Source: Ruditapes philippinarum (lineage: Eukaryota). Taken from it: a stretch of DNA of 64,000 bases. Location: contig NW_026852812.1 of the NCBI RefSeq assembly GCF_026571515.1, positions 126,256 through 190,255 on the forward strand, read 5' to 3'. How positions within the stretch are numbered: the stretch's first letter is position 1; each line of letters starts with the position of its first letter. Both the position numbers and the translations under genes were made by a program. Shown here piece by piece: positions 1 through 64,000 of this stretch. The notes below the pieces were generated by a model that made no database searches, was not told where the DNA came from, and saw only the letters and a program-made list of their open reading frames with translations.

Positions 1-738
1 GCTTTTGTCTGTTTCCCAAATAAACTAGTTCTAATAGGCAGTTCAACTAATTACTATCTTGATTTTTCTACAAGAGAATGATGGACATTTTTTGAACTAG
101 AAAAATAATGCAGTACCCATTACCAATTCAACAATCAATTAATATTCAAAAACTTTAATTATAAGTGACTCTATCAATCTGTGTCTAAAATTTATCTCAG
201 TTCTCCAATGAAAGATAAACACTATACTTTAGAATATCTGTACAGAGAATTCTGTATGCAATACTTTCACTAACATATTAAAAAGTCTTAAGTTCTGGAG
301 CATGAGCAAATTATAGACCATATAGTCCTGTTTATCATGTTTTTCCATTTCTTTTTCTGCTCATTTTAAGTCATATTTCGCCTATCAATCCACCATACTA
401 AAGATTACTAGGAAATTTTTCCAGCTTTATTTCACGCATCAGCCAACACTTAAGTAGAACCACTGAGATTCCATAAGCTAGCTGGATAGCTCCCGCATAT
501 GAAAGAATCCAAAGTGTCTGAATTTATGAAAACTGTGTTGAAATTGCAAGCATGACAATAAGCTAAATGAATCAGAAATATCAGCGACACTTAGATATTG
601 TAAAAAGACATCACACATATAATTTATATCAGACGCCAGTGATACACAGAATCACAAATCAGTTACGTCACATTTTTTTATAAGTGACATTGTATGATAA
701 GATATCTAATATACTTATCTAGTTATATCACCTTATCA

Positions 739-990
<252 letters not shown>

Positions 991-1606
991 TTAAAATCAA
1001 AATAAACAGTGTATCTAACCCTGTAATTTATACCATGGAAGGGAATTCAAATGGGTTCTATAATTAAAACAAATCTATTATCAATGTGGTGAAAAATAGC
1101 TATTTTTAAATTAATCCAGGACTCAGTGATTTTTTTTCCTGTATTTTACAGCTTCCCCTAGCTCAAAATAGGTATATTTTCCCCTAAAAAAGCTAGTATT
1201 TTCCCCTGAAATGCCCTGTGCACTTCTTCACCAGAACAATGACTTAACAGCATCTGACTTAATATATCAGCTAGAAGACAGAAAGCTGTCCCTATAGCCT
1301 CTGCTATGTACCATGTATGTTAAATTGAATTGAAATTGAAAACTTTATAAAATTTGTGGGCAAGTTCCATTCTCAGTTGTTGGAATTCCATTTTCCTCTT
1401 TTCTGATTTATCGCACTTTATTTTCCCCTTTAGAAAGCCACAGGTTGTCTTGAAAATTGGAAAAAAATCACTGCAGGTCCTTTTTCAGGATTTTTTGGTC
1501 TAGTTAAATGTTAGCTAATTGGTGTTGCTCAATATATTTGTTTTTCTATCTACACAGTAGAATAGAAAATTTTAGTTATAAATGTGCAAATCTAGTTGTT
1601 AATCTA

Positions 1607-1813
<207 letters not shown>

Positions 1814-2689
1814 CTACTGTTTTAAAATAAATATTTACGAAAATTGTCCATGACTAAAATACTCGCAATAAAGAAACACCTTTAACCAAATGCAATTGCA
1901 CTGTTCCTGTTATTTCCGAGTATCAAAGCATTTGTTAAGGTATAAACAGTCACAAATCATCACATTAGTGAAATTACTGGTTAACTCCAAATAAATTTAA
2001 AAGGACTTAATCTGTTACTGCACTAAGGTGACAAAATATTCAAGATTTACCAAAACTGCAATTCCAAAAGATTGTTGCAAAAGATGCTGTATCATAATTA
2101 AACAAAGCATCACCATTTCTGTCTCCTAATAAGTCTTGTAAATGAAATACAACTAATGCTTTTTTTTTTCCTAAGTAAACTTTTTACTGTCAAGCAACAA
2201 ATACATATTCATGCCATAACAATTTTGTTTCCAGCTATAACTGTAGACCTTGTACCTGATATAAAGAAGGACTTCTCTTCACAATTATTATTATTCATAT
2301 TATTTGTACATAATCTATATAGATGAAGTATTTTTGCTTCTTTTTCCTTGTTGGTAATTGATATAATGATATTGAATTAGAATTTAGTCAAAATACTACT
2401 TTGTTTACATTTTGCTTTCTTTACAACACATTACTACACATTCAGCACTACTTTCTCCAGCTGTTTAACATGCTCTTAATCCATTATTAAAACATTATTA
2501 AACACATGTTTGACATTTCTAAAGAATCTAATAAATGTAGATTTCTAAGGCATAATGTGCCTTTAATGCCAGTAGAACCACCAACTTCGAGTAAGTTATA
2601 TGGATACCTTGCAGACATTAAAGAATTAAAAGTCCTTCACCCCTGATTCAAAAACAAACACATGTGATAGACATATGATTCAAAGCCAG

Positions 2690-3217
<528 letters not shown>

Positions 3218-3490
3218 TCATGGGAAAAAAAACAAATTCGTGTATTCCACTAATAACGGCCAATTTCTCAACAAAAGCTACAGCAAAGATCAATCTGCAT
3301 ATTGTCATCTACTAAGTCATTTCAAGAAGCATCAAGATCTTGTAAGTGTAACTTGTGCTTGAAAAATATCAGATACAGTTACTCAACATTTATAAAGAAA
3401 GCGGTGAAAACATCATTCCCTAGGTCTTACATTTTATTGATATTAGATTGATCATTTCTGAAATATGTTGCAAATCATCATAACTAATCA

Positions 3491-3868
<378 letters not shown>

Positions 3869-4511
3869 TTAGAAATGACTATATTTCTTTTTGTTACAAT
3901 TTCAAGGATAACTTGTACAAAACTCTACATGTTAATGCAGCAAGTTGTCTCCCTTTCTTCATAATACTATTAACAAGCCGACAGTCCTGACTGCAATACT
4001 AAAACCTGGTATAAAAAATTTATATGACAAAATAATCATCATTTTCAAAACATGAATAAGACAATAAGAAACATGAAATAAATTTTTGCACTGATACAAT
4101 TTTTTCCCTCCTACCTTTATTTCTTGTGATGATGAGTAAAGAAGGTTTCACATTTCTTATAATCATTAATGGTAACAGGTTACAGGTTAATAACCTGTCA
4201 TGCTGTCATAAAGAAGAAAAAATACATTTTGCTTTAGCTAGAGCTAGGCCCTTAGACAGCAGTAGCCTGGGACTTCCCAGTACCGTCCATAAACAAAATC
4301 AAACCAGGCCTGCAACATTTTCAATTTTACCCTTTTGAAGTCATATGCCACAGTAAAAAGGTTCTCCTGTTGTACTTGCAGGTTGTGTACGAATGCAAAA
4401 CTCCTGATTATAACCTTTTCAACTTTAACTACAGATTCATGAATTGTATCTTTTTTGAATTGTTGAAGCCCAACTTTTAATTTGGTAATGTCCATAGTTA
4501 ATTTTTTTTCA

Positions 4512-4784
<273 letters not shown>

Positions 4785-4959
4785 TTAAAACATTTGACAA
4801 AAATTTATTGTCTCATACTAGGTTGTCAGCTTGTTATATCATCATCAGTCTGTGACATGAAATGGTCCCTTTTAACTTGTGATGTATTACATTCAGCATA
4901 CTGTAAACTATTAATTAATGTATGACACAAAAGTTCCCAACAGTGTGTAACATTGTTAA

Positions 4960-5300
4960 AAATCATGAACAGTGTGTGACACAAATGTCATGACGAGCGT
5001 GACACAAATGTCATGAGTGTGACACAAATGTCATGACTAGTGTTACAAAAATGTTATGAACAGTGTATGACACAAATGTCATGATGAGTGTGACACAAAT
5101 GTCATGACTAGTGTGACACAAATGTCATGATGAGTGTGACACAAATGTCATGATGAGTGTGACACATATGTCATGACTAGTGTGTAACACAAATGTTGTG
5201 ACCTGTGTGACACATGTCATGATCAATATGTGACTCACATGTCAAAACCCATGTGTAACACATAATGTCATGACCAGTATGTGACACAAAGGTATCCCAA
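4960..5300. repeat. Tandem repeat of about 29 bp, gtgtgacacaaatgtcatga(c/t)(t/g)agt, in about 11 copies within a CtBP intron.
   Basis: Seen directly in the sequence. Confidence 0.9.
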
Positions 5301-6341
5301 AAAAGGTTTTCTTTTGCACAATTTTTTTTAAAGACAAGTGTTTTGATATCAACAAATTTAACCACTCAGCCACAGACAAACTTTGACACAGGTGAACCAC
5401 AGTCCTTTAACTGGCCAGCTTAGGTAACTTCACACCATAGAAAGGTATAACTTTTAACACAATACTGACAGCATGGACACACAAGCTGGCCTGGTTTTAT
5501 TCTATCATCATTACTACAAGTATTGCTACTTGTATGCAACATGTTACATTTGCTTATCTAATTTTCCTCAAGTGTTAAAATATTTTTTTTTTAAGTGTGA
5601 AAATAATTACTGGTTATTCTTACATATTGATAAAGGCTTTTAAAGCTACAATTTTTTCTATTTACATGCCAGTGAATATACTTTGTTAAAAGGTACATAC
5701 AATAAGAAAATTATCAATTGAAGGAATCGTGAGGTATTCTTCTATGTAATATTGGAAATTTTTTTTTATCGAAGTTTAATACTGTATCAACAAAACTGTT
5801 TTAAAAATACATTAATATAAGAGTATAAACAGATCTTAACATTTGACAAGCTATACTACAATGTAATTTAAAAGACAGAACAAAGTATAGCATCACTGGT
5901 GATATGTGAAACTTAAGAACAAAGACAATAGCTATTTAAAACTAAAGTTTAACATGACAGATCAAAAGTTATTACCACCTGAGGCAGGAAAAGGCTCGGA
6001 AAAAAGTTCATGCAATTTGAGAGCACAAGAATTCAAATTTCTTTATTTTATTGGAATAATTTAACTGAAGAAAGTGGGTTCTTTGTAAACAAACACTTGA
6101 AATACATTGCTCACTTCTGCTCACCTATTTCTGATAGTTTGAGATGTGATAATGTATAGTATTGCTCTTCACAAATCTACGTAATGCTGACGTGCAAAGG
6201 ATGCAAATATTAACACTTGGAGTACATCACCTTTCTTCCAAATATATCTAATTTCTCTCATCCCCACCTAGTGATAACATCTATGTGATATTCACTAAAT
6301 AGCTCTTAGCAGAAAAGACTTCAAGTTTCATTGTATCCTCA

Positions 6342-6653
<312 letters not shown>

Positions 6654-6972
6654 TTATTATAACAAAATCAAAAACATATAAAATAATGACAAATAACACA
6701 ATCTTTTTAAAACAATATCATAAAGTTTTCACCCTATCATTTAGATTAGTGTATTACTTCTTAAGAAACTAAACAAAGTTTGATAAATGAATGTTTAATG
6801 TGGGGTAAAGCTTTTAAAAAGTTGGCAAATTCAATTAAACCAGAAGTAAGAGTAATGGATAAGTTATATCTTTTTAGACAATGAGACTTTGGGTTTGAGC
6901 TCACTCAACAATAACACTGAATATCAAAGACTGACCATTTCATAGATCTAAGTAAAGACTATAAGAATTTAC

Positions 6973-7093
6973 ACTGTCTGCCAGTACAGACCGGAATATC
7001 TAGCTCAAGGGTATTTGTTAAAGGTGGTAAGAGGCTCTGCCGAGTTTCCGCTAAACAGTTACCAGAGAGCTAGATATTCCTGTCTGTACCGAC
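6973..7093. repeat. Imperfect inverted repeat with arms of about 30 bp and a spacer of about 60 bp.
   Basis: The arm gtacagaccggaatatctagctc pairs with gagctagatattcctgtctgtac. It lies between the CtBP exon and the CRE cluster. Confidence 0.6.
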
Positions 7094-7229
7094 AGCCGGT
7101 GTTTGATTCTTTTTCTTGTATATTACATATCAATTATTTTCAGAACAGAAATTACGTAAAATAAAATTCTCATTATGCATTTTTTCTTATAGTAGCTTCT
7201 GAACTTACAAATTCATTCATAATGGTAAA

Positions 7230-7284
7230 TGACGTCATCCTAAGAATGCAATTCATTTATAAATGACGTGGGGCAATGACGTCA
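7230..7284. promoter_or_regulatory. Cluster of two full palindromic CRE sites (TGACGTCA) plus one half-site (TGACGTG). This is a candidate promoter or enhancer.
   Basis: aaaTGACGTCAtcc at 7230-7237, aaaTGACGTGggg at about 7264, and caaTGACGTCAttt at 7277-7284. The cluster lies about 600 bp 5' of the CtBP exon that ends at 6628 on the minus strand. Confidence 0.4.
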
Positions 7285-7870
7285 TTTAAAGCACGCTAAA
7301 TTGTCTTACATGGGGGGTGCAAGACAGGTTTTTCTAGCACTGGTGTAAACGGTAGATAATCCTGTTTGATATGCAAGAATATAAATTGTACACATACTAT
7401 TATGTCTTTCATTAAAAAAAAACTCACTTAATAAGATAATCTTCACATCGTAAACCTACTTATAATTAAAATGATATGCAGGGTCACATACAACTAAAGA
7501 ACAAATGTACTAACAAGTTACAAATACCTAATTACTCTCATAATAACTTTTTTTTGTTAATCTTAATAATTATTTTTACATTTCCCCCTTATCAAACATA
7601 TATTGCATATTGTGTACTTAACAACTCGATTTTATATCCTTTTGTTATCATATTTATTTCCTAATTAGATTATACTCATCATTTAAAGTTACAAGACCAA
7701 TACATGTACTTCAGTTTAGGATATGACTTAACCATCAACCTGCTAGACATGAAGGTCACAAGCCTTTGCCACCAGTATAGAACTATGCTTACTACAAATG
7801 TGTGCAATCTGACCAGGCTCTGTACTGGTAATAGCTCAATTCTTGTATTTTGATAATAAATCCTTTTAAC

Positions 7871-7935
7871 TTTGAATGGACTGTTCCAAATTCAAAGCTG
7901 GGCAAACCCATTACACAAATAAAAGCAGGTTAAGG
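7871..7935. repeat. Dispersed repeat family D, a roughly 65-bp segment also present at 36870-36935.
   Basis: gactgttccaaattcaaagctgggcaaacccattacacaaataaaagcaggttaaggcag compared with gactgttccggattcaaagcttggcaaatccattacacaaattcagtaggtaaagggtt. Confidence 0.6.
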
Positions 7936-8034
7936 CAGTGGTTGCTTGTACTGAATTTTTGTTCAATTAAAACAATTTTCAAAGTTAATTTAAGTCAGAT
8001 TATTATCAAAGTCTAAATAGACTGATACATTGTT

Positions 8035-8470
8035 TTGTGCATTGTATAGTCAGGTCAGACTAATACATTGTTCTGTTAATTGAGCTGATACATTGTTCTG
8101 TGCATTGTGTTCTCTGGTCAGACTGTTACATTGTTCTGTGCATTGTGCTGTCTGGTCAGACTGATACATTGTTTTGTGCATTGTGTTACTGGTCAGACTG
8201 ATACATTGTTCTGTGCATTGTGTTGCCTGGCAGACTGATACATTGTTCTGTGCATTGTGTTGTCTGGTCAGACTGATACATTGTTCTGTGCATTGTCTTG
8301 TCTGGTCAGACTGTTACATTGTTCTGTGCATTATGTTATCTGGTCAAACTGATACATTGTTCTGTGCATTGTGTTGTCTGGTCAGACTGTTACATTGTTC
8401 TGTGCATTGTGTTGCCTGGTCAGACTGATACATTGTTCTGTGCATAAAGTATAGTCTGTCAGACTGATAC
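8035..8470. repeat. Tandem repeat of about 36 bp, gtcagactgatacattgttctgtgcattgtgttgtctg, in about 12 copies.
   Basis: Seen directly in the sequence. ORF 8174..8428 is an artefact. Confidence 0.9.
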
Positions 8471-11400
8471 ATACATAAGAAACAGTTACCACTTGCTTAG
8501 TTTAATCAAATTCTTAAAAATTAAAAGAGCAATAAAAGAAAAGGGCAATACTATTTGCTTTTGCTGACATAACTCCAATGCTGACATAAATCCAAATTAA
8601 AGTGTTACAAAAACTTACTAGTGGCTGGCACGTCTAATCTCGGTCTCTTCACTGCTTGAAACGTTTTGCCGTTTTCCATGAAGCGTGGAGTCACCTCCAC
8701 TCAGTTATATATGTAAACCAGAGTCACTGCACTTCTGAGCACTAAAGTTACACAACCTGAAAGTAACAACATTTACATATAAATGGACTTTTCCAACAGT
8801 GTATTGCCTTGGCATAGGGTATCAGGATAGCGTTACCTTGAAATAATTTAAAGTCCATTGCTGGATTCAAGTAGAGCAGATTTGAAATTGGTGAATTAAG
8901 CCACTCAGACACAGAGATTAAATTGCTACAGCATTAACAAGATACAAGTCAGTGACCTAGTTTTTATTTCAAATGACCTATTATTCAAACCTGAACCTAT
9001 ATCATCAATAAAAAGATAATCAATTTTAATGTCACCACAATATTTCTTAAATACTATCACATTAAACACTGACCCCCTTTTTTTTGACCTCGTATATCTT
9101 ACAGTCAACCTTGACACAGATATTCTCCAGACAAAAATATTTTCAGCATGTTTAAAGAAGGACCAGATCAAAAATTTCTGAAGTGTTCACAAGGCTTTTC
9201 ATTGCATGGGCCTTATGAATTTCCTTTAAAACTTTAACCAGTCTTATCTGAACATAACATAGAAATATCATGATTGACACAAATATTGTAGTATTGAGTG
9301 ACTAATGAGTGATTTTAGCCAGTACCATGATTTTTTATATTTAAACTTCACCTAGAAATAATTAATGCAAAATGCTCACAAGATTTAAGTAAGAATTGAT
9401 TAAAAGTTTTTAAATAAAAAATTTTATTATGTATTACAAAAAATTCTAGAGTACTTTTCAATGATCTTTTTTTTTTTCAAAATTTATTTCAGATTTTAAA
9501 ACTTAGGGGGAAGATAAAGTTTATACATGCTGATTATCCCCCTCCCAACACAAGCCTACACAACAAAACCTGACTTTTTTAATATCTTTAAAACCAGTTG
9601 GCTCTGCAAAATGTCATGCCCATGTATAACAAATAATTTTCACCCAATATCTCAAAATGACAAGATTTACAGTATGGGATATACAGCCTGATTCAACACA
9701 GCATCTCTGTCTGATGTAACATATTCCAAATACAACACATCTAATCAATTGTCTACTAAAGCTTCCTAGAGAGTGGTGGTTTTTTTTTGCTTTTCACAAA
9801 ATGTGATAATAAATTTTGCAAACAATTATGCACTATTTGTGTGAGCAGAGCTGCTTTCTATCAGATGTACAGTCTTTTCTAAACTGTACCTCTTTGAAAC
9901 CTGCTCATGGATAACAGAATTTACCTGTGTTATTTCCTCTCTCCAAACATTTATAAATCACTACATCAGACCAGATGGTATTATTACATGTATATTGAAA
10001 TAACTTACAAATCCATGTTCTCGCTGAAAAACAACATCTTCTTCAAGAAATTTGTAAAAAAAAATTTCATTGCTAGGGTGGGATTTTAATTCTATGTCAC
10101 ATTTAATAAGTTTTGCTGCTTATTTTCCAAAAACATTCCAAAGATTTAAAAATTCTATTAGTCCGCTGCATTAAAGAGAACTCGATGGATGAGTGACTCT
10201 GAAAATATTTTTCGATGCCTGCATTCCTTGCCAGAGAAAATGTGAAAAAAAATTCAGCTCAGAATGATATAAATTTTATTTTGTTAATTCATCAGCAATA
10301 ACCATCTATGTACTAAAAACTTTCATCATATTCTTCCTATCAGATTGTTTATCTTTTAACTATACAATTATTAAACTGTCATTATGTTATGCAAAGCATA
10401 CATTTTATATATTATAATTCATATCCCCCCCCATTTGCCCTATAGACATAAAATATTTACACTGTTAAACTACACACTACCACTTTATGCACAATATTAA
10501 CACGAGCTCATTTTTAGTAGCGAATATCATTATTACAAGGTTACGCTTAAATCGAAAACGAACATTTCCACAAATACATACATGAGGTATTTATTGTTTG
10601 ACCTACAAACTTGCACACTTGTCGCATTTTCCGCTTTACTGCAGTTTCATATATCACAAACAAGATAAAGAAAATAAAACATGTACGGACAATGAATGGT
10701 TTACCTCGCTAACATTAACAGCTTATTGCATGTAACATTTTACTATCTGTTGCAATGCGGTTAAATAACCGATAACTCGGTATTTATTTACATTAATATC
10801 ACCATGTATAAGCCATCGACTAAATCAATAGAGCATTTATCTAACAGAAGTGTAAGGCACTTCACGTAACTAAAGAAAAGAACCAATAAAAGCAAATAAC
10901 CTTTACTAAATTTCTCATTGTTAAACGTCTCTCTCATGTATCTCAAACTTGGTCAATACACATGTACAATTTCCGATCAGATGTTTTTGAAAGACAAGCT
11001 TACAACCGATGCGATGCGGCTGTAAAAATCAATATTCATACACAGTGATAACTGACTTAATGTTTCTAACCGTCTGTGAAAATGACCTCATGCAGTACAA
11101 GGAAAATTCACGCCCTAATAATACAGAAAAGAATTTTCATTTTTGATCGCAAACAGATTTACAATGACAACATTGTTTCCATCTAAAATGATAAAATTTA
11201 ACAGTGTTTAAATTCACTCTGTAATGGCGGTAAAAACATTCTATCAACCTAATTGTTACCGTGTATAAATAGATAAATAGGGGGAGAAAAAATAATAAAC
11301 AGATCTGTATTTAAAATGGCATTCTGATCTATTGAATACTTGTACTTTTAAATCCATCTTACAGCTATGATATTGTTTTCAATGAAGTCTTTTGATACAG

Positions 11401-12369
11401 TGATATCAGAGAAAGATATTTACCTGTTGTCTTGCACTGAGATGACAGCTAAGGAGAAGGTGGTTTCCCTAGGGTACCAATGTCATTATGGTAGGAGACA
11501 TAGTTACTACATTGTTCTGGTCCTGAAAGAAGAACAAAATCATATGTTTAATATTCCTGAATTTATGTTATAGACAGACCCTTACCACACTAATTATCTT
11601 AAATGGACTTGTCCATCTTACTATCTGGACAAAACCATTTATCAAGTGAAGGGGAATTTTCACTAGCTGAAATAGTGAAAATCACGATCAGACGGCACAG
11701 GGTGCATGTGTAGAATCACTTGCCACCGATGACAATATAAAAATTCTCAATAACCCAGTAAAGTACTTTCACATCCCCCCCATTTTTTTTTTAAAACTTG
11801 CTCTTTCCTAAACCAAAAACTATACAAATTTCATTAACATAAATTTCCTTGTAATTAAATCCACTTGTACTAGTAGTTGTACACCAATTTTCTGCTTTTC
11901 ATTATATTTCTTTTTCTGTCATCATAAGCAACCTTGCTCACAATTTTAACATTTAACTTAGTTAAATATATTACTATCATTCTGCTTAATTTAAATATTT
12001 TATTTCAGTTTTCCTCACAAAATGTTTTTTTTTTATCAAAAACATCTCTAAGCTTCACAATATCATTTCTTTTTTTAATCGATGATCCAATATACATGGC
12101 CATGTCTAATTCATATCCCAAATAAACTTCACAGAAACCATCATTTATATCCCTAAAGCTCACAGCAGTCTTTTACAACTGGTGATGTCCCCCAGCAGAG
12201 AAATGTATCATCTGGCATGGACTAATATTTGTCAAGAATAAACATTCATTCATTTTCTTCAGATATCTACCCAGAAGTAAACATTTCATCAACATTCAGA
12301 ATCCATTCATAACTGAATCACCTGCTTGTATCAATAAAAAACAGAAGTAATTTGTATTCATTCAAGTCA

Positions 12370-12750
12370 AATGATGGTATCCATAAAGAACTTTAAATAA
12401 TTTTTGATGGTATCCATAAAGAACTTTAAATAATTTTATCAGGAAAAGCACTGGAAATTCAGTCAAATACTGGTATCCATAAAGAACTTTAAATAATTTT
12501 ATCAGGAAAAGCACTGGAAATTCAGTCAAATACTGGTATCCATAAAGAACTTTAAATAATTTTATCAGGAAAAGCACTGGAAATTCAGTCAAATACTGGT
12601 ATCCATAAAGAACTTTAAATAATTTTATCAGGAAAAGCACTGGAAATTCAGTCAAATACTGGTATCCATAAAGAACTTTAAATAATTTTATCAGGAAAAG
12701 CACTGGAAATTCAGTCAAATACTGGTATCCATAAAGAATTGTCAACTTGT
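12370..12750. repeat. Tandem repeat with a 63-bp unit in about 6 copies, followed by a degenerate older array to about 13110.
   Basis: The unit is tatccataaagaactttaaataattttatcaggaaaagcactggaaattcagtcaaatactgg. ORF 12362..12745(-) is an artefact. Degenerate (c/t)ataaagaa units continue 3' of the array. Confidence 0.9.
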
Positions 12751-15296
12751 CCAGTGGCTGTCATCTCCTGGTAACATCAAAGAACCAAACATCAAATTCA
12801 GAATTATGTTATTCGCTGGTAGTCATAAAGAAACTTCAAAATTTCAAGTCAAAGTCAGTTATCTACTGGTGTTCATAAAGAACCAAGCAAAGAATTAAAA
12901 GTTCAGTAAAATTCTAGCATCAATAAAGAATCAAACTTCACGCATGAATATTGTAGTTTTCATAAAGAACAAAATATCAGAATTCAGTAGGTGTTGTTTT
13001 TTTTGCTGCCAGCATCAATAAAGAAACTTTATAACCCATAAAGAAGCAACCATCAAATTAATAGCTTTAATAAAATCCTCCTTTGATATCCATTAAGAAC
13101 ATTTTCACTATATGAAATATCCATCACTATTTACTCCATTGAGAGGAAACTTAACAATCAAATCAGTTGTTGTTATTCATTTATGTCCAGATTTAAATAG
13201 TTCTTTAAATCTTTCCTTCTTTTATAATCTAACTGGCAACTGGCATGCAACTGTCATAATTACTTCACCTTTGATATCACAAACCCAAACTTTAAATACC
13301 TACCTGTGTTCTTTTTAAATAAACAATTCAAAGCACATTTTCAGTCAAACAAGTTAAAAGAGTACATCTTAATTCCAAACAGTTCAGAATATAAATTATT
13401 AATCAATATCATACAACTTCAATGTACCAACACAAAGGTTTTCCAAAGTAAAGACAAGGTTAATGTACTAAGGCTTTATATATACATGTATATATATGTT
13501 TAAGTTTAGATTTACAACTATATTATAATGTACATGAGAATATTATATTGATGTAATATCAGTATCAGTTGACATGATTTTCAGCTAACTACCTGATAAC
13601 GAAGGCAAAGGAGATAAAGGCGGACACTTTATATATCAATAGATTCCACTTGCTAAATATTTAACTATAATTCAGCTAGTCCTTCCTATAATCCAATACA
13701 AAACCAATTTGCCAAAATATCCTCAGCTATAAATAGCCTGTAATCTAATATTCATTACACAAAGAATGCACACTCATTAAACAATGAAAAAGACAGGTTT
13801 AATACACGTTTTAACGGTAGTCATATATTGTGAAATGTTATTATGAATGACCTGCTATTATTCCCAGTTATTTTACACACACACGCTTTTCACCACAACA
13901 CAACTCTACACAAACACTTCCTAAATCACTGGCTATGACTTGTGCACCCACGCATGACTTAAATACTTCAAACAAGTTCACGATCAGGTTACTGTGCACT
14001 CAAAGAAAACATTATAGTGATACCATCGGACATGTACAAACAATCCTCATGTATAAACAGTACACACTCACAATCACCGCTGTTTCAACTGAGATAATCT
14101 CCCTAGTCATAAATGTTGGGGGCCCTCGTGTAAAATTTCAATACACACACGAAATCTGAAGATAATTTCACCAATCTGCACTGTAAAATGATACAATCTT
14201 GCCTGAGAGTGTTTTAAGTTTTTGTTCTCCATTCGTATAATTTAGCATTAACACAAGGGTTAAGAAATTCAAAATTACAATATTATAATCTGTTTGTTAA
14301 GCTCTATTTCATTTCAACCACTTAAATGAAAATGTTTATAAAATATAATGAATACAAAAAAAGAAAACATGATTAAAAGGAAAAAGAGAGCATAATGTAG
14401 CTACTGAATTATAGAATTAAACAAAAACTGATATATGTTTTTTGTTATTGGAAAAAAATTATCAAAGCAGTAAAAGTAAGTATAAACCAGTCTAGGCTAT
14501 AGACTATTGTGGTTCTACACAGGCTATTATAATCAAAGAATAATGTACTGGGGAATGCAATTTTTGAATTTTTAAAAATCAGTCATTGATACTGTTTTGC
14601 CTATCATAATGACACTTTTTGGGGATTTTTTTTTAAATCGGAGTGTATGAATAAGGAGGGGGTGGGGATGAAGATGCTACATTACAGTACTGCTCAGGGA
14701 ATCATTACTGCTGCAGTTTTTATTCTTGTGGCAAAGGATATATACATATTTAAAACAATTGTAACAAATGTTAACGAGGAGCCCCTTTCAACTAAATAAT
14801 CATAATCAACCACTAATTAATAACACAAATGAATGTGAGAACTTTGTATAAGTTTCTAATTATCCTTAAAATAGCTCAGTTTATACCAGCATAAAATACG
14901 CAAATTAAAAATTTCATTTTGCCATACTCTTTTTAAAGACAGCTCAGTAGATGACTAACACAGAAAACATTTACACAATAACACTGGTATAAAACCAGAC
15001 AGTAAAAACAAGTCGAATCTAAAGCTCAACCTCATGTACATAAATCAGACTTGCCGTCAGTTTCTAATGCTGTGAACTGTGTAATAATATTTAACGTAGC
15101 AGTTGTAGGCCTTGAAAAAAATCCATATTATAAAATATTATCTATATATTTTTTACTTTTATAACATATACAAGCAGACAGATCTTTAATTTATAAACAA
15201 GCAGCTGTAACAAAATACTCAATAATTACATTGAATTTTTTTTTCTGTACAAACATGTTTACAAATATAGACTGTATATATATATATATATATATG

Positions 15297-15533
15297 AAAT
15301 GAGCCGTGTCATGACAAAACCAACGTAGTGCGTTTGCGACCAGCATGGATCCAGACCAGCCTGCGCATCCGCGCAGTCTGATCAGGATCCATGCTTCTCT
15401 ACTTGCTATAGGGTTTGTAAACAAACAGCATGGATCCTGATCAGACTGCACTGATGCGCAGGCTGGTCTGGATCCATGCTGGTCGCAAACCCATTATGTT
15501 GGTTTTGTCGTGACGCGGCTCAAATAAAGATAA
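15297..15533. mobile_element. MITE of family A, about 240 bp, with long TIRs of the form tgagccgtgtcatgacaaaaccaac...gttggttttgtcgtgacgcggctca.
   Basis: The TIRs are near-perfect over about 70 bp and the element is foldback-like (ccagcatggatccagaccagcctgcgcatc... mirrored). Related copies lie at 48104-49680 and 56888-57128. ORF 15191..15451(-) is an artefact. Confidence 0.85.
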
Positions 15534-17169
15534 CATCAGAATTGTATCGATTTATATCAAGAGAAAATGTTTGTACTGTTTCTGCACAATGTTATATTTA
15601 TAATATCAAATGTCATGTTTTTAATTAGCTTGTTCACTTTCCGTCTGCAACATTTTACAAACTGTCTAAATCATTTGCCATTACCTATGTATAAATAAAC
15701 TTTTTTTTAATCACAAGTCAAATAATCATACATTTTGTACATGAACCTATTTTATAGGTTAAGTTTAACAATGTCTTAACTCATAATAAACAAAATTCAA
15801 AAGAGCATCCTTACCTTCACTTAAATAAACCCACCAGAAAAAAGACCCTGATTTATAATACTAATCCTAACATTAAACTTAAAAAATTTTAAATCAATAA
15901 ATAAAGTGATCATCAATTGAATGTGTTGTAAAGTACAAAATAACAAAGGATTATACATGAGCAGTTTGCTTCAACCACCAATTTATTCATACCGGGATCA
16001 ATAATCAAGATTCGTAATCGCAATATACAAACATTGCTTGTCCAATAATTTCCAATCTCACCGACTGTACATGTATGTTTGAAAATGTCATGATAACTGC
16101 AATCTGTACCACCGATAAACAACAAAGACTACAGCCATCAGTTAAGAACGAGACATTATTTCAATAATAGTATTCTACGGCACAATTTTTGTACATTACC
16201 AAGCGTCTGTAACTCCCCAAAAAAGATTTCCCTGTCACAAGGAATTCCTGATCCAAGAGGAATTAATCATGCATATCCATAACACTCCCCCCCCTTTCCA
16301 AACACATTATTCCACGCATTAACTTCATGAATTATACTACACACAAATACTATGACCTAAATATTGCTTCACTTACATTGGTATTTAAGCCTTCTCACTC
16401 AGAGAAAATTGGGTCCTCGAATCCGCTATTTAAAAGTTTTTCAATAAAGCAAATTAACAGAAGAAAACAGAAAGTACACGAGTATTAAAACACTACTGTA
16501 ACACTTCCACACGCTGACTATTGATCAACATTTAAGATACACTACCCTTTTAACCAACAACAAAAGCTTTTCTGTTTAATCTAGTCCATATATAAAACCC
16601 ATAGTACATTAAACGTTAACCTAGTCAAGTGAACGCTTTGCGGTATAGACAACTGGTGCTAGACACACACACTACATACATGATTATGTAGACAGTGAAA
16701 ATATTTCCCCCGTTCTTCCTTTTTTTTCCAGCCAGTCCAGACTGTGTTATATTACGAGAAAACATTATTATTAATTTGAAAGAATATATATAGCAGGTCT
16801 GGCTCTGATGAATTAGAATTGCAATAAATAAAGTAAAGAGAAATTCTTTTAATAATATAAAAGAGAAATTTAATTTCAACCAATTTAAATCGAAATAAAG
16901 ACGTAATTAATTCCTAATAATAAGCCTTCAGTGACTTCCTCGGCAGTTTTAGAATTTTTTTACAGTTCTTTAATCTCAGTTATCAACTAAAGTGAGTGAA
17001 CATGCTTATTATTACAATTCAAAACAACATAACAAAGTGTCATAATACTGTCTATTGCATTTACAGTAAAACTTGTATGAAAGGACCAAGATTTAAGAAT
17101 AGAGCGACAGCCACCCTTGCAGGTAATTGGTCTCTGAAATTGTACTTTCATTATTTTGTTGTTCTTAGA

Positions 17170-17464
17170 CCGTCCGGTTAGCTCAATAGGTAGAGCATTC
17201 AACTGAATCAGGCGATCCAGGTTCGATTCCCGGGGTTGCAGGTCACTTTCATTATGAATGATCATGAAATCCTATCTACGGTCATTTGCACTGTACCTCT
17301 GCTCTGGCACGTAAGTAGTTATCCGTTACTTGTGGAAGTGAAGGCAACTAGTACAGGTAAACTGCTTGACAGCCTACCCAGGACCGATATAGTGGCTGAG
17401 TCTTAACTGTGCTATGGTAAACTCAATGTGGCTTACTGTCGTGTAAACTACCAGCACCATCACC
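17170..17464 (+). mobile_element. tRNA-derived SINE of about 295 bp, flanked by a perfect 14-bp target-site duplication.
   Basis: TSD ttgttgttcttaga at 17156-17169 and 17465-17478. The head, ggttagctcaataggtagagc...ggttcgattcccgg, is tRNA-like, but its anticodon and T stems do not pair, so it is not a functional tRNA. Confidence 0.8.
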
Positions 17465-20400
17465 TTGTTGTTCTTAGAACAGGATAATATACTGACAAGT
17501 TTTTCTTCTTCATGGGGTTTTATTAAGTGTTTGTCTTAAGCAAAAGTTTGATTGAACTGCATTAATTTTAAAACTTCCAAATTGTAAAATTCTATAATTA
17601 ATAAGTATACGCAAAACTTAAATTGTAAAATCCATTTTCATCTTCAAAGCTAGCAAACTTTTAACTGCTGATCAAACTCTGCAGAGTTGCCCTCTTAAAA
17701 GGAATAAACTCCTATAACAATGGAATCTCAAGATGGAAAACTCCAAATACAAACAGAATTTGCCGCAGGATGAGTAGAAAAATTGTAAACGAAAATTGAT
17801 GATGTCTAGATGACCAAAGTAAAAGACCACTAGTATTATAGTCAACATTTGGCTATAAGACCCCCCCCCCCCCCCCAAAAGGTTGGAATTTTGGAATAAG
17901 TATAACATGTGCACTGTATGTTTTCTCAATCAATTCATATACCACAAAACATCAGCTCGATTTAAGCGCTTTTTTGCTAAATGAAAAAACTTGTTAAAGT
18001 TGTTTATTCCAGCAATCTTACTTTCCCCCATGTCCAATTGATATTTGAGTATTCATTAAATAAATAAATATATCTATATAAAAAAATCTAAAGCTGTATA
18101 GCAAATTTTGAAAATCATGCCGGGTGGGGAAATGCAGGACAAGTGGTGTAGCATGCAAGATGAGTAGAAGTTTACAGTCTCTCACCATCTTGCAAGACAA
18201 GTGGCTCTGAACATTTCTTTTGAACCTTTACCATTTATGTTTTCAATTAAAGTAAAACTTTACAATAGATTCAACTTATCTACAGCATAGCAAAACTCTC
18301 AAAATCTTCATCTCTCAACAATGTTGTTTTGCACAGGTTTTACTGTACACTAAATTTTGAACAAAGACAGTAACTCCTCATGGTTAACTTTTGACATCTA
18401 TGTTAAAGATAGTTATCATATAAAATAGTTTTAATCTAATAAGGTAAGATTATACTTACTAATTCAGCAGAAAAATAAACATTTATTGGCCACTTTTAAA
18501 CTTAGTATCTAAGAATCATTCTTAATTTCCTAACTATAAACTTGACAGATTATAGTACCATAAATCCAATAAAATAATTACAGTACAATTACATAACATG
18601 TAACAATACAATACAGCAAGACTTGTTCACCAGTTGAAAAAAAAAACACTTAAGTAGAAAACTTGCAACTACAGGAAGTCATTTTCAAAATAATGCTTTC
18701 TGAATCATATTATTCAAGTCAACAGAAACAGAGCTCTTAACAAAAATGCAACAAACAGTAAACAAAGTAGTGAGGGGATTTACCAACACTCTGTCTCTGC
18801 TAATCAGGGCTTTACCAGAGCAAAAGTTGTTGCCCCCCCACCCCCCACCCGGTTTTTCCCAGGTGGCTGGAGGGGACCCTTGGTTATGAATGACTAGTAC
18901 ATAATAAATATATAACCAATTAACAGCTAACAGGGACGTCCTTTTTCTCCAGGGATCAGTCTTTTAGAAACAGGTTTTTCTGTACCAATCAATTAACTTA
19001 TAATTAAGCCTTTTATTGTTGCATACTGATAATAAAACTCCTCCCAAAATCATTTCTACAATCATGCAACTCGACAAAAGGTGTGATGATTTTTTGCATT
19101 TGTGGCCAATTTGTAAATGTATGTTCATTCTGAAATGAAAAACGTTCAATTTCAAAAGCTATCAATTTTAAAAATATAGATTAAACACGGGTCAAATAAA
19201 CCTACGATTTAATTATATAAACGTATTAAACATAATCATATGAACTGAATCTTAAAACGTCACCCTCAGCACTTAAACCATTCAAATAGATATTTATAAA
19301 CCTATAAATACTAAATGTACACAATGAATAACATAGCACATGTTTGTGTATCAAAAACTATCTTCGATTTACTTTAGATCAACTCCACACACTGATCAAA
19401 AATTCAATGTACTCTTGTAAGCAGATAAATATGGTATTGTACATGATCGACCAATATACATGTAGATCCTCGGCTGTCTAGGATTTTAAAATCTAAACTA
19501 TGCGCAATGAATGGTAAACAAGAGCTACCAGTTAATTCAGCTACAGATATAATCATAGCCAGTATGCACACGCTTCATGTATATGTCCTCAATGACTGTT
19601 TCTAAAAATAACTCCTCTCATATTTTACCTGTGTACAGGTATTGTATTGCTGTATTACACTTGTATAAACAAAATGTTCCAGTGAACATTTTCCCCTGTT
19701 TGATCTTTTTATCAATAAAGGTAGGAAAATTCACATTACAAATAAATACCCACATGCTCGATGATAGTGATGTATATATGATGGCTATTGACATTTACAC
19801 AACCGCATAATTATGTACAAATCCACAATTATAGTTGAAAATGTGTAATTTTAAACACATGCATTATTAGCTTTAAATTTTCAACATAATTTACCAGCTT
19901 CATTAACTCATTACATTTATCCTAATGCAGAATGCATGCCTATTTATATTCTGTGTGTTAAATTTGCTAATGCCTTAATCTTGATTGACATTTTTGTTTA
20001 ATTGTTTTACAGTTTTTACAAAATATAATTAACTAACCTACAACACTGAGGTCAGGCCGACAATGTTAATGGCCTAGAAATATCAAAAGGCACCCTAGGT
20101 CATGACCCTTTTCTATCCGGTAACGCAGATCGGTTTGCCCTCCAGTTGACTTGCAATAAACTATTTTATTTTTTTCCTCTATAAAAATAACATCTAAATT
20201 ATAAAGAAATTATATGCATCCTAATAAGTGGGACATAACACCAACTATCCTTTATCATTACAATTTGTTTGAAATTTAAATTTATTACAAATACAATATT
20301 CCAAACAAAATATTTTGGGCAATGATGATTTAAATGCAAGAAAATACAATGATTTTTTTTAATACGTATAAATCTCTTGTTGCCATTAATCACAATATAA

Positions 20401-20589
20401 AGCTGTTTAACATTCTTTAAAATATTAACCAAGCTAAATATCATAAAAGGACATCTTTCAACCTGGACAAAACCATTTATTAATTTCAGGGAAAAATTTC
20501 AAAATATGAAGAGAATGAATTGTGAACAGGATGGACCATGATCAGATGACAATGGCAGCTGGCTAAAGAGTAACACTTATATAAGATCA

Positions 20590-21480
20590 TAGCAGCAAAT
20601 TCTTTTTTCTATTCATTTTTGTTTCTCATGCTCTTCCATTATCTGATATATTTTGCTACTTATTAATTATGCTTAACCATGGTCTTTGATCAACATTTTT
20701 TTAAGTTACTTATAGTCTTTATTAACTGCCATATTATGCTAATTATGCTCTTCCATGGTCTGTGATAAGCCTTTTTTATTACTTATGCTCTTCTATTGTC
20801 TGTGATAAACCTTTTTGTTACTCATGCTACTCTACTATACTGTTACTCTACTATTATTTGTGATGATTTTTATCTGTTGCTCATGGTCTTCCATGATCTG
20901 TAATAAACCTCTTTTGTTACTAAACCATTTGTTACTCAAGTTGTTACTTATGGTCTTCCATGGTCTGTAACTAAACCATTTTTTTGTTACTCTTGCTCTT
21001 CCATTGTCTGTAATAAACCTTTTTTGTTACTCATGGTCTTCCATGGTCTGCATTGAACATTTTTTGTTACTTATGATCTTCCATGGTTGTCTGTAATAAA
21101 CCTTTTTGTGTTACTTTTGGTCTTCCATGGTCTATAATAAACCTTTAATGTTACTTATGGTTTTCCATTATCTACGATATTTTGTTACAGTACTTATGCT
21201 CTTCCATAGTCTTTGATAAACCTTATTTGTTACATATGCTCTTCTATTGTCTGTGATTTTTTTTGCTTCTCATGCTCTTCCATGATCTGTGATAAATCTT
21301 TTGTTACTTTACTGACCAATGCTCTTCTATTGTCTGTGATAATGCTTTTTGTAACTCATGCTCGGTCATTGTTGGTTATATTCTTTTTTTCGTTACTTAA
21401 GCTCTTCCACTGTCTGTGACAATCTTTTTTTGTGACTCATGTCCTACTGAGATTATCTTTTTTGTTTCAAAACTGTGACA
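20590..21480. repeat. Tandem repeat with units of about 55-65 bp, ttgttactcatg(c/g)tcttccat(t/g)gtctgtgataaacc(t)tttt, in about 15 copies.
   Basis: Seen directly in the sequence. ORF 21213..21419 is an artefact. Confidence 0.85.
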
Positions 21481-22059
21481 TTCCTTTCTGTCTGTGTGCT
21501 GTGTTCCATTTTTATCTGCAACTGTCTGTGACAAAGCAGTATTTCATTTATACCAGTCAGGGTTCAGTGTGTTAAAACACTATGCTCTTTAATTGCTTGT
21601 GGCATGGAACATGCAAGTCCAAACACTAGTCTTGTGTTTTTATTCTTACAGTAAATTAAACATCTGACAATACCATTCAGTCCAAAATTTTCAATATTTA
21701 TAGCAAAGACAATTTCTGTAACATAACAATTTTATGCTATTTAGAATGTCTCTGACATACAGAACTACTAAATCTGTCTGTGCCTCAACTGGGTAACTTA
21801 CTGCGGCTTGTATGTAATCACAGTTTTAATTGTAACAGACAGTTTCATACATAAAAAAGTCCACTGATCAGCAAGGTGTTCATGCATCCCCTCAGTATTA
21901 AATAAATGTTGATTTTGATGTGTTTTTCATTATACAAATTCATACTAAAATCAAAGGGCAATATGACCAAGAATGACAAAAAGATGGACAGTGTGCTGGT
22001 CTATTCTCAGAGCTTAATAGTAAATCATCAGTTGCAACAGAAGGAAATAATTTAATGTA

Positions 22060-22560
22060 CGGTGCCAGAGTTATTGATCTTGGTCAGCCATCTACAAGTA
22101 AGAGTTATGGGTCTTGGTCAGCCTACAAGTAAAAGAGTTATGGGTCTAGGTCAGCCATCTACAAGTAAAAGAGTTATGGGTCTAGGTCAGCCATCTACAA
22201 GTAAAAGAGTTATGGGTCTAGGTCAGCCATCTACATGTAAAAGTTATGGGTCTTGTAAAAGAGTAATGGGTTTTGATCAGCCTACAAGTAAAAGTTTAAG
22301 AGTTATGGGTCTTGGTCAGCCATCTACAAGTAAAAGAGTTATGGGTCTTGGTCAGCCATCTACAAGTAAAAGTTATGGGTCTTGTAAAAGAGTAATGGGT
22401 TTTGATCAGCCTACAAGTAAAAGATATGGGTCTTGATCAGCCATCTACAAGTAAGAGTTATGGGTCTTAGTCAGTGATCTACACATAGGAGTGTTATGGT
22501 TCTTAATCAGTGAGGTACAAGTAAAAGACTTTAAAGGTCTTGGTCAGTGACCTACAATTG
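22060..22560. repeat. Tandem repeat of about 38 bp, ggtcagccatctacaagtaaaagagttatgggtct(a/t), in about 12 copies with a higher-order structure.
   Basis: Seen directly in the sequence. ORF 22062..22436 is an artefact. Confidence 0.9.
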
Positions 22561-25500
22561 ATGGCATTAACCTTTTTTTAGCAAAAAGGCCAGCTGACAA
22601 AGGCAAGCACGTTTTCAATGCAACAAAAACAGAAACCTAATAAAAACCAAATTAATCTTTACAAAATCTTTATAACTTGCAAGCAACAAAATAAATGTAC
22701 AGCCATTTTTTTTTAATCACGTTCACTAAACGAACGACACGCAGAATACATATTACAATTACGTAACTTCTTTATTACCATCTTGTTGAACACGGAGCAT
22801 AGTGTGACATGTAAGAACACGAAACCTATCGCATAAGGTAGAAACCAAAACGCACACGCCTATAAATTTTCATACAAAATGTCAATTGTCACGACAGTGT
22901 CTATAAAGTTAAATGTTCACTACCTGGTGTCAAATTTCAGCGTTATTATTAAATACAGAAATAAAGATAGCAATACAATCCTTAATGCATGTACAATAAA
23001 TTCTATCAGCGTTTATAATTACAAACAAGACATTACCCAAAAAACAAATATACCAGCTTTTTCATATATCTTTCAAAGAACTGCGGAACTGTTCATGAGT
23101 TTAAGAGATAAAACTTTAACTTCAGTCTAATACAATATTAATGTGTGTAAACTTTTCCTTGCCTTGACTGTAATAAAACAGCCCTTGATCAGCAGGACTT
23201 GACACAATAAATTCTTTTTCTTTTTTGTTGTTTTAAATAAACTAATTAATAGAGCAGCAAGAGCAATAAAATTAGTCACAAACTTGTTTATCTTTTATCT
23301 AAAGAGAAAGACTTATCATTATTAAATAAGGCACAGACTGCTACCCAAGTACATGATGTAACTTTAAAGCCACATGTCTTCAGATGCCCCAAATTTTTTA
23401 ATAAAATCAAACCTGAGAAAAATGTTCAAGATTTTAAGAAAAGTTAAAGACTCTAATTTAAGTAATAATTTACATGATATATGCAATACTAATTTACATG
23501 ATATATGCAATTAATTAGTGATTTGGGTGTATTTTTCACTATATTTCTACTGTGTGACTAACGCAGTAAAGTTTTTTTTTTGCAAATTTTGAAGTTCTGC
23601 TTTTGGCAATTTAAATGGTATGCTAGTGCCAATTGTAATGTGTAAATTACTTTCTTTGTTTACTTGACAATATTTTTCTTTAATATAAATTTTCAAGATT
23701 TTCATGAATCTGCTTTAAGCTAGCTTGTTAAAACGTACTTTCAGTATCATAACCAGAGGTCTTAAAATACAAGAATCTACCAATCTACATAATACATTTT
23801 AGGTGCAAAATTATAATGTGTATTCTCTTAAAAACCAATATTAATCATTAACAGTTAGTCGGATATTTATTGATAACCTTAATATGCACTAATAAGATAC
23901 CTAATCAAAGTTTCCACAATAAACAAGATCCAAACTGTGTTAAAAATTTTGGGATTATTTCTACAAATCTTAACTATCTTGGTTAAACAAATCTTACATC
24001 AAGATCAAATTAAACTTACAACCTTTTTTTATCTTTTTTAACTGACCATGCTAAGAAACTAACAGCTAATTTCCTCTACCTCAATTCATATCCTGTATAC
24101 ATAACACCTTTTTCCTTTTAAACATTTCCCTCTTATCTCCCTTTGTACAAAATACAAGCTGTATGAATTTGGCCTAGTTTCGCTTTTATCAGGTGAAGTT
24201 ATTATTCAACTGTCAAGAATGCTAGGATAATAGCAATCTACACATGTACTAGATATGTAGATATACAGGAAACTTATACCAAAATCATGTACACTATCCA
24301 GTTTACATTAAACACATAAACAAACACGACTTTTTTACAGTGAATAAATTTGGCTTGCCTGTATTACTTTATACATGGGTGTATTTTTTTTGCCATATTA
24401 AACTTTTCATATGATTGTTTTTGTTTTTATTTGATATTATAAACTCTTACACTACTATAAACTCACACTTTAAAGGAAATCGCCATAAAGAAAAACATTG
24501 TAATAAAATTAATGCGTTTATGCATACTAAAGATGATTCAGTTTAACAACCTTGAGGAATGAAGTATTGCTTCGATAAACACACTTTAAATGTTTAAAGC
24601 ACGCATATACTTAACTGTGAAATATCAAAATATGAATTATAGACACATATAATATAAACAAAGAAATTTATTCAACAGTTAATTTTTAAGTGCAAACTTT
24701 TACAAGTGCACTATGAACTTGATTTTACAGCTGTTTTAAATCAATTTAAATACTTCCTACTTTGAACAAGTTACGGAAACGAAGGGAAACAGGGATGATG
24801 ACTCTAGCAAGACTCAAACTCATGCCGCAACTCATTCCAATGACTCAAAAACTCAGTTGCACACCACAGCACAATGAAGTTCCATCTTAACAACTAAAAG
24901 ACTAAAGCTATTTTTTGATTCATAATGCTTTCATTTAACATTACGCGGGTGAAAAAGTTTGCTTAATTGTTATACATGTACATTGTTAATTTAAAAATGT
25001 ACATTTTTACCCATATCAATGACGAGTGTGACAATTGGAAGTTTCCAAGTTTGTTTTCCTTTTCTCCTCTAGAGTAGATACTGTAAACTTCATTATTATT
25101 TCTTTAAAACAAGAGCCTGACTGTAAAGCTAAATTAAGCTTATGTCATCTGCTGATGTCATAATTTGAAGCCATAACAATGGAAGTGCTTCAGGGTTTCT
25201 GTTAATGGGTGTTTGGGAGTCATGTTGGCTTGTGACTTCCAAAACGTAATGCTTTTCCTTCTTTACCTACATAATGTGACTTCCAAAATCAGAGATTTTG
25301 TAGTCTCTGACTTCCAAATTTTGAAACTAAATGGAAGCCAAGGGTGCTTCATGAAGTAAAGGTCAATGTTGAGATTTTTTTTTGTGGGCTACACCCTTTT
25401 CCCAGAAAGTAAAATCATTTACGTATGTACATGATATATATAACAATCCCTGAAAATATATTTGTATTAAGTACAAAATTTATGTATATGCCAAAAATTT

Positions 25501-27559
25501 GCCTTCAACAATTTACAGCAAAAAATGTTTCTAAGCATGCCCTGGCCTATATTTTTAAATTCAGCTTAATGAACAATGAAAATCAAACTGCAACCTTGAC
25601 CTCAGTTCTAAATCCTTTCCTGTCTACAAGCAAAGCATCTAGGACCTTATAAAAAGAAATATTTCTCAAATACATATTAAGTTTAACATGCAATGTTGAT
25701 GCAGCATCCTCCTTTTATTCGGTCACAGCTCATTTATAAAAGCCACTTATTGTATTGCTTTGGTAACGGAGAAAAAAATAATGTGTGTTCAAATTGATCC
25801 GACATACGGTAGTGAAATATTCCAAGCATGCGACTGGAAACATCATCTAAGAAATGCAAAAGCTTAGTGCAATATAATATCGGGCTGTATTATACTGGGC
25901 CGGCTATAATTATTGATCAAGTTATACATGCCAGAACAGCTAAACATCACAAAATCAATGATAAAACATGGGTGATCTATTCGCTGTTCTCTCGTCTTTC
26001 AACAAAGACCTTGCATAATAATTCTACATGTACAAAAAATAATTTTGAACAAACAAAAAAATAAAGAATTCTATTAATAAACTTCTGTCTGAATAATAAT
26101 GAACTTGAATCATGAACAGGAACCAGTATGATCATAGCATAATACTATGACATCAACTTTTCTTATGTAATGTATTTTATCAGCTGTTTATTATTAGAAA
26201 ACAAGCAATATCAAAATACCAACTATAATTTCAGACAAAAAATGCATTTATTGAAAAATTTTCAAAGACAAACACTTATTTTTCACAATTACCTAAAAAA
26301 GAGAAATCCACTTCCAAAGGGAAGTAACTTTTCTCTGATGAAACTATTTATCAACAGCACATATAGGTTTACTTCCCCTGATCATCATCTCAGAATATTC
26401 ATAATACATGGTAGGAGCATTTTGTTTGAACAAATGTCAGTATATATGATAACACCGACATGCAAATAATTAGCTTTTTACTTGCATAGGATGACCTCAA
26501 GTGCCTAATTTGTGCATTGTTGGTGTAGAACCACTATAATTCCCTTTAATAACTAGCTAAATAGTTTCCTGGCATGATCCATAGTCTGAATTCAAACACG
26601 CTGCTATGAGGGGCAACTGACCAAAGATACTCACTGACCACAATAACTTTACCAGAGGGACTCTTGAACTCTAAAAATTCCCAAAATACAGTCGTTTTTG
26701 GTTCCAACAAAATTTAGGATATAAATATATGCCCATCTCATAATATATGTGTCATAGCCAGGGCCAAAACACCATTTTTGGGGAAGGGGCCTCAGTCTTT
26801 TTCTTGGGGAAATATGCGTGATTTTGGCATATTTTGGGAAAAGGGGTCTTAAATTTAACACAAAATTTTAAAAATGTTCTTCAAAATAGAAAAGCAAAAA
26901 GCACTGGGAAAAACTAATAAGGCAGTAAAAGACCCTAATTCAACAACATCATTTAATTTTGTTCTAAATTCTATGAGAAATTTCAAAAAACTGGGGAATT
27001 TTGAGGACCAAACTGGGGAAAAAAAGAGGCTAGTTTGGTTGGGGAAGCAGCCTATATTCGGCCTCTACAAAGAAGGGTTTTTTGGCCCTGATAGCATACA
27101 CAGATACAAAGTTGATCATACAAAATGTTACAATAGACAGCTTTAGATGAAAAGATAGCACAATTTGAATTTTACAACTTTGAATCTCAGTGAATCTAAT
27201 TGCTAAATACTTCACAAGTTACATGTGGAAAAACTCAATCAAAGTACATATTAAATGCACAATCACAACAGGTCCAGTGCCGTAAGTTTGACTCCATCTC
27301 ACCTGCATTCTTGTACTTTAAAGCAGCCTTCAGCTTTTCTTAAGGTTAAACATGTTATTTTAAGATAAATTGTTTGATATAATTGTCAAATCAAAGGAAT
27401 TAAGGTATAAAATGAAATTCCCTGTCCATAAAATACATTAACAATAAGGTTCCTCTCTCCTTGACACCTCTAATCTACCAGTCTGCTCTCTATTATATAT
27501 GTAAATAAGTAAAGCAGACGATTCCTTTCCCAATTTTCTATTTTTAGAAACGGACGTCA

Positions 27560-28140
27560 CAGCATGCTATAAATAGCTCTCGAGAAGTCTTAACAGTGTT
27601 TCGATGTACTTTTCCTGCAGGGTAATATTACTGAAATACTTACTTTGAAACAGCTCAGAAATGTTTTTCTTGCATAGCAGACTAGCGTTTCCGTGAGTTT
27701 TACCCATGCCGGAAATTTCATCTGGCATGGGGGGTTCCAGATGAGTCGCGTGCCAAACAACAACGTCATTTTACCGCACTTTATGGATGAACCGCGTTAA
27801 ATTGACGTCGTTTTAGAAGGGAAATATGTGCTTATGATGACGTCATTTCACTGTTGTTATTTAAGTTGTAAGTTCATACGCTATTGTAAGAAAATAGTAA
27901 TGAATGAAATGACTTTAATTTTCATGAACATATATCGCATTGAGGTAAACCATTTTAAATATGAAATAATATGGCAGAATATGCAAGAAAAAATATCTGA
28001 CATATGTTTGCGGTTCGGATCGGAATATCCGTCCCTCGGGAACCCGCCCATGGGCGGTAACTCGGCAAGCCTCGTTACCGCCCAAATGGGCGGGTCCCCT
28101 CGGGACGGATATTCCGGTCCAAACCGCAACATATGACAGA
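27560..28140. promoter_or_regulatory. CpG-rich island-like block with a TATA-like ctataaatagctc motif, a CRE site and a long palindrome at its 3' end. It may be an orphan promoter or a young transposable element.
   Basis: The CpG dinucleotide density is far above the flanking sequence. ctataaatag is at about 27573 and TGACGTCA is at 27838-27845. No coding homology was detected nearby. Confidence 0.3.
27998..28135. repeat. Long imperfect palindrome (foldback) of about 138 bp with nested GC-rich palindromes, ccgcccatgggcgg and ccgcccaaatgggcgg.
   Basis: The arm catatgtttgcggttcggatcggaatatccgtccctcgggaacccgcccatgggcggtaactcggc is mirrored as gcctcgttaccgcccaaatgggcgggtcccctcgggacggatattccggtccaaaccgcaacatatg. 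ORFs 27828..28136(+) and 27881..28132(-) are artefacts of this palindrome. Confidence 0.8.
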
Positions 28141-29640
28141 TATTATTATTCCAACAAAATATAAAAGCAGAAGGCCGCTTTAATGCTGCTAGAAAAGAAT
28201 TTAAATTATAAATATACTTGAAGACAACATGCTTATCTACAGTGGCAAATTGGAAAAATCCATGAAATACAAATTACATTGTTTTATGGACTGAAGTGGG
28301 GACCCAATTATCATGTCAGAGTTATACAGTTACAGTACTAAGTTACACCCTCAACAAAATATCTATGGTATGTCCTTTAACAAAGGTGCAATCTGTTGCC
28401 ATACCCAGGCTTCCTGCAAAATTTCGAACATCTGAAATATCAGGTGACTTTCATCAAGCTTGTTCAGCCATTTTTTGTTTGTGAGAGTCAAATCCTTTTT
28501 GCCACGATTTATGAAAGGAAAATATCAAATTTCATGTTACAATATCATTCAGCAACAATTTTTTTTCCAGTCAAAACATATGAACTGCTAGATGATTACA
28601 GAAATCTTGATTATTTTTAGCGCTTGATGATAAAACAAATGCCGCAAGATATTGGAGGCAACTTGTAAGTCCACAAAAAAGATTAATTAAGTGAAAATTA
28701 GTGCTTAAGTTAACTGTCTTGGTCTCCCCAGCAGTACTTTAAAGTTTAATATGCTGCTGACCGTTTCAATCAGATGTATGTCTTGTTTTTTGTTACATAC
28801 AATTGTGGTGACACTTAGTCCCTTCTTGTTTTTCTGTCTATAGTAACTATCTCCCCTTTCCCCGCCCCCCAAGACTTTCTTAAATTCCTCACCCGATCCT
28901 TCTGGCCTTGTGCTTTTGTGGGTCTTTTGTTTCATTCTAATCTGATATTAACTTTCATATTTTTTACACAATGACCTACCATTTTAACCAGTAAAACTTC
29001 AGCACATTAGGGGTGCAAGGATTCACTAAAGTAAAAATATACCTGAATGCACAGCTTCAGATCAACTACCCTACTTTGATTTGGTACTTCAAGCCACTGT
29101 CAAAGAGCACTTTCAGTGATATTATCCAATTATAGTAATGTCATTTCATTGAAAGTGTTGCATGTAAAGAGAAACAAAAATGACAGATGAAAATAAGCTT
29201 GCTGTTCCACCTGAACCATTTAAATCTAGTGCAATGCCAAATTTTGGGTTTCCCCTACTCTGTTTTTCTTGCCCTTTTGATGCAATGATTTCACCAATCA
29301 AAATTTTGGGTTCAGGAAAATTTTCGGATAAATTCAGAGTTTCCCCTACTCAGCATTTCTTGCCGTTTGATGCAATGATTTCACCAATGACGCATTGAAA
29401 TTTGCAATTCACGCTTTCTATAACCCAGTTATAATCTTCCTTAATTGGATGTCTTTTCATTATAAAGTTATTTCTACCATAATTAGCGCCATCCTGTTTC
29501 AATCGGCAAAATTTCCAGTCATTTTATTATTTGTAAATTGTTATTCCAAGAACACAAAATGTCCTATTTGTATTCCAGTTTTCAGTTAGGTACTTCATGG
29601 CACTTCTGAAGGAGAGCGCTCGTCATGATATCATTCAATC

Positions 29641-30259
29641 AGGCCTAAAAAAAAAATTGATGTGTTTCTGGTGGCGAGGTGAAAAAAGTAGGGTCGGTAG
29701 GTCGGACTTTTTTTTTTTTTTTTTTTAGTCAATCAACGATTGTAGATATGTCAGATACGGATTATATGTACTTTAAATTATATTCTATAGCATATAAAAG
29801 TACTTAAAATGTTAGACTACCAAACCTAGTCTTCAATATTTTATTTTGAAATAAATTTTACCAATGGCATGACTCGACTTTCGTTTTCATTTTTTTTATT
29901 CTTACCGAACAACTGGCTTCAATTTTAATATTATCACTCTTAACATGACCATGCACGTCCGAAAAATGTTTTGAGCTGTTTTGCCAAACTATGATCGTAT
30001 TTTTAAAGAAAATCGCCAGCAGTGACACTTCCGCTGCACCCTTGTTGTGCCGCCATATTAGCCGGTGCACGTTAATACGTAATTGGAACCCGAATCGTCG
30101 GTGCCTCACATCGTTGTCGACTCGCAATACTAAAACCCGTCTTCGGTACGGTCGGTACAGGCGCCATTTTTTTTTTGTACATCGATAAAAAACTTTGGGT
30201 CGGCGCTAAAAAATAGGGTCGGTCGGGCCACCGGAAACACAACATTTTTTTTTAGGCCT
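29641..30259. mobile_element. MITE of about 620 bp with roughly 35-bp TIRs of the form aggcctaaaaaaaaaattgatgtgtttctggtggc...gccaccggaaacacaacatttttttttaggcct.
   Basis: The TIRs are read directly from the sequence. A possible 3-bp TSD, TCA, flanks the ggcc ends, and the subterminal repeat gggtcggt(c/a)gg occurs on both sides. ORFs 29858..30127(-) and 29991..30188(+) are artefacts. Confidence 0.6.
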
Positions 30260-30967
30260 CAGAGAGCAAAAATTCATTAAGTGTGGCATGTAAATAGAAA
30301 TAAGTCTAGAAGTCCAAATTTAGGAAGCCTTTTGAATTTCAGGGGGATAAAAGGATGCATGCACGAGTCTTCTTTGACAGGTACACACACTGGCCGTTGC
30401 TTTCGCAGAAGTGGTGGGTCAACCGCAGCAAGGTTGGATTAAAAATGGCCCTTTGCTGTTGTTGGTAAGTTTATGACTGAATTTAACTTTATGTTTTAAT
30501 GTTTAACTAGAAATACCTAGTGAGATGGAAGCCAACATATGTCCATAATTCAATGATAATACAATGAATTCAGTGTTGAATCTAGGCCACTTGATTACGC
30601 GATTTGCGTATATTTTATGCACATTGTGCATTTTAAAGAAGTCAATGCGCGCCAAGTCGCGCATCTGATGATCTTTTCAACTTAATTCAGGTTATCTTCA
30701 TCGTATCTTGAATGCTTCAGCCATGTTTGTTTTCACTCGCGGTTACAACTAAAATACGTACTAAATCGCATGTAGCAGCAAAGGGGATCATCTCGCATAC
30801 ATGTGTTTTGTAGTATTCATCAATATTTTATTTTTCTATTTCTGTTGTTGTTTGACAATAGCTGTCAAAAATGCCTGAACGTAAAATAGTGAATTCTTTT
30901 AGGTATGTCATATTGTAAGGTAAATGTCCCCCATATTTTTCAGAAATAATTATTTAATGGCCATTTC

Positions 30968-31448
30968 TATGCTTAAATCAGACTTCCTGAAAGTTGAAAA
31001 AAACTGTCAGACATTCGGTCTGACAAACCATGAAAATCTGTCGACCGAAACGAAATCTGTCAGACCGAATAAAATTGATCAAAATCAAAGAAAAACTTAT
31101 GTTTGTATTTGTAAGATACTTTTTGGTTTTAATTTTTTCGCCGTAAAAATCGGCACATTCCATACAGAGCATTTTTATCTCCTTCCTGTCATACACCAAC
31201 GATTCATGGCCCTGCTTCCATTTTTCATTAAATTTTCTCTCAGGTCTATTCTTTTCATCCTTTTATTGCTGTTCTGCGCGCTCCTCTGACGTAGATATTC
31301 GTTTTTTCCCAGGTTTGGCACCTTTAGCGACGCCATTTTGTATACATGCGGCTTGGATAAAACCGGACAGTCGGACAGATCCGAAATAAAAAATCGTCAG
31401 ACCTGATCAAAATTCATCGGACATGTCCGTCGGACCGACATATTTCGG
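30968..31448. mobile_element. MITE of about 480 bp with TIRs agacttcctgaaa.../...tttcgggaagtct and subterminal gtctgac and gtcggac repeats.
   Basis: The left end agacttcctgaaagttgaaaaaaactgtcagacattcggtctgac pairs with the right end gtcggaccgacatatttcgggaagtcttag. An adjacent 55-bp hairpin lies at 31456-31514. Confidence 0.55.
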
Positions 31449-32966
31449 GAAGTCTTAGTCCAATAGATTAGACGTTACAGGCTTGTTATAGTTTTATGTT
31501 GGTCAAGCCTGACGTCTAATAGTTATTGCTCATAAACGCGTAGCATTTTGAAAAATTAAAAAACTGTCTGTTGGCTTGCCTTTCAAGCTTTATTCAAAAG
31601 CTTATTTTCTGTTCTTTCAATTGCATGGTCTATCATTAACAAAAACTTTCAAACAATGTACTTACCAATTAAAAATAAAATAGAAATATCAGTCTATTTC
31701 GCTCATCGGCCATACTGGTTAAGTAAAGCGTTTTACAGATTGATTCCAATTTTTTGAACGGAAAAATATATTCGAACACACTGACGGTGCATGGGCAATT
31801 ATTTCGTTAAAAAAATATTCCGTTAGAAACTTCTGGACTCATTTAAACGCTTGCATTTGTATTAGCCAATCAGATTTCTCGCACTTTATGGCGGCCATTT
31901 GTATATCGGCTGTACAAGGAATTTAATTAAATGAGAGGATTTAATCATGACTTTTCGGATGTGACAGTTAAATTATTTTGTTAAAAGGTATTTATTTTTT
32001 AGTTTTGTTTATAAATAGGTCAAAATTAATGTAAATACAGGCTGTTTTAATTGTTTAAATTCATTAGATCTAAATCGATGTCTAATGTCATTTTTTTTGC
32101 TACACGATTTTGCAAAGATCTGTTAAGACCTAACGTAACATGGAAAATGAAAAATGTAAAATATCAGATTAATGAATGATGAATATGAAATAGGTTACGT
32201 ATAGGTCTTATAATTAGGACTAGGGAAGTCTGTGTTAAATGGAAGAATACAGCACTATAACTAGTCTCAAGAGGTGAAAACTACTATATTGTGACATAGA
32301 AATGACAATGCTCAGTTTGGGACCCTAATAGGGTTTGATATTTTCCTGATTATCCTGTGCTAGGATGTCATGCACTCACTTTTCACTAAATTTGGAAGGG
32401 GTTCCTAGCCTTCAGAAGAAAATGGTTGTCAATACTATAACGAAATACTTGTACAATTCTGAAAAAGGAACTTTCAATACACTTAACACATATATACATA
32501 AATTGTTAATCACAAGGATCTTATCAAAATATCTTAATTGCAATCAATTTACAAATTCACGTGCACTAAAAAGTCATAACAGCCTTTGTTTGGAATGGCA
32601 AACTACAAACAATATCTTACTGTTCTACGGTTTTACTACAACTTAAAATTAATCACCTTGTATGTCTGGATTATAATTTTGCGATGTCAATGGCGAAATA
32701 GACTTAATGGATCAGCAACACAGTATTTTCTTTGAGCTTTTCCGCGGGATTCCTCGCGCTATTCAGTTGAACTCTTACAAATGTTAGTTCTCGTTATTTC
32801 ACGAGGGATACGAGATATATATTTTTTTTATCAAACATATATTTTTTTATTTGAACTACTAAATTGTAACGTTACATTTAAGAGGAACATTATATTTCTA
32901 TGTTTATGTTATATATTTTGATAAAGAAAATAATTATAAATTAAAACTTTCATTTTGTAAACAAAT

Positions 32967-33005
32967 ATGGCGGACATTAAGGCTTTGGAACATCCCACGT
33001 TAAAG
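32967..33005 (+). CDS. MAEA: MAEA exon 1. It begins at the start codon, encodes MADIKALEHPTLK and ends in phase 0.
   Basis: ATGGCGGACATTAAGGCTTTGGAACATCCCACGTTAAAG|gttaat. This matches human ..[17 protein letters not shown] at the same exon junction. CpG-containing sequence lies immediately upstream. Confidence 0.72.
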
Positions 33006-35039
33006 GTTAATTTTAAATTATATTAAAGATTATTGCTATATAAATAGCGAAACTTGAGCAACAATGTTTAAAATTCAGCTTTCTTCATATTTCTTGCATG
33101 CAAGAACTCATGTCTTTATTTAATTACGAGATAAACATAACAAAGTTTTCAGGGTGACAAGGAATTTGTAATGGGGGTGATCTCAAAATTACCATTGATT
33201 GTCAAAAATTGCAATCAAAATAAAATTCATTGTCGTGTAATACTGAAAAAATGTCACTATGTTTATTTGGCCCTTAATGAGATATAAGACTTTGATGATC
33301 AACAATCACACTTTAAAGATTTGAATCATCTGTGAACAGCTATTGGAAAAAAAGAAATTTTAATAGCTTTCTGTTAATACTTTTTCTAGCTTAAGGTCTT
33401 CATGGTACCCATTTATATACTATGACATGACGTGAACGCTGACGACAGACCTGTAGGGAAAGTCCACCAATAATCGTGCCAGGAATCTGACACGCTCGTA
33501 TTCATTCATTGAACATGCCATGAAGTAAAGTGAAGCATACTTTGATAAAACTAGATATATAATCTGTTGATAAGCCAAGGATGGACAAATAAATATAAAC
33601 ATATTAATAAATTACTTTTTTTAAAGATATTGAAGAAGGTGATTTATTGACTTTTGTATTCAATATAATCATATTTAAGTACTAAAATATTAAATTAATG
33701 AAAATCAAATAAATAAAAACATTATCTTGAATTATAAATATCGAAATCATGTCAATAAACTTAAAGATGTTCTAAATATAGTACACGACTCTACTCTGAT
33801 AGGTTCCCGGGAATGACGTCATACGAGGTCTCGTGTGGCACCTAAATGTCATGGCCAACTGTACTAGGCATAATTGATGTTTTACAGTTAAATAGGCAAT
33901 TTTAATGACGGTATTAATATTTTGATACTTTAAATGGCATAAATTATTATTAAAATAATTGTTTTATCGCAAAATGCACAAGAATTGATTGGGACAAGGA
34001 TATTAATTTTGCAAGTGAAAAATAAGGTTAAATCAACTTGTGTTATTCTGGTTAGGTTTTGTAATGGGTCTAATCCAAAACTAAAATGCCGCATCAGGTG
34101 AAAAACAAAAATATTGAAAAGCGGCTTATAAAGTTTTGGAAGCCAGAACTATTCTTTTTCATGCATACATCTGACATAGAATTAACTATACTTGTATAGA
34201 TGCAGGGCTTTTTTTCCTTCTATAGCAGTGGCCAGTATAGGGCTGCTTCCCCAAAGAAAATTTATTTAAAATCATGCAGTTTTACCCAAAAAATGAATTT
34301 ACATCAAGTTTTTTCTTCCCCTTTAGCAATATACCGTGTATTTTTTCCCCAAAATTAAGGGCTTGGCTGCTTCTCCAACCTGTTAAGAAAAGCCCTGAGA
34401 TGTCTTTTCCCGCCTTTTCACCCCCGCCCCCTTCCCCCATTTTAGGCCACAAATAGTGAAAAAAATGCCCTATTTAGTCACCAAAAACTTGTTTTCATTT
34501 GAAAAATTATCACTTTCGGCACCATCTGGTATCAAAAAGATACATCGAGGGGGTGCCAGAGAGGGGGGGGGGGTGATGTCTCCCTCTGTTTCAGGGTTTG
34601 AAGGGTGTCAGCAGACCCCCTTATCTCAAAGAAAATTGTGGACTTGTAAGAGGCTAAAAATGGTCTCCGGTCAACCTTAAAGTAATATATTACAAATGCT
34701 AAAAAGCCTTTGACTCTATCCCAATCCATTGAGAAGTTGCAGCACTTTGAAATCAGCTTTGATGGAATAGTCATTGCAAAATAGTGATTTTTGCAATTTT
34801 GAGATGTCCTCTCATTGCCATGGTAACAGGAAATTTAAGATTGAGTAGGCCATTACTAAGGCTATAGTCCAGTCAACATTTGAGCCACGTTTGAACAGAA
34901 TTGAAGCTTTTTTTAGCTCACCTGAGCACGAAGTGCTCAAAGGTGAGCTTTTGTCATCACTCTGCGTCCGTCGTGCGTCCTTCAAAAAATGGCGTCAAAC
35001 TTTTCAAACAACATCTCCTCCTAAACTACATGGCCAATT

Positions 35040-36280
35040 GCAACCAAACTTTACAGAAATGATCCTTAGGTGGACCCCTTTCAAAGTTGTTCAAAAATTT
35101 AAATTCCATTAAAAACTCTGGTTGCCATGGCAACCAATAAGAAAAACTTGAAAAATCTTCTTCTAAAAAACCGTAAGAGCTAGAGCTTAGATATTTGGCA
35201 TGAAACATCTTCTAATGAGTGCCTACCAAGTTTGTTCAAATCAAAGCCCTAGGGTCAAAATTGGCCCCGCCCCAGGGGGTCATTGATTTTCCCTATATGC
35301 ATATAGTAAAAACTTAAAAAATCTTCTTTTAAAGAACTCAAAGAGCTAGAGCTAAGATATTTAGCATGAAACATGTTCTAATAGGTGTCTACCAAGTTTG
35401 TTCAAATAAAAGCCCTGGGGTCAAAATTGGCTCCGCCCCGGGGGTCATTGATTTTCCTTATATGTGTATAGCAAAAACTTAAAAAAATCTTCTTTAAAAA
35501 AACCCAAATAGCTGGAGTTTAGCTATTAAGCATGAAACATCCTCTAGTGAGTGTCTACAAAAGTTTGTTCAAATCAAAGCCCTGGGGTCAAAATTGGCCC
35601 CGCCCCGGGGGTCATTGATTTTCCTTATATGACTGTGTATAGCAAAAACTTAAAAATCTTCTTTGAAAAAACCCAGATAGCTAGTGTTTAGATATAAAGC
35701 ATGAAACATCTTCTAGTGAGTGTCTACCAAGTGTGTTCAAATAAAAGCCCTAGGGTCAAAATTGGCCCCGCCCCAGGATGTCTTTGATTTTCCCTATATG
35801 CATATAGTTAAAACTTAAAAAATCTTCTTTTAAAGAACCCAAAGAGCTAGAGCTAAGATATTTAGCATGAAACATCTTCTAATGAGTGTCTACAAAGTTT
35901 GTTCAAATAAAAGCCCTAGGGTCAAAATTGGCCCTGCCCCCGGGGGACATTGATTTTCCCTATGTGCATATAGTAAAAACTTAAAAAATCTTCTTTTAAA
36001 GAACTCAAAGAGCTAGAGCTAAGATATTTAGCATGAAACATGTTCTCATGGGTGTCTACCAAGTTTGTTCAAATAAAAGCCCTGGGGTCAAAATTGGCCC
36101 CGCCCCGGGGGTCATTCATTAGCTTGATTTTTTTTGTTAAGATATATACATATTATATATATACACATATATATTTAATATTTATATATATATGCATGCA
36201 TACATATACAACCAAGTTTGTTCAAATAAAAGCCCTGGGGTTTAAACTGGCCCCGCTCCAGGGGCCTATATACAGGTGAG
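35040..36280. repeat. Tandem satellite of about 195 bp with roughly 6 units, in MAEA intron 1. It is preceded by a hairpin plus the gcgtccgtcgtgcgtcc leader at 34915-34990.
   Basis: The unit is ..gtttgttcaaat(c/a)aaagccctagggtcaaaattggccccgccccagggggtcattgattttccctatatgcatatagtaaaaacttaaaaaatcttcttttaaagaactcaaagagctagagctaagatatttagcatgaaacat.., seen repeatedly. The AT-rich block 36120-36220 interrupts the array. Confidence 0.85.
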
Positions 36281-37701
36281 CGACTTTGGGCCATCATGGC
36301 CCTCTTGTTTATAGTTTCATACAATCATAGCAATTTGAACTTGTAACAAGAGGCTTTTCAATGAAAACAGCCATTTTTTCACAAAATGCTCATGAAGAAA
36401 TGGGTTAAAAGTTAAAATTATGCTAATGAGAACCCTGAAGTTAATCTTTAATATAACACTGTTTCACTTTAATATTATTTCAAAGTACAAAGAAATTTTC
36501 CCTTTTCTTGAACAGATTTTTTTTTCAGAAATAGAAAGAAAAAGAATTGAAAAGGGAATCCATGGGGAATTTCAACCTAAATTTGGCCCTTAAAATCACT
36601 GGCAGTGGGTTATTAATGACTCTAGCAGCATTATCTAATAACTCATCTGTCCGTGACTCTTTCCTCAGAATTATGAAACAAGAATTTAGCGTAACAACAA
36701 TATTGTAGCAGTGCATAAATACATGTACATGTATTGTAATTTTCCCTGTTAACTGTGTGTGTTATTCACTTTACACTACCTCTGCTACCTGTTGGAAACC
36801 AAAAGTGGTTAAATACATGTAGCTTTAGCCACCAGAATGCTATTCTGCACTTCCATATTAAGCATGGTATAGACTGTTCCGGATTCAAAGCTTGGCAAAT
36901 CCATTACACAAATTCAGTAGGTAAAGGGTTAAAGTAACCACCATTTCCCCATGTGATTTCGTTTTCTAACTTTTTGAAGGCAATATCATCTTCTATACTT
37001 TAGTTTTCAATTGATAAACACAACAACTACAATATCCATGGCCACGCAAACATGTAGATATAGAGTTTGATGCATTTCAGAAAACTTTTAAAAATCTTTT
37101 TAAACACTGAAAGCTATATTTAAATCATAATTGAGAGGAAGCTTTGACATCATACACGTAAAATCTCTACTAGGGATTTATTATCCTGCAAGGTTGCATT
37201 TTCATGCAATTTTTCAAAACCATGTTTGACACAAGAACATTTACTGATACCTACTCCACTATTTTTTCTTCATTTGTTATGGTAAACAAAGAAGAAGTTG
37301 CCAAAATGTAAAAAAAAAAAAGCAATACAGATAAAGAAGATGTAAATTATTCTCAGAAATAGATGAAAATGTCAACACTATTTCATGTTGCATTTTGGAG
37401 GCGGGTTACGATTATCTAGTGATTAGTGAGTTAAAATGTTTTCATACTAAGCTTTGAAAATTTTTGTTTACTAATTCTGACAGGTACATTTAGAATATTT
37501 ACAATCGTACATGTAAGTGAGAAATTATTCAGCTTGCTTTAAATAGCTTTATGACAGATTGATGATTCGATTATTCAGCTGATATTCAGGGAAGTTTGCA
37601 TGGGAGTTTTCCTTCACTGCTGTAGCTTGAATGTCACCATACAGTGGTAAAACTTGTACATTAAACTTTTTAAAAAAATCCACAAGTTTATTATATTTTA
37701 G

Positions 37702-37887
37702 GTGCCGTATGAGCTACTGAACAAGAAGTTCCGCACAGCTCAGAAAACGATAGACAGAGAGATATCGAAAGTTCACGGAGCTGGAGGAGAATTGGAGGTA
37801 TGCCTTCAAAAACCACAGGTTACCATTGGAGAAGTGACAAAGGCACTGGACAATATGGTAGAGAAACTCAAGCTTTTGAAGAGAAAG
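37702..37887 (+). CDS. MAEA: MAEA exon 2.
   Basis: Translation VPYELLNKKFRTAQKTIDREISKVHGAGGELEVCLQKPQVTIGEVTKALDNMVEKLKLLKRK matches human [61 protein letters not shown]. The acceptor is ttttag, the donor is gtataa, and the frame matches ORF 37702..37893(+), which uses a GTG start. Confidence 0.9.
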
Positions 37888-37919
37888 GTATAACATATAA
37901 AGTATATTTTCAATCTTTA

Positions 37920-38155
37920 AACAGTATGATAAGACTTAACTTCAAACCTTTAGCCCCTCACTGTTGTGGCTTCAAATCCTGACAGGGACTTAAGATTCTT
38001 TCATGTGAGGAAGATATCTAGCTAGCTTACCAAACGCCGGTGGTCCTACTCAGCTGCCTGTTTGTGCCTGAAATAATGCACGGAAGGGCACCTGAGGTCT
38101 TTCTCCACTTGTAAAGCTGAACGTTGCCATTTGACCTATTCTGTGTTGGCGCGAC
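37920..38155 (+). mobile_element. SINE family C copy, head-truncated, in MAEA intron 2 immediately 3' of the exon 2 donor.
   Basis: It is about 75% identical to 58981-59170 over about 200 bp (ttgtggcttcaaatcctgacagggacttaagattctttcatgtgaggaagatatctagctagcttacc...ctgaaataatgcacggaagg). Confidence 0.6.
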
Positions 38156-38985
38156 CTAAAACCCAATCAAATAAACAGACAAATTTGTTATGCTTTGAAT
38201 TTGAAAATTTTCATTGTTAATTTCCCGAATTTTCATGTCAAAACAATAAAATTCAGCACAGCCCTGAGTGTAGTCAGATTTCACAAAAGGTTTAAAACCA
38301 GACTGTCCTGGTTGTATACACTTGGCCTGTAATTTTTACCACTACTAAAATTAATACTGCCTTTTAAGTTTATTCACCTTTTAGTAAAAGTAAATTCACT
38401 GTTTTTTATGGCCCCTCTTGGGGTTGGGGGTGATGTAGATTTGCCCATGCCAGTCTGTCAAGCTGTATATCTTTAAACTGATAATACATTGGAATAAAGG
38501 GCATCTGTGTCCTATGGAGACAAATTTAGTTACTTGATTCAAATCTAGAAAATGGTACATTTTATATCATTGTAGAGAACAAGTTACAAATATTTCTGGA
38601 AAAGACTATAAAAATATTTAATTATGAAAATAAGTGTCCTGAATTATTTGCCTGAATTACTGTATAAACCAGGCATTAACCCTAATCTGCAAGTGCCCCA
38701 CATGATAAGCAGTCTGACCTGGCCTGTTGGCTGACCAATTTCAAATTTTCGTCTTGATATCAAGATAATTAAAAATGGATGGTTTATAAATTGAAGTTGG
38801 AAGTTCATGTACTTAATTCAGCAGGTCAGACTTTAGTTTAAGATCAACCTCCACAACAAACATGGTGATTATGCACTCAAGACTTGTTATTGTTATGCTT
38901 TATTAATAGAAAATAAAAATGAATTAAATATTACATGTGTATATATTTAAAATTTAAATGCAGTTAAATTTTTATCTGTGTTTAG

Positions 38986-39189
38986 GCTGATGAAAGTGTT
39001 AATGAAGAGCTTGAGGCTGCTAGAATGATAAAGAGGCGTGTTGACCATCTGAAGGAGGCGGAGCATCTTCATGAACATACACGCCCTCTTTGGCAGAAGA
39101 AACGTTTGGATAGGATGTTAGTTGAATATTTCTTAAGAGCCGGCTATTACAATACAGCATTGAAATTAGCCCAGCATTCAGAGATAGAG
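38986..39189 (+). CDS. MAEA: MAEA exon 3, covering the LisH and CTLH region.
   Basis: Translation ADESVNEELEAARMIKRRVDHLKEAEHLHEHTRPLWQKKRLDRMLVEYFLRAGYYNTALKLAQHSEIE matches human [25 protein letters not shown]...[33 protein letters not shown]. The acceptor is tgtgtttag, the donor is gtacag, and the frame is checked against ORF 39025..39207. Confidence 0.9.
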
Positions 39190-40739
39190 GTACAGTATAA
39201 TAGCTAAAATACAATGTACATGTATGCGTGGAGAGTTTATGAATTAAGAGTTTTATTTTATCTAAATTTAACTCCTGTTGATTGTGGTTATCACACTTAC
39301 ATACATGTACCTAAATACCTGACAGAACTGAAATAAAATAAAATAAGGTATCATTAATCATTAATTTAATGCTTTTTGAATATTCAAATTAAGTGATGAA
39401 CTGACATATAATATGATATTGTTTACTTTTTTGTGTTTTGAGTTCTGGATGAGACATTTAAATGGCAATATAGTTAGTCATTTTAGTGAAGAGGTTCTTT
39501 GTCATTCATCTGTGATATACCTTGAATCCTTTTTGGACCAGATTTAGCATGCTTTATGAATTTGAAATGGTCCATGATTAATTTCAGAGATTTGTATTTC
39601 AAAATGCTTTGAAGCTAGTATCCAGTTAGTATAATAGGGTGTGATCAATCTGACTAGGTATTGCAGTGATTTTTTTTTTGGCAATTTTCAAAACAACCAT
39701 GGTCCTTCTTAAGGGATGGTCTTTCTGAAGGGAAAAATAAACATGTAACGCGATAAATCAGAAAACGGAGGAATAACCTGAAATCAAATTCAAACAACTG
39801 AGAATGGAATTTACCCACACATTTTTTTAAAATTTTCAATTCAATTTAACATGCATGGTACATAGCAGAGGCTATTTATAGGGACAGCTTTCAATAAATT
39901 AGAATTATCAATTTGCTGATATAAATCAGCTGCTGTTAAGTCATGGTTCTGGTGAAGAATGTGCAGAGGGTATTTCGGGGGAAAATATAAAAAAGATTTG
40001 GCAGGTGGAGGGGGGTATACCTATTTTGGGCTAGGGGAAGCAGCTTTATTTGACTTTAAAATATAAGAAATAAAAATCACTGTATAATAGGCTTGTCAAA
40101 CTCACAATATCTGCTAGTGTTTGGAAAAGTTAAATATTTATTTGGAGAAATTGCAACAGATTAATGTTAATACAAAATCTGATGAATTATTTTATCAAGT
40201 TTTTACCTTTTTTTGTCTGCTGTTATTTTAATGGAAATCTGTCAGAACAAAAAAGTTCATGAACAAATATTAGTTGTAATGGTAAGACATTCTTCTCTGC
40301 AGACAAAGATTCTGTTCAAGTGTTAAGGACAGCAATTTTGTCATATTTTACATTAACCCCATATGTTTCTTGCTGCAGTAGTGAAATATTTGATTTCTAA
40401 TTTTCTTCTCTTCAGAATGAATTTTTTTTATCCTTGCCATGCATTGTTTATTCAAGCTATCCATTATAAGACATGTTTTAGTACTTATTTACATGTAAAT
40501 CTTTATGTAATGTCTGATCAATTTTTTTTTATCATGTCATTTCGCAATCTTCCCAATTTCCCTATGTCTGAAGCTTTTTTCTGGACTTGTATATTCGCCC
40601 ACTGTCTAGTGGAGAGGAATACTAGGACAAATATAGCTTGTTTAGAAACAAACATGAATTTGTTGACACAAAACAACTAGAGTGTTCTACTTATAATACA
40701 TATGATTTTTATTCTTAGATAGACAGTCTTCTCTTATTT

Positions 40740-41470
40740 CTTAACAAGAAAATTGGCAGGATTGTTCCTTTGGTGAAGGGCTTCCAAAGTTGTTCAAAGA
40801 ATTTGATTCCATGCAGAAATCAGGTTGCCATGGCAACCAAAAGGAATAATAAGAAAAAATTAAAAAATCTTCTTGTAAAGACCAACACGGCCTAGAGCTT
40901 AGATATTTTGCATAAGGCATTGTCTTGTAGACCTCTTCCAAGAATGTTCAAATTATAGCTCTGGGGTCAAAATTGGCCCCGGCCCAGGGGGTCACTGATT
41001 TTCACTATGTACATGTAGTAAAAACTTAGAATATCTTCTTGTCTGAAAGTACAAGGCTTAGAACTTTGATATTTGGTATATGATGACATCTATAGGTCCT
41101 CTACCAAAGTTGCTCAAATTTTGCCACTAGTGTCAAAGTTGGCCTGTCGGGGGGGGGGAGAAGGGTGGGGGGCTGGGAGGTCATTGATTTTCCATATATG
41201 TATATAGTAAAATCTTTAAAAATCTTCTCTGAATTGACAAAGGCTAGAGTCTAAATATTTTGCATAAGGTATTGTCTTGTAGACCTCTACCAAGATTGTT
41301 CAAATTATAGCCCTGGGGTCAAAATTGACCCTGCCTGGGGTCATTGATTTTCACTATGTGCATATAGTAAAAATTTAAAATATCTTCTTGTCTGAAGGTT
41401 CAAGGCTTAGAGTTTTGATATTTGGTATATGATATCATCCATAGGTCCTCTACCAAATTTTACCTCTAGT
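40740..41470. repeat. Related satellite array of about 200 bp with roughly 3.5 units, in MAEA intron 3.
   Basis: It has the same leader (ccaaagttgttcaaagaatttgattccat...ggttgccatggcaacc) and the same core (ggggtcaaaattggcccc.g.ccagggggtcactgattttcactat) as the 35040 array. ORFs 40741..40941(-) and 35026..35208(-) translate to similar pseudo-proteins. Confidence 0.8.
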
Positions 41471-41600
41471 GTCAAAATCTTGTTTGCACTTGTGATTATT
41501 ATTACATATTTTGCTCTTGTGGTCATTATTATTACATCTTTTGCTCTTGTGATCATTATTATTACATTTTTTTTTATCTTGTATACATAATCATAATTTT
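41470..41600. repeat. Tandem repeat of about 33 bp, cttgtg(a/g)t(t/c)attattattacat.ttttgct, in about 3.5 copies.
   Basis: Seen directly in the sequence. Confidence 0.8.
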
Positions 41601-41714
41601 TGCTTGTATGGTTATGGTTACATGTTTGCTTCATTTTATACAAAAGCAGCTCATTTTAAATCATTATCAATGTATGATGTCACATTGAGATGTATGTATA
41701 TTAATTTGTTACAG

Positions 41715-41837
41715 GACCTAACAAACATAGACTTATTTATGACATCAAAGGCCATTGAAGAATCATTAATCAATCATGAGACAGCCCCCTGTTTGAATTG
41801 GTGCTATGAAAATAAATCTAAACTTAGAAAATTGAAG
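41715..41837 (+). CDS. MAEA: MAEA exon 4.
   Basis: Translation [41 protein letters not shown] matches human [41 protein letters not shown]. The acceptor is ttgttacag, the donor is gtaattc, and the frame comes from ORF 41604..41873. Confidence 0.88.
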
Positions 41838-42203
41838 GTAATTCACTTTATGAATCTTTGCATGGTCATTTAGATTACGGTTGAGTAAAATCTACATTAT
41901 AGTTGAATATATTTAATATTTACAAGCATATAAGTTTATTGGTGTCAATGTTTTATAATGAATTCTCAGAAATAGTTTTTTATGGTGAAAAATTCTAATT
42001 TTGTAGATTTCTTTATAAATGATTTCAGTCATCAATTATGATGAATTGTTTATTGATATGATTCAGGGTTGATAAACAAAGCGTTTAGGTGAACAAAATT
42101 AAAACTTCATTTAGTTATATTGTAAAGTACTATGATATTTTGATATAAAAAGACACACAATTATGAAGAAGAAGAAAAAAAAATGTTTTTGTTTTGTTTT
42201 GAA

Positions 42204-42281
42204 GAGTACTCTGGAGTTTAAGCTACGACAACAAGAATTTATTGAAATGATTCGCAGTAACTGCCGTCTTGATGCAGTCAG
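42204..42281 (+). CDS. MAEA: MAEA exon 5, phase 0 to 2.
   Basis: Translation STLEFKLRQQEFIEMIRSNCRLDAV(R) matches human [26 protein letters not shown]. The acceptor is ttgttttgaag and the donor is AG|gtaagc. Coordinates are uncertain by 1 nt. Confidence 0.82.
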
Positions 42282-43712
42282 GTAAGCAATGCATTTTGTG
42301 AATGAGAAAATAATCAAAGTCTAGGTCTCGGCTTAAATTGCTACCTTTTATTTCACTTTTGTAGAAATTGCCATGTTCCAACATATTTTATGCAATTTTG
42401 CCGACTTTGGTTGGTGCCTGTCCCAAATCATCAACAAGAACAATTTCTTAAAATTATCGACAAAACTGCTGTATTTATGCAGTCATATTATGATAAACAC
42501 TATTGTTTGTTTTATTTAAAATTTGTATTGGTCTCAATTCAAGATTGTTATTTTTTAGATCAGCTGGATTGAAACATTTCATATTCAATTTCTGACATAT
42601 TAATCCCTATCCCTTATCTCGCTGAATTTGTGTAATGGATTTGCCCTGCTTTGAATTCAGAATAGTCCATTCGAATTAAAGGGATTTCAGTAGCAAAATA
42701 AACGAAATATGAGATACCGGCAGTATAGAGTCTTGTCAGACTATCCTGGGGGCAAAGTTCAATCACTTCTAGTACTTGTTGTTGTCTATGCTAAATGGGA
42801 GTCCATCCGTCATTTCAGGCACTGTAAGTACGGAACCAACAGGTTAAGGTTTAAAGGTCCTAAATCCTAAAAGCATAAATTTGATAATCTTACAAAGATC
42901 AACTGGGGCACTTGAAACTAATAAATATGAAAAGAAATATTCCCAGAAATGTATTGAAATTTAATATTTAGTTTGATTCTTAGCCCAAATTTAATTAACA
43001 GCATTTGAAGGCTTCATTTTTAGGTCCATTTGCACATAAAAATAATTATTAGTCAGGAAGAACGGAGGAGTTAATGATCTGAAATTTGTCAGGTTTTTGG
43101 TATAGACCTACATTAAATACATGTCTAAATCTTGAAGAAAAAAATATTTCCAGTCATGTCATGTGCAGACAAGAGGAGGGAGTGCCTTTAAAGCCATCTT
43201 ATAATCTAACTGATTTATGTACATGCATGTACATTTATTTGCCTGAACTGGTGAAAAGGCTGAAATTGAGTGTCTCTCTATTGAAAATAGATAGCACAAA
43301 AATAGGAACTTTCTTGCAAATTACAAATTTAGTAATATCAACTAATTGCAAAATAAAAATGCAAGAAATTGGAGTTCTGGTTTCAGATAGCATTTCCTTG
43401 TTGCTATGATGAATTGAAATAAATTACAATGTAGTAATGTCAGAGATATATATATATATATATTATATACCTTATTGGAGGGGCTATAGCTTTTATTGGA
43501 ACACACACAAAGATATATTGGTCTTTGCAGAAGTAGAAAGTTTTATTTGTTGTTGAAGTCTGAAGAAATATGACCATATTTGTCTATTTTCAGTAATGCA
43601 AGAAATATTACTGCAGTGTTTTTGTGTAAATATAAAGATACAAACTAAATATAAAGATACATGGTAACAAGGCGTCATTCGTTTTTTACGTTACATTTTG
43701 TCTCTATTTTAG

Positions 43713-43824
43713 ACATGCAAGGAAATATTTTAGCAATCAAGTTGAAGATCAACACCTGGGTGAGATTCAGAGAGTTATGGGATTGCTGGCATTTTCATCA
43801 GACACACTCATTTCACCATATAAG
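43713..43824 (+). CDS. MAEA: MAEA exon 6, phase 2 to 0.
   Basis: Translation (R)[37 protein letters not shown] matches human [37 protein letters not shown]. The acceptor is ctattttag and the donor is gtacac. Confidence 0.9.
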
Positions 43825-43840
43825 GTACACAATATCTTAC

Positions 43841-43990
43841 CTCTCTGGCGTGGGTTCGATCCCCTGGAGATGCTTTGGTAGTTTAGCACGGAGGAAGGTA
43901 GTCTAGTACTGGTGTAACTCTCCAGGAACGATGGTTAGGAAACTACCCGCCTATATGACTGAAATACTGTTGGGAAAAGGCGTAAAATGA
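43841..43990 (+). repeat. tRNA-like SINE fragment (tctggcgtgggttcgatcccctgg...) immediately 3' of the MAEA exon 6 donor.
   Basis: It has a T-arm-like GGTTCGATCC motif, no complete cloverleaf and no acceptor stem. Confidence 0.4.
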
Positions 43991-44426
43991 AACAAACAAA
44001 CAAATAATATCTTGTTTTAACATCTACCTATAACTCAGGGCTTTTAAATTTGATAAAAAAGGCCATTTCCTACATAACATAATTATGTAAGACATTATAC
44101 GTGTGTAAGAACCTTTGAGAAAGGAAGAGAAAGGAAGAGAAATTACCAAAAGTAACCAGTTGGCCTTTAACATAATGTATGAAATTTAACACTGTATTAA
44201 AGTCATAATGACACTCCTGGTCATTCATAAACTGTTTGGTTGGACATGAAGTGGTTATACAAAAAAAAACCTTTTTAAAAAATTTGAATGACATTGAAAA
44301 TGTCACATGATATTGACCGAAACATTTAAAAAAAAATCACTAGATTTTGGCCAGGAGTGTTTGTGTTTTACAAAGACATTCTTTTGTGTTCCTCATATAG
44401 TTTTGTGTATATTATTTTTCCTGCAG

Positions 44427-44560
44427 GAGTTATTGGACCAAGAGAGATGGATGGAGCTTGTACAACAATTCAGATATGAGAATTTCAAGTTACATCAATT
44501 AAATAATGCATCTGTCTTCACTGTCACTCTACAAGCTGGTTTGTCAGCACTTAAAACACC
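44427..44560 (+). CDS. MAEA: MAEA exon 7, phase 0 to 2.
   Basis: Translation [45 protein letters not shown] matches human [45 protein letters not shown]. The acceptor is ttttcctgcag, the donor is CC|gtatcc, and the frame comes from ORF 44307..44720. Confidence 0.92.
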
Positions 44561-44794
44561 GTATCCTTTATTCATACAAGTCATGGTAGTTTTGTTTAAA
44601 TGCATTTGTTCTTGCTTGATTGTGAAGAAAAAGTTTGAATGTTACCCGAACTACTTTCAAGTCTGCTTCTTTGAACTAATCACTACTGGTGTCATATGTG
44701 GAATCAAGGTTATGACTTAAGGAGAGTTCAAACACACGATCTGTGTGTTGAGAACACTGTTTACTCTCTGTCTTTTCTAGAACTTTATTGTCAG

Positions 44795-45535
44795 TAAATC
44801 AAAGTGTCAGAGCAAATATAATATTGTCAGTGCAAGAATTGTATTGTCAGTGCAAGAATTGTATTGTCAGTGCAAGTATGGACCATTCCGGTTTTTCGTA
44901 GCGGAACATTTAGCCACACCTTTTCCATTCATTGCTAGGTCAACTGCTCACAAACAGTATCACAAACAAAACCATGTGTTCTTTTGTGCAAACCAGGTCA
45001 ACCAGTGACTATGTATTATCTCAGTGTAGTAATTGGATATCAAGTTAGCCAATTTCTATAAATCTGTAAACACTGGAAAGGTCCATTGTATTGTTAGTGC
45101 AATAATTGTATTGACAGTGAAAGAATTGTATTGACAGTGAAAGAATTGTATTGTCAGTGCAATAATTGTATTGTCAGTGCAATAATTGTATTGACAGTGA
45201 AAGAATTGTATTGACAGTGAAAGAATTGTATTGACAGTGCAAGATCTGTAATGTCAGTGAAAGAATTGTATTGTCAGTGCAAAGAATTGTGAAAGAATTG
45301 TATTGTCAGTGCAAGATCTGTAATGTCAGTGAAAGAATTGTATTGTCAGTGCAAGAGCTGTAATGTCAGTGAAAGAATTGTATTGTCAGTGCAAGATCTG
45401 TAATGTCAGTGAAAGAATTGTATTGTCAGTGCAAGATCTGTAATGTCAGTGAAAGAATTGTATTGTCAGTGCAAGAATCGTAATGTCAGTGTAAGTATTG
45501 TATTGTCAGTGAAAGAATCGTACTATCAAAAGTAT
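44795..45535. repeat. Minisatellite with a 20-bp unit (attgtattgtcagtgcaaga and variants) in about 36 copies. It lies in MAEA intron 7 and ends about 60 bp before the exon 8 acceptor.
   Basis: Direct visual periodicity. Variant units include gaaagaattgtattgacagt and gcaagatctgtaatgtcagt. Confidence 0.9.
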
Positions 45536-45593
45536 GTTTGAGTTTATGCAAGCTTTTTAATAGCTTATTAAATTCCTTTACATCAATCATCAG

Positions 45594-45789
45594 ATACTGT
45601 TACAAAACTGAGGGTAACAGTAAGAATGCTGAATGTCCGGTTTGTAGCCGGAACCTAAACAAACTAGGTCAGCACCTGCCATACGCTCACTGTGCTAATT
45701 CCAAATTGATATGTCATATCAGCGGTCAAGCTTTGAATGAGCATAACCCACCTATGATGTTACCAAACGGATATGTATACGGTTGTAAT
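45594..45789 (+). CDS. MAEA: MAEA exon 8, covering the RING-Gid-type zinc-finger region, phase 2 to 0.
   Basis: Translation [65 protein letters not shown] matches human [65 protein letters not shown]. The acceptor is caatcatcag, the donor is gtaagtg, and the frame comes from ORF 45538..45882. Confidence 0.93.
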
Positions 45790-46596
45790 GTAAGTGTAAA
45801 CATTATTGTAATTCTTAAAATTCAACAAAATGGTATAATATTAAAGTTGCACGCCTTCAGCAAATACGGTATATTTCGATGAAAATCAAACCTAAGAAAA
45901 ATGTAGTAAAGTTTTTAGGAAAGGTATAAAGATTAAAAATTCTAGCAATACTTTACATGTTATGTGCGATTAACGACCGATTTTTCAGTATTCATAACTA
46001 TATTAATTACGCACTAAGGGCTATTTTTGCATATTGTGACCTCTTTATTGTAATTAACATGGGTTGTAAGTGCAATTGATGATGTGAAAGTTGTATTCTT
46101 TTGTAACTTCACAATATAATACTGTTAAATACATTTTCAAATTTTCATGAAATAAGCATGAATCTGGAGGCGTGCTGCTTTAAAGAAACAAAGTATAAAA
46201 ACATTCACATTTTGGCTCTATAATCTAAATGTCTCCTATTTATGTTGAGTTATGCATTATTTTAGAAGATATATCTTTTCAGGCATACAATGTCCATCTT
46301 TGTTTACTGTATGTAGCATTATTGATTACTACAGTAGTTAAACACTACATTGTACATAATTAAAAAAAAAACCAATCTATTTTATTGTAATAGATGTATA
46401 TAATCTATAATACAAACATGAACAAAGTATGATGTGAGAGCCTTTCAATTTAAACCGCAAAATAAAACGGAAGCATAATAGCTGAACTGTATTTTATTCA
46501 CTATTTTATAAGTTATCCTGTGCACTTAATATAGTTATGATTTTGATTTAATATTTCTATGATTATTTCAATCTTATTTTTGTTTGTAAATTACAG

Positions 46597-46698
46597 GCCC
46601 TCGAGGAGATGGCTGCAAGGAACGAGGGTAATGTTTTCTGCCCTCGAGGGAAAGAGGCTTTCCATATTGAAAAAGCAGAAAAAGTTTTTGTGATGTGA
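46597..46698 (+). CDS. MAEA: MAEA terminal exon 9, including the TGA stop.
   Basis: Translation ALEEMAARNEGNVFCPRGKEAFHIEKAEKVFVM* matches human [30 protein letters not shown]. The acceptor is gtaaattacag, and an AATAAA lies about 150 nt downstream. Confidence 0.88.
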   Translation, partial: ALEEMAARNEGNVFCPRGKEAFHIEKAEKVFVM

Positions 46699-46848
46699 TC
46701 CTGGACTATATCAGATCTCTATGATACAAATTTAAGATATATGTTTGTTTAAAATAGAAAACACATGATCTTAAAAGATGAGATTATATAATTTTTGTGG
46801 GTTTTGACAGATTGGAAATTTATACTGTTTCCTTATTTTTTATTTTAA

Positions 46849-46854
46849 AATAAA
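46849..46854 (+). terminator. MAEA: AATAAA polyadenylation signal, probably for MAEA.
   Basis: aataaagc is seen about 150 nt 3' of the MAEA stop codon. No further MAEA-like coding sequence lies downstream. Confidence 0.5.
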
Positions 46855-48103
46855 GCTTGTTTTGCAAATATAGTTTTTAAACAAAGAAAATATAAATTGA
46901 TCAATTAAAAAAACTGGGGGTTTTTACCAAAAGTAATTTTTACAACTATTTTTTTGAAGGTTTTTTTTTGTACCAAAAATAAGGCATTAAAAAGGATGTG
47001 ATTTTTTAAAAAAAGGTACCCCAAAATCAGTTTTTTTTTACCTAAACTTTAGATATGATATTAAGCAAAAATTCTACTTTTAATTCAAACTTGGATTTGT
47101 AATGAAAATTTATGTGTGATCTGATTAAATAGGCAGTCATATGAAGAAAAAAGTACAAGTAGAAGAAGTTTGCATACAATTTTTGTTTATTTTACTGACA
47201 ATTTTCCTTTTTTCACAACAGGTCTTTAGTTTTTGTTTTTTGTTGTTTTTTTTGTTCAATACTAAAAAAGTTCTGTTTAAAACAGGCATTATACTGCAAA
47301 ATCATTATTATTCATGGGGCACTAATTTTCGTGGTTTTTCATAGATAGGTCAGTCCACTACTTTATGATCCAACAAAATTTTATTTTGTCTGCTATAATA
47401 TTATTTGCATTACATTATATTTATTTTACGTTTTGGAAAAAATAGACAATCCAAGAATTTAAGAACTCACGAAAATTTTTCCTATGTGGACAAAAACCAG
47501 CGAAATTTCATGCCCACCGAAAATTAAAGTGAATTTACAGTAATGTGAACGCATTTTGTATTTAATTCTTGGACCAGATGTGAGATTTGAAAATTGTTGA
47601 ATAAGGACAAGCAATTTGCTATAAGACAATTGGGGAAAGTATTTTAAGTTGTAATTGGTGAGGAGTTGGAATGCTTGAGAAGTATAAAATTTTTGTGTTC
47701 ACTTTATACTCCAATGAGGAAAGTGATATCATATGTAAATATGATAGCTCAGTTTTCCAGTCATTGTGTGAATCTTTTATCATTGCTTAAATTAAATAGC
47801 CATAGCAATGATACATGTTAATTAATTTAGATCATGTAATTAAGGATGATAATCATTATTGTTTTCAGTTTTTAAATCATATCATGCAAATATATTAGGA
47901 TTGTTTCAAGGTATTTATCTAGAAAGCATGAGTGCTGCAATATTTGGAGAAACATAATATACAATGTATACGTTGTATAAAAAATTTAAAGAATCATGTG
48001 CACAAATTTGGTTTTAAGAAAGTCATATGATTCTGAATACATTAGTTCTTATTATGTTATTTCTTGAAACTTGAATGCAACAGTTTCAGTAGTACCTAAA
48101 AAT

Positions 48104-49680
48104 ATTTGAGCGGCGCCATGACAAAACCAACATAATGGGTTTGCAACCAGCATGGATCCAGACCAGCCTGCAGTCTGATCAGGATCCATGCTGTCCGCTA
48201 TCAGTTTCTCTACTTGTTATAGGGTTTGTAAGCGAACAGAATGGATCCCGATCAGACTGCACGGATGCACAAGCTGATCTCGGTACAAGTCAACCCGGCC
48301 CCAAGTCAATCCGGCCCCAAGTCAGCCCGGCCTCAAATTGGTCAACCCGGCCCCAAACCAATGTTATTTCTGGTCAACCCGGCCCCATTTTTTTATTATT
48401 TATTTTGCTTTAAAATATAAACACTTATCAAGAAATAAAATAAAAATTAACAACAAAAACAACAACCGATGATATCTTTTATTATTTATTTTATATAAAA
48501 ACTAGCAATATTAACAATCAAGCAACACATGCATAGTTTACTGTTTTTACCGTCGCGAAAATAAGGTGACGTCTGTCTTTAACCTTAACATCTCAACGAT
48601 AGAAGTATTACGAAAAAACTTAACTTTTTTTATTGACATATCATTGAAAAGAAACCTTAATGTGTTCAAATCATTACTGTGTTATTGTATGTTAAAAAAA
48701 GAAATGACGAAAAGCACACGTTAAAAAGTGTTTCCGATTAACAGTTTTTAAGTTTAATGATTCATTATGAGATTGAGCCATCTATCAAAAGGTATCGGCA
48801 GGTCACTGCCCCTGTCTGTCACGCACAATATATCCACCAAGTCCAAATACAGTTATCCGTCAATAATGACAGTTAAAGTGCATGAAACACAAAACACTAT
48901 CAATTTTTTCAAACACTTATTTAATAATTTTCAATACTTTTTTTACACAGTTTAAATAATTCTTTGAAAAAAAGTTAATAAAAAACAAACAAATAATTAA
49001 TTAAACTGAATGAACGTATTCAATAAACATTCAAATGAACTGAAATAAAGATTGTTGGAAACTTAATTTTATACCATACATTGTAATATAACTCCGTGGG
49101 TTAACACTCACGAAACCCTCTTTAATTTACATCGAATAAAGACATGGGAAAGATACTACCAACTTATTTAAAAAGGGGGATTTTGTTTTCATAGCTACCT
49201 TTTAAACTGTTTGATTATCACATCTGAAATAATGTTGATGTATATATAATTGTTGAGTTATATAATTATTCATTATCTGTATTGCATATTAAAGTCTTAA
49301 TCTGCGCAATTAAATTTACCGACACTTTTATGCCAGTTCATGTTTTTTAACTATTGTTCTATAGTTAATAATATTCAATTAATAATAAATCATTTTATTC
49401 CATCATACAACAAAATGACCTGAATAGTTTTCTTTGAAAATATATATTTTGGGGCCGGCATGACCGATTTTTGGGCCCCACTGACCAATTTTGGGGCCGC
49501 ATTGACCAAATAAAAATACTGTGGGGCCGGATTGACCAATCTTGGGGCCGGGTTGACCAATTTTGAGGCCGGGTTGACTTGGGGCCGGGTTAACTTGGGG
49601 CCGGGTTGACTGTAATTCGCTGATCCGGATCTATGCTGGTCACAAACGCATTATTTTGGTTTTGTCATGGCGGAGCTCAA
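48104..49680. mobile_element. Expanded copy of MITE family A, a roughly 1.6 kb foldback. The same TIRs flank internal inverted arrays of short GC-rich repeats and an AT-rich core.
   Basis: The left end is tgagcggcgccatgacaaaaccaacataatgggtttgcaaccagcatggatccagacc and the right end is the mirror ..ggatctatgctggtcacaaacgcattattttggttttgtcatggcggagctca. Inside are (caacccggccccaagt)n at 48285-48380 and the inverted (ggggccgggttgac)n at 49455-49615. ORF 48135..48413 is an artefact. Confidence 0.8.
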
Positions 49681-52600
49681 ATTCTTAAACTTCTGACAGC
49701 CTATACCTCAGGCATAATGCCATCTTGTCTGACCAGGCTTTTCAAGTTCATCATTCGGATATTGAAATCCCTTTAATGTATGTGGGACAGTCCAAAAAAA
49801 CAATGTAGAGCATTTCCATTATACAAAGTCAGTGAGTTTAAATTAGATCATGACAAGTTTTAAAACCATTTCATTCCATTTAACAGGGCTTTTTAAGTGT
49901 TTGCCTATTCATGTATTGAATTTAATGCAAGTTAATTAAAAGGTTCAAACATGTCAACAGTTCCTACATTTATGTACACAAAGAATTAAAAAATTAAAGA
50001 ATATTGGAAAGTTGCATTTCCTTGAGAGGTGAATGTCACTGATTTCATGTTTCAGTGGAAACTTTGAGAAGAAATTAAAAAAAATAATGTTCATTTTTCA
50101 AATAATAAGGAAGTTTACTACTTATGCCAACAAATTTTGTTTTTCTGGAAATTTAACTCTGATTGGGATATTGACTCCAATTGGGGTAATGACACCAATG
50201 TGGAAATTTATAGATTTATGCCACTAGAACCCCTTTGTGGCTCAGGGGTTGCCTTTGAGGGTTGAGACATCAGAATTGCAGCCACCATTTATCCTGGGTT
50301 GATCATAAGAGGCTGCTAAATGAGATTGAACTCCTGGAGTCTATGCATCTTTTAGCTCCAGCAGGTGAGGTAGTTTTGACCCCTGGTTTTAACACCCGAA
50401 GTTAGCCAAAACAGTATTTCCTGTTTCAGCACCATATGATCTAAATTGTGTTGGATGAGCCGTAAAACCAAACACAACATAAAAAGAACAGAGCTGTCCA
50501 GCTCATTTTTTAAGTCTGTTCAGATTATAGTTGTTGTTTTCAGTATTTTTAAACTGAAATCCTTTAGTTTGAAAATTAAAGCTGTACAAATCAGTTTTCA
50601 AATTAAGTGATAAATTATATGAAGGAAGTAATGCATAAATAATTAATATATACATGTTCTCAAATGTATGAAAGGACATATAAGTTTAATATGTATTATA
50701 CACAAACACTTATATATTATATTAAATCTCATGCTAATCTACCTCAAAGTAGCCTAGTAATGTATATGTATGTGTCTCATTAACAAACATTCTTGTGTTG
50801 TTTTTTGGGAGATTGGGGGATTTTTTTTATTACACACTATCTGGCCACTACTGGTACGAAATCAAAGAACTTTTGTCCAGTTACTGATTATTGGCTATAT
50901 TGATAATAATGGCCTAATCACTGATTTACTGATAGCAAATTATAAGTAAGTGTTTAGAATAATAAGTTTATTAACGGTGTAATTATGTCAAAGTTCTGGT
51001 ATAAAACAAGGGGATAGCTCTTTGCTTAGATTGTTTTGTGTTATATATCATTTGTATGTAAAGAAAAGTACAAATATATTAGAATCTAACTGTAAGATTT
51101 TGTCTCTTTTTCTTTAGATAGTTGTAAAGTTTTTTTTTTGCAAATGATATCCATTAGTTTTGTTTTCATAAGTTGTTATAGAGTGAGTGCATAACGAAAA
51201 TAGTTATGGTGATTAATATTTTTTATTCACATAATCAAAAACTGTGTGTTATCAATAATTATTGTGCATGCCCTATGTATATAATCCATTGTTAACAATG
51301 TTTTTGTTTTTAAAGAAATTTTGTGTTAATGTTTAGTTAATAAGGAATGTCTCTTTAAATTCAAAAAATTTTTTTAACAGTTCTACTATTGTCCATCCAA
51401 ATGTCTATGAATTTTTCTTTATTGCTTGTGAGATACAATGCCTATTTATTCATTAAAAAATGAACAACTGTATAAAGTGCCATATTTAGAGTTTTGTAAG
51501 TAAGTGTGTGATGTGGTTGAGTAGTATAATATATGGTTTCTTATATTTCAATCAAGAAGTTTAAAATCAAGAAGTTTAATAAAATACCAAACACCAAAAC
51601 AATAACAGATCAGATTCAAATGTTGTTGTTATGCTTTTTACCAGACAATGATTTATTTTTCCAACAGATATTATTTTTACCAGTTCATTTCTCCCTTTGG
51701 GAGATAAAAATTTTCGATGTTAAAAAGGGGTGTTGTTCAAAAGATAGTAAATTTTATTGTGAATACTACTTTGGAAAAGAAAAAGATTAATACAATTATT
51801 GTAAAGAGGTGATTGCTGTATAAAATGTCCTTTTAGTCCAACATTGATGTGAAAAGACAAAGTATGTGAGATTGAATAGGGGCAATCTTGTTAGGGCATT
51901 ATTATTCTTGTGTTTCGTTCAGGATAACATGATTTTTTTATATTTTTTTTTTTCATAAAAATATTTCAGTGTGTGACACTGTGTGTACTATGTTATTAGT
52001 TGTATATTTTGTAAATCCGCTATTTTTTTTTTTTTTTTTTTTACCTTAGGAAAAGAAAAAAGCATGGAAGTGCTATAAGCTGGTGAAGTTAACCACTTAA
52101 ATAGATTTCATTAATGCCCTTCATTTATTTTGTATGTTTGAAGCTAAGAGTAATGAATGAAAACGATGACAGAAACACCGAATTTATAAAACATAGCTGT
52201 GTAAAATCCAGTGTGATGTCTCGGATCAAATATGGGCCAAGAAATATTCTGCTCTCCTCAATGAGATCTACATCCACATATTAAACTACAAATTGATACC
52301 TCCTACTTTGAGTATTTCTCCCACAAGCAAAACCATAGGTCAGACAGACAGACAGACATACAGTAATGTTCTCCCTAGTTTTCTTATGATCCATTTAGAG
52401 ATTTTTACTTTTACAAATAGGCTTATCTTATCAAAGATTTTAGTTCTGTTTTTGTTTGGTTCTATTTTTTGTCCAGCATCTTCCCATTTAGATTTGAATG
52501 CTGTTCTAAGTTCTTTACCTACTTTCTAATTTCTACCATTTCCTTTCTAGATATACATGTACATTATACTATATATGTATATTCTTCTCTGTATGCCTGA

Positions 52601-53189
52601 TCCAACTTTTGTTTCATCATATTTCTTTCTGCAACAGCTCTTTTCTTTCCTTCCTCTAAACTAAATTTTCCTGATCTCTGTATAAGAGTCTTTCACTTAG
52701 GTTACCATGTCAACTTGTGGAATACAATTTAATGGCTGAATATATTCATTTGCATATTCTCAGTTGTGTTCGTAACCACTTGCAAGGAAATAAATTTTTC
52801 TGTCTAATGTGTGTCAATCTGATTTTATGTTCTGTTATACGGTTGCATTTCCATAGTCTTTCGTGCTTTTTCATTTACAAAGAAAAGTTGAATACATTAA
52901 CTTGGAAGAGTGTAAATTTGTTTTTCCTCATTTGCTTGTTAAAACTAATAAAGAAAAAGTAAAATTGATTATTTTAATGTTTTTGTTTTCATTTTATGCT
53001 GTATCCTTTGTATTACTAAAAAGCATCTACTAAATCAGAGGATGGCGATTTTGGAATTATATAAAAGTTATTTATTGATTTTGTTTGCCCTCAAGTCTAG
53101 CAAATATGTCCAAATGAACTCGGACACTTTTGAACCCATTCTGAGCAATTAGTGTCAAGGAAACCTCGACTTGCACCTGACAGGGTTTG

Positions 53190-53745
53190 AACCCATGTAA
53201 CTAGCTATCATCCTGGACATTTCACTTTGGCAATGGCTTTGGGTCTTATATTGCTGCAAAGAAGACCCTCAAAAACTAATGCAAAAACAATTTCTCAACA
53301 GAATTGAATAAATAATGTTTTAACAGTTGGCTTAAGAAAATGGTGATTTTTGCAAAAATTTATACACTTTATGTATAGAAAGAATAAAATGGCAGTCCAA
53401 AATACAACCATGCCAAGCGGAAATCTCCTGGACATTTTGGTTGGGTTAGGGCTTTGGACCTTATATTGCTGCAACCCTTAAAACTAATTTAGAAACAAAT
53501 CCACAACAGAATCAGACAAATGGTGTTATATCAGTGGGCTCAAGAGCATGGTGTTTCTTACGAAAAACTTATACACAGTAAGGAGATTCTGCTTGGAAAA
53601 GGGCTTTGGGACTTAATTTATAATGCTGTTAAGAAGAACCTTCAAACTAATGGAAAAACAAATTTGCAAATGAAATGGTGTTTGATGTTGGCTTGAGAAT
53701 ATGGTGTTTTTTTATGAAAAATTTACATTCTCCAAACATTCAAGA
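53190..53745. repeat. Tandem repeat of about 190 bp in 3 copies.
   Basis: The blocks gggctttgg(g/a)(t/c)cttatattgctgcaa...aaactaat..aaaacaa.t..caacagaat...aaat(a/g)gtgtt..(t/g)..gg(c/g)t.aaga..tggtg.ttt.....aaaa.ttatacac.. repeat starting at 53190, 53410 and 53590. Confidence 0.75.
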
Positions 53746-54181
53746 ATATTTTCTATACAAAATCAACATCTGAGCAAGTCTTTGTAGATCAAATCATTGA
53801 GTTACCACTAGAAATTTAAACTTTTTACATCAATGTTGTTTATATATTTGTTATCTCGTACCCAAAATCATCTGAACTCGTTCTTTCCTGGAGTTACTGG
53901 AATAGCCTCCTTGGTCATATCCAATCCCGAGGTCTTAATATCAAAAAATCCTATCACTATATTTTCATTTTTAATAACTTTAACTTTATCCTTTAATATT
54001 TTAACTAATACACTTATTTGTTTCAATATTTTGGACTTGTACTGTTTTTCCTTGACAGTGCCACCCAATCATAATCTAGCAGTAGCCTTCACTTACAAAG
54101 AAGAAAATTTACATTTAGTACTTTAGAGCCTGAAAAAAAACACGAAATGTTATTTAGTACTATGATACCTACACACCAAAC

Positions 54182-54235
54182 ATGGCGGCGCCCATGATTT
54201 TCGACATGGAAGTCAAAACAACCGATGCTAAAAAG
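54182..54235 (+). CDS. SMYD5: SMYD5 exon 1. It begins at the start codon, encodes MAAPMIFDMEVKTTDAKK and ends in phase 0.
   Basis: ATGGCGGCGCCC...AAAAAG|gtaata. The junction ..DAKK|GKGLFA.. corresponds to human ..VSSAKGKGLFAT. Confidence 0.75.
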
Positions 54236-54902
54236 GTAATAATAGATTTATTGGGGGATAAAGTTTAACATACTCAATGCATAGATGGATCTTATCAAGT
54301 TGACAGTGATTCGGTAAATTTTAAATTGTGTCGTTTAAATATAACATATTTTCGCGATGAAAATCTAAACCCCTTCAACAGTTCAATCATACTCCTATAT
54401 GTCTAGGGCAGTGCTTTGCTGATTATATCATCAGTAACGGTCTCTGCTTATTTAACAATAGTTTATAAGCTCTTAAGTGTGTGTTCATTGATATTCTCGG
54501 GTATTTTTGCTTTGAAAATTAACCATTGACTATACAAACTTTTATGCTCAAATTCAGCAAACCAGTTAATCTCACTTTGCTCATATTAAAAAAAAAAAAA
54601 TCTAAATTATCCATTAAAACATACGTTTTAGTATAAAAGGTACCCTCTCTGCTCATTTTTTCTGTGAAAATTTGGGATTTAGACATATACCAGTGAGGGG
54701 CATGTGATTTGAAGTCGGTGACTTTAATCACTCGGCCACTGAAGTCCCATATTTCATTGAGTATAAAATGTCTAATTTACTTTATAATTGGCTTGAAACG
54801 TAAAATTACTAGTTTCATGAAGCAAACAAAAATATTTAGCATATTGTTTTAATGAAACATGATTTATAAATTGCTTGTTTTCTAATGTTGTTGTTTAAAT
54901 AG

Positions 54903-55151
54903 GGAAAAGGGCTTTTTGCTAAGAGACAATTTAAGGAGGGAGATGTTATATTGGATGAGAGCCCAATTGTGAGTTGCCAGTTTGCATGGAATGAGTTCTA
55001 CAAGTACAAGGCCTGTGAATACTGCCTGCGCTCATTAGAGACTGCAGAGGCTATGGCTCAACGACTTACAGAAAACTACAGTCTGATATTACCACATCCT
55101 GAATGCTGTGAAGTCAGTCAAGACCAGATAGTAACATGTCCTCAATGTGGG
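54903..55151 (+). CDS. SMYD5: SMYD5 exon 2, covering the N-SET region and the first half of the MYND zinc finger.
   Basis: Translation GKGLFAKRQFKEGDVILDESPIVSCQFAWNEFYKYKACEYCLRSLETAEAMAQRLTENYSLILPHPECCEVSQDQIVTCPQCG matches human [83 protein letters not shown]. The acceptor is taaatag, the donor is gtaagaac, and the frame is checked with ORF 54951..55163. Confidence 0.9.
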
Positions 55152-55208
55152 GTAAGAACTTAAAGAATTTTTTTTGTTTCTGTTTTTTTTTCAATATTAT
55201 AATGTTAA

Positions 55209-55640
55209 CCCATTATTGCATGAGCATTTAGTGAAAAATGGCTGTTTTCATTGAAAAGCCTCCTGTTTAGTTTAAATGGCTATGAAACTATAAAAGATGC
55301 TTCACTATTCATCAAACTTAGCACAACTGTTGACTGGACCATGCTAAGGCATGCTCAAGAGCTTAAATTTCCTGTTGCCATGGCAACGGGGGGACATATC
55401 AATATTGCCAAAAATTACTATTTTGCGTTTCAATTTCAAAGTGCTACAAACTTCTCAATGGATTGAGATAGAGAGTCAAAGGCTTCTCAAGGCTGGTTAC
55501 ATGTTACCTTCTGATTGACCTAAGGCCAATTTTGGCCTCTCACAAGTCCAAAATCTTCTTGATGATGAGGGGGTCTGCTGCCCCTTTCAAACCCCTAAGC
55601 AGAGGGGCACATCCCCCCTCTGGCACCCCTTAGTAATGGG
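55209..55640. mobile_element. piggyBac-like MITE of about 430 bp with TTAA target-site duplications.
   Basis: TTAA at 55205-55208 and 55641-55644 flanks the TIRs cccattattgc...gtaatggg, which have the CCC...GGG termini typical of piggyBac. It sits in the intron after SMYD5 exon 2 and contains the palindrome gttgccatggcaac. Confidence 0.65.
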
Positions 55641-56489
55641 TTAACAATTGATTTTGTGTTTTTAATTGTGCTGTATTTCTTATTACAAGTCATATAGCAA
55701 TGAAATAAGTTTCAATGAAATTAAATGAATGGAAAGTGATTAGTCAGTCTATGCTACCAGTATAGTCCCAGGTCAGTCTGTACATCCATGTAGTCTGACC
55801 AAGCTCTATACTGCTGACTTAACAGTCTTTAACTTAAAGAGTCTCAAGATCTTGGTGTAAAATTTAAGTTATTACTTTTTAATATCCAGTAAATTGTTAA
55901 ACTTGACTAAGCATTGGATATATACATATCAACTTGTTTTCCAGCTTCTACTTAAAAAAAATCAGAAAAAAAGTTTTGGAAAGTTAACAAATTTTTATGT
56001 TTTGTAAAGCAGGGAAACCCGACCACCCGTGAAAAAATTATAAAAAATAGGAGGAACATCATACCCACCAGAAACACCCCCAATAATGCTTCTTCAAAAA
56101 ATTTTTCTATGGCAAACGGGTACAGTTTTTTTAAAATAAAATCTAGGGTTTAAATTAAGAAAAAATATTCCCAAAAACTTTTTTTTGGCTCAAAACATCA
56201 TTTTTGGATTGGGGCGAAATTAATCCGAGGGCGTACCCAATAAATGATGGCTCGAACAAACGTATGACCACGATAAAATACCATTTGATTTTTTTTTTCG
56301 ATTCTAACACACAACAAAAAAGCTGCCCCCTGCTATTAAAAAAATTGGGCCTTTTTGGTTTCCTATTTATGTCACGCTCTTTATATTTTACAAACATGTA
56401 AAAATAATTTAATCACAGTCAAAAATATAGAACGTCAAACAGGACTCTTTTTGCAAAAAAACCATTTGGGTCTCTATTTCAATAGGAAA

Positions 56490-56700
56490 AAGGGGGTCTG
56501 GAATCTATTCATGTTTTTTTAAAATGACAATATGATTAAACCCTAGGGTCAAATGTTTTTTAAAAATGAAAATCTATGGTTTAAAACCAGGTTAAAATGG
56601 GGTTTTTTTAAAATCAATCTAGGGTTTAAACCATGTAAAATATTTTTTTAATGACAATCTTAGTAAATTATCGGGGCAACGGGTTTTTTTAAATGACAAT
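56490..56700. repeat. Low-complexity tandem repeat of about 45-60 bp built around aatctagggtttaaacc and ttttttaaaatgacaat.
   Basis: Seen directly in the sequence. Confidence 0.7.
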
Positions 56701-56887
56701 GAAAATTTGTTAAATTCTGTATTTGAGGGTATGTGAATATGGCATCAATTTTTAATTCATTTAATATTTTCTTTACACCCCCTTAGTAGCTAAGTGAATA
56801 CACCTCTGCGTTGTGTTTCATTGAAAGTCCTACGTCTAAAATCAGTCTTAAGACTAAAATTGAGACAGTTTTGTGTTTTAAATAAAA

Positions 56888-57128
56888 TGAGCCGTGTCAC
56901 GACAAAACCAACATAATGGGTTTGCGACCAGCATGGATCCAGACCAGCCTGAGCATCCGCGCAGTCTGATCAGGATCCATACTGTTCGCTTACAACCCTA
57001 ATAAACAAGTAGAGAAACTGATAGCGCACAGCCATGGATCCTGATCAGACTGCACCGGATGCGCAGGCTGGTCTGGATCCATTCTGGTCGCAAACCCATT
57101 ATGTTGGTTTTTGTTGTGACGCGGCTAA
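56888..57128. mobile_element. MITE of family A, about 240 bp, inside the SMYD5 intron region.
   Basis: The sequence is nearly identical to the 15297-15533 copy (tgagccgtgtcacgacaaaaccaacataatgggtttgcgaccagcatggatccagaccagcctgagcatccgcgcagtctgatcaggatccat...). Confidence 0.85.
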
Positions 57129-57320
57129 TTTCTTAATAGCCATGTAGATAAGCATGAAGCGAGTGTGCGTTAAAGCGTGTGCCATTGTATCTCTCAACTT
57201 TTCTCAGGAAATTGAAATTAATTGAAGTCCAAGTCTTTGACTAAAGATAAAAATATTCATTGAGTTTGTCCTAAAGTTGGTCCATAGGATACACTTAGGA
57301 AACTTTCTATGAAACGTAGC

Positions 57321-57383
57321 CCGGAAAACATTCCACAGATATCGGCAGTAAACTTGTTGTTCTCATTGTTACAAAAATAGATG
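57321..57383 (+). other. SMYD5: Tentative SMYD5 exon remnant, with homology to human ..[21 protein letters not shown].
   Basis: One frame reads PGKHSTDIGSKLVVLIVTKID between a cgtag acceptor and a gtatgt donor, but its phase does not fit the next exon. The alternative homologous frame (..VCPKVGP?DTLRKLSMKRSPENIPQISAVNLLFSLLQK) contains in-frame stops as I read the sequence. Confidence 0.3.
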
Positions 57384-57730
57384 GTATGTGATGTTAGAAA
57401 CATTATGAAATGTTAATTGCTTAAAAAGCTAAATATGTTCTACTTTTGATAGCAAGATGAAAATAAGAATACTTTGCAGTATATAATTTCATTTACACTT
57501 GAGGATTTGAGTTTTGTTTTCCTCATACTATACTTATGTACATGAGAGAATAAAGGGTATGTTCTGTTCAGTTCAGTAAATGACAGTGTAGTTTTGGCCT
57601 TTAAAAAATATAATAATCATAAATGTACGTGAATAATAGAAAGGTTCAACTTTTCTGTCCAAGGTTTAAAACAGTCTCCAAAGTTGGTGCTTTAATGATG
57701 TTTTTCTTAATATTTAAATGTTATTTTCCA

Positions 57731-57836
57731 GGCGGAAGATCCAACTTCTGTTTTAACTAGTTTCAGCCAGTTTGTACAAGTTACAGTTAACGAGGAGGAG
57801 CATGCTGTCCATAAACTGTTAGGCAAACAATTTCAG
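57731..57836 (+). CDS. SMYD5: SMYD5 exon, ending in phase 0.
   Basis: Translation AEDPTSVLTSFSQFVQVTVNEEEHAVHKLLGKQFQ matches human [35 protein letters not shown]. The acceptor is ttattttccag and the donor is gtatat. The start is uncertain by 1 nt. Confidence 0.85.
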
Positions 57837-58140
57837 GTATATTATGGCTACTACAACTATCTAATACGTATGCTGCAAGGTTGTAAAAACTCAATTGTAA
57901 TCTATTCTTAAAGTTTTTATAAAAGTTGGTATTATAAATCTCTGGTCATACAGCTGTTTACAATGTGTGCATATTGAATGATACGTCACGTCACGTTGTT
58001 TAGAGATACAACCCTTTAAAATAGCACACACCTGACACGTTATTTTCCCATTCCCTTCACTTTATCACAAAAGATATATATTGAAGGATTTACTATTGAT
58101 TTTCAACTGATGTAAGAATTGCATATTTTGTAAATTACAG

Positions 58141-58203
58141 GAGCAGTTGGAGTTGTTACGCAGTATGGTGTCAGAATATTTCTATGATGACAAAATACAA
58201 CAG
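58141..58203 (+). CDS. SMYD5: SMYD5 exon.
   Basis: Translation EQLELLRSMVSEYFYDDKIQQ matches human GQLELLRRLFTEALYEEAVSQ. The acceptor is taaattacag and the donor is gtatta. Confidence 0.85.
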
Positions 58204-58608
58204 GTATTATCAATTTGGAATAGAGTTAATGTTATTCTGGATAATTAAATCTTCATGAGACTTCCAGATTAGGCTGTGGATGAATTACCTTTGAGTGCTT
58301 AAGAAGATAATAACAGGCAAATACCACCAGTTTGATCCTACCTAACTGTTGGTTCCTCACTTTTAGTATTTTGATACCGTTATCCCTTACACTTTTAATA
58401 AAAAAATTTTCAAACTAGGACTAAGTCATGTGACAGTGACGGGGATTTCTGTTAAGGTCATTGACTTCAAACCCCTTGTTTATTTTATTTTTCTCATACT
58501 GTACTGTGCGTATGTTATATTACACCGCTGTAGGTTCAAGCCACGGATAGAAACTTTTGAGATAAATTTGTACAATTGTGATAGTTAAAATTGTTTGTTG
58601 TATTACAG

Positions 58609-58679
58609 TGGCTGACTGCGGACGGTTTTAGGTCAATATTTGCTTTGCTGGGAACCAATCAACAAGGGATTGGCTCCAG
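58609..58679 (+). CDS. SMYD5: SMYD5 exon, phase 0 to 2.
   Basis: Translation WLTADGFRSIFALLGTNQQGIGS(S) matches human [24 protein letters not shown]. The acceptor is gtattacag and the donor is AG|gtaata. Confidence 0.88.
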
Positions 58680-58950
58680 GTAATAAAATTATAATATAGT
58701 GATAGATTGTCTTGAGCATATCACTAAAACTAAAACATTGTTTATATATTTTATCTTGAAATAAAATTAAGGGCTATGAAATGAAGTGCCTGTTCCAAGG
58801 TAAACTGACTAAACCTGCAGTGTGAAATTGGCCATATAAGCATTGGTTTTATTATCCTTCACATAGGGAAGTAATCTCTTTGTAATAGACTATTTTTCTT
58901 CAGTCTGTAAGCAGACTTCTCCTTTCTACCCAATTAAGTCCTTATTAAGG

Positions 58951-59175
58951 GTGGCTGTGGCTTAATGGTTAACGTCATTGACTTTAAACTACTTTCCCCA
59001 CACTGCTGTTGTTTCAAATCCAGCAAGAGACTTTAAATACTTTTGTGTAAGGAAGCTGTCTAGCTAGCTTTCTGAATGTCAGTGGTTCTACTCAGGTGCC
59101 AGTTTGTGCCAGAAATAATGCACAGAGGTCTTAGGCCTTAGGTCTTCCTTCATCAGTAAAGCTAAAGAGTAAAAT
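58951..59175 (+). mobile_element. tRNA-derived SINE of family C, with head gggtggctgtggcttaatggttaacg.
   Basis: The body (gttgtttcaaatccagcaagagactttaaatac...gctagctttctgaatgtcagtggttctactcaggtgccagtttgtgccagaaataatgcacagagg) is shared with the copy at 37920-38155. Confidence 0.6.
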
Positions 59176-59391
59176 CTTCTCCCCCCCACACACACACCAA
59201 AAAAAAGAGAAGAAAAAAAAAGACTACCCCTTTCTACCTGATTAAGACCTTATTATGGGAGGAGATTCAGAGCACATCTATCAGTCAGTTTTACCAGTGT
59301 TTGTCTGTTGGATGTGAATGCACCACATTTTATTTTACTTTGTGTTATTATTATGTGTCATTTTTGTTCTGTGTTTTTTTTTTTTTGACAG

Positions 59392-59498
59392 CTCAATCAG
59401 TGTATGGTGTAAGAACTGTGATGATTTAGAGATAGGAGAAGACGAGAAAGATACACTTGACAAGTTTATAGATCAGCTGTATGATGACCTAGAGAGAG
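59392..59498 (+). CDS. SMYD5: SMYD5 exon, phase 2 to 1.
   Basis: Translation SISVWCKNCDDLEIGEDEKDTLDKFIDQLYDDLER matches human [35 protein letters not shown]. The acceptor is tttttgacag, the donor is G|gtaaca, and the frame is checked with ORF 59318..59542. Confidence 0.9.
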
Positions 59499-59528
59499 GT
59501 AACAATATTGATAAGTTTTCATTCAATT

Positions 59529-60715
59529 GTTTATTTAATTAAGCTTGATTGAGGAGAAAGCGCTTAAAGCTTATATGAATATAGCTCAGTGTTGAGCCTG
59601 TTTCCTGAAAGAAGCAAGATCTGGCCCCAACACTACCACCATTTTTATATGCCCGAAAAATTTTCGGGCATATTATGTTATACCCCCTGGCGTCCGTCCG
59701 TCTGTCCGTACAAATCAGAGCTACATTATGGGGTTTGGTCTATTGTTCTCATAACAATAGATGTCTTTGATGAAATTCATTCCGTTTCTCTTGTGCGTTT
59801 TTTTTCTGCATTGTGGGGTTAAAAAGAACAAAAGAAATAACAAAAGAAAACCCCATAATGTAGCTCTGGTAAGAACGTCTGTCCGTCTGTTAGCAATTTG
59901 GTTTCCGGAGCATAACTTAAGTTCCATTTGGCCCACAATATTCAAACTTCATAGGGTGATTGTCCATATTGGGTAGAAGACCCCTATTGATTTTGGGGTC
60001 ACAAGGTCAAAGGTCAAGGTCACTGACCTTAAAACTGAAAACAGTTTCCGGAGCATAACTTAAGTCCCATTTGGCCCACAGTGTTCAAACTTCATTGGAT
60101 GATTGTCCATATTGGGTAGAAGACCCCTATTGATTTTGGGGTCACAAGGTCTAGGTCACTATGACCTTAAAACTGAAAACAGTTTCCGGAGCATAACTTA
60201 AGTCCCATTTCAAGATTTGGCCCACAATGTTCAAACTTCATTGGATGATTGTCCATATTGGGTAGAAGACCCCTATTGATTTTGGGGTCACAAGGTCAAA
60301 GGTCAAGGTCACTATTACCTTAAAACTGGAAACAGTTTCCGGAGCATAACTTAAGTTCCATTTGGCCCACTGTGTTCAAACTTCATAGGATGATTGTCTA
60401 TATTGGGCAGAAGACCCCTCTTTACTAAAAAAAAAATCACTTTCGGGCATATAATGCTCCGCCTAGTGGTGCTCTTGTTTTATTTAGTTCTGTCTTGAAT
60501 CTCTGGATTTTCTTTGTTCAGTTTGCATTACTGTGCTGATTTCTGACCAATCAAATTTCTAAATCCGGAGATCTTGAGTTAAAGCTTAGAGAATTTCTTA
60601 ATAACCTCAGATCCTGGTATCATATGAGGAAACATGACCATGGCCCCAGTAGGGCTTGAGCCCATCGTCCCTGGGTTTAAAAGCAGACTCTTAAGGCACT
60701 ATTCCAACACTATAA
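59529..60715 (-). mobile_element. SINE family B copy split by a nested insertion of a TIR/hairpin element that carries a roughly 120-bp tandem array.
   Basis: The SINE tail aagcttatatgaatatagctcagtgttgagcctgtttcctgaaagaagcaagatctggcccca at 59561-59635 and the SINE head region ccatggccccagtagggcttgagcccatcgtccctgggtttaaaagc at 60640-60700 are separated by an element bounded by cactaccaccatttttatatgcccgaaaa / tttcgggcatataatgctccgcctagtggtg. Confidence 0.5.
59636..60478. mobile_element. TIR/hairpin-bounded non-autonomous element with an internal ~120-bp satellite (about 3.5 units, 60000-60420) and the leader motif ccgtccgtctgtccgt.
   Basis: The terminal palindrome is atatgcccgaaaaattttcgggcatat. 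There is a nested inverted repeat cagagctacattatgggg / ccccataatgtagctctg. ORFs 59589..59976 are artefacts. Confidence 0.5.
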
Positions 60716-60900
60716 TTCATAATGATTATAGTATACTTTATAAGTAACCAATGTTATTTTGTATATCATTAAGGGTGCAGCGGGTAGTTGCTTGTTTTCT
60801 GTGCCTGGTTTTAATCTGTGAATTTATCTGTAGCGCAGTTTTATCTACATATATTAGTTTCACTTTGAAATGTTAATTTACTGTGTTATTTTGTTTTCAG

Positions 60901-60957
60901 TGTCGGACACATTTTTGAACTGTGAAGGGGCTGGTTTATACAAATTACAAAGTGCAT
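60901..60957 (+). CDS. SMYD5: SMYD5 exon at the start of the SET core, phase 1 to 1.
   Basis: Translation (V)SDTFLNCEGAGLYKLQSA(C) matches human (TG)EFLNCEGSGLFVLQSC(C). The acceptor is ttgttttcag and the donor is T|gtaagt. Confidence 0.85.
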
Positions 60958-61373
60958 GTAAGTGTTCAATTTCTTTTCCCAAACATAGATTCAGAACTTT
61001 TTTTCACATTAGTGATTAATTATAAAACATTTTAACAAATGTAACCTTGCATTTTTGTACTACAACGAAAATGAGATTATTTTCCATTTTTACTTGCTAA
61101 ATGCAAAAAAAGAAAAAAAATCTATAAAAAGTATGTTGAACTATTTTGAGTATAGAATTAACTTTTCAAGATGTGATTGGTTAATTGATGTCTCATCTGA
61201 CGTCTTGTATTATGTAATCATTCCTTTCATTATTTAGTGCATACATAATAGTGCACTTGATTGAACATATGCATAATAAGAAGGTATGAAGAGTGGTTAG
61301 AATGATAAGGTTGAAAATATCAGAAATTTTGTACCTAAACTGTTTAATACAGCTCCGTAAATTTAGTGACAAG

Positions 61374-61763
61374 TAGGGCTGTCATTGATTATCGCGATAT
61401 CGATATATCATCGATATTCATCATCCGATACAATATCGATACACATTTTCAAATATCGATACAAGCTCAAATTTATTTATTTCTGTTTGTGTCACTATTT
61501 TCCAGTTTTCTTGGCTAACTTGAACTTTAAACTCTGTTTTGAAATGTCAGTGACGAAAATAACAAACAGCAAACTTTCTGTTAGTTTTTAGTATTTGTAA
61601 TGTTTAATACAAGCATGCATAACACCATGATCCTAATTTAAATATTTAAATATCTTTTTACATACATGTATTAAAATGTTTTTCATTTTATGTACTGTTT
61701 AATTCGATATATTGATATGTCGTCAATATTTGTCTCTCGATACATCGATACAAAATTGCCCTA
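61374..61763. mobile_element. hAT-like MITE of about 390 bp with an 8-bp target-site duplication, GTGACAAG.
   Basis: The direct repeat gtgacaag at 61366-61373 and 61764-61771 flanks the TIRs tagggc...gcccta. The interior is rich in ATCGAT and TATCGATA palindromes. It lies in a SMYD5 intron. Confidence 0.6.
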
Positions 61764-62138
61764 GTGACAAGAAAAAAGCTCTTGTTTCAATATTCATATA
61801 GTATAACTTCTGAAAATAAACACCTGGGACTAGCCAAAAAGTTTGATTTTTATTTTTTTAAGTTTTCGGAATTTAGAAGCTTGGTATTATCTGAACAAGT
61901 AGAAACATGAAACTTCAGCTGTTTTAGACAAGATGGAAATTATATGATGCTGATAAAATTAACAAAATGATTGAATTTGAGGATTCTTAAAAAGTTTATT
62001 AAACAAACTTATAATCCTTAAATTCTAATTTCAGAAGTTTCCGGAATTCAGAAGTTACACTGTATACTAGTAAGCTGTATAATAAAAATTTATAAACAAA
62101 GACATAGCTGTTATAAAAATAGCATGTCTGTTTTTATG

Positions 62139-62862
62139 CTCCCCGAAGGGTGAGCATATAGTCGCCGCTTTGTCCGTCCCTCCGTCTATCAGCTTTTCTT
62201 GTCCGGGACATAACTTTGAAACAACAAGAGGTATCAACATGAAACTTTGTAGGTAGATAGATCTCATTGAGTAGGTGTGCAGGGTACAAGAACCATAACT
62301 CTGCCTTGCCTAATTTTTGAATTATTGCCTTTTGTTTATTTTTACACTTTGAAATTTGTCCGGGACATAACTCTAAAACTATTAGAGATATCAGCATGAA
62401 ACTTTGTAGGTAGATAGATCTCATTGAGTAGGTTTTCAATGCACAAGAACCGTAACTCTGCCGTGCCTAATTTTTGAAATGCCCTTTGTTTATTTTTACA
62501 CTTTGTTCATTTTGACACTTTGAACTTTGTCCACGACAGTAAGAGATATCAACATGAAATTTGTAGGCAGATAGATCTCATTGGATAGAACTGCAATGCT
62601 AAAGAACCTAAACACAGCCTTGTCTAATTTTGGAGTTATTGCCCTTTGTTCATTTTTACACTTTGAATTTTACCTGGGACATAACTCTGAAACTATAAGA
62701 GATATCATCACAAAACTTTATAGATAGATAGATCTCATTAAATAGAAGTGCAGTGCAAAAAACCATAACTCTGCCTTGCCTAATTTTGGAGTTTTTTGCC
62801 CTTTGTTCATTTTTTTTTTTATACTTTACTGTGTCCAAAACCTTTTTGGGGAGCATCACCCT
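62139..62862. mobile_element. TIR-bounded element with an internal ~120-bp tandem array (about 6 units) and the leader tgtccgtccctccgtc, inside a SMYD5 intron.
   Basis: The ends are atgctccccgaagggtgagcat / ccttttt-ggggagcatc. The unit is ccctttgtt(t/c)atttttacactttgaa.ttgtccgggacataactctaaaactat.agagatatca.catgaaactttgtaggtagatagatctcattgagtag. ORFs 62067..62439(-) are artefacts. Confidence 0.55.
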
Positions 62863-62923
62863 GTTCAACAAGTTCTTGTTTAACATAAGTGCAGTACTAA
62901 TTTAACACAAATTTCATACACAG

Positions 62924-63018
62924 GTAATCACAGTTGTTCGCCTAATGCAGAGATAGAATTTAACAAACATAACCACACCTTGTCATTGGTGGCATTAGAA
63001 GATATAGATGCAGAACAG
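62924..63018 (+). CDS. SMYD5: SMYD5 exon carrying the SET-domain NHSC motif, phase 1 to 0.
   Basis: Translation CNHSCSPNAEIEFNKHNHTLSLVALEDIDAEQ matches human [33 protein letters not shown]. The acceptor is tcatacacag and the donor is gtgata. Exons further 3' are not resolved. Confidence 0.88.
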
Positions 63019-63740
63019 GTGATACTTTCGTAATGTTTTCTTGTACATTAATACCTGTCCTTTACTTATTTTTTTCAACTCCACTATCAGAAGAATAATG
63101 GGATTATCGTTTGTTGAATTTACGCAAGGTTTTGTGTATATTGGGAAATTGCTGCTTAATTTTTACATGCAAGTTCTGTTGCCAAGGTATTTATTTGAGA
63201 TATCAATTATACATGACTTTGGGGTGAGAATATTTGCACTGATTTTACTGGCATTATGAACTTGAAGGAATTCCACTGCGGTCTAAAGACATAAAAAGAT
63301 ATAATTTTGAAAATTTACAAATATCAAAAGAATCACTTAAAATTGGAAAAACCCCAAAGGATAACAAAGAAATATACTCAGAATTAAACTGAAAATCAGT
63401 GTTATATGCAATTTTATTAGCTGAATTATAGAGAAATGGAGGGAACAAGCTAAAAATTTGCACTCAAGTTATTGGATAAGACCTAAATCAATTGGTACTG
63501 AAACCTCAGAAAATATTTTCAGCTTTGTCATTTTAAAAAAAAATCTCAATGGAGTCCCTTTAATGCCCCGTGTTTTACTATAAAAAACAGACAATGTCAC
63601 ATTGGACCAATTTGAGCAGCCAGATTGAAAGTAAGGCACTGTATGTATTTTAAAGAACATGGAATATGCGTTAATTCTCCATTCTGAAGTTACACCAGAT
63701 CCTCATTTCTTGCCACCTTATTTGGTTTAAATATAATTTT

Positions 63741-63925
63741 TAAGCTTGATTGCGAAACAAGTTCTTGCAACTTATATTAAAAACTTTTGAGCCCGCTTCC
63801 TGGAACAAACCAGAACTGATGTCGTATGAAGAAAAATGGTCTTAATCCAATTTAGGCTCGAACCCATGATCCCTGGGTTGAGAGACAGACACCTTAACCA
63901 CTAGGCCACAGCTCCCCTTTACTCC
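63741..63925 (-). mobile_element. tRNA-derived SINE of family B on the minus strand.
   Basis: The reverse complement reads ggggagctgtggcctagtggttaaggtgtctgtctctcaacccagggatcatgggttcgagcc, a tRNA-like head. The body, gagcccgcttcctggaacaaaccagaactga, is shared with 59561-59635 and 60595-60715. Confidence 0.6.
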
Positions 63926-64000
63926 CTCCACTAGAATTGAACAAGGAAGGTAACTTTAAAATAGATTGAAATCGCATTCACCATATGTCAATAAAATGTT

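Follow-up and report, generated by a model that had tools for sequence, protein, structure and literature searches.

The window, by which we mean the whole 64-kb stretch of DNA that was analysed, is AT-rich eukaryotic DNA with 33% GC and a CpG observed/expected ratio (o/e) of 0.45. Only one open reading frame (ORF) across these 64 kb exceeds 130 aa, the largest having 137 aa. Within the window, the segment 27560-28140 had been singled out in a sequence-only reading as an isolated CpG-rich block with a TATA-like motif, a CRE site and a 138-bp nested palindrome, for which a promoter, an origin-like or cruciform-forming element and a young, unmethylated TE terminus had been considered. The sequence motifs listed in that reading were each found at their place in the segment, and its CpG density is real (31 CpG, o/e 1.24, against 0.45 for the whole window). 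The block is, however, not isolated, as the region from 29.6 to 31.9 kb is as CpG-dense or denser and a second, homologous unit is present at 6957-7379. It is also composite: a repeat unit at 27666-28151 holds 29 of the 33 CpG counted over 27545-28151, and includes neither the TATA-like motif nor the first GACGTCA.

The CpG enrichment stops at the boundaries of this unit, which we refer to as copy A (Table 1). In the flanks of the element, 3 CpG were counted over 545 nt and 1 over 249 nt, and the 27545-27665 interval has 4. The CRE-like octamer TGACGTCA occurs four times in the window against 0.34 expected, and three of the four occurrences are inside the two repeat copies A and B. Upstream of position 27665, copy A has nothing in common with any other copy in the fetched contigs described below, and CTATAAATAG together with the first GACGTCA (27553-27576), which stands 12 nt upstream of it, is therefore flanking DNA. 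Comparisons with known families gave little at this locus. Rfam 15 produced no match in the whole window at gathering thresholds; at the locus, with E <= 10, the best match was a sub-threshold one to mir-4672 (44 bits vs a gathering score of 98). A tRNA scan found none, and the ten ORFs around the locus, both hairpin ORFs included, had no Pfam match except for an unrelated CTLH exon at 44.3 kb.

Table 1 Features of the locus, of the second copy and of the neighbouring HINE (positions in the window)
Feature	Position	Strand	Remarks
Flanking DNA, outside the element	27551-27576	+	GGACGTCAC then CTATAAATAG (TATA-like motif)
ctataaatag	27567-27576		TATA-like motif of the sequence-only reading
Copy A, ~485-bp element	27667-28151	+	Placed from multiple alignments and contig copies
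5' terminal inverted repeat TTTCTTGCATA	27666-27676	+	T run + subTIR; pairs with 27980-27990 in the consensus fold
5' small hairpin 1, CCCATGCC...GGCATGGG	27703-27731	+	Small palindrome noted earlier
catgccggaaatttcatctggcatg	27705-27729		Small palindrome as given in the sequence-only reading
5' small hairpin 2, CATCTGGCA-TGGGGG-TGCCAGATG	27719-27743	+	Overlaps hairpin 1
Middle palindrome, ACGTCATTTTA(g/c)CGC ... GCGTTAAA(a/t)TGACGT	27763-27808	+	15-bp stem, consensus fold
Full CRE-like octamer TGACGTCA	27838-27845	+	Third ACGTCA motif; conserved in both subfamilies
11-mer TTGTAAGTTCA	27866-27876	+	Identical in copies A and B; splice-donor-like
3' subterminal inverted repeat TATGCAAGAAA	27980-27990	+	Exact reverse complement of the 5' terminal repeat; palindrome follows after 2 nt
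3' palindrome, 66-bp stem	27992-28144	+	Apex 28062-28073 (TCGGCAAGCCTC); ends 4-7 nt before the 3' terminus of the element
ccgcccatgggcgg	28044-28057		Inner GC-rich palindrome of a foldback arm
ccgcccaaatgggcgg	28078-28093		Inner GC-rich palindrome of a foldback arm
TTC at the 3' junction	28149-28151	+	Last 3 nt of the element or target-derived
Copy B	6957-7379	-	Older, diverged subfamily member; same order of parts as copy A
Copy B TTCTTGCATAT	7379-7369	-	Counterpart of the 5' terminal repeat
Copy B TTGTAAGTTCA	7210-7200	-	
Copy B ATATACAAGAA	7123-7113	-	Counterpart of the 3' inverted repeat
Copy B ~130-nt palindrome	7102-6971	-	Apex TCGGCAGAGCCTC, a near match to the copy A apex TCGGCAAGCCTC
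Textbook HINE, 7 kb away	34910-36310		T run + subTIR AGCTCACCTG, with an adjacent inverted repeat

The element and its copies

Copy B came out of a lenient blastn in which the locus was compared with the window (64% identity over 316 nt, E = 2e-20), and it has three ACGTCA motifs and an A-rich stretch in a layout common to both copies. Further copies were found by comparing the translation of a spurious hairpin ORF (27828-28136) with a protein collection, which returned 33 matches annotated as hypothetical proteins, all of them from JGI metagenome data and without Pfam domains, and amounting to at least 33 additional copies in one metagenome. Eleven contigs were fetched, all from sample 3300049158 and each of 6.3 kb or less. 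They have 32-36% GC, are essentially gene-free and contain other interspersed repeats that also occur in the window, which is why we regard them as host DNA of a related organism. The copies that they carry are 80-96% identical to the one in the window. The occurrence of many copies elsewhere had been named beforehand as the finding that would count against the readings other than a transposable element, and such copies were indeed obtained in the form of copy B, the 33 ORF matches and the 11 contigs. A scan of metagenome DNA for a 23-nt conserved pattern gave a single contig, L004, which was set aside as a chance match, since the pattern falls within a bacterial coding sequence (murC-like by eye) with 48.5% GC. 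A search for CCGCCCATGGGCGG in the full text of papers returned 0 matches.

The comparison among copies shows that 27667-28151 belongs to a multi-copy interspersed repeat, the ends of which are sharp and recur from copy to copy. In the 11 contigs, intact 5' ends start at the equivalent of window positions 27665-27667 and intact 3' ends stop at 28147-28156. For copy A itself, the T run at 27664-27668 prevents the 5' start from being placed exactly, and the 3' end is at either 28148 (...ATTATTA) or 28151 (...TTC). The 5' boundary is marked in all copies by a run of 2-5 T, and the 5' flank ends in T in five of eight. At the other end, ...ATTATTA is followed by NTC in 9 of 10 copies, the base immediately after it being T in 6 of 10. 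No duplication of flanking sequence was detected in the seven copies in which both junctions are readable, showing that the element lacks a target-site duplication longer than 3 nt.

We also searched for empty sites by comparing the joined flanks of nine copies with the sequences in hand, which yielded one genuine match: the joined flanks of the L006 copy align across the junction with an uninterrupted paralogue in L003 (79% identity over 253 nt, E = 6e-60). The empty site in L003 reads ...GCACTT/ATC CTTCTC... and the filled site in L006 ...GCACTT[TTCTTGCATA...ATTATAA]ATC CATCTC.... This paralogous empty site proves the insertion of the L006 copy. A single ATC is present at the junction of the empty site and matches the atypical ATC of the L006 copy, a hint that the final trinucleotide of the copies (mostly TTC, otherwise GTC or ATC, absent in L012) may come from the target. 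TTC-like trinucleotides thus follow each of the two junctions directly on the 3' side, and one such trinucleotide is seen in the empty site. It is close to certain that copy A is a transposable element of some kind.

The organization of the family was further described by means of a 484-nt consensus, built from 13 sequences only, copy A among them. Between TTGTAAGTTCA and TATGCAAGAAA the consensus has an AT-rich spacer, and the ~150-nt palindrome is followed by the tail ATTATTA(TTC). The terminal 11-mer TTTCTTGCATA is kept in 6-8 copies, with one mismatch in copy B, and by our own calculation the probability that it recurs inverted within 484 nt by chance is about 1e-4. Two of the CRE-like ACGTCA motifs are contributed by the middle palindrome (27763-27808), and one arm of the second 5' hairpin (27719-27743) is mutated to TTCCAGATG in copy A.

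The consensus also accounts for the composition of the block. It contains 31 CpG (o/e 1.39), 28 of which are retained in copy A, whereas other, older copies have lost up to half of them, largely to TG/CA. At non-CpG positions copy A differs from the consensus at 11 of 422 sites, that is, 97.4% identity. What looks like a CpG island is consequently the composition of a young transposon insertion, and copy A stands out in its CpG-depleted surroundings because it is a young copy of a CpG-rich consensus. The proposal of a young, unmethylated TE terminus came close, the block being a young TE copy, although what lies at the locus is a complete, small non-autonomous element with both of its ends and not a terminus.

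The 3' palindrome

The foldback described at the locus is real, but its 66 bp extend over 27992-28144, a span of about 153 nt instead of 138. Folded as DNA, this stretch reaches -68.3 kcal/mol, whereas its dinucleotide shuffles average -23.3 +/- 3.0 (z = -15.1), and the palindrome of copy B reaches -36.2 kcal/mol (z = -7.7). The nested palindromes are also present, but they amount to a self-complementary 14-mer in each arm and are weak as a nested fold: the plain hairpin (-67.7 kcal/mol) is favoured by 14 kcal/mol over a branched, cloverleaf or T-shaped structure (-53.8 kcal/mol). Copy B is devoid of these inner GC-rich palindromes.

Covariation was assessed in eight aligned hairpins scored on the fold of copy A. 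In this alignment 88% of the cells pair, and changes on both sides were observed in 15 of the 66 pairs, as compared with 4.9 +/- 1.7 in shuffled alignments (none of 500 reached 15) and with 2-10 in controls with slid partners. Between copies A and B, 29 pairs are unchanged, 13 are kept by double changes, 2 by single changes and 19 are broken; sequence identity is 58% and 51% in the arms and 67% in the apex. Deletions at the apex were present in several copies (L002, L008-L011), as expected for a long palindrome given its instability, and in copy L006a the apex is in the inverted ("flop") orientation. That pairing is kept while the arms drift would mean either that active copies need the folded strand or that the arms are copied from each other, and either cause, judged from these substitution patterns, would imply that the hairpin forms in vivo. 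Since both the pairing and the apex AACTCGGCA.AGCCTC.TTACC are conserved while the arms drift with compensation, we argue that a folded single strand may be recognized together with its tip.

Probable affinities with Helentron and Helitron2 elements

Three groups of rolling-circle elements provide a frame for comparison. The ends of HINEs and Helentrons are defined by 12-15-bp subTIRs, a 3' palindrome and boundary T strings, with no target-site duplication (TSD) and a T-rich or TT target (PMC4067079, PMC7492417). Helitron2 elements have an asymmetric terminal inverted repeat (TIR) and hairpins at both termini (PMC5148889), whereas canonical Helitron1 elements start with TC, end in CTRR, insert between A and T and possess a 16-20-nt palindrome (PMC4067079). 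On the evidence of its layout, we consider the family to be probably, with a probability of about 0.7, a non-autonomous HLE2 element (Helentron/Helitron2, HINE-like), which would be moved in trans by a Rep/helicase. The superfamily was assigned from the architecture, and the 5' and 3' ends by analogy from the layout; read in the reverse orientation, the same element would correspond to the "HLE2-reverse" layout.

Several features of the family coincide with those of HLE2 elements. The inverted repeat is asymmetric, its left copy being terminal (TTTCTTGCATA) and its right copy internal (TATGCAAGAAA), and the 3' palindrome starts 2 nt after the right repeat, albeit with a stem length far outside the published range. 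The copies are dispersed and numerous, they have fixed ends, and insertion is evidenced by the paralogous empty site. Other features agree to a lesser extent: the 11 nt of the terminal repeat are at the short end of the published range, and the T-T target rule is followed loosely in a small sample whose boundary is ambiguous by 3 nt. The constant TC that comes after the base next to ...ATTATTA does not belong to the published rule, and a 3-nt duplication may lie behind it. Traits of HINEs sensu stricto, namely an inverted repeat by the 5' subTIR, a microsatellite and, often, central tandem repeats, are lacking in the 484-nt consensus, in which no complementarity exists between the subTIR and the small 5' hairpins. 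Regarding an autonomous partner, only the short form was found in the window and the 11 contigs, with no Rep/helicase ORF between the same termini.

The closest comparison is with HINEs, such as DINE-1 of Drosophila, HINE-Mo of mites and Cg_HINE or "pearl"-type elements of oysters, which are likewise short, non-coding and multi-copy (PMC4067079, PMC7492417). As in these elements, a 5' T string is followed within 0-3 nt by an 11-15-nt repeat, the repeat recurs in inverted form close to the 3' end, ahead of a palindrome and a short tail, and a long target duplication is absent. Unlike them, the family has a stem of 66 bp (~153 nt), roughly tenfold longer than the customary 5-10 bp, and it is because of this long palindrome that the right repeat is placed ~160 nt from the 3' end and not 38-60 nt as in HINEs. 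The family further differs from HINEs by the missing inverted repeat adjacent to the 5' subTIR, by the lack of microsatellite and central tandem repeats, and by a 3' junction that reads NTC instead of a simple T. With Helitron2/HLE2 elements (Chlamydomonas Helitron2, Fusarium FoHeli1/2 and Xenopus HelenXT; PMC5148889, PMC11417382) it has in common the asymmetric TIR, an internal right repeat followed by a stem-loop, hairpins near both termini and the lack of a TSD longer than 3 nt. However, those elements are defined with a Rep/helicase ORF and have short hairpins, whereas the family is known here from the short form alone, and the TCAG...ATTTT end motifs of FoHeli1/2 do not resemble its ends. 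Some resemblance to canonical Helitron1 elements is also apparent, as there is no TSD longer than 3 nt, a 3' hairpin lies near the end and the 5' end reads T-TC; nevertheless, the family differs from them in having a terminal inverted repeat and a palindrome of 153 nt instead of 16-20 nt. We rejected a canonical Helitron (HLE1), given that the 3' end is ...ATTATTA(TTC) without CTRR and that the flanks are mostly T and T-or-N and not A-T. A Tc1/mariner-type MITE with a TA duplication was also rejected, as the flanks show neither TA nor any other duplication.

Under the HLE2 assignment, the 5' T run plus TTCTTGCATA would constitute the left terminal signal, the inverted copy TATGCAAGAA would mark the right repeat, and the palindrome immediately after it would correspond to the 3' stem-loop that accompanies the right terminal signal in Helitron-like elements. 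Mobilization would take place in trans by a Rep/helicase (HUH, Y2) transposase, via a single-stranded intermediate of the rolling-circle type. More speculatively, the nuclease might nick 5' of TTC at the left end, at the right end and at the target; the recurrence of TTC at both junctions makes this a concrete hypothesis for the cleavage site. It is also tempting to speculate that the three conserved ACGTCA motifs are putative transposase-binding repeats or remnants of the promoter of an autonomous parent. If the family is indeed a Helentron/Helitron2 derivative, it would offer a test case for the role of the 3' hairpin, through its structure, its tip sequence or both.

Alternative readings

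Among the explanations that place no transposon at the locus, an orphan or ncRNA promoter or a CpG island, that is, an unmethylated regulatory block whose TATA box and CRE sites would drive transcription nearby, was suggested by the GACGTCA located 12 nt before CTATAAATAG, the three further ACGTCA motifs downstream and the CpG o/e of 1.24, and promoter activity can be acquired secondarily by a copy of a transposon. We consider this very unlikely, and unsupported as the primary identity of the locus: the CpG richness ends at the transposon boundaries (29 of 33 CpG inside) and is accounted for by a CpG-rich consensus and a young copy, the repeat does not include the TATA-like motif and bears no relation to it, the ACGTCA motifs recur throughout the family, in dozens of copies, two of them being arms of a palindrome, and there is neither an Rfam family nor a nearby ORF with a Pfam match. 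The suggestion of an origin-like or cruciform-forming element found no support as a primary identity either. A duplicated family of hairpin-RNA genes (miRNA or hpRNA precursors) could be invoked from the very stable 66-bp stem, kept intact by compensatory changes, and from the sub-threshold match to mir-4672. That match nonetheless falls well short of the threshold and is explained by nothing more than the GC-richness of the hairpin. Moreover, the arms (58% and 51%) are not more conserved than the apex (67%), whereas conserved arms and a free loop are expected of a miRNA; deletions at the apex are carried by many copies, and the hairpin always occurs with the same 330-nt upstream module and with fixed element ends, all of which makes this reading extremely improbable. 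A palindrome of ~150 nt and of terminal type, with two inner palindromes and adjacent ATF/CRE-like sites, superficially recalls parvoviral ITRs, and the inverted ("flop") apex of L006a would fit an integrated virus of the parvovirus/densovirus type, or another ssDNA virus with hairpin ends, surviving as a relic with its ITR and CRE promoter. However, no NS1/Rep or capsid ORF is present nearby, as the largest ORF in the 64 kb has 137 aa and no Pfam match was obtained; the 485-bp unit, which exists in dozens of copies, bears the hairpin at a single end, its other end being different and defined; the T-shaped fold is 14 kcal/mol worse, and the inner palindromes are missing in subfamily B. A search with the 24-nt apex gave 0 matches among 2.9 million viral contigs (IMG/VR). 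The viral relic is effectively refuted.

A different question is whether the transposon belongs to another, possibly undescribed class of non-autonomous elements, its Helentron-like ends being convergent. Such an element might be a foldback element or MITE with a 3-nt TTC duplication, or a palindromic MITE that became fixed inside another short repeat. The TTC-like trinucleotides at both junctions, found once in the single empty site, are in agreement with this possibility, as are the length of the palindrome, typical of foldback elements and MITEs and not of Helitron-like ends, and the missing Rep/helicase partner. Against it, the 5' TTC is present in eight of eight copies while the 3' trinucleotide varies (TTC, GTC, ATC, absent in L012). 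With one side constant and the other variable, the trinucleotides fail to match within the copy in two of six cases, unlike a true duplication of a variable target. Furthermore, once the TTC is removed the element no longer ends in a terminal inverted repeat. A recent nested insertion is excluded, since two subfamilies that are only 64% identical both have the palindrome combined in one and the same order with the 300 nt that precede it. Taken together, we regard another class as unlikely, though it deserves consideration alongside the HLE2 assignment.

A more particular possibility, which we regard as improbable, is that the family represents a distinct bivalve lineage of rolling-circle (HUH-mobilized) elements, in which the right-end signal would have grown to a ~150-nt perfect hairpin with a conserved, sequence-specific apex, and a fixed ^TTC cleavage motif would be common to the left end, the right end and the target. 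Were this the case, the lineage would be mechanistically nearer to IS200/IS605, IS91 and parvoviral origins than to the Helentrons described so far, and transcription of its long stems, which would form dsRNA, could give rise to small-RNA loci in the host.

Whatever its precise class, the locus is an ordinary transposon with an unusually long, structurally conserved 3' hairpin, and not a promoter, an origin or a viral relic. An apparent orphan CpG island with TATA box, CRE sites and a cruciform is here a young transposon whose own composition gives rise to the CpG signal, so that the annotation of promoters, origins and viral relics in molluscs should mask this family first.

Returning to the HLE2 assignment, Helentron-type elements are present in this genome, as evidenced by the textbook HINE at 34910-36310 (Table 1), and the Cg170-like repeats of that HINE make a bivalve very probable as the host. 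Its layout equals that of the family apart from the length of the palindrome, although the subTIR sequences are unrelated. When the subTIR of the family was searched in the Cg_HINE supplement, only incidental matches inside Cg170 monomers were obtained. Beyond its 5' end, the neighbouring HINE carries tandem repeats of 166 bp that resemble Cg170 and then the subTIR CAGGTGAGC, with a 15-nt palindrome (GGGCCATCATGGCCC) ahead of a tail of 8 nt, and its tandem repeats align with the Cg170 satellite of Crassostrea gigas with a score of 66, compared with 21 or less for shuffled sequences.

Copies and flank of the ~485-bp family

One metagenome contig (L006) carries, at 893-1563, a rearranged copy of the ~485-bp Helitron-like family. 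Its first part begins with the 5' end and extends into the palindrome, the apex of which is inverted ('flop'). At the microhomology AGTTA the copy then jumps back to the equivalent of window position 27871, and from there its second part reaches the 3' end. The arrangement is consistent with template switching, or with recombination, at the palindrome. When metagenome DNA was scanned with a 23-nt conserved stretch of the family, a single match was obtained (contig L004, 905-927), which we rejected as a family copy: it is a chance match of 23 nt within bacterial coding sequence, in a contig of 48.5% GC, and is unrelated to the element. By eye, the surrounding coding sequence is murC-like.

Upstream of the copy in the window, positions 27551-27576 hold GGACGTCAC and, 12 nt further on, CTATAAATAG, the latter also matching the MEF2-type pattern CTA(A/T)4TAG. 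The transposon inserted ~90 nt downstream of these two motifs, which both belong to flanking DNA that is unique.

Other repeats in the window

The segment at 34910-36310 (+) is a canonical Helentron-type non-autonomous element (Helentron-associated interspersed element, HINE), and the 166-bp repeats arrayed in it are homologous to the Cg170/HindIII satellite of C. gigas. This element points to a bivalve as the host. Related repeats also occur at 40855-41460.

A further palindromic or MITE-like family (AAAACCAACATAATGGGTTTGCGACCAGCATGGATCCAGACCAGCCTGCGCATCCG ...) was noticed in at least four places and in both orientations; some of its copies are foldbacks with an arm complementarity of 93-96%. 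Many short tandem-repeat arrays were also seen, with periods of ~23, 38, 63, 40, 36, 20, 145 and 157 nt, and the 157-nt array (62.2-62.8 kb) recurs in metagenome contig L002 at 68-75% identity.

Positions of repeat features in the window (subTIR, subterminal inverted repeat; IR, inverted repeat)
Feature	Position	Strand
HINE 5' run of T and subTIR AGCTCACCTG	34915-34924 (subTIR)	+
HINE IR AAGGTGAGCT, adjoining 5' subTIR	34940-34949	+
HINE array of 166-bp repeats	within 34910-36310	+
HINE 3' subTIR CAGGTGAGC	36273-36281	+
HINE palindrome GGGCCATCATGGCCC	36288-36302	+
HINE tail TCTTGTTT	3' of palindrome	+
AAAACCAACATAATGGGTTTGCGACCAGCATGGATCCAGACCAGCCTGCGCATCCG ... family copies	15300-15553, 48103-48357, 49542-49682, 56857-57111	
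Tandem-repeat arrays	4922-5260, 7980-8488, 12345-12808, 20616-21455, 22069-22557, 44767-45594, 59901-60442, 62243-62760	

Second CpG-rich block and coding potential

The second CpG-rich block (29.6-31.9 kb) is due in part to a CpG-rich element of ~620 bp at 29641-30259, bounded by terminal inverted repeats of ~35 nt (AGGCCTAAAAAAAAAATTGATGTGTTTCTGGTGGC ...) and probably a MITE. Inspection by eye also picked out first-exon- or promoter-like sequences inside the block at 30380-30475 and 31860-31950. Among them are, around 30446-30475, ...aaaaATGgccctttgctgttgttgGTAAGT and, around 31866-31900, the CCAAT-like gccaatcag together with 'atggcggccatt'.

The sole ORF of the window exceeding 130 aa, at 44307-44720 (+), matches the Pfam CTLH/CRA domain (PF10607, E = 3e-8, residues 39-86) and probably represents a partial exon from a gene with a CTLH domain.

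Follow-up and report, generated by a model that had tools for sequence, protein, structure and literature searches.

Four short tandem arrays lie in the 64,000-nucleotide stretch of Ruditapes philippinarum DNA analyzed here (contig NW_026852812.1, positions 126,256 to 190,255; hereafter the window), and they raise the question of whether such satellite-like repeats grew where they are found or were carried there by transposable elements. A first reading of the letters alone, the sequence-only reading, had taken them for cargo of non-autonomous elements, either Helitron/Helentron-like or of the TIR type, and not for arrays arisen in situ. Arrays were indeed found at about the places it gave, three of them by TRF; the fourth is real though TRF missed it. 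The cargo proposal was borne out by the substructures described for HINEs (PMC7492417, PMC4067079), by an empty site and by conserved flanks. Very probably, the arrays form the tandem-repeat core of Helentron-type elements that are non-autonomous (HINEs, of the DINE-1/pearl/DTC84/Cg_HINE kind).

Three of the four arrays belong to complete elements, called A, C and D, which share one anatomy (Table 1). From 5' to 3' it comprises a T-run, a subTIR/IR hairpin, a GTCY-type microsatellite, a variable leader, the tandem repeats, a 3' subTIR, a palindrome that is clear only in A, and an end in CTTGTT. The tandem units are 143-166 bp long and number from 3.6 to ~6.5 per complete element; monomers of about 195 and 120 bp had been announced, and those measured were of 166, 143 and 157 bp. 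The three palindromes reported ahead of the arrays are all present, at 34915-34949 in A, 59647-59673 in C and 62136-62157 in D, with DNA fold scores of z = -6.1, -5.8 and -4.6 against shuffles (-14.6 kcal/mol for A). A hairpin followed by GTCCGTC had been claimed for all four arrays; this holds for A, C and D, where the motif stands 15-19 nt past the hairpin, and fails for the array at 40740. GTCCGTC occurs six times in the window, where chance would give 0.56, and every copy is on the + strand; five of them sit in the left flanks of A (34966), C (59692, 59696 and 59881) and D (62172). The remaining copy, at 31425, was considered as a sign of another element and rejected: its surroundings are CpG-rich and show no obvious hairpin or array next to it. 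This combination of hairpins, subTIR pairs, one-strand excess of GTCCGTC and tandem repeats supports the match to HINEs.

Table 1. Coordinates in the window of the four elements, of the parts of element A and of the MITE copies related to its insertion site
Feature	Position	Strand	Basis or remark
MITE copy 1, left part, far end truncated; hosts element A	34551..34914	-	BLAST 74% to 55291-55618
T-run adjoining element A 5' end	34908..34914	+	Read in sequence
Element A, complete HINE-like	34915..36309	+	1395 bp, nested in MITE copy
A 5' hairpin: subTIR AGCTCACCTGAGCAC and complementary IR	34915..34949	+	DNA fold
A GTCY/CGTC microsatellite-like segment	34964..34981	+	GTCCGTC at 34966
A leader, ending in GGTTGCCATGGCAACC (35120-35135)	34982..35141	+	Homology
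A central tandem repeats, 166 bp x ~6.5	35142..36264	+	TRF and sequence
A 3' subTIR CAGGTGAGCGAC, complementary to 5' end	36273..36284	+	Minus-strand match at 34913-34924
A 3' palindrome GGGCCATCATGGCCC, then terminal TCTTGTT	36288..36309	+	Fold z = -2.3
MITE copy 1, right part, then TTAA at 36405-36408	36310..36404	-	BLAST 85% to 55196-55285
Element B, truncated A relative in MAEA intron	40749..41470	+	BLAST, direct repeats
MITE copy 2, intact, TTAA both sides	55209..55640	+	Paralogous empty site for element A
Element C, complete HINE-like, 833 bp	59647..60479	+	Hairpin, subTIRs, repeats
Element D, complete HINE-like, 745 bp	62136..62880	+	Hairpin, subTIRs, repeats

The three complete elements differ in detail. 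In A, TRF delimits the repeats at 35142-36120 (166 bp x 5.9), and an AT-rich stretch at 36142-36193 breaks the tandem order; the subTIR pair, AGCTCACCTG and CAGGTGAGC, is complementary over 9-10 nt, the minus-strand match of the 3' member being the 5' subTIR itself. Element C has a 14-nt subTIR pair with 100% complementarity (59645-59658 and 60441-60454) around 3.6 repeats of 143 bp (TRF, 59901-60419) and terminates in GCTCTTGTT. The subTIRs of D, 12 nt long and 92% complementary (62136-62147 and 62845-62856), enclose 3.9 repeats of 157 bp (TRF, 62205-62814), and the palindrome AACAAGTTCTTGTT that terminates the element (62867-62880) does not fold better than shuffled sequence. The 3' palindromes of both C and D are weak by DNA fold (z = -2.5 and -0.6).

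The origin of element A can be read from its insertion site. Its two flanks rejoin as one MITE, of which an intact paralog is preserved at 55209-55640, so that this second copy serves as a paralogous empty site. The comparison places the junction in a T-run and reveals no target duplication, with a resolution of one to two T residues (TT and T^A being alike) because the paralogs are only ~75% identical. It shows that all 1.4 kb came in by a single insertion. The boundaries given for A were taken from this empty site together with the sharp 5' and 3' ends common to copies in metagenomes. A T-run stands upstream of the 5' end in all the copies related to A, the DNA beyond it being unrelated, and the run at 34908-34914 represents either a target preference or a part of the element itself.

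The sequence-only reading had proposed comparing the flanks of other copies, and these proved conserved on the left and on the right, with sharp limits. Copies were retrieved by a metagenome scan with one monomer 21-mer alone, which gave 22 usable loci. Most of them carry the same left flank (LF) and right flank (RF), which end sharply against unrelated DNA, and since the outer flanks are unrelated the loci cannot be segmental duplicates of one locus. Among 26 arrays scored, 20 had an assessable 5' flank and 21 an assessable 3' flank: the full LF was present on 11 of the former, four more had an LF with a partial hairpin deletion and one was cut in the microsatellite, while the RF was found on 15 of the latter. 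Seven of the A-family elements are complete. In the copies the 5' boundary falls between TTTTT and AGCTCACCTG, the 3' boundary directly after GGGCCCTCTTGTT, and every copy has its LF, leader, monomers and RF on a single strand and in the same order. The GTCY/CGTC segment is longer and variable in the copies related to A, with the form (GTCC/GTCG)n; a short microsatellite on the inner side of the left flank is usual in HINEs and belongs to the GTCY type in molluscs and Lepidoptera. No second full copy of C was found among the loci retrieved, and D has a single related copy, L024.

The ends of the A family are constrained. Over 12 copies, 96.6% of the cells of the 5' hairpin are paired, with two double compensatory changes. 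The 3' subTIR is kept in 15 copies, in which the 3' stem GGGCC(C/A)-N3-(T/G)GGCCC is 93% paired and includes one compensatory pair (C-G to A-T), and the terminal CTTGTT is invariant. Through such compensatory changes, the hairpin/stem structure is maintained by selection. The internal modules are exchanged: L024 has a D-like LF and RF around unrelated repeats, and L003 has A-like repeats behind an LF with a different hairpin, both of which point to module swapping of the sort known from published groups. Viral contigs were scanned twice, for the 5' hairpin and for the 3' end of the A family; neither scan had a hit, so there is no sign of a viral vector.

These observations bear on the explanation that the arrays are classical satellites or minisatellites grown in place, the hairpins and GTCCGTC being due to chance or local bias. 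For element A it is already refuted by the empty site, which records the insertion of the unit as a whole, and by the shared sharp ends. More generally, LF and RF with sharp limits recur at many unlinked loci that were picked by the monomer alone, the excess of GTCCGTC is always on the + strand and almost confined to the left flanks (five of six), and the arrays have just 3.6 to ~6.5 units between a conserved LF and RF, unlike the long, homogeneous head-to-tail arrays of classical satellites, which need no such flanks. What speaks for growth in place is that array B has no recognizable termini and that adjacent units differ by 13-23%; because of this divergence some duplication or turnover inside the arrays must occur. 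As the origin of the arrays, growth in place has next to no probability, in agreement with the earlier opinion that they did not arise in situ.

Element B consists of a leader and ~3.7 repeat units, has neither LF nor RF, and showed no hairpin or GTCCGTC upstream and no 3' end. It is ~70% identical to A from 35046 onward (BLAST). The array that TRF missed is made of two alternating subtypes with spacings of 166, 186 and 163 bp, alternate units being 88-90% alike. The leaders of the arrays at 35040 and 40740 had been described as identical; they are homologous (identity over the A/B region ~71%, BLAST), and only the 16-nt GGTTGCCATGGCAACC is the same in both. B is a decayed copy, truncated at its ends. 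The A leader, which is homologous to those of B and of L003, L006 and L012, is a diverged repeat unit; in the Ga0224511 copies its first 50 nt are found again between monomers. The positions of the MAEA exons around B were taken from L001, and a search with MAEA exons gave a best match of 83% identity. CtBP exons yielded 100% protein matches on metagenome contigs, one of which has introns 89-91% identical to those of the window; with this intron divergence that contig comes from a close relative but a different genome.

The class of the elements has to be weighed against two other types of transposon. They might be cut-and-paste TIR MITEs which duplicate a dinucleotide (AA/TT) target and whose internal repeats are incidental, as pearl and DTC84 were initially read, with an AA duplication put forward for such elements (PMC3879986). 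Inverted repeats of 9-14 nt do join both ends, and the T residues on both sides of the elements are readable as a TT duplication. However, the two ends are unlike: the repeat on the 5' side is terminal, whereas that on the 3' side stands back from the end by 25-36 nt and is followed by the palindrome (clear only in A) and the conserved CTTGTT. In addition, the number of flanking T residues varies and several copies have 3' flanks that start with A or C; the empty site of A has no clear duplication and the other copies have none. Identical architectures have been tied to autonomous Helentrons that leave the target unmodified (Thomas et al., PMC4067079). The TIR alternative, also named by the sequence-only reading, is thus not favoured, and we regard it as quite improbable.

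The second type is that of non-autonomous elements of canonical Helitrons, which share the class features seen here (no target duplication, a 3' hairpin and rolling-circle relatives). Moreover, Cg_HINE flanks match Repbase 'Helitron-N' entries and the oyster label is 'Helitron-N_CGi'. Canonical Helitrons begin with TC, end in CTRR, insert between A and T and have no inverted repeats (PMC4067079), whereas the 5' ends in the window are AGCTC, ATATG and ATGCT, the 3' ends of A, C and D are CTTGTT, the target is a T-run and subTIRs are present. This assignment is very improbable, even less probable than the TIR MITEs, and the Helentron-type reading is the one retained.

According to this Helentron reading, A, C and D would depend for their mobility on an autonomous Helentron that acts in trans and encodes Rep (HUH nuclease), helicase and endonuclease, and they would transpose by rolling circle through single-stranded DNA, with the terminal hairpins and inverted repeats as putative recognition and termination signals. 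We infer mobilisation, rolling circle and signals from known Helitron/Helentron biology. The copy number in the arrays would later drift locally, by slippage or unequal exchange. No transposon-type ORF of at least 110 aa was found in the window, and the Rep/Hel search that had been proposed for related copies returned no Rep or helicase among ORFs of at least 150 aa in ~150 kb of related loci. As neither the window nor the related loci yielded an autonomous Helentron that shares these termini, the link to Helentrons is a structural one, as it likewise is for Cg_HINE in the literature. An autonomous partner sharing the termini would start with (T)nAGCTCACCTG or ATGC(T/C)CC and end in CTCTTGTT.

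Concerning the palindrome shared by the leaders, GTTGCCATGGCAAC occurs at 35121, 40824 and 55374 in the window against 0.02 copies expected and is, as judged from its letters, a canonical RFX X-box. It forms part of a 16-nt palindrome where leader and repeats meet in A and B and is invariant in all the aligned leaders that have it, from several metagenomes; elsewhere the leader has diverged, to a mean column identity of ~73% in a five-sequence alignment. The palindrome had also been reported inside the MITE at 55209-55640, where it is indeed present (55374-55387), although the link to the array elements that this might suggest did not hold. Kinship between this MITE and the array leader was considered and rejected, as there is no alignable similarity beyond the 14-mer. 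There is a slim chance, based on the motif and its recurrence, that two transposon families carry and spread functional RFX (cilia-programme) sites in this bivalve. The spread of such candidate sites may be for the transposons' own benefit or may provide raw material for host regulation. A perfectly conserved X-box in both the A/B subfamily and an unrelated TTAA-type MITE is the one lead towards something new in this window.

Otherwise, HINEs are a class well known from oysters, clams and flies, and the window is a clean example of the published model in which satellite-like repeats are seeded across the genomes of bivalves by derivatives of Helentrons, with a nested insertion and its paralogous empty site as well as related flanks around unrelated repeats. 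A proper annotation would mask the arrays and label them as Helentron-type non-autonomous elements of three families, not as satellites. The DINE-1/HINE elements of Drosophila, mites and mosquitoes (Thomas et al. 2014, PMC4067079) have the same defining architecture and no sequence similarity to those described here: ~13-bp subTIRs, an IR beside the 5' subTIR, a microsatellite, central repeats and a 3' stem-loop, inserted at TT or T-rich targets with a variable number of terminal T residues and no target duplication. Autonomous Helentron partners have been identified for them in Drosophila and mites, whereas none was found in the window or related loci. Similar bivalve elements are the tandem-repeat 'MITEs' pearl (Crassostrea virginica), DTC84 (Donax trunculus) and MgE (Mytilus), formed by a flank L, one to six core repeats of ~160 bp, an ACGG/GTCY microsatellite and a flank R (PMC3879986). 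Their sequences differ from those in the window, and the microsatellite is described at the other end of the array (opposite strand convention). A conserved box or palindrome at the unit junction is a common trait, TTGTCCGGACAA in DTC84 and TTGTCCGGGACATAACT at the beginning of the D monomers.

Also among the closest known systems is Cg_HINE of C. gigas, especially group 1 with Cg170/HindIII-type repeats (Vojvoda Zeljko et al. 2020, PMC7492417). In Cg_HINE a 5' subTIR is followed by an IR 1-12 nt away, a GTCY/GTCC/GTCK microsatellite, a variable spacer of 10-500 bp, ~3-5 repeats of 140-180 bp and a 3' subTIR (PMC7492417). Elements A, C and D have the same order of modules, the 3' palindrome being clear only in A. 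Likenesses also include the T-rich target without duplication, the constant orientation of the repeats, the frequent insertion into other transposons and the existence of families with related flanks and unrelated repeats. By contrast, the A-like repeats with a different LF in L003 depart from the one specific flank pair per repeat cluster described in PMC7492417. No words of the A, C and D monomers were present in the C. gigas satellitome file, no matching sequence words in the supplements of the Cg_HINE paper (PMC7492417), and a full-text literature search for the terminal sequences returned nothing relevant. The C and D monomers are unrelated to the Cg170 family. Aligned in reverse orientation with CgiSat01a/b and CgiSat09 of C. 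gigas, the A and B1 monomers reach identities of 61-65% (~62-65% for A) and scores of 59-79, where shuffled sequences average ~30 and peak at 35-56; these identities are below the ~66-70% that accepted Cg170 subfamilies share with each other. On this similarity, the A monomers appear to be distant relatives of the Cg170/HindIII (BIV160-like) family, which the HINEs of C. gigas carry in the same reverse orientation.

With a G+C content of about 33%, the window consists of animal DNA, and TRF found three long-unit arrays in it. Reading of the sequence placed the hairpin and GTCCGTC heptamer before them as merely the left end of a larger plan common to A, C and D, the three complete elements resembling HINEs (non-autonomous Helentron-associated interspersed elements). 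The order from the 5' side is T-run, 5' inverted repeat, GTCY-type microsatellite, spacer and tandem repeats, and on the 3' side an inverted repeat, a short palindrome and CTTGTT complete it. The 5' inverted repeat has two pairing partners, a short repeat next to it and the subterminal repeat of the far end. Only in A is the 3' palindrome clear, those of C and D being weaker. The C microsatellite contains a segment of about 171 bp with 30-nt inverted ends (87% complementary) and TCTGTC on both sides; this segment could be a very small TIR element nested there or a microsatellite duplicated around a palindromic spacer.

Features of the window and palindrome sites in metagenome loci (L numbers)
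Feature	Position	Description
CtBP exon	3488-3838	minus strand
MAEA exons, a run	38982-45795	plus strand
Element A	34915-36309	5' directly after TTTTTTT: AGCTCACCTGAGCAC, 3-nt loop, GTGCTCAAAGGTGAGCT; 3' CAGGTGAGCGAC (complement of its first bases), palindrome GGGCCATCATGGCCC, TCTTGTT
Array in A	35142-36120	166 bp x 5.9 (TRF)
Array B	40749-41470	
Element C	59647-60479	5' after TTTTT: ATATGCCCGAAAA-A-TTTTCGGGCATAT; 3' TTTCGGGCATAT recurring 26 nt before end, terminus GCTCTTGTT
Array in C	59901-60419	143 bp x 3.6 (TRF)
Segment in C microsatellite	59707-59877	
Element D	62136-62880	5' after TTTTT: ATGCTCCCCGAAGGGTGAGCAT; 3' TTTGGGGAGCAT 25 nt before end, terminus palindrome AACAAGTTCTTGTT
Array in D	62205-62814	157 bp x 3.9 (TRF)
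MITE hosting A	34551-34914 + 36310-36404	truncated at one end
Empty MITE	55209-55640	432 bp, TTAA-flanked
GTTGCCATGGCAAC, window	35120-35135, 40823-40838, 55374-55387	degenerate copy 34815-34828
GTTGCCATGGCAAC, metagenome loci	L003 944-957; L006 491-504; L012 129-142, 693-706; L019 544-557	
63-bp minisatellite	12372-12738	
30-bp minisatellite	41483-41572	
G+C-rich stretch	30166-30258, 31300-31450	

Folded as single-stranded DNA, the hairpin palindromes of A, C and D gave z scores of -6.1, -5.8 and -4.6 against shuffles, and their positions agree within a few bases with those first proposed. GTCCGTC, located 15-19 nt downstream of each hairpin, occurs six times in the window, always on the plus strand, against 0.56 copies expected. 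The sequence-only reading had placed hairpin and heptamer before four arrays; this holds for A, C and D but not for B, a truncated relative of A, where neither is present. Although missed by TRF, B is a genuine array, with about 3.7 units of two alternating subtypes, spaced by 166/186/163 bp, with every-other units 88-90% alike. It is about 70% identical to the array of A, the similarity starting in the A leader at 35046, and it lies inside a MAEA intron flanked by exons 38982-39117 and 41715-41840. All four HINE copies (34915-62880) are on the plus strand, as is MAEA, a number too small to indicate an orientation bias.

Several other repeats were observed. Directly after B there is a 30-bp minisatellite whose unit includes TTTGCTCTTGTG, which resembles the HINE 3' end CTCTTGTT and may be a right-end remnant or a chance likeness. 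A 63-bp minisatellite (5.3 copies, no GTCCGTC nearby) suggests a recent expansion because its copies are 100% identical. The sole GTCCGTC outside a HINE, at 31425, falls in a stretch richer in G+C and CpG with GGGTCGGTCGG motifs, probably another repeat family; a 78-bp piece of this region is about 80% identical in metagenome locus L022 (about 6282), and L009 (about 11900) is a further site. A further metagenome locus, L026 (JGI 3300049158), matches window positions 2650-4520 with 98% identity in the CtBP exon and 89-91% in the flanking introns; public metagenomes therefore include a species closely related to that of the window.

The two flanks of A (34570-34915 and 36325-36418) align as reverse complements and in the correct order, at 74% and 85% identity, to the single continuous MITE at 55209-55640, which is thus a paralogous empty site; the 1.4 kb of A therefore entered an older MITE copy in a single insertion. 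Across the junction, the empty copy has GAAACTATA|AAAGATGCTTCA and the filled copy has GAAACTATA[element]AAAAAAAGCTTCA. On the strand of the element, A was inserted in a T-run with no target duplication relative to this paralogous site, and the junction is placed only to within one or two T because the MITE copies are only about 75% identical. The CCC...GGG ends and TTAA flanks of this MITE are consistent with a piggyBac-type origin.

Other copies of the A family were sought in metagenomes with a 21-mer internal to the A monomer (GGTCAAAATTGGCCCCGCCCC), so that the 23 loci obtained were picked by monomer sequence alone. Invertebrate DNA with A-related arrays (70-88% identity) was present in 22 of them, with 26 arrays in total. 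The transposon proposal called for conserved flanks around these other copies, and they were found at most assessable ends: the left flank was full in 11 of 20 assessable arrays, had a partly deleted hairpin in four more and was cut within the microsatellite in one, while the right flank was present in 15 of 21, and seven elements were complete at both ends. The aligned 5' ends are sharp, with unrelated DNA, a T run and AGCTCACCTGAGCAC-AAA-GTGCTCA-GGTGAGCT-TTTGTGA, followed by a (GTCC/GTCG)n tract that varies; so are the 3' ends, TCAGGTGAGCGAC-NNN-GGGCCC-NNN-GGGCCC-TCTTGTT followed by unrelated DNA. Left flank, repeats and right flank keep their order and orientation in every copy. Pairing in the 5' hairpin reaches 96.6% over 12 copies, which include two double substitutions and one copy whose inner stem differs yet is still complementary; in the 3' stem it is 93%, and both L015 and the window copy have A-T in place of C-G. 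These compensating changes, few and drawn from related sequences, are supporting evidence, not proof, that the stems are maintained.

Flanks and repeats may be exchanged among elements. In locus L024, D-like left and right flanks (ATGCTCCACGAAAAATTTCGGGGGAGCAT ... GGGGAGCAT ... ACTCTTGTT) enclose repeats of about 220 bp that are unrelated, and in L003 the A-type repeats are preceded by another hairpin and by a (TG)n microsatellite. In many metagenome copies, the first 50 nt of the A/B leader are found again between monomers, so that the unit is about 320 bp long, and a CAAAGTTGTTCAAA box is common to leader and monomers; by sequence, the leader is a diverged repeat unit and no separate feature. 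The units of C (59901-), D (62205-) and the D-like L024 (4230-5450, minus strand) open with a T(G/T)TCCGG-N(1-2)-CATAACT box, reminiscent of the DTC84 core-repeat junction palindrome TTGTCCGGACAA, and are otherwise unrelated.

The palindrome GTTGCCATGGCAAC had been read as common to the arrays and the MITE. Both leaders (A and B) and the MITE (at 55374) indeed have it, but it provides no tie between them because leader and MITE show no other alignable sequence. The 14-mer is identical to the classic RFX X-box consensus, itself a palindrome (PMC3414849, PMC4168999), and is present in every fetched copy having that part of the leader. In a five-leader alignment with 48% of columns invariant, the longest invariant run is GGTTGCCATGGCAACC (16 nt, the next being 9 nt; permutation P ~5e-4). 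The MITE that carries this putative X-box is an unrelated one of TTAA type.

Structure, boundaries, multiplicity of copies and lack of target duplication are directly observed. Going by Helitron/Helentron biology, the elements would be mobilised in trans by a Rep/helicase/endonuclease protein through a single-stranded rolling-circle intermediate, with the hairpins serving as recognition and stop signals. Neither the window nor about 150 kb of related loci yielded an autonomous partner, and the literature has found none for the oyster elements either (PMC7492417); two scans of viral contigs for the A termini gave no match.

A canonical Helitron is unlikely, since the 5' TC, the 3' CTRR and the A^T target are all lacking, and so is a cut-and-paste MITE, there being neither repeats at both extreme ends nor a fixed duplication. 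The proposal that the arrays are cargo of non-autonomous Helitron/Helentron-like elements is instead borne out by the HINE anatomy, the empty site and the conserved flanks of other copies. DINE-1 and its relatives have subterminal inverted repeats of about 13 bp, an inverted repeat 3-22 bp from the 5' one, a microsatellite, central repeats and a 3' stem-loop, and use TT/T-rich targets with variable terminal T number and no target modification (PMC4067079). The plan of A, C and D corresponds feature for feature to the published HINE definition, the sole weak point being the C and D palindromes at the 3' end. The bivalve elements pearl, DTC84 and MgE have an identical structure (PMC3879986), and the Crassostrea gigas genome holds eleven Cg_HINE elements, frequently located within other transposons, with 3-5 copies on average of 140-180 bp repeats and GTCY/GTCC/GTCK microsatellites (PMC7492417). 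The A and B1 monomers align full-length, reversed, with the C. gigas Cg170-family consensuses CgiSat01a/b and CgiSat09 at 61-65% identity (scores of 59-79, shuffles about 30), and the Cg_HINE monomers are also reversed to match Cg170 (PMC7492417). By this comparison the window comes from a bivalve, and not from C. gigas. The arrays thus belong to a well-documented kind of element.

Follow-up and report, generated by a model that had tools for sequence, protein, structure and literature searches.

Foldback elements, among them FB of Drosophila, Tetris of D. virilis and Galileo of D. buzzatii, combine a non-coding middle with inverted ends that are built from tandem units, and in the classic foldbacks these repeats make up most of the element. 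The target-site duplication (TSD) is 9 bp long in FB, 7 bp in Galileo and 8 bp in the P superfamily, and binding sites for the THAP transposase are located in the TIR repeats of the P/Galileo group. The TIRs of hAT elements are short (about 10-25 bp) and begin with YARNG, the hAT target consensus is nTnnnnAn, and nested transposon insertions are commonplace. Most foldbacks have been assigned to Mutator (PMC6446971, PMC4079207), Tetris generates a TSD of 8-10 bp (PMC4079207) and additional sites for transposase binding are located in the tandem units of Galileo (cited by PMC4079207). The TSDs of MULEs range from 8 to 11 bp, and the Mutator-like element Spectre has 74-bp TIRs and an 8-bp TSD (PMC6446971). 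Every mollusc genome analysed in PMC10294476 contains MULEs; the same paper ranks hAT among the DDE superfamilies that are best represented in bivalves, and its curated bivalve DDE families do not include P.

The locus described here (48104-49680) is located within a 64-kb stretch of DNA that was analysed as a whole (hereafter the window). A sequence-only reading of the window had regarded the locus as one copy of a MITE family that had been expanded into a 1.6-kb foldback. The locus is an ordinary nested transposon insertion and very probably consists of a 1,338-bp non-coding transposon with array-bearing arms (the array element) that is nested in the right arm of an ordinary copy of MITE family A (MITE-A).

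MITE-A and its genomic setting

The window is AT-rich (about 33% GC) and contains intron-rich animal DNA. Exons of CtBP are located at 3.4-6.6 kb on the minus strand, and the 90% cluster of a CtBP exon has a protein of the gastropod Elysia marginata among its members. Two exons at ~44.4 kb (CTLH-domain) and 45.5-45.9 kb (RING-like) belong to a MAEA-like gene on the plus strand; the second is the last recognisable exon of the gene and lies ~2.3 kb upstream of the interval 48104-49680. The CtBP cluster and orthologous metagenome contigs point to a mollusc, and the repeat landscape might hint at a bivalve. A comparison of the window with Rfam (gathering thresholds) and a tRNA scan identified no family and no tRNA gene.

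The window is rich in tandem arrays and small palindromic elements. A 63-bp unit at 12408-12738 is repeated 5.3 times and makes a spurious 127-aa ORF; the 100% identity of the units indicates a very recent tandem expansion. An array of 22 copies of a 20/40-bp unit (45085-45522) ends ~15 bp upstream of the ORF at 45538-45882, which contains the RING-like exon of the MAEA-like gene. A satellite-like array at 35142-36120 (166-bp unit, 5.9 copies) is also found at positions 1177-1729 of L123, a contig of the JGI metagenome 3300049158, with 73-81% identity. Two further palindromic MITE-like elements (6971-7102 and 28008-28129) have arms of 44-49 nt and loops of 34 nt, and a match to the first of the two is found on L123 as well (2549-2650). 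The CtBP exon region at 3079-3866 has an orthologous counterpart on an ENA metagenome contig (L128, ERZ13706889) with 93-98% identity, and the intron sequence between the two matching blocks is unalignable. Orthologous contigs from ENA and JGI thus place DNA of related species in public metagenome assemblies and, judged by its matches to the window, the JGI metagenome 3300049158 contains the DNA of an animal related to the source of the window. Sequences of the 166-bp satellite, the MITE and the array unit had 0 matches in full-text papers and in the supplements of papers on bivalve TEs and satellitomes.

Three palindromic MITE-A copies of ~240 bp are present in the window. The sequence-only reading had identified the same three copies as one TIR element, and the alignment confirms them with boundaries that differ by a few bases. 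Copy 1 (15300-15526, plus strand) was found to be intact by alignment, inverted-repeat analysis and fold analysis. Its arms of 96 nt are 93% complementary and enclose a loop of 31 nt, and the predicted fold is a near-perfect DNA hairpin of ~105 bp (dG -115 kcal/mol, z = -24 compared with shuffled sequences). Copy 2 (56888-57128, minus strand) aligns as a second intact copy with 84% identity to copy 1. In copy 3, the outer termini (48104-48167 and 49619-49682, 64 nt, 86% complementary) align to copies 1 and 2, so that the proposed relationship of the three pairs of termini was borne out. A 22-mer of the MITE-A arm occurs eight times in the window at ≤3 mismatches (0.00 occurrences expected).

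The central loop of copy 2 (roughly 50 nt) is reverse-complementary to that of copies 1 and 3. Given the symmetry of the arms, it is the loop alone that shows the insertion of copy 2 in the opposite orientation. Each arm contains an inner hairpin (CAGCATGGATCCAGACCAGCCTGCG...CGCAGTCTGATCAGGATCCATGCTG) with halves that differ at 3 of 22 positions; these hairpins are located at 15339-15395 and 15427-15483 in copy 1 and at equivalent positions in the other copies, which makes the element a palindrome of palindromes. The left inner hairpin of copy 3 is missing 10-11 nt at its tip, and a weak relic of the inner hairpin (about 70% identity) is present at 55752-55815.

Further copies of the family were found in the JGI metagenome 3300049158. 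A protein search with a 92-aa ORF that extends from the MITE into the left array returned MITE-derived ORFs only, namely nine spurious "proteins" that all derive from this metagenome. The contigs behind these ORFs carry many MITE-A copies with 80-95% identity, and one contig of 2.7 kb (L124) contains three copies. An exact-pattern scan for the MITE core in genome contigs and viral contigs gave 0 matches. The MITE-A copies are always flanked by four A/T bases (AAAT, ATTT, AATT or ATAT) that are not direct repeats of each other, and a TSD was not definable from the flanks of the window copies (15297, 15530, 48104, 49680, 56885 and 57126) and of the copies on L122, L124 and L125.

The insertion in MITE-A copy 3

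In the multiple alignment, copy 3 follows the left arm, the loop and ~40 nt of the right arm up to ...GCACAAGCTGATCT at position 48280. This proximal part (48107-48280, plus strand) is collinear with copies 1 and 2 and with the metagenome copies, and several BLAST alignments stop exactly at 48280. Homology to the other MITE-A copies restarts with GCTGATCC at 49619 and continues through the distal right arm (49627-49679, plus strand) to the outer terminus ...GTCATGGCGGAGCTCA, as identified by alignment and BLAST. The foreign DNA is located off-centre within the right arm and not on the symmetry axis, which argues against a growth of the central region of the MITE itself.

Eight base pairs of MITE sequence are present on both sides of the foreign DNA. 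The left copy (GCTGATCT, 48273-48280) corresponds to the same MITE positions that recur at 49619-49626, and the right copy (GCTGATCC) is identical to it at 7 of 8 positions by alignment and BLAST. When the segment 48281-49626 is deleted, copy 3 can be aligned over its whole length to the other two window copies and to three metagenome copies, and no gap remains at the junction; joining 48084-48280 to 49627-49703 likewise produces a full-length MITE. Over its full length, the shell of copy 3 without the insert is 78-90% identical to the window and metagenome copies. The two halves of copy 3 were also mapped to uninterrupted relatives. The matches are located at 185-371 and 364-416 of L125 and at 1092-1202 and 1195-1255 of L122, an overlap of exactly 8 bp in each case that identifies the repeated sequence as an 8-bp TSD. 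A longer TSD of 9 bp or 11 bp with TACA termini was considered and rejected, as the ninth base does not match in either copy and the overlap in the relatives is exactly 8 bp.

As a result of the insertion, the MITE-A arms of copy 3 lie 1.45 kb apart. To the left of the insertion, the copy has a best fold of -35 kcal/mol, compared with -115 kcal/mol for copy 1. The strong hairpin that is formed by an intact MITE copy is thus destroyed by the insertion. Very long hairpins or cruciforms, which had been proposed for the locus, are an overstatement of inverted repeats with arms of 64-110 nt that are 83-88% matched and 1.1-1.45 kb apart. The instability of inverted repeats drops steeply with a growing spacer. 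With a spacer of this width, 48104-49680 does not stand out as a candidate fragile site, contrary to the earlier suggestion, and the composite forms weaker hairpins than the intact MITE.

It could be argued that the whole 1.58-kb unit functions as a composite, either mobilised by the MITE-A transposase as a larger non-autonomous element or transcribed to a long hairpin RNA that enters small-RNA pathways. The unit retains the two outer termini of MITE-A with 86% complementarity, and the locus lies near or inside a transcribed gene on the plus strand. However, the window and the metagenome contigs compared contain no second copy of the junctions, an exact look-up in public assemblies has no record of the junction-spanning ORF, and the arms are short, with mismatches at 14-17% of positions and a separation of 1.1-1.45 kb. 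A composite with a function of its own is accordingly very unlikely.

The array element and its independent copies

The inserted array element (48281-49618, plus strand) is a non-autonomous TIR transposon of 1,338 bp with the ends CGGTACAAGTCAACC... and ...GGTTGACTGTAATTC; the same ends are found on contig L126 and the same right end on contig L127. Its terminal 40-mers are CGGTACAAGTCAACCCGGCCCCAAGTCAA... and ...TTGGGGCCGGGTTGACTGTAATTC. The left inverted-repeat arm (48281-48390, plus strand) contains five 16-nt units GTCAACCCGGCCCCAA that start at 48289, 48305, 48321, 48341 and 48373, and the right inverted-repeat arm (49446-49618, minus strand) contains seven units in reverse orientation, with five units collinear with the left arm and two or three degenerate inner ones. 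Between the arms lies a non-coding AT-rich core (48391-49445) of 1,055 bp and 26% GC, in agreement with the ~1 kb that had been estimated from the sequence, compared with 54-58% GC in the arms. No ORF longer than 62 aa is present in the element.

All 12 matches to the 13-mer CAACCCGGCCCCA in the window (≤2 mismatches, 0.16 expected) are located either at 48291-48387 on the plus strand or at 49450-49608 on the minus strand. The inner arms (48288-48357 and 49542-49611) are 83% complementary, so that the two arrays are mutually inverted, as had been claimed; overall, the inner arms of the array element measure 70-110 nt, are 83-88% matched and lie 1.1-1.2 kb apart. Tandem Repeats Finder identified a period of 16 on both sides and a period of 21 on the right side. 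The array unit is 16 nt long on each side (right-side form TTGGGGCCGGGTTGAC) and not 14 nt, and with units of 16-21 nt in 3-5 tandem copies the arrays are better described as short and minisatellite-like than as microsatellites.

When the left arm is aligned to the reverse-complemented right arm, each unit meets its counterpart, and unit 3 carries a CCTC variant in both arms. Three units follow each other at a spacing of 16 nt and are succeeded by a spacer, unit 4, a longer spacer and unit 5 (spacing 16-32 nt overall). This unit-for-unit match indicates that the arms are true inverted repeats of ~110 nt and not two independent microsatellite expansions. A foldback-type architecture with inverted ends of tandem units, which the sequence-only reading had recognised, is therefore real and is a property of the second element, which is nested in the MITE. 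At their outermost 3-4 nt, the two ends of the array element are not complementary (CGG at the left end and GAAT at the right end after reverse complementation) yet conserved between copies. This asymmetry is unusual for hAT and MULE elements. The right arm also contains a canonical G4 motif (49571-49605), defined as four runs of ≥3 G with loops of 1-7 nt, which is one of only four in the 64-kb window.

The window contains the array element only once. Three copies were found in all, the window copy and two on metagenome contigs of a single sample. An exhaustive HMMER search with a 73-aa ORF that reads through the right array returned two predicted peptides, which are encoded on the contigs L126 and L127 of the JGI metagenome 3300049158. 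L126 contains a 967-bp copy on the reverse strand (2741..1775) at a site outside any MITE, and this copy starts with CGGTACAAGTCAACCC and ends with GGGTTGACTGTAATTC, exactly as the window copy does. It is flanked by an 8-bp TSD of its own (ATCCATCG/ATCCAACG, 7/8 identical). A 7/8 match has a chance probability of ~4e-4 here, given that the boundaries were set beforehand from the window copy, and the TSDs in the window and in L126 each contain one mismatch in eight positions. A third copy, which is more diverged, is represented on L127 by its right end, where homology ends at the same base (...CTGTAATTC). The flanks of the three copies are mutually unrelated, and no MITE-A sequence is found beside the element in L126 or L127.

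In the L126 copy, 352 bp of the core (window positions 48385-48736) are deleted and the left arm is one 16-nt unit shorter, so that unit number varies between copies. The left arm of the window copy continues to match its own right arm beyond the L126 breakpoint, which indicates that the window state is ancestral and that the L126 copy is a deletion derivative. The remaining core segment (48737-49445) is 85% identical between the two copies. Identity between the window copy and L126 is 96.5% in the right arm and 85.2% in the core (Fisher p = 1.4e-5), and a higher conservation of the arm is expected if the arms are needed in cis for transposition.

The features expected of a non-autonomous class II TIR element were found in the form of identical ends, an 8-bp TSD in the window and in L126, insertion at unrelated sites and a deletion derivative. 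By these sequence features, the array element constitutes a separate family of non-autonomous cut-and-paste transposons whose inverted ends of ~110 nt are foldback-like, and the family is probably uncatalogued. What had been described as an expansion of the third MITE copy thus consists of the ends of a different transposon, with an 8-bp TSD, that is present on its own at non-MITE sites. No autonomous copy and no transposase partner of the array element was found in the window and the metagenome contigs compared. Six-frame translations of the arrays used as a concatenated protein query gave no scoring match among 8,000 candidates, and an exact-pattern scan for the right end of the element in genome contigs and viral contigs gave 0 matches. 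A separate scan of metagenomes for three occurrences of CCGGCCCCA with variable gaps returned at least 120 loci; those listed were rejected as bacterial or unrelated tandem repeats based on GC content, motif count and BLAST.

The copies on L126 and L127 also bear on the possibility that the 1.6-kb unit is a MITE-A variant that grew from within, or a longer ancestor from which the short MITEs arose by deletion. The outer termini of the unit are those of MITE-A and the whole unit forms one large inverted-repeat structure, as such a variant would. Against this, the loop and both arms of the MITE are all present and interrupted off-centre, 8 bp of MITE sequence are doubled at the junctions, and the array element occurs in L126 and L127 without a surrounding MITE, which leaves this explanation very unlikely. 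An assembly artefact that misjoined two unrelated repeats has a negligible probability in spite of the repeat-rich region, as a chimeric join would not yield an exact 8-bp duplication of MITE sequence around an element with the base-exact ends of independent copies. Nesting of the array element in MITE-A is by far the most probable reading.

Proposed history and comparison with described transposons

The order of events follows from the nesting. A palindromic MITE-A element of ~240 bp very probably inserted at the locus first, and the 1,338-bp non-autonomous DNA transposon later integrated into its right arm, which left 8 bp of the MITE in two copies. The position of the array element inside MITE-A indicates that the array family was active after MITE-A had landed at this site. 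The array element may be moved in trans by a transposase that is encoded elsewhere. By analogy with the TIR repeats of Galileo, the reiterated 16-nt units are putative transposase-binding sites, and the transposase might bind them as multiple sites, pair both ends, excise the element and reinsert it with a staggered 8-bp cut.

The distinction between one element and two affects the annotation of the locus. Read as a single element, it creates a false "giant" MITE variant and inflates the size classes of MITE-A. Read as two elements, it yields two clean repeat families for the masking and annotation of a mollusc-like genome, and the nesting dates the two families relative to each other. With its defined ends and its 8-bp duplication, the array family also provides a precise probe for the autonomous partner. 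A more far-reaching proposal, which is considered unlikely, is that the array element represents an uncatalogued foldback-like lineage of molluscs, with a transposase that recognises the GC-rich 16-nt unit and tolerates non-complementary outermost nucleotides, and that the G-rich, G4-capable arms could make nested composites a source of hairpin RNA or replication instability.

The superfamily of the array element can be apportioned roughly. A Mutator/Foldback-like affiliation may be the leading candidate without reaching an even chance, hAT would be nearly as likely and any other superfamily is unlikely. The array element shares with the foldback elements of Drosophila the tandem-unit TIRs and the non-coding middle (a core of 26% GC), which is the structural criterion for foldbacks, and its arms are short relative to the element. 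Each arm of ~110-170 nt accounts for 8-13% of the element, whereas the repeats constitute most of the element in classic foldbacks. There is no sequence similarity between the array element and these foldbacks, and the asymmetry of the outermost 3-4 nt is a further difference. The 8-bp TSD is similar in size to that of Tetris and differs from the 9 bp of FB and the 7 bp of Galileo. The array element resembles MULEs in its 8-bp TSD, which falls within the MULE range in both copies that have one, and in its long TIRs of ~110 nt; tandem-unit TIRs are not a general MULE feature.

A likeness to non-autonomous (Ds-like) hAT elements is seen in the 8-bp TSD, the internal-deletion derivative and the reiteration of a short motif near both ends. 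However, the YARNG start of hAT elements is absent, as the ends are CGGTAC... and GAATTAC... (reverse complement) in all copies, the inverted repeat is ~110 nt long, and neither of the two TSDs fits the hAT target consensus. The length of the TSD agrees with the P superfamily and not with Galileo. In nested insertions of MITEs and other TEs generally, one TIR element lies within another and is flanked by a TSD of host-element sequence, and MITE-A copy 3 is no different in principle.
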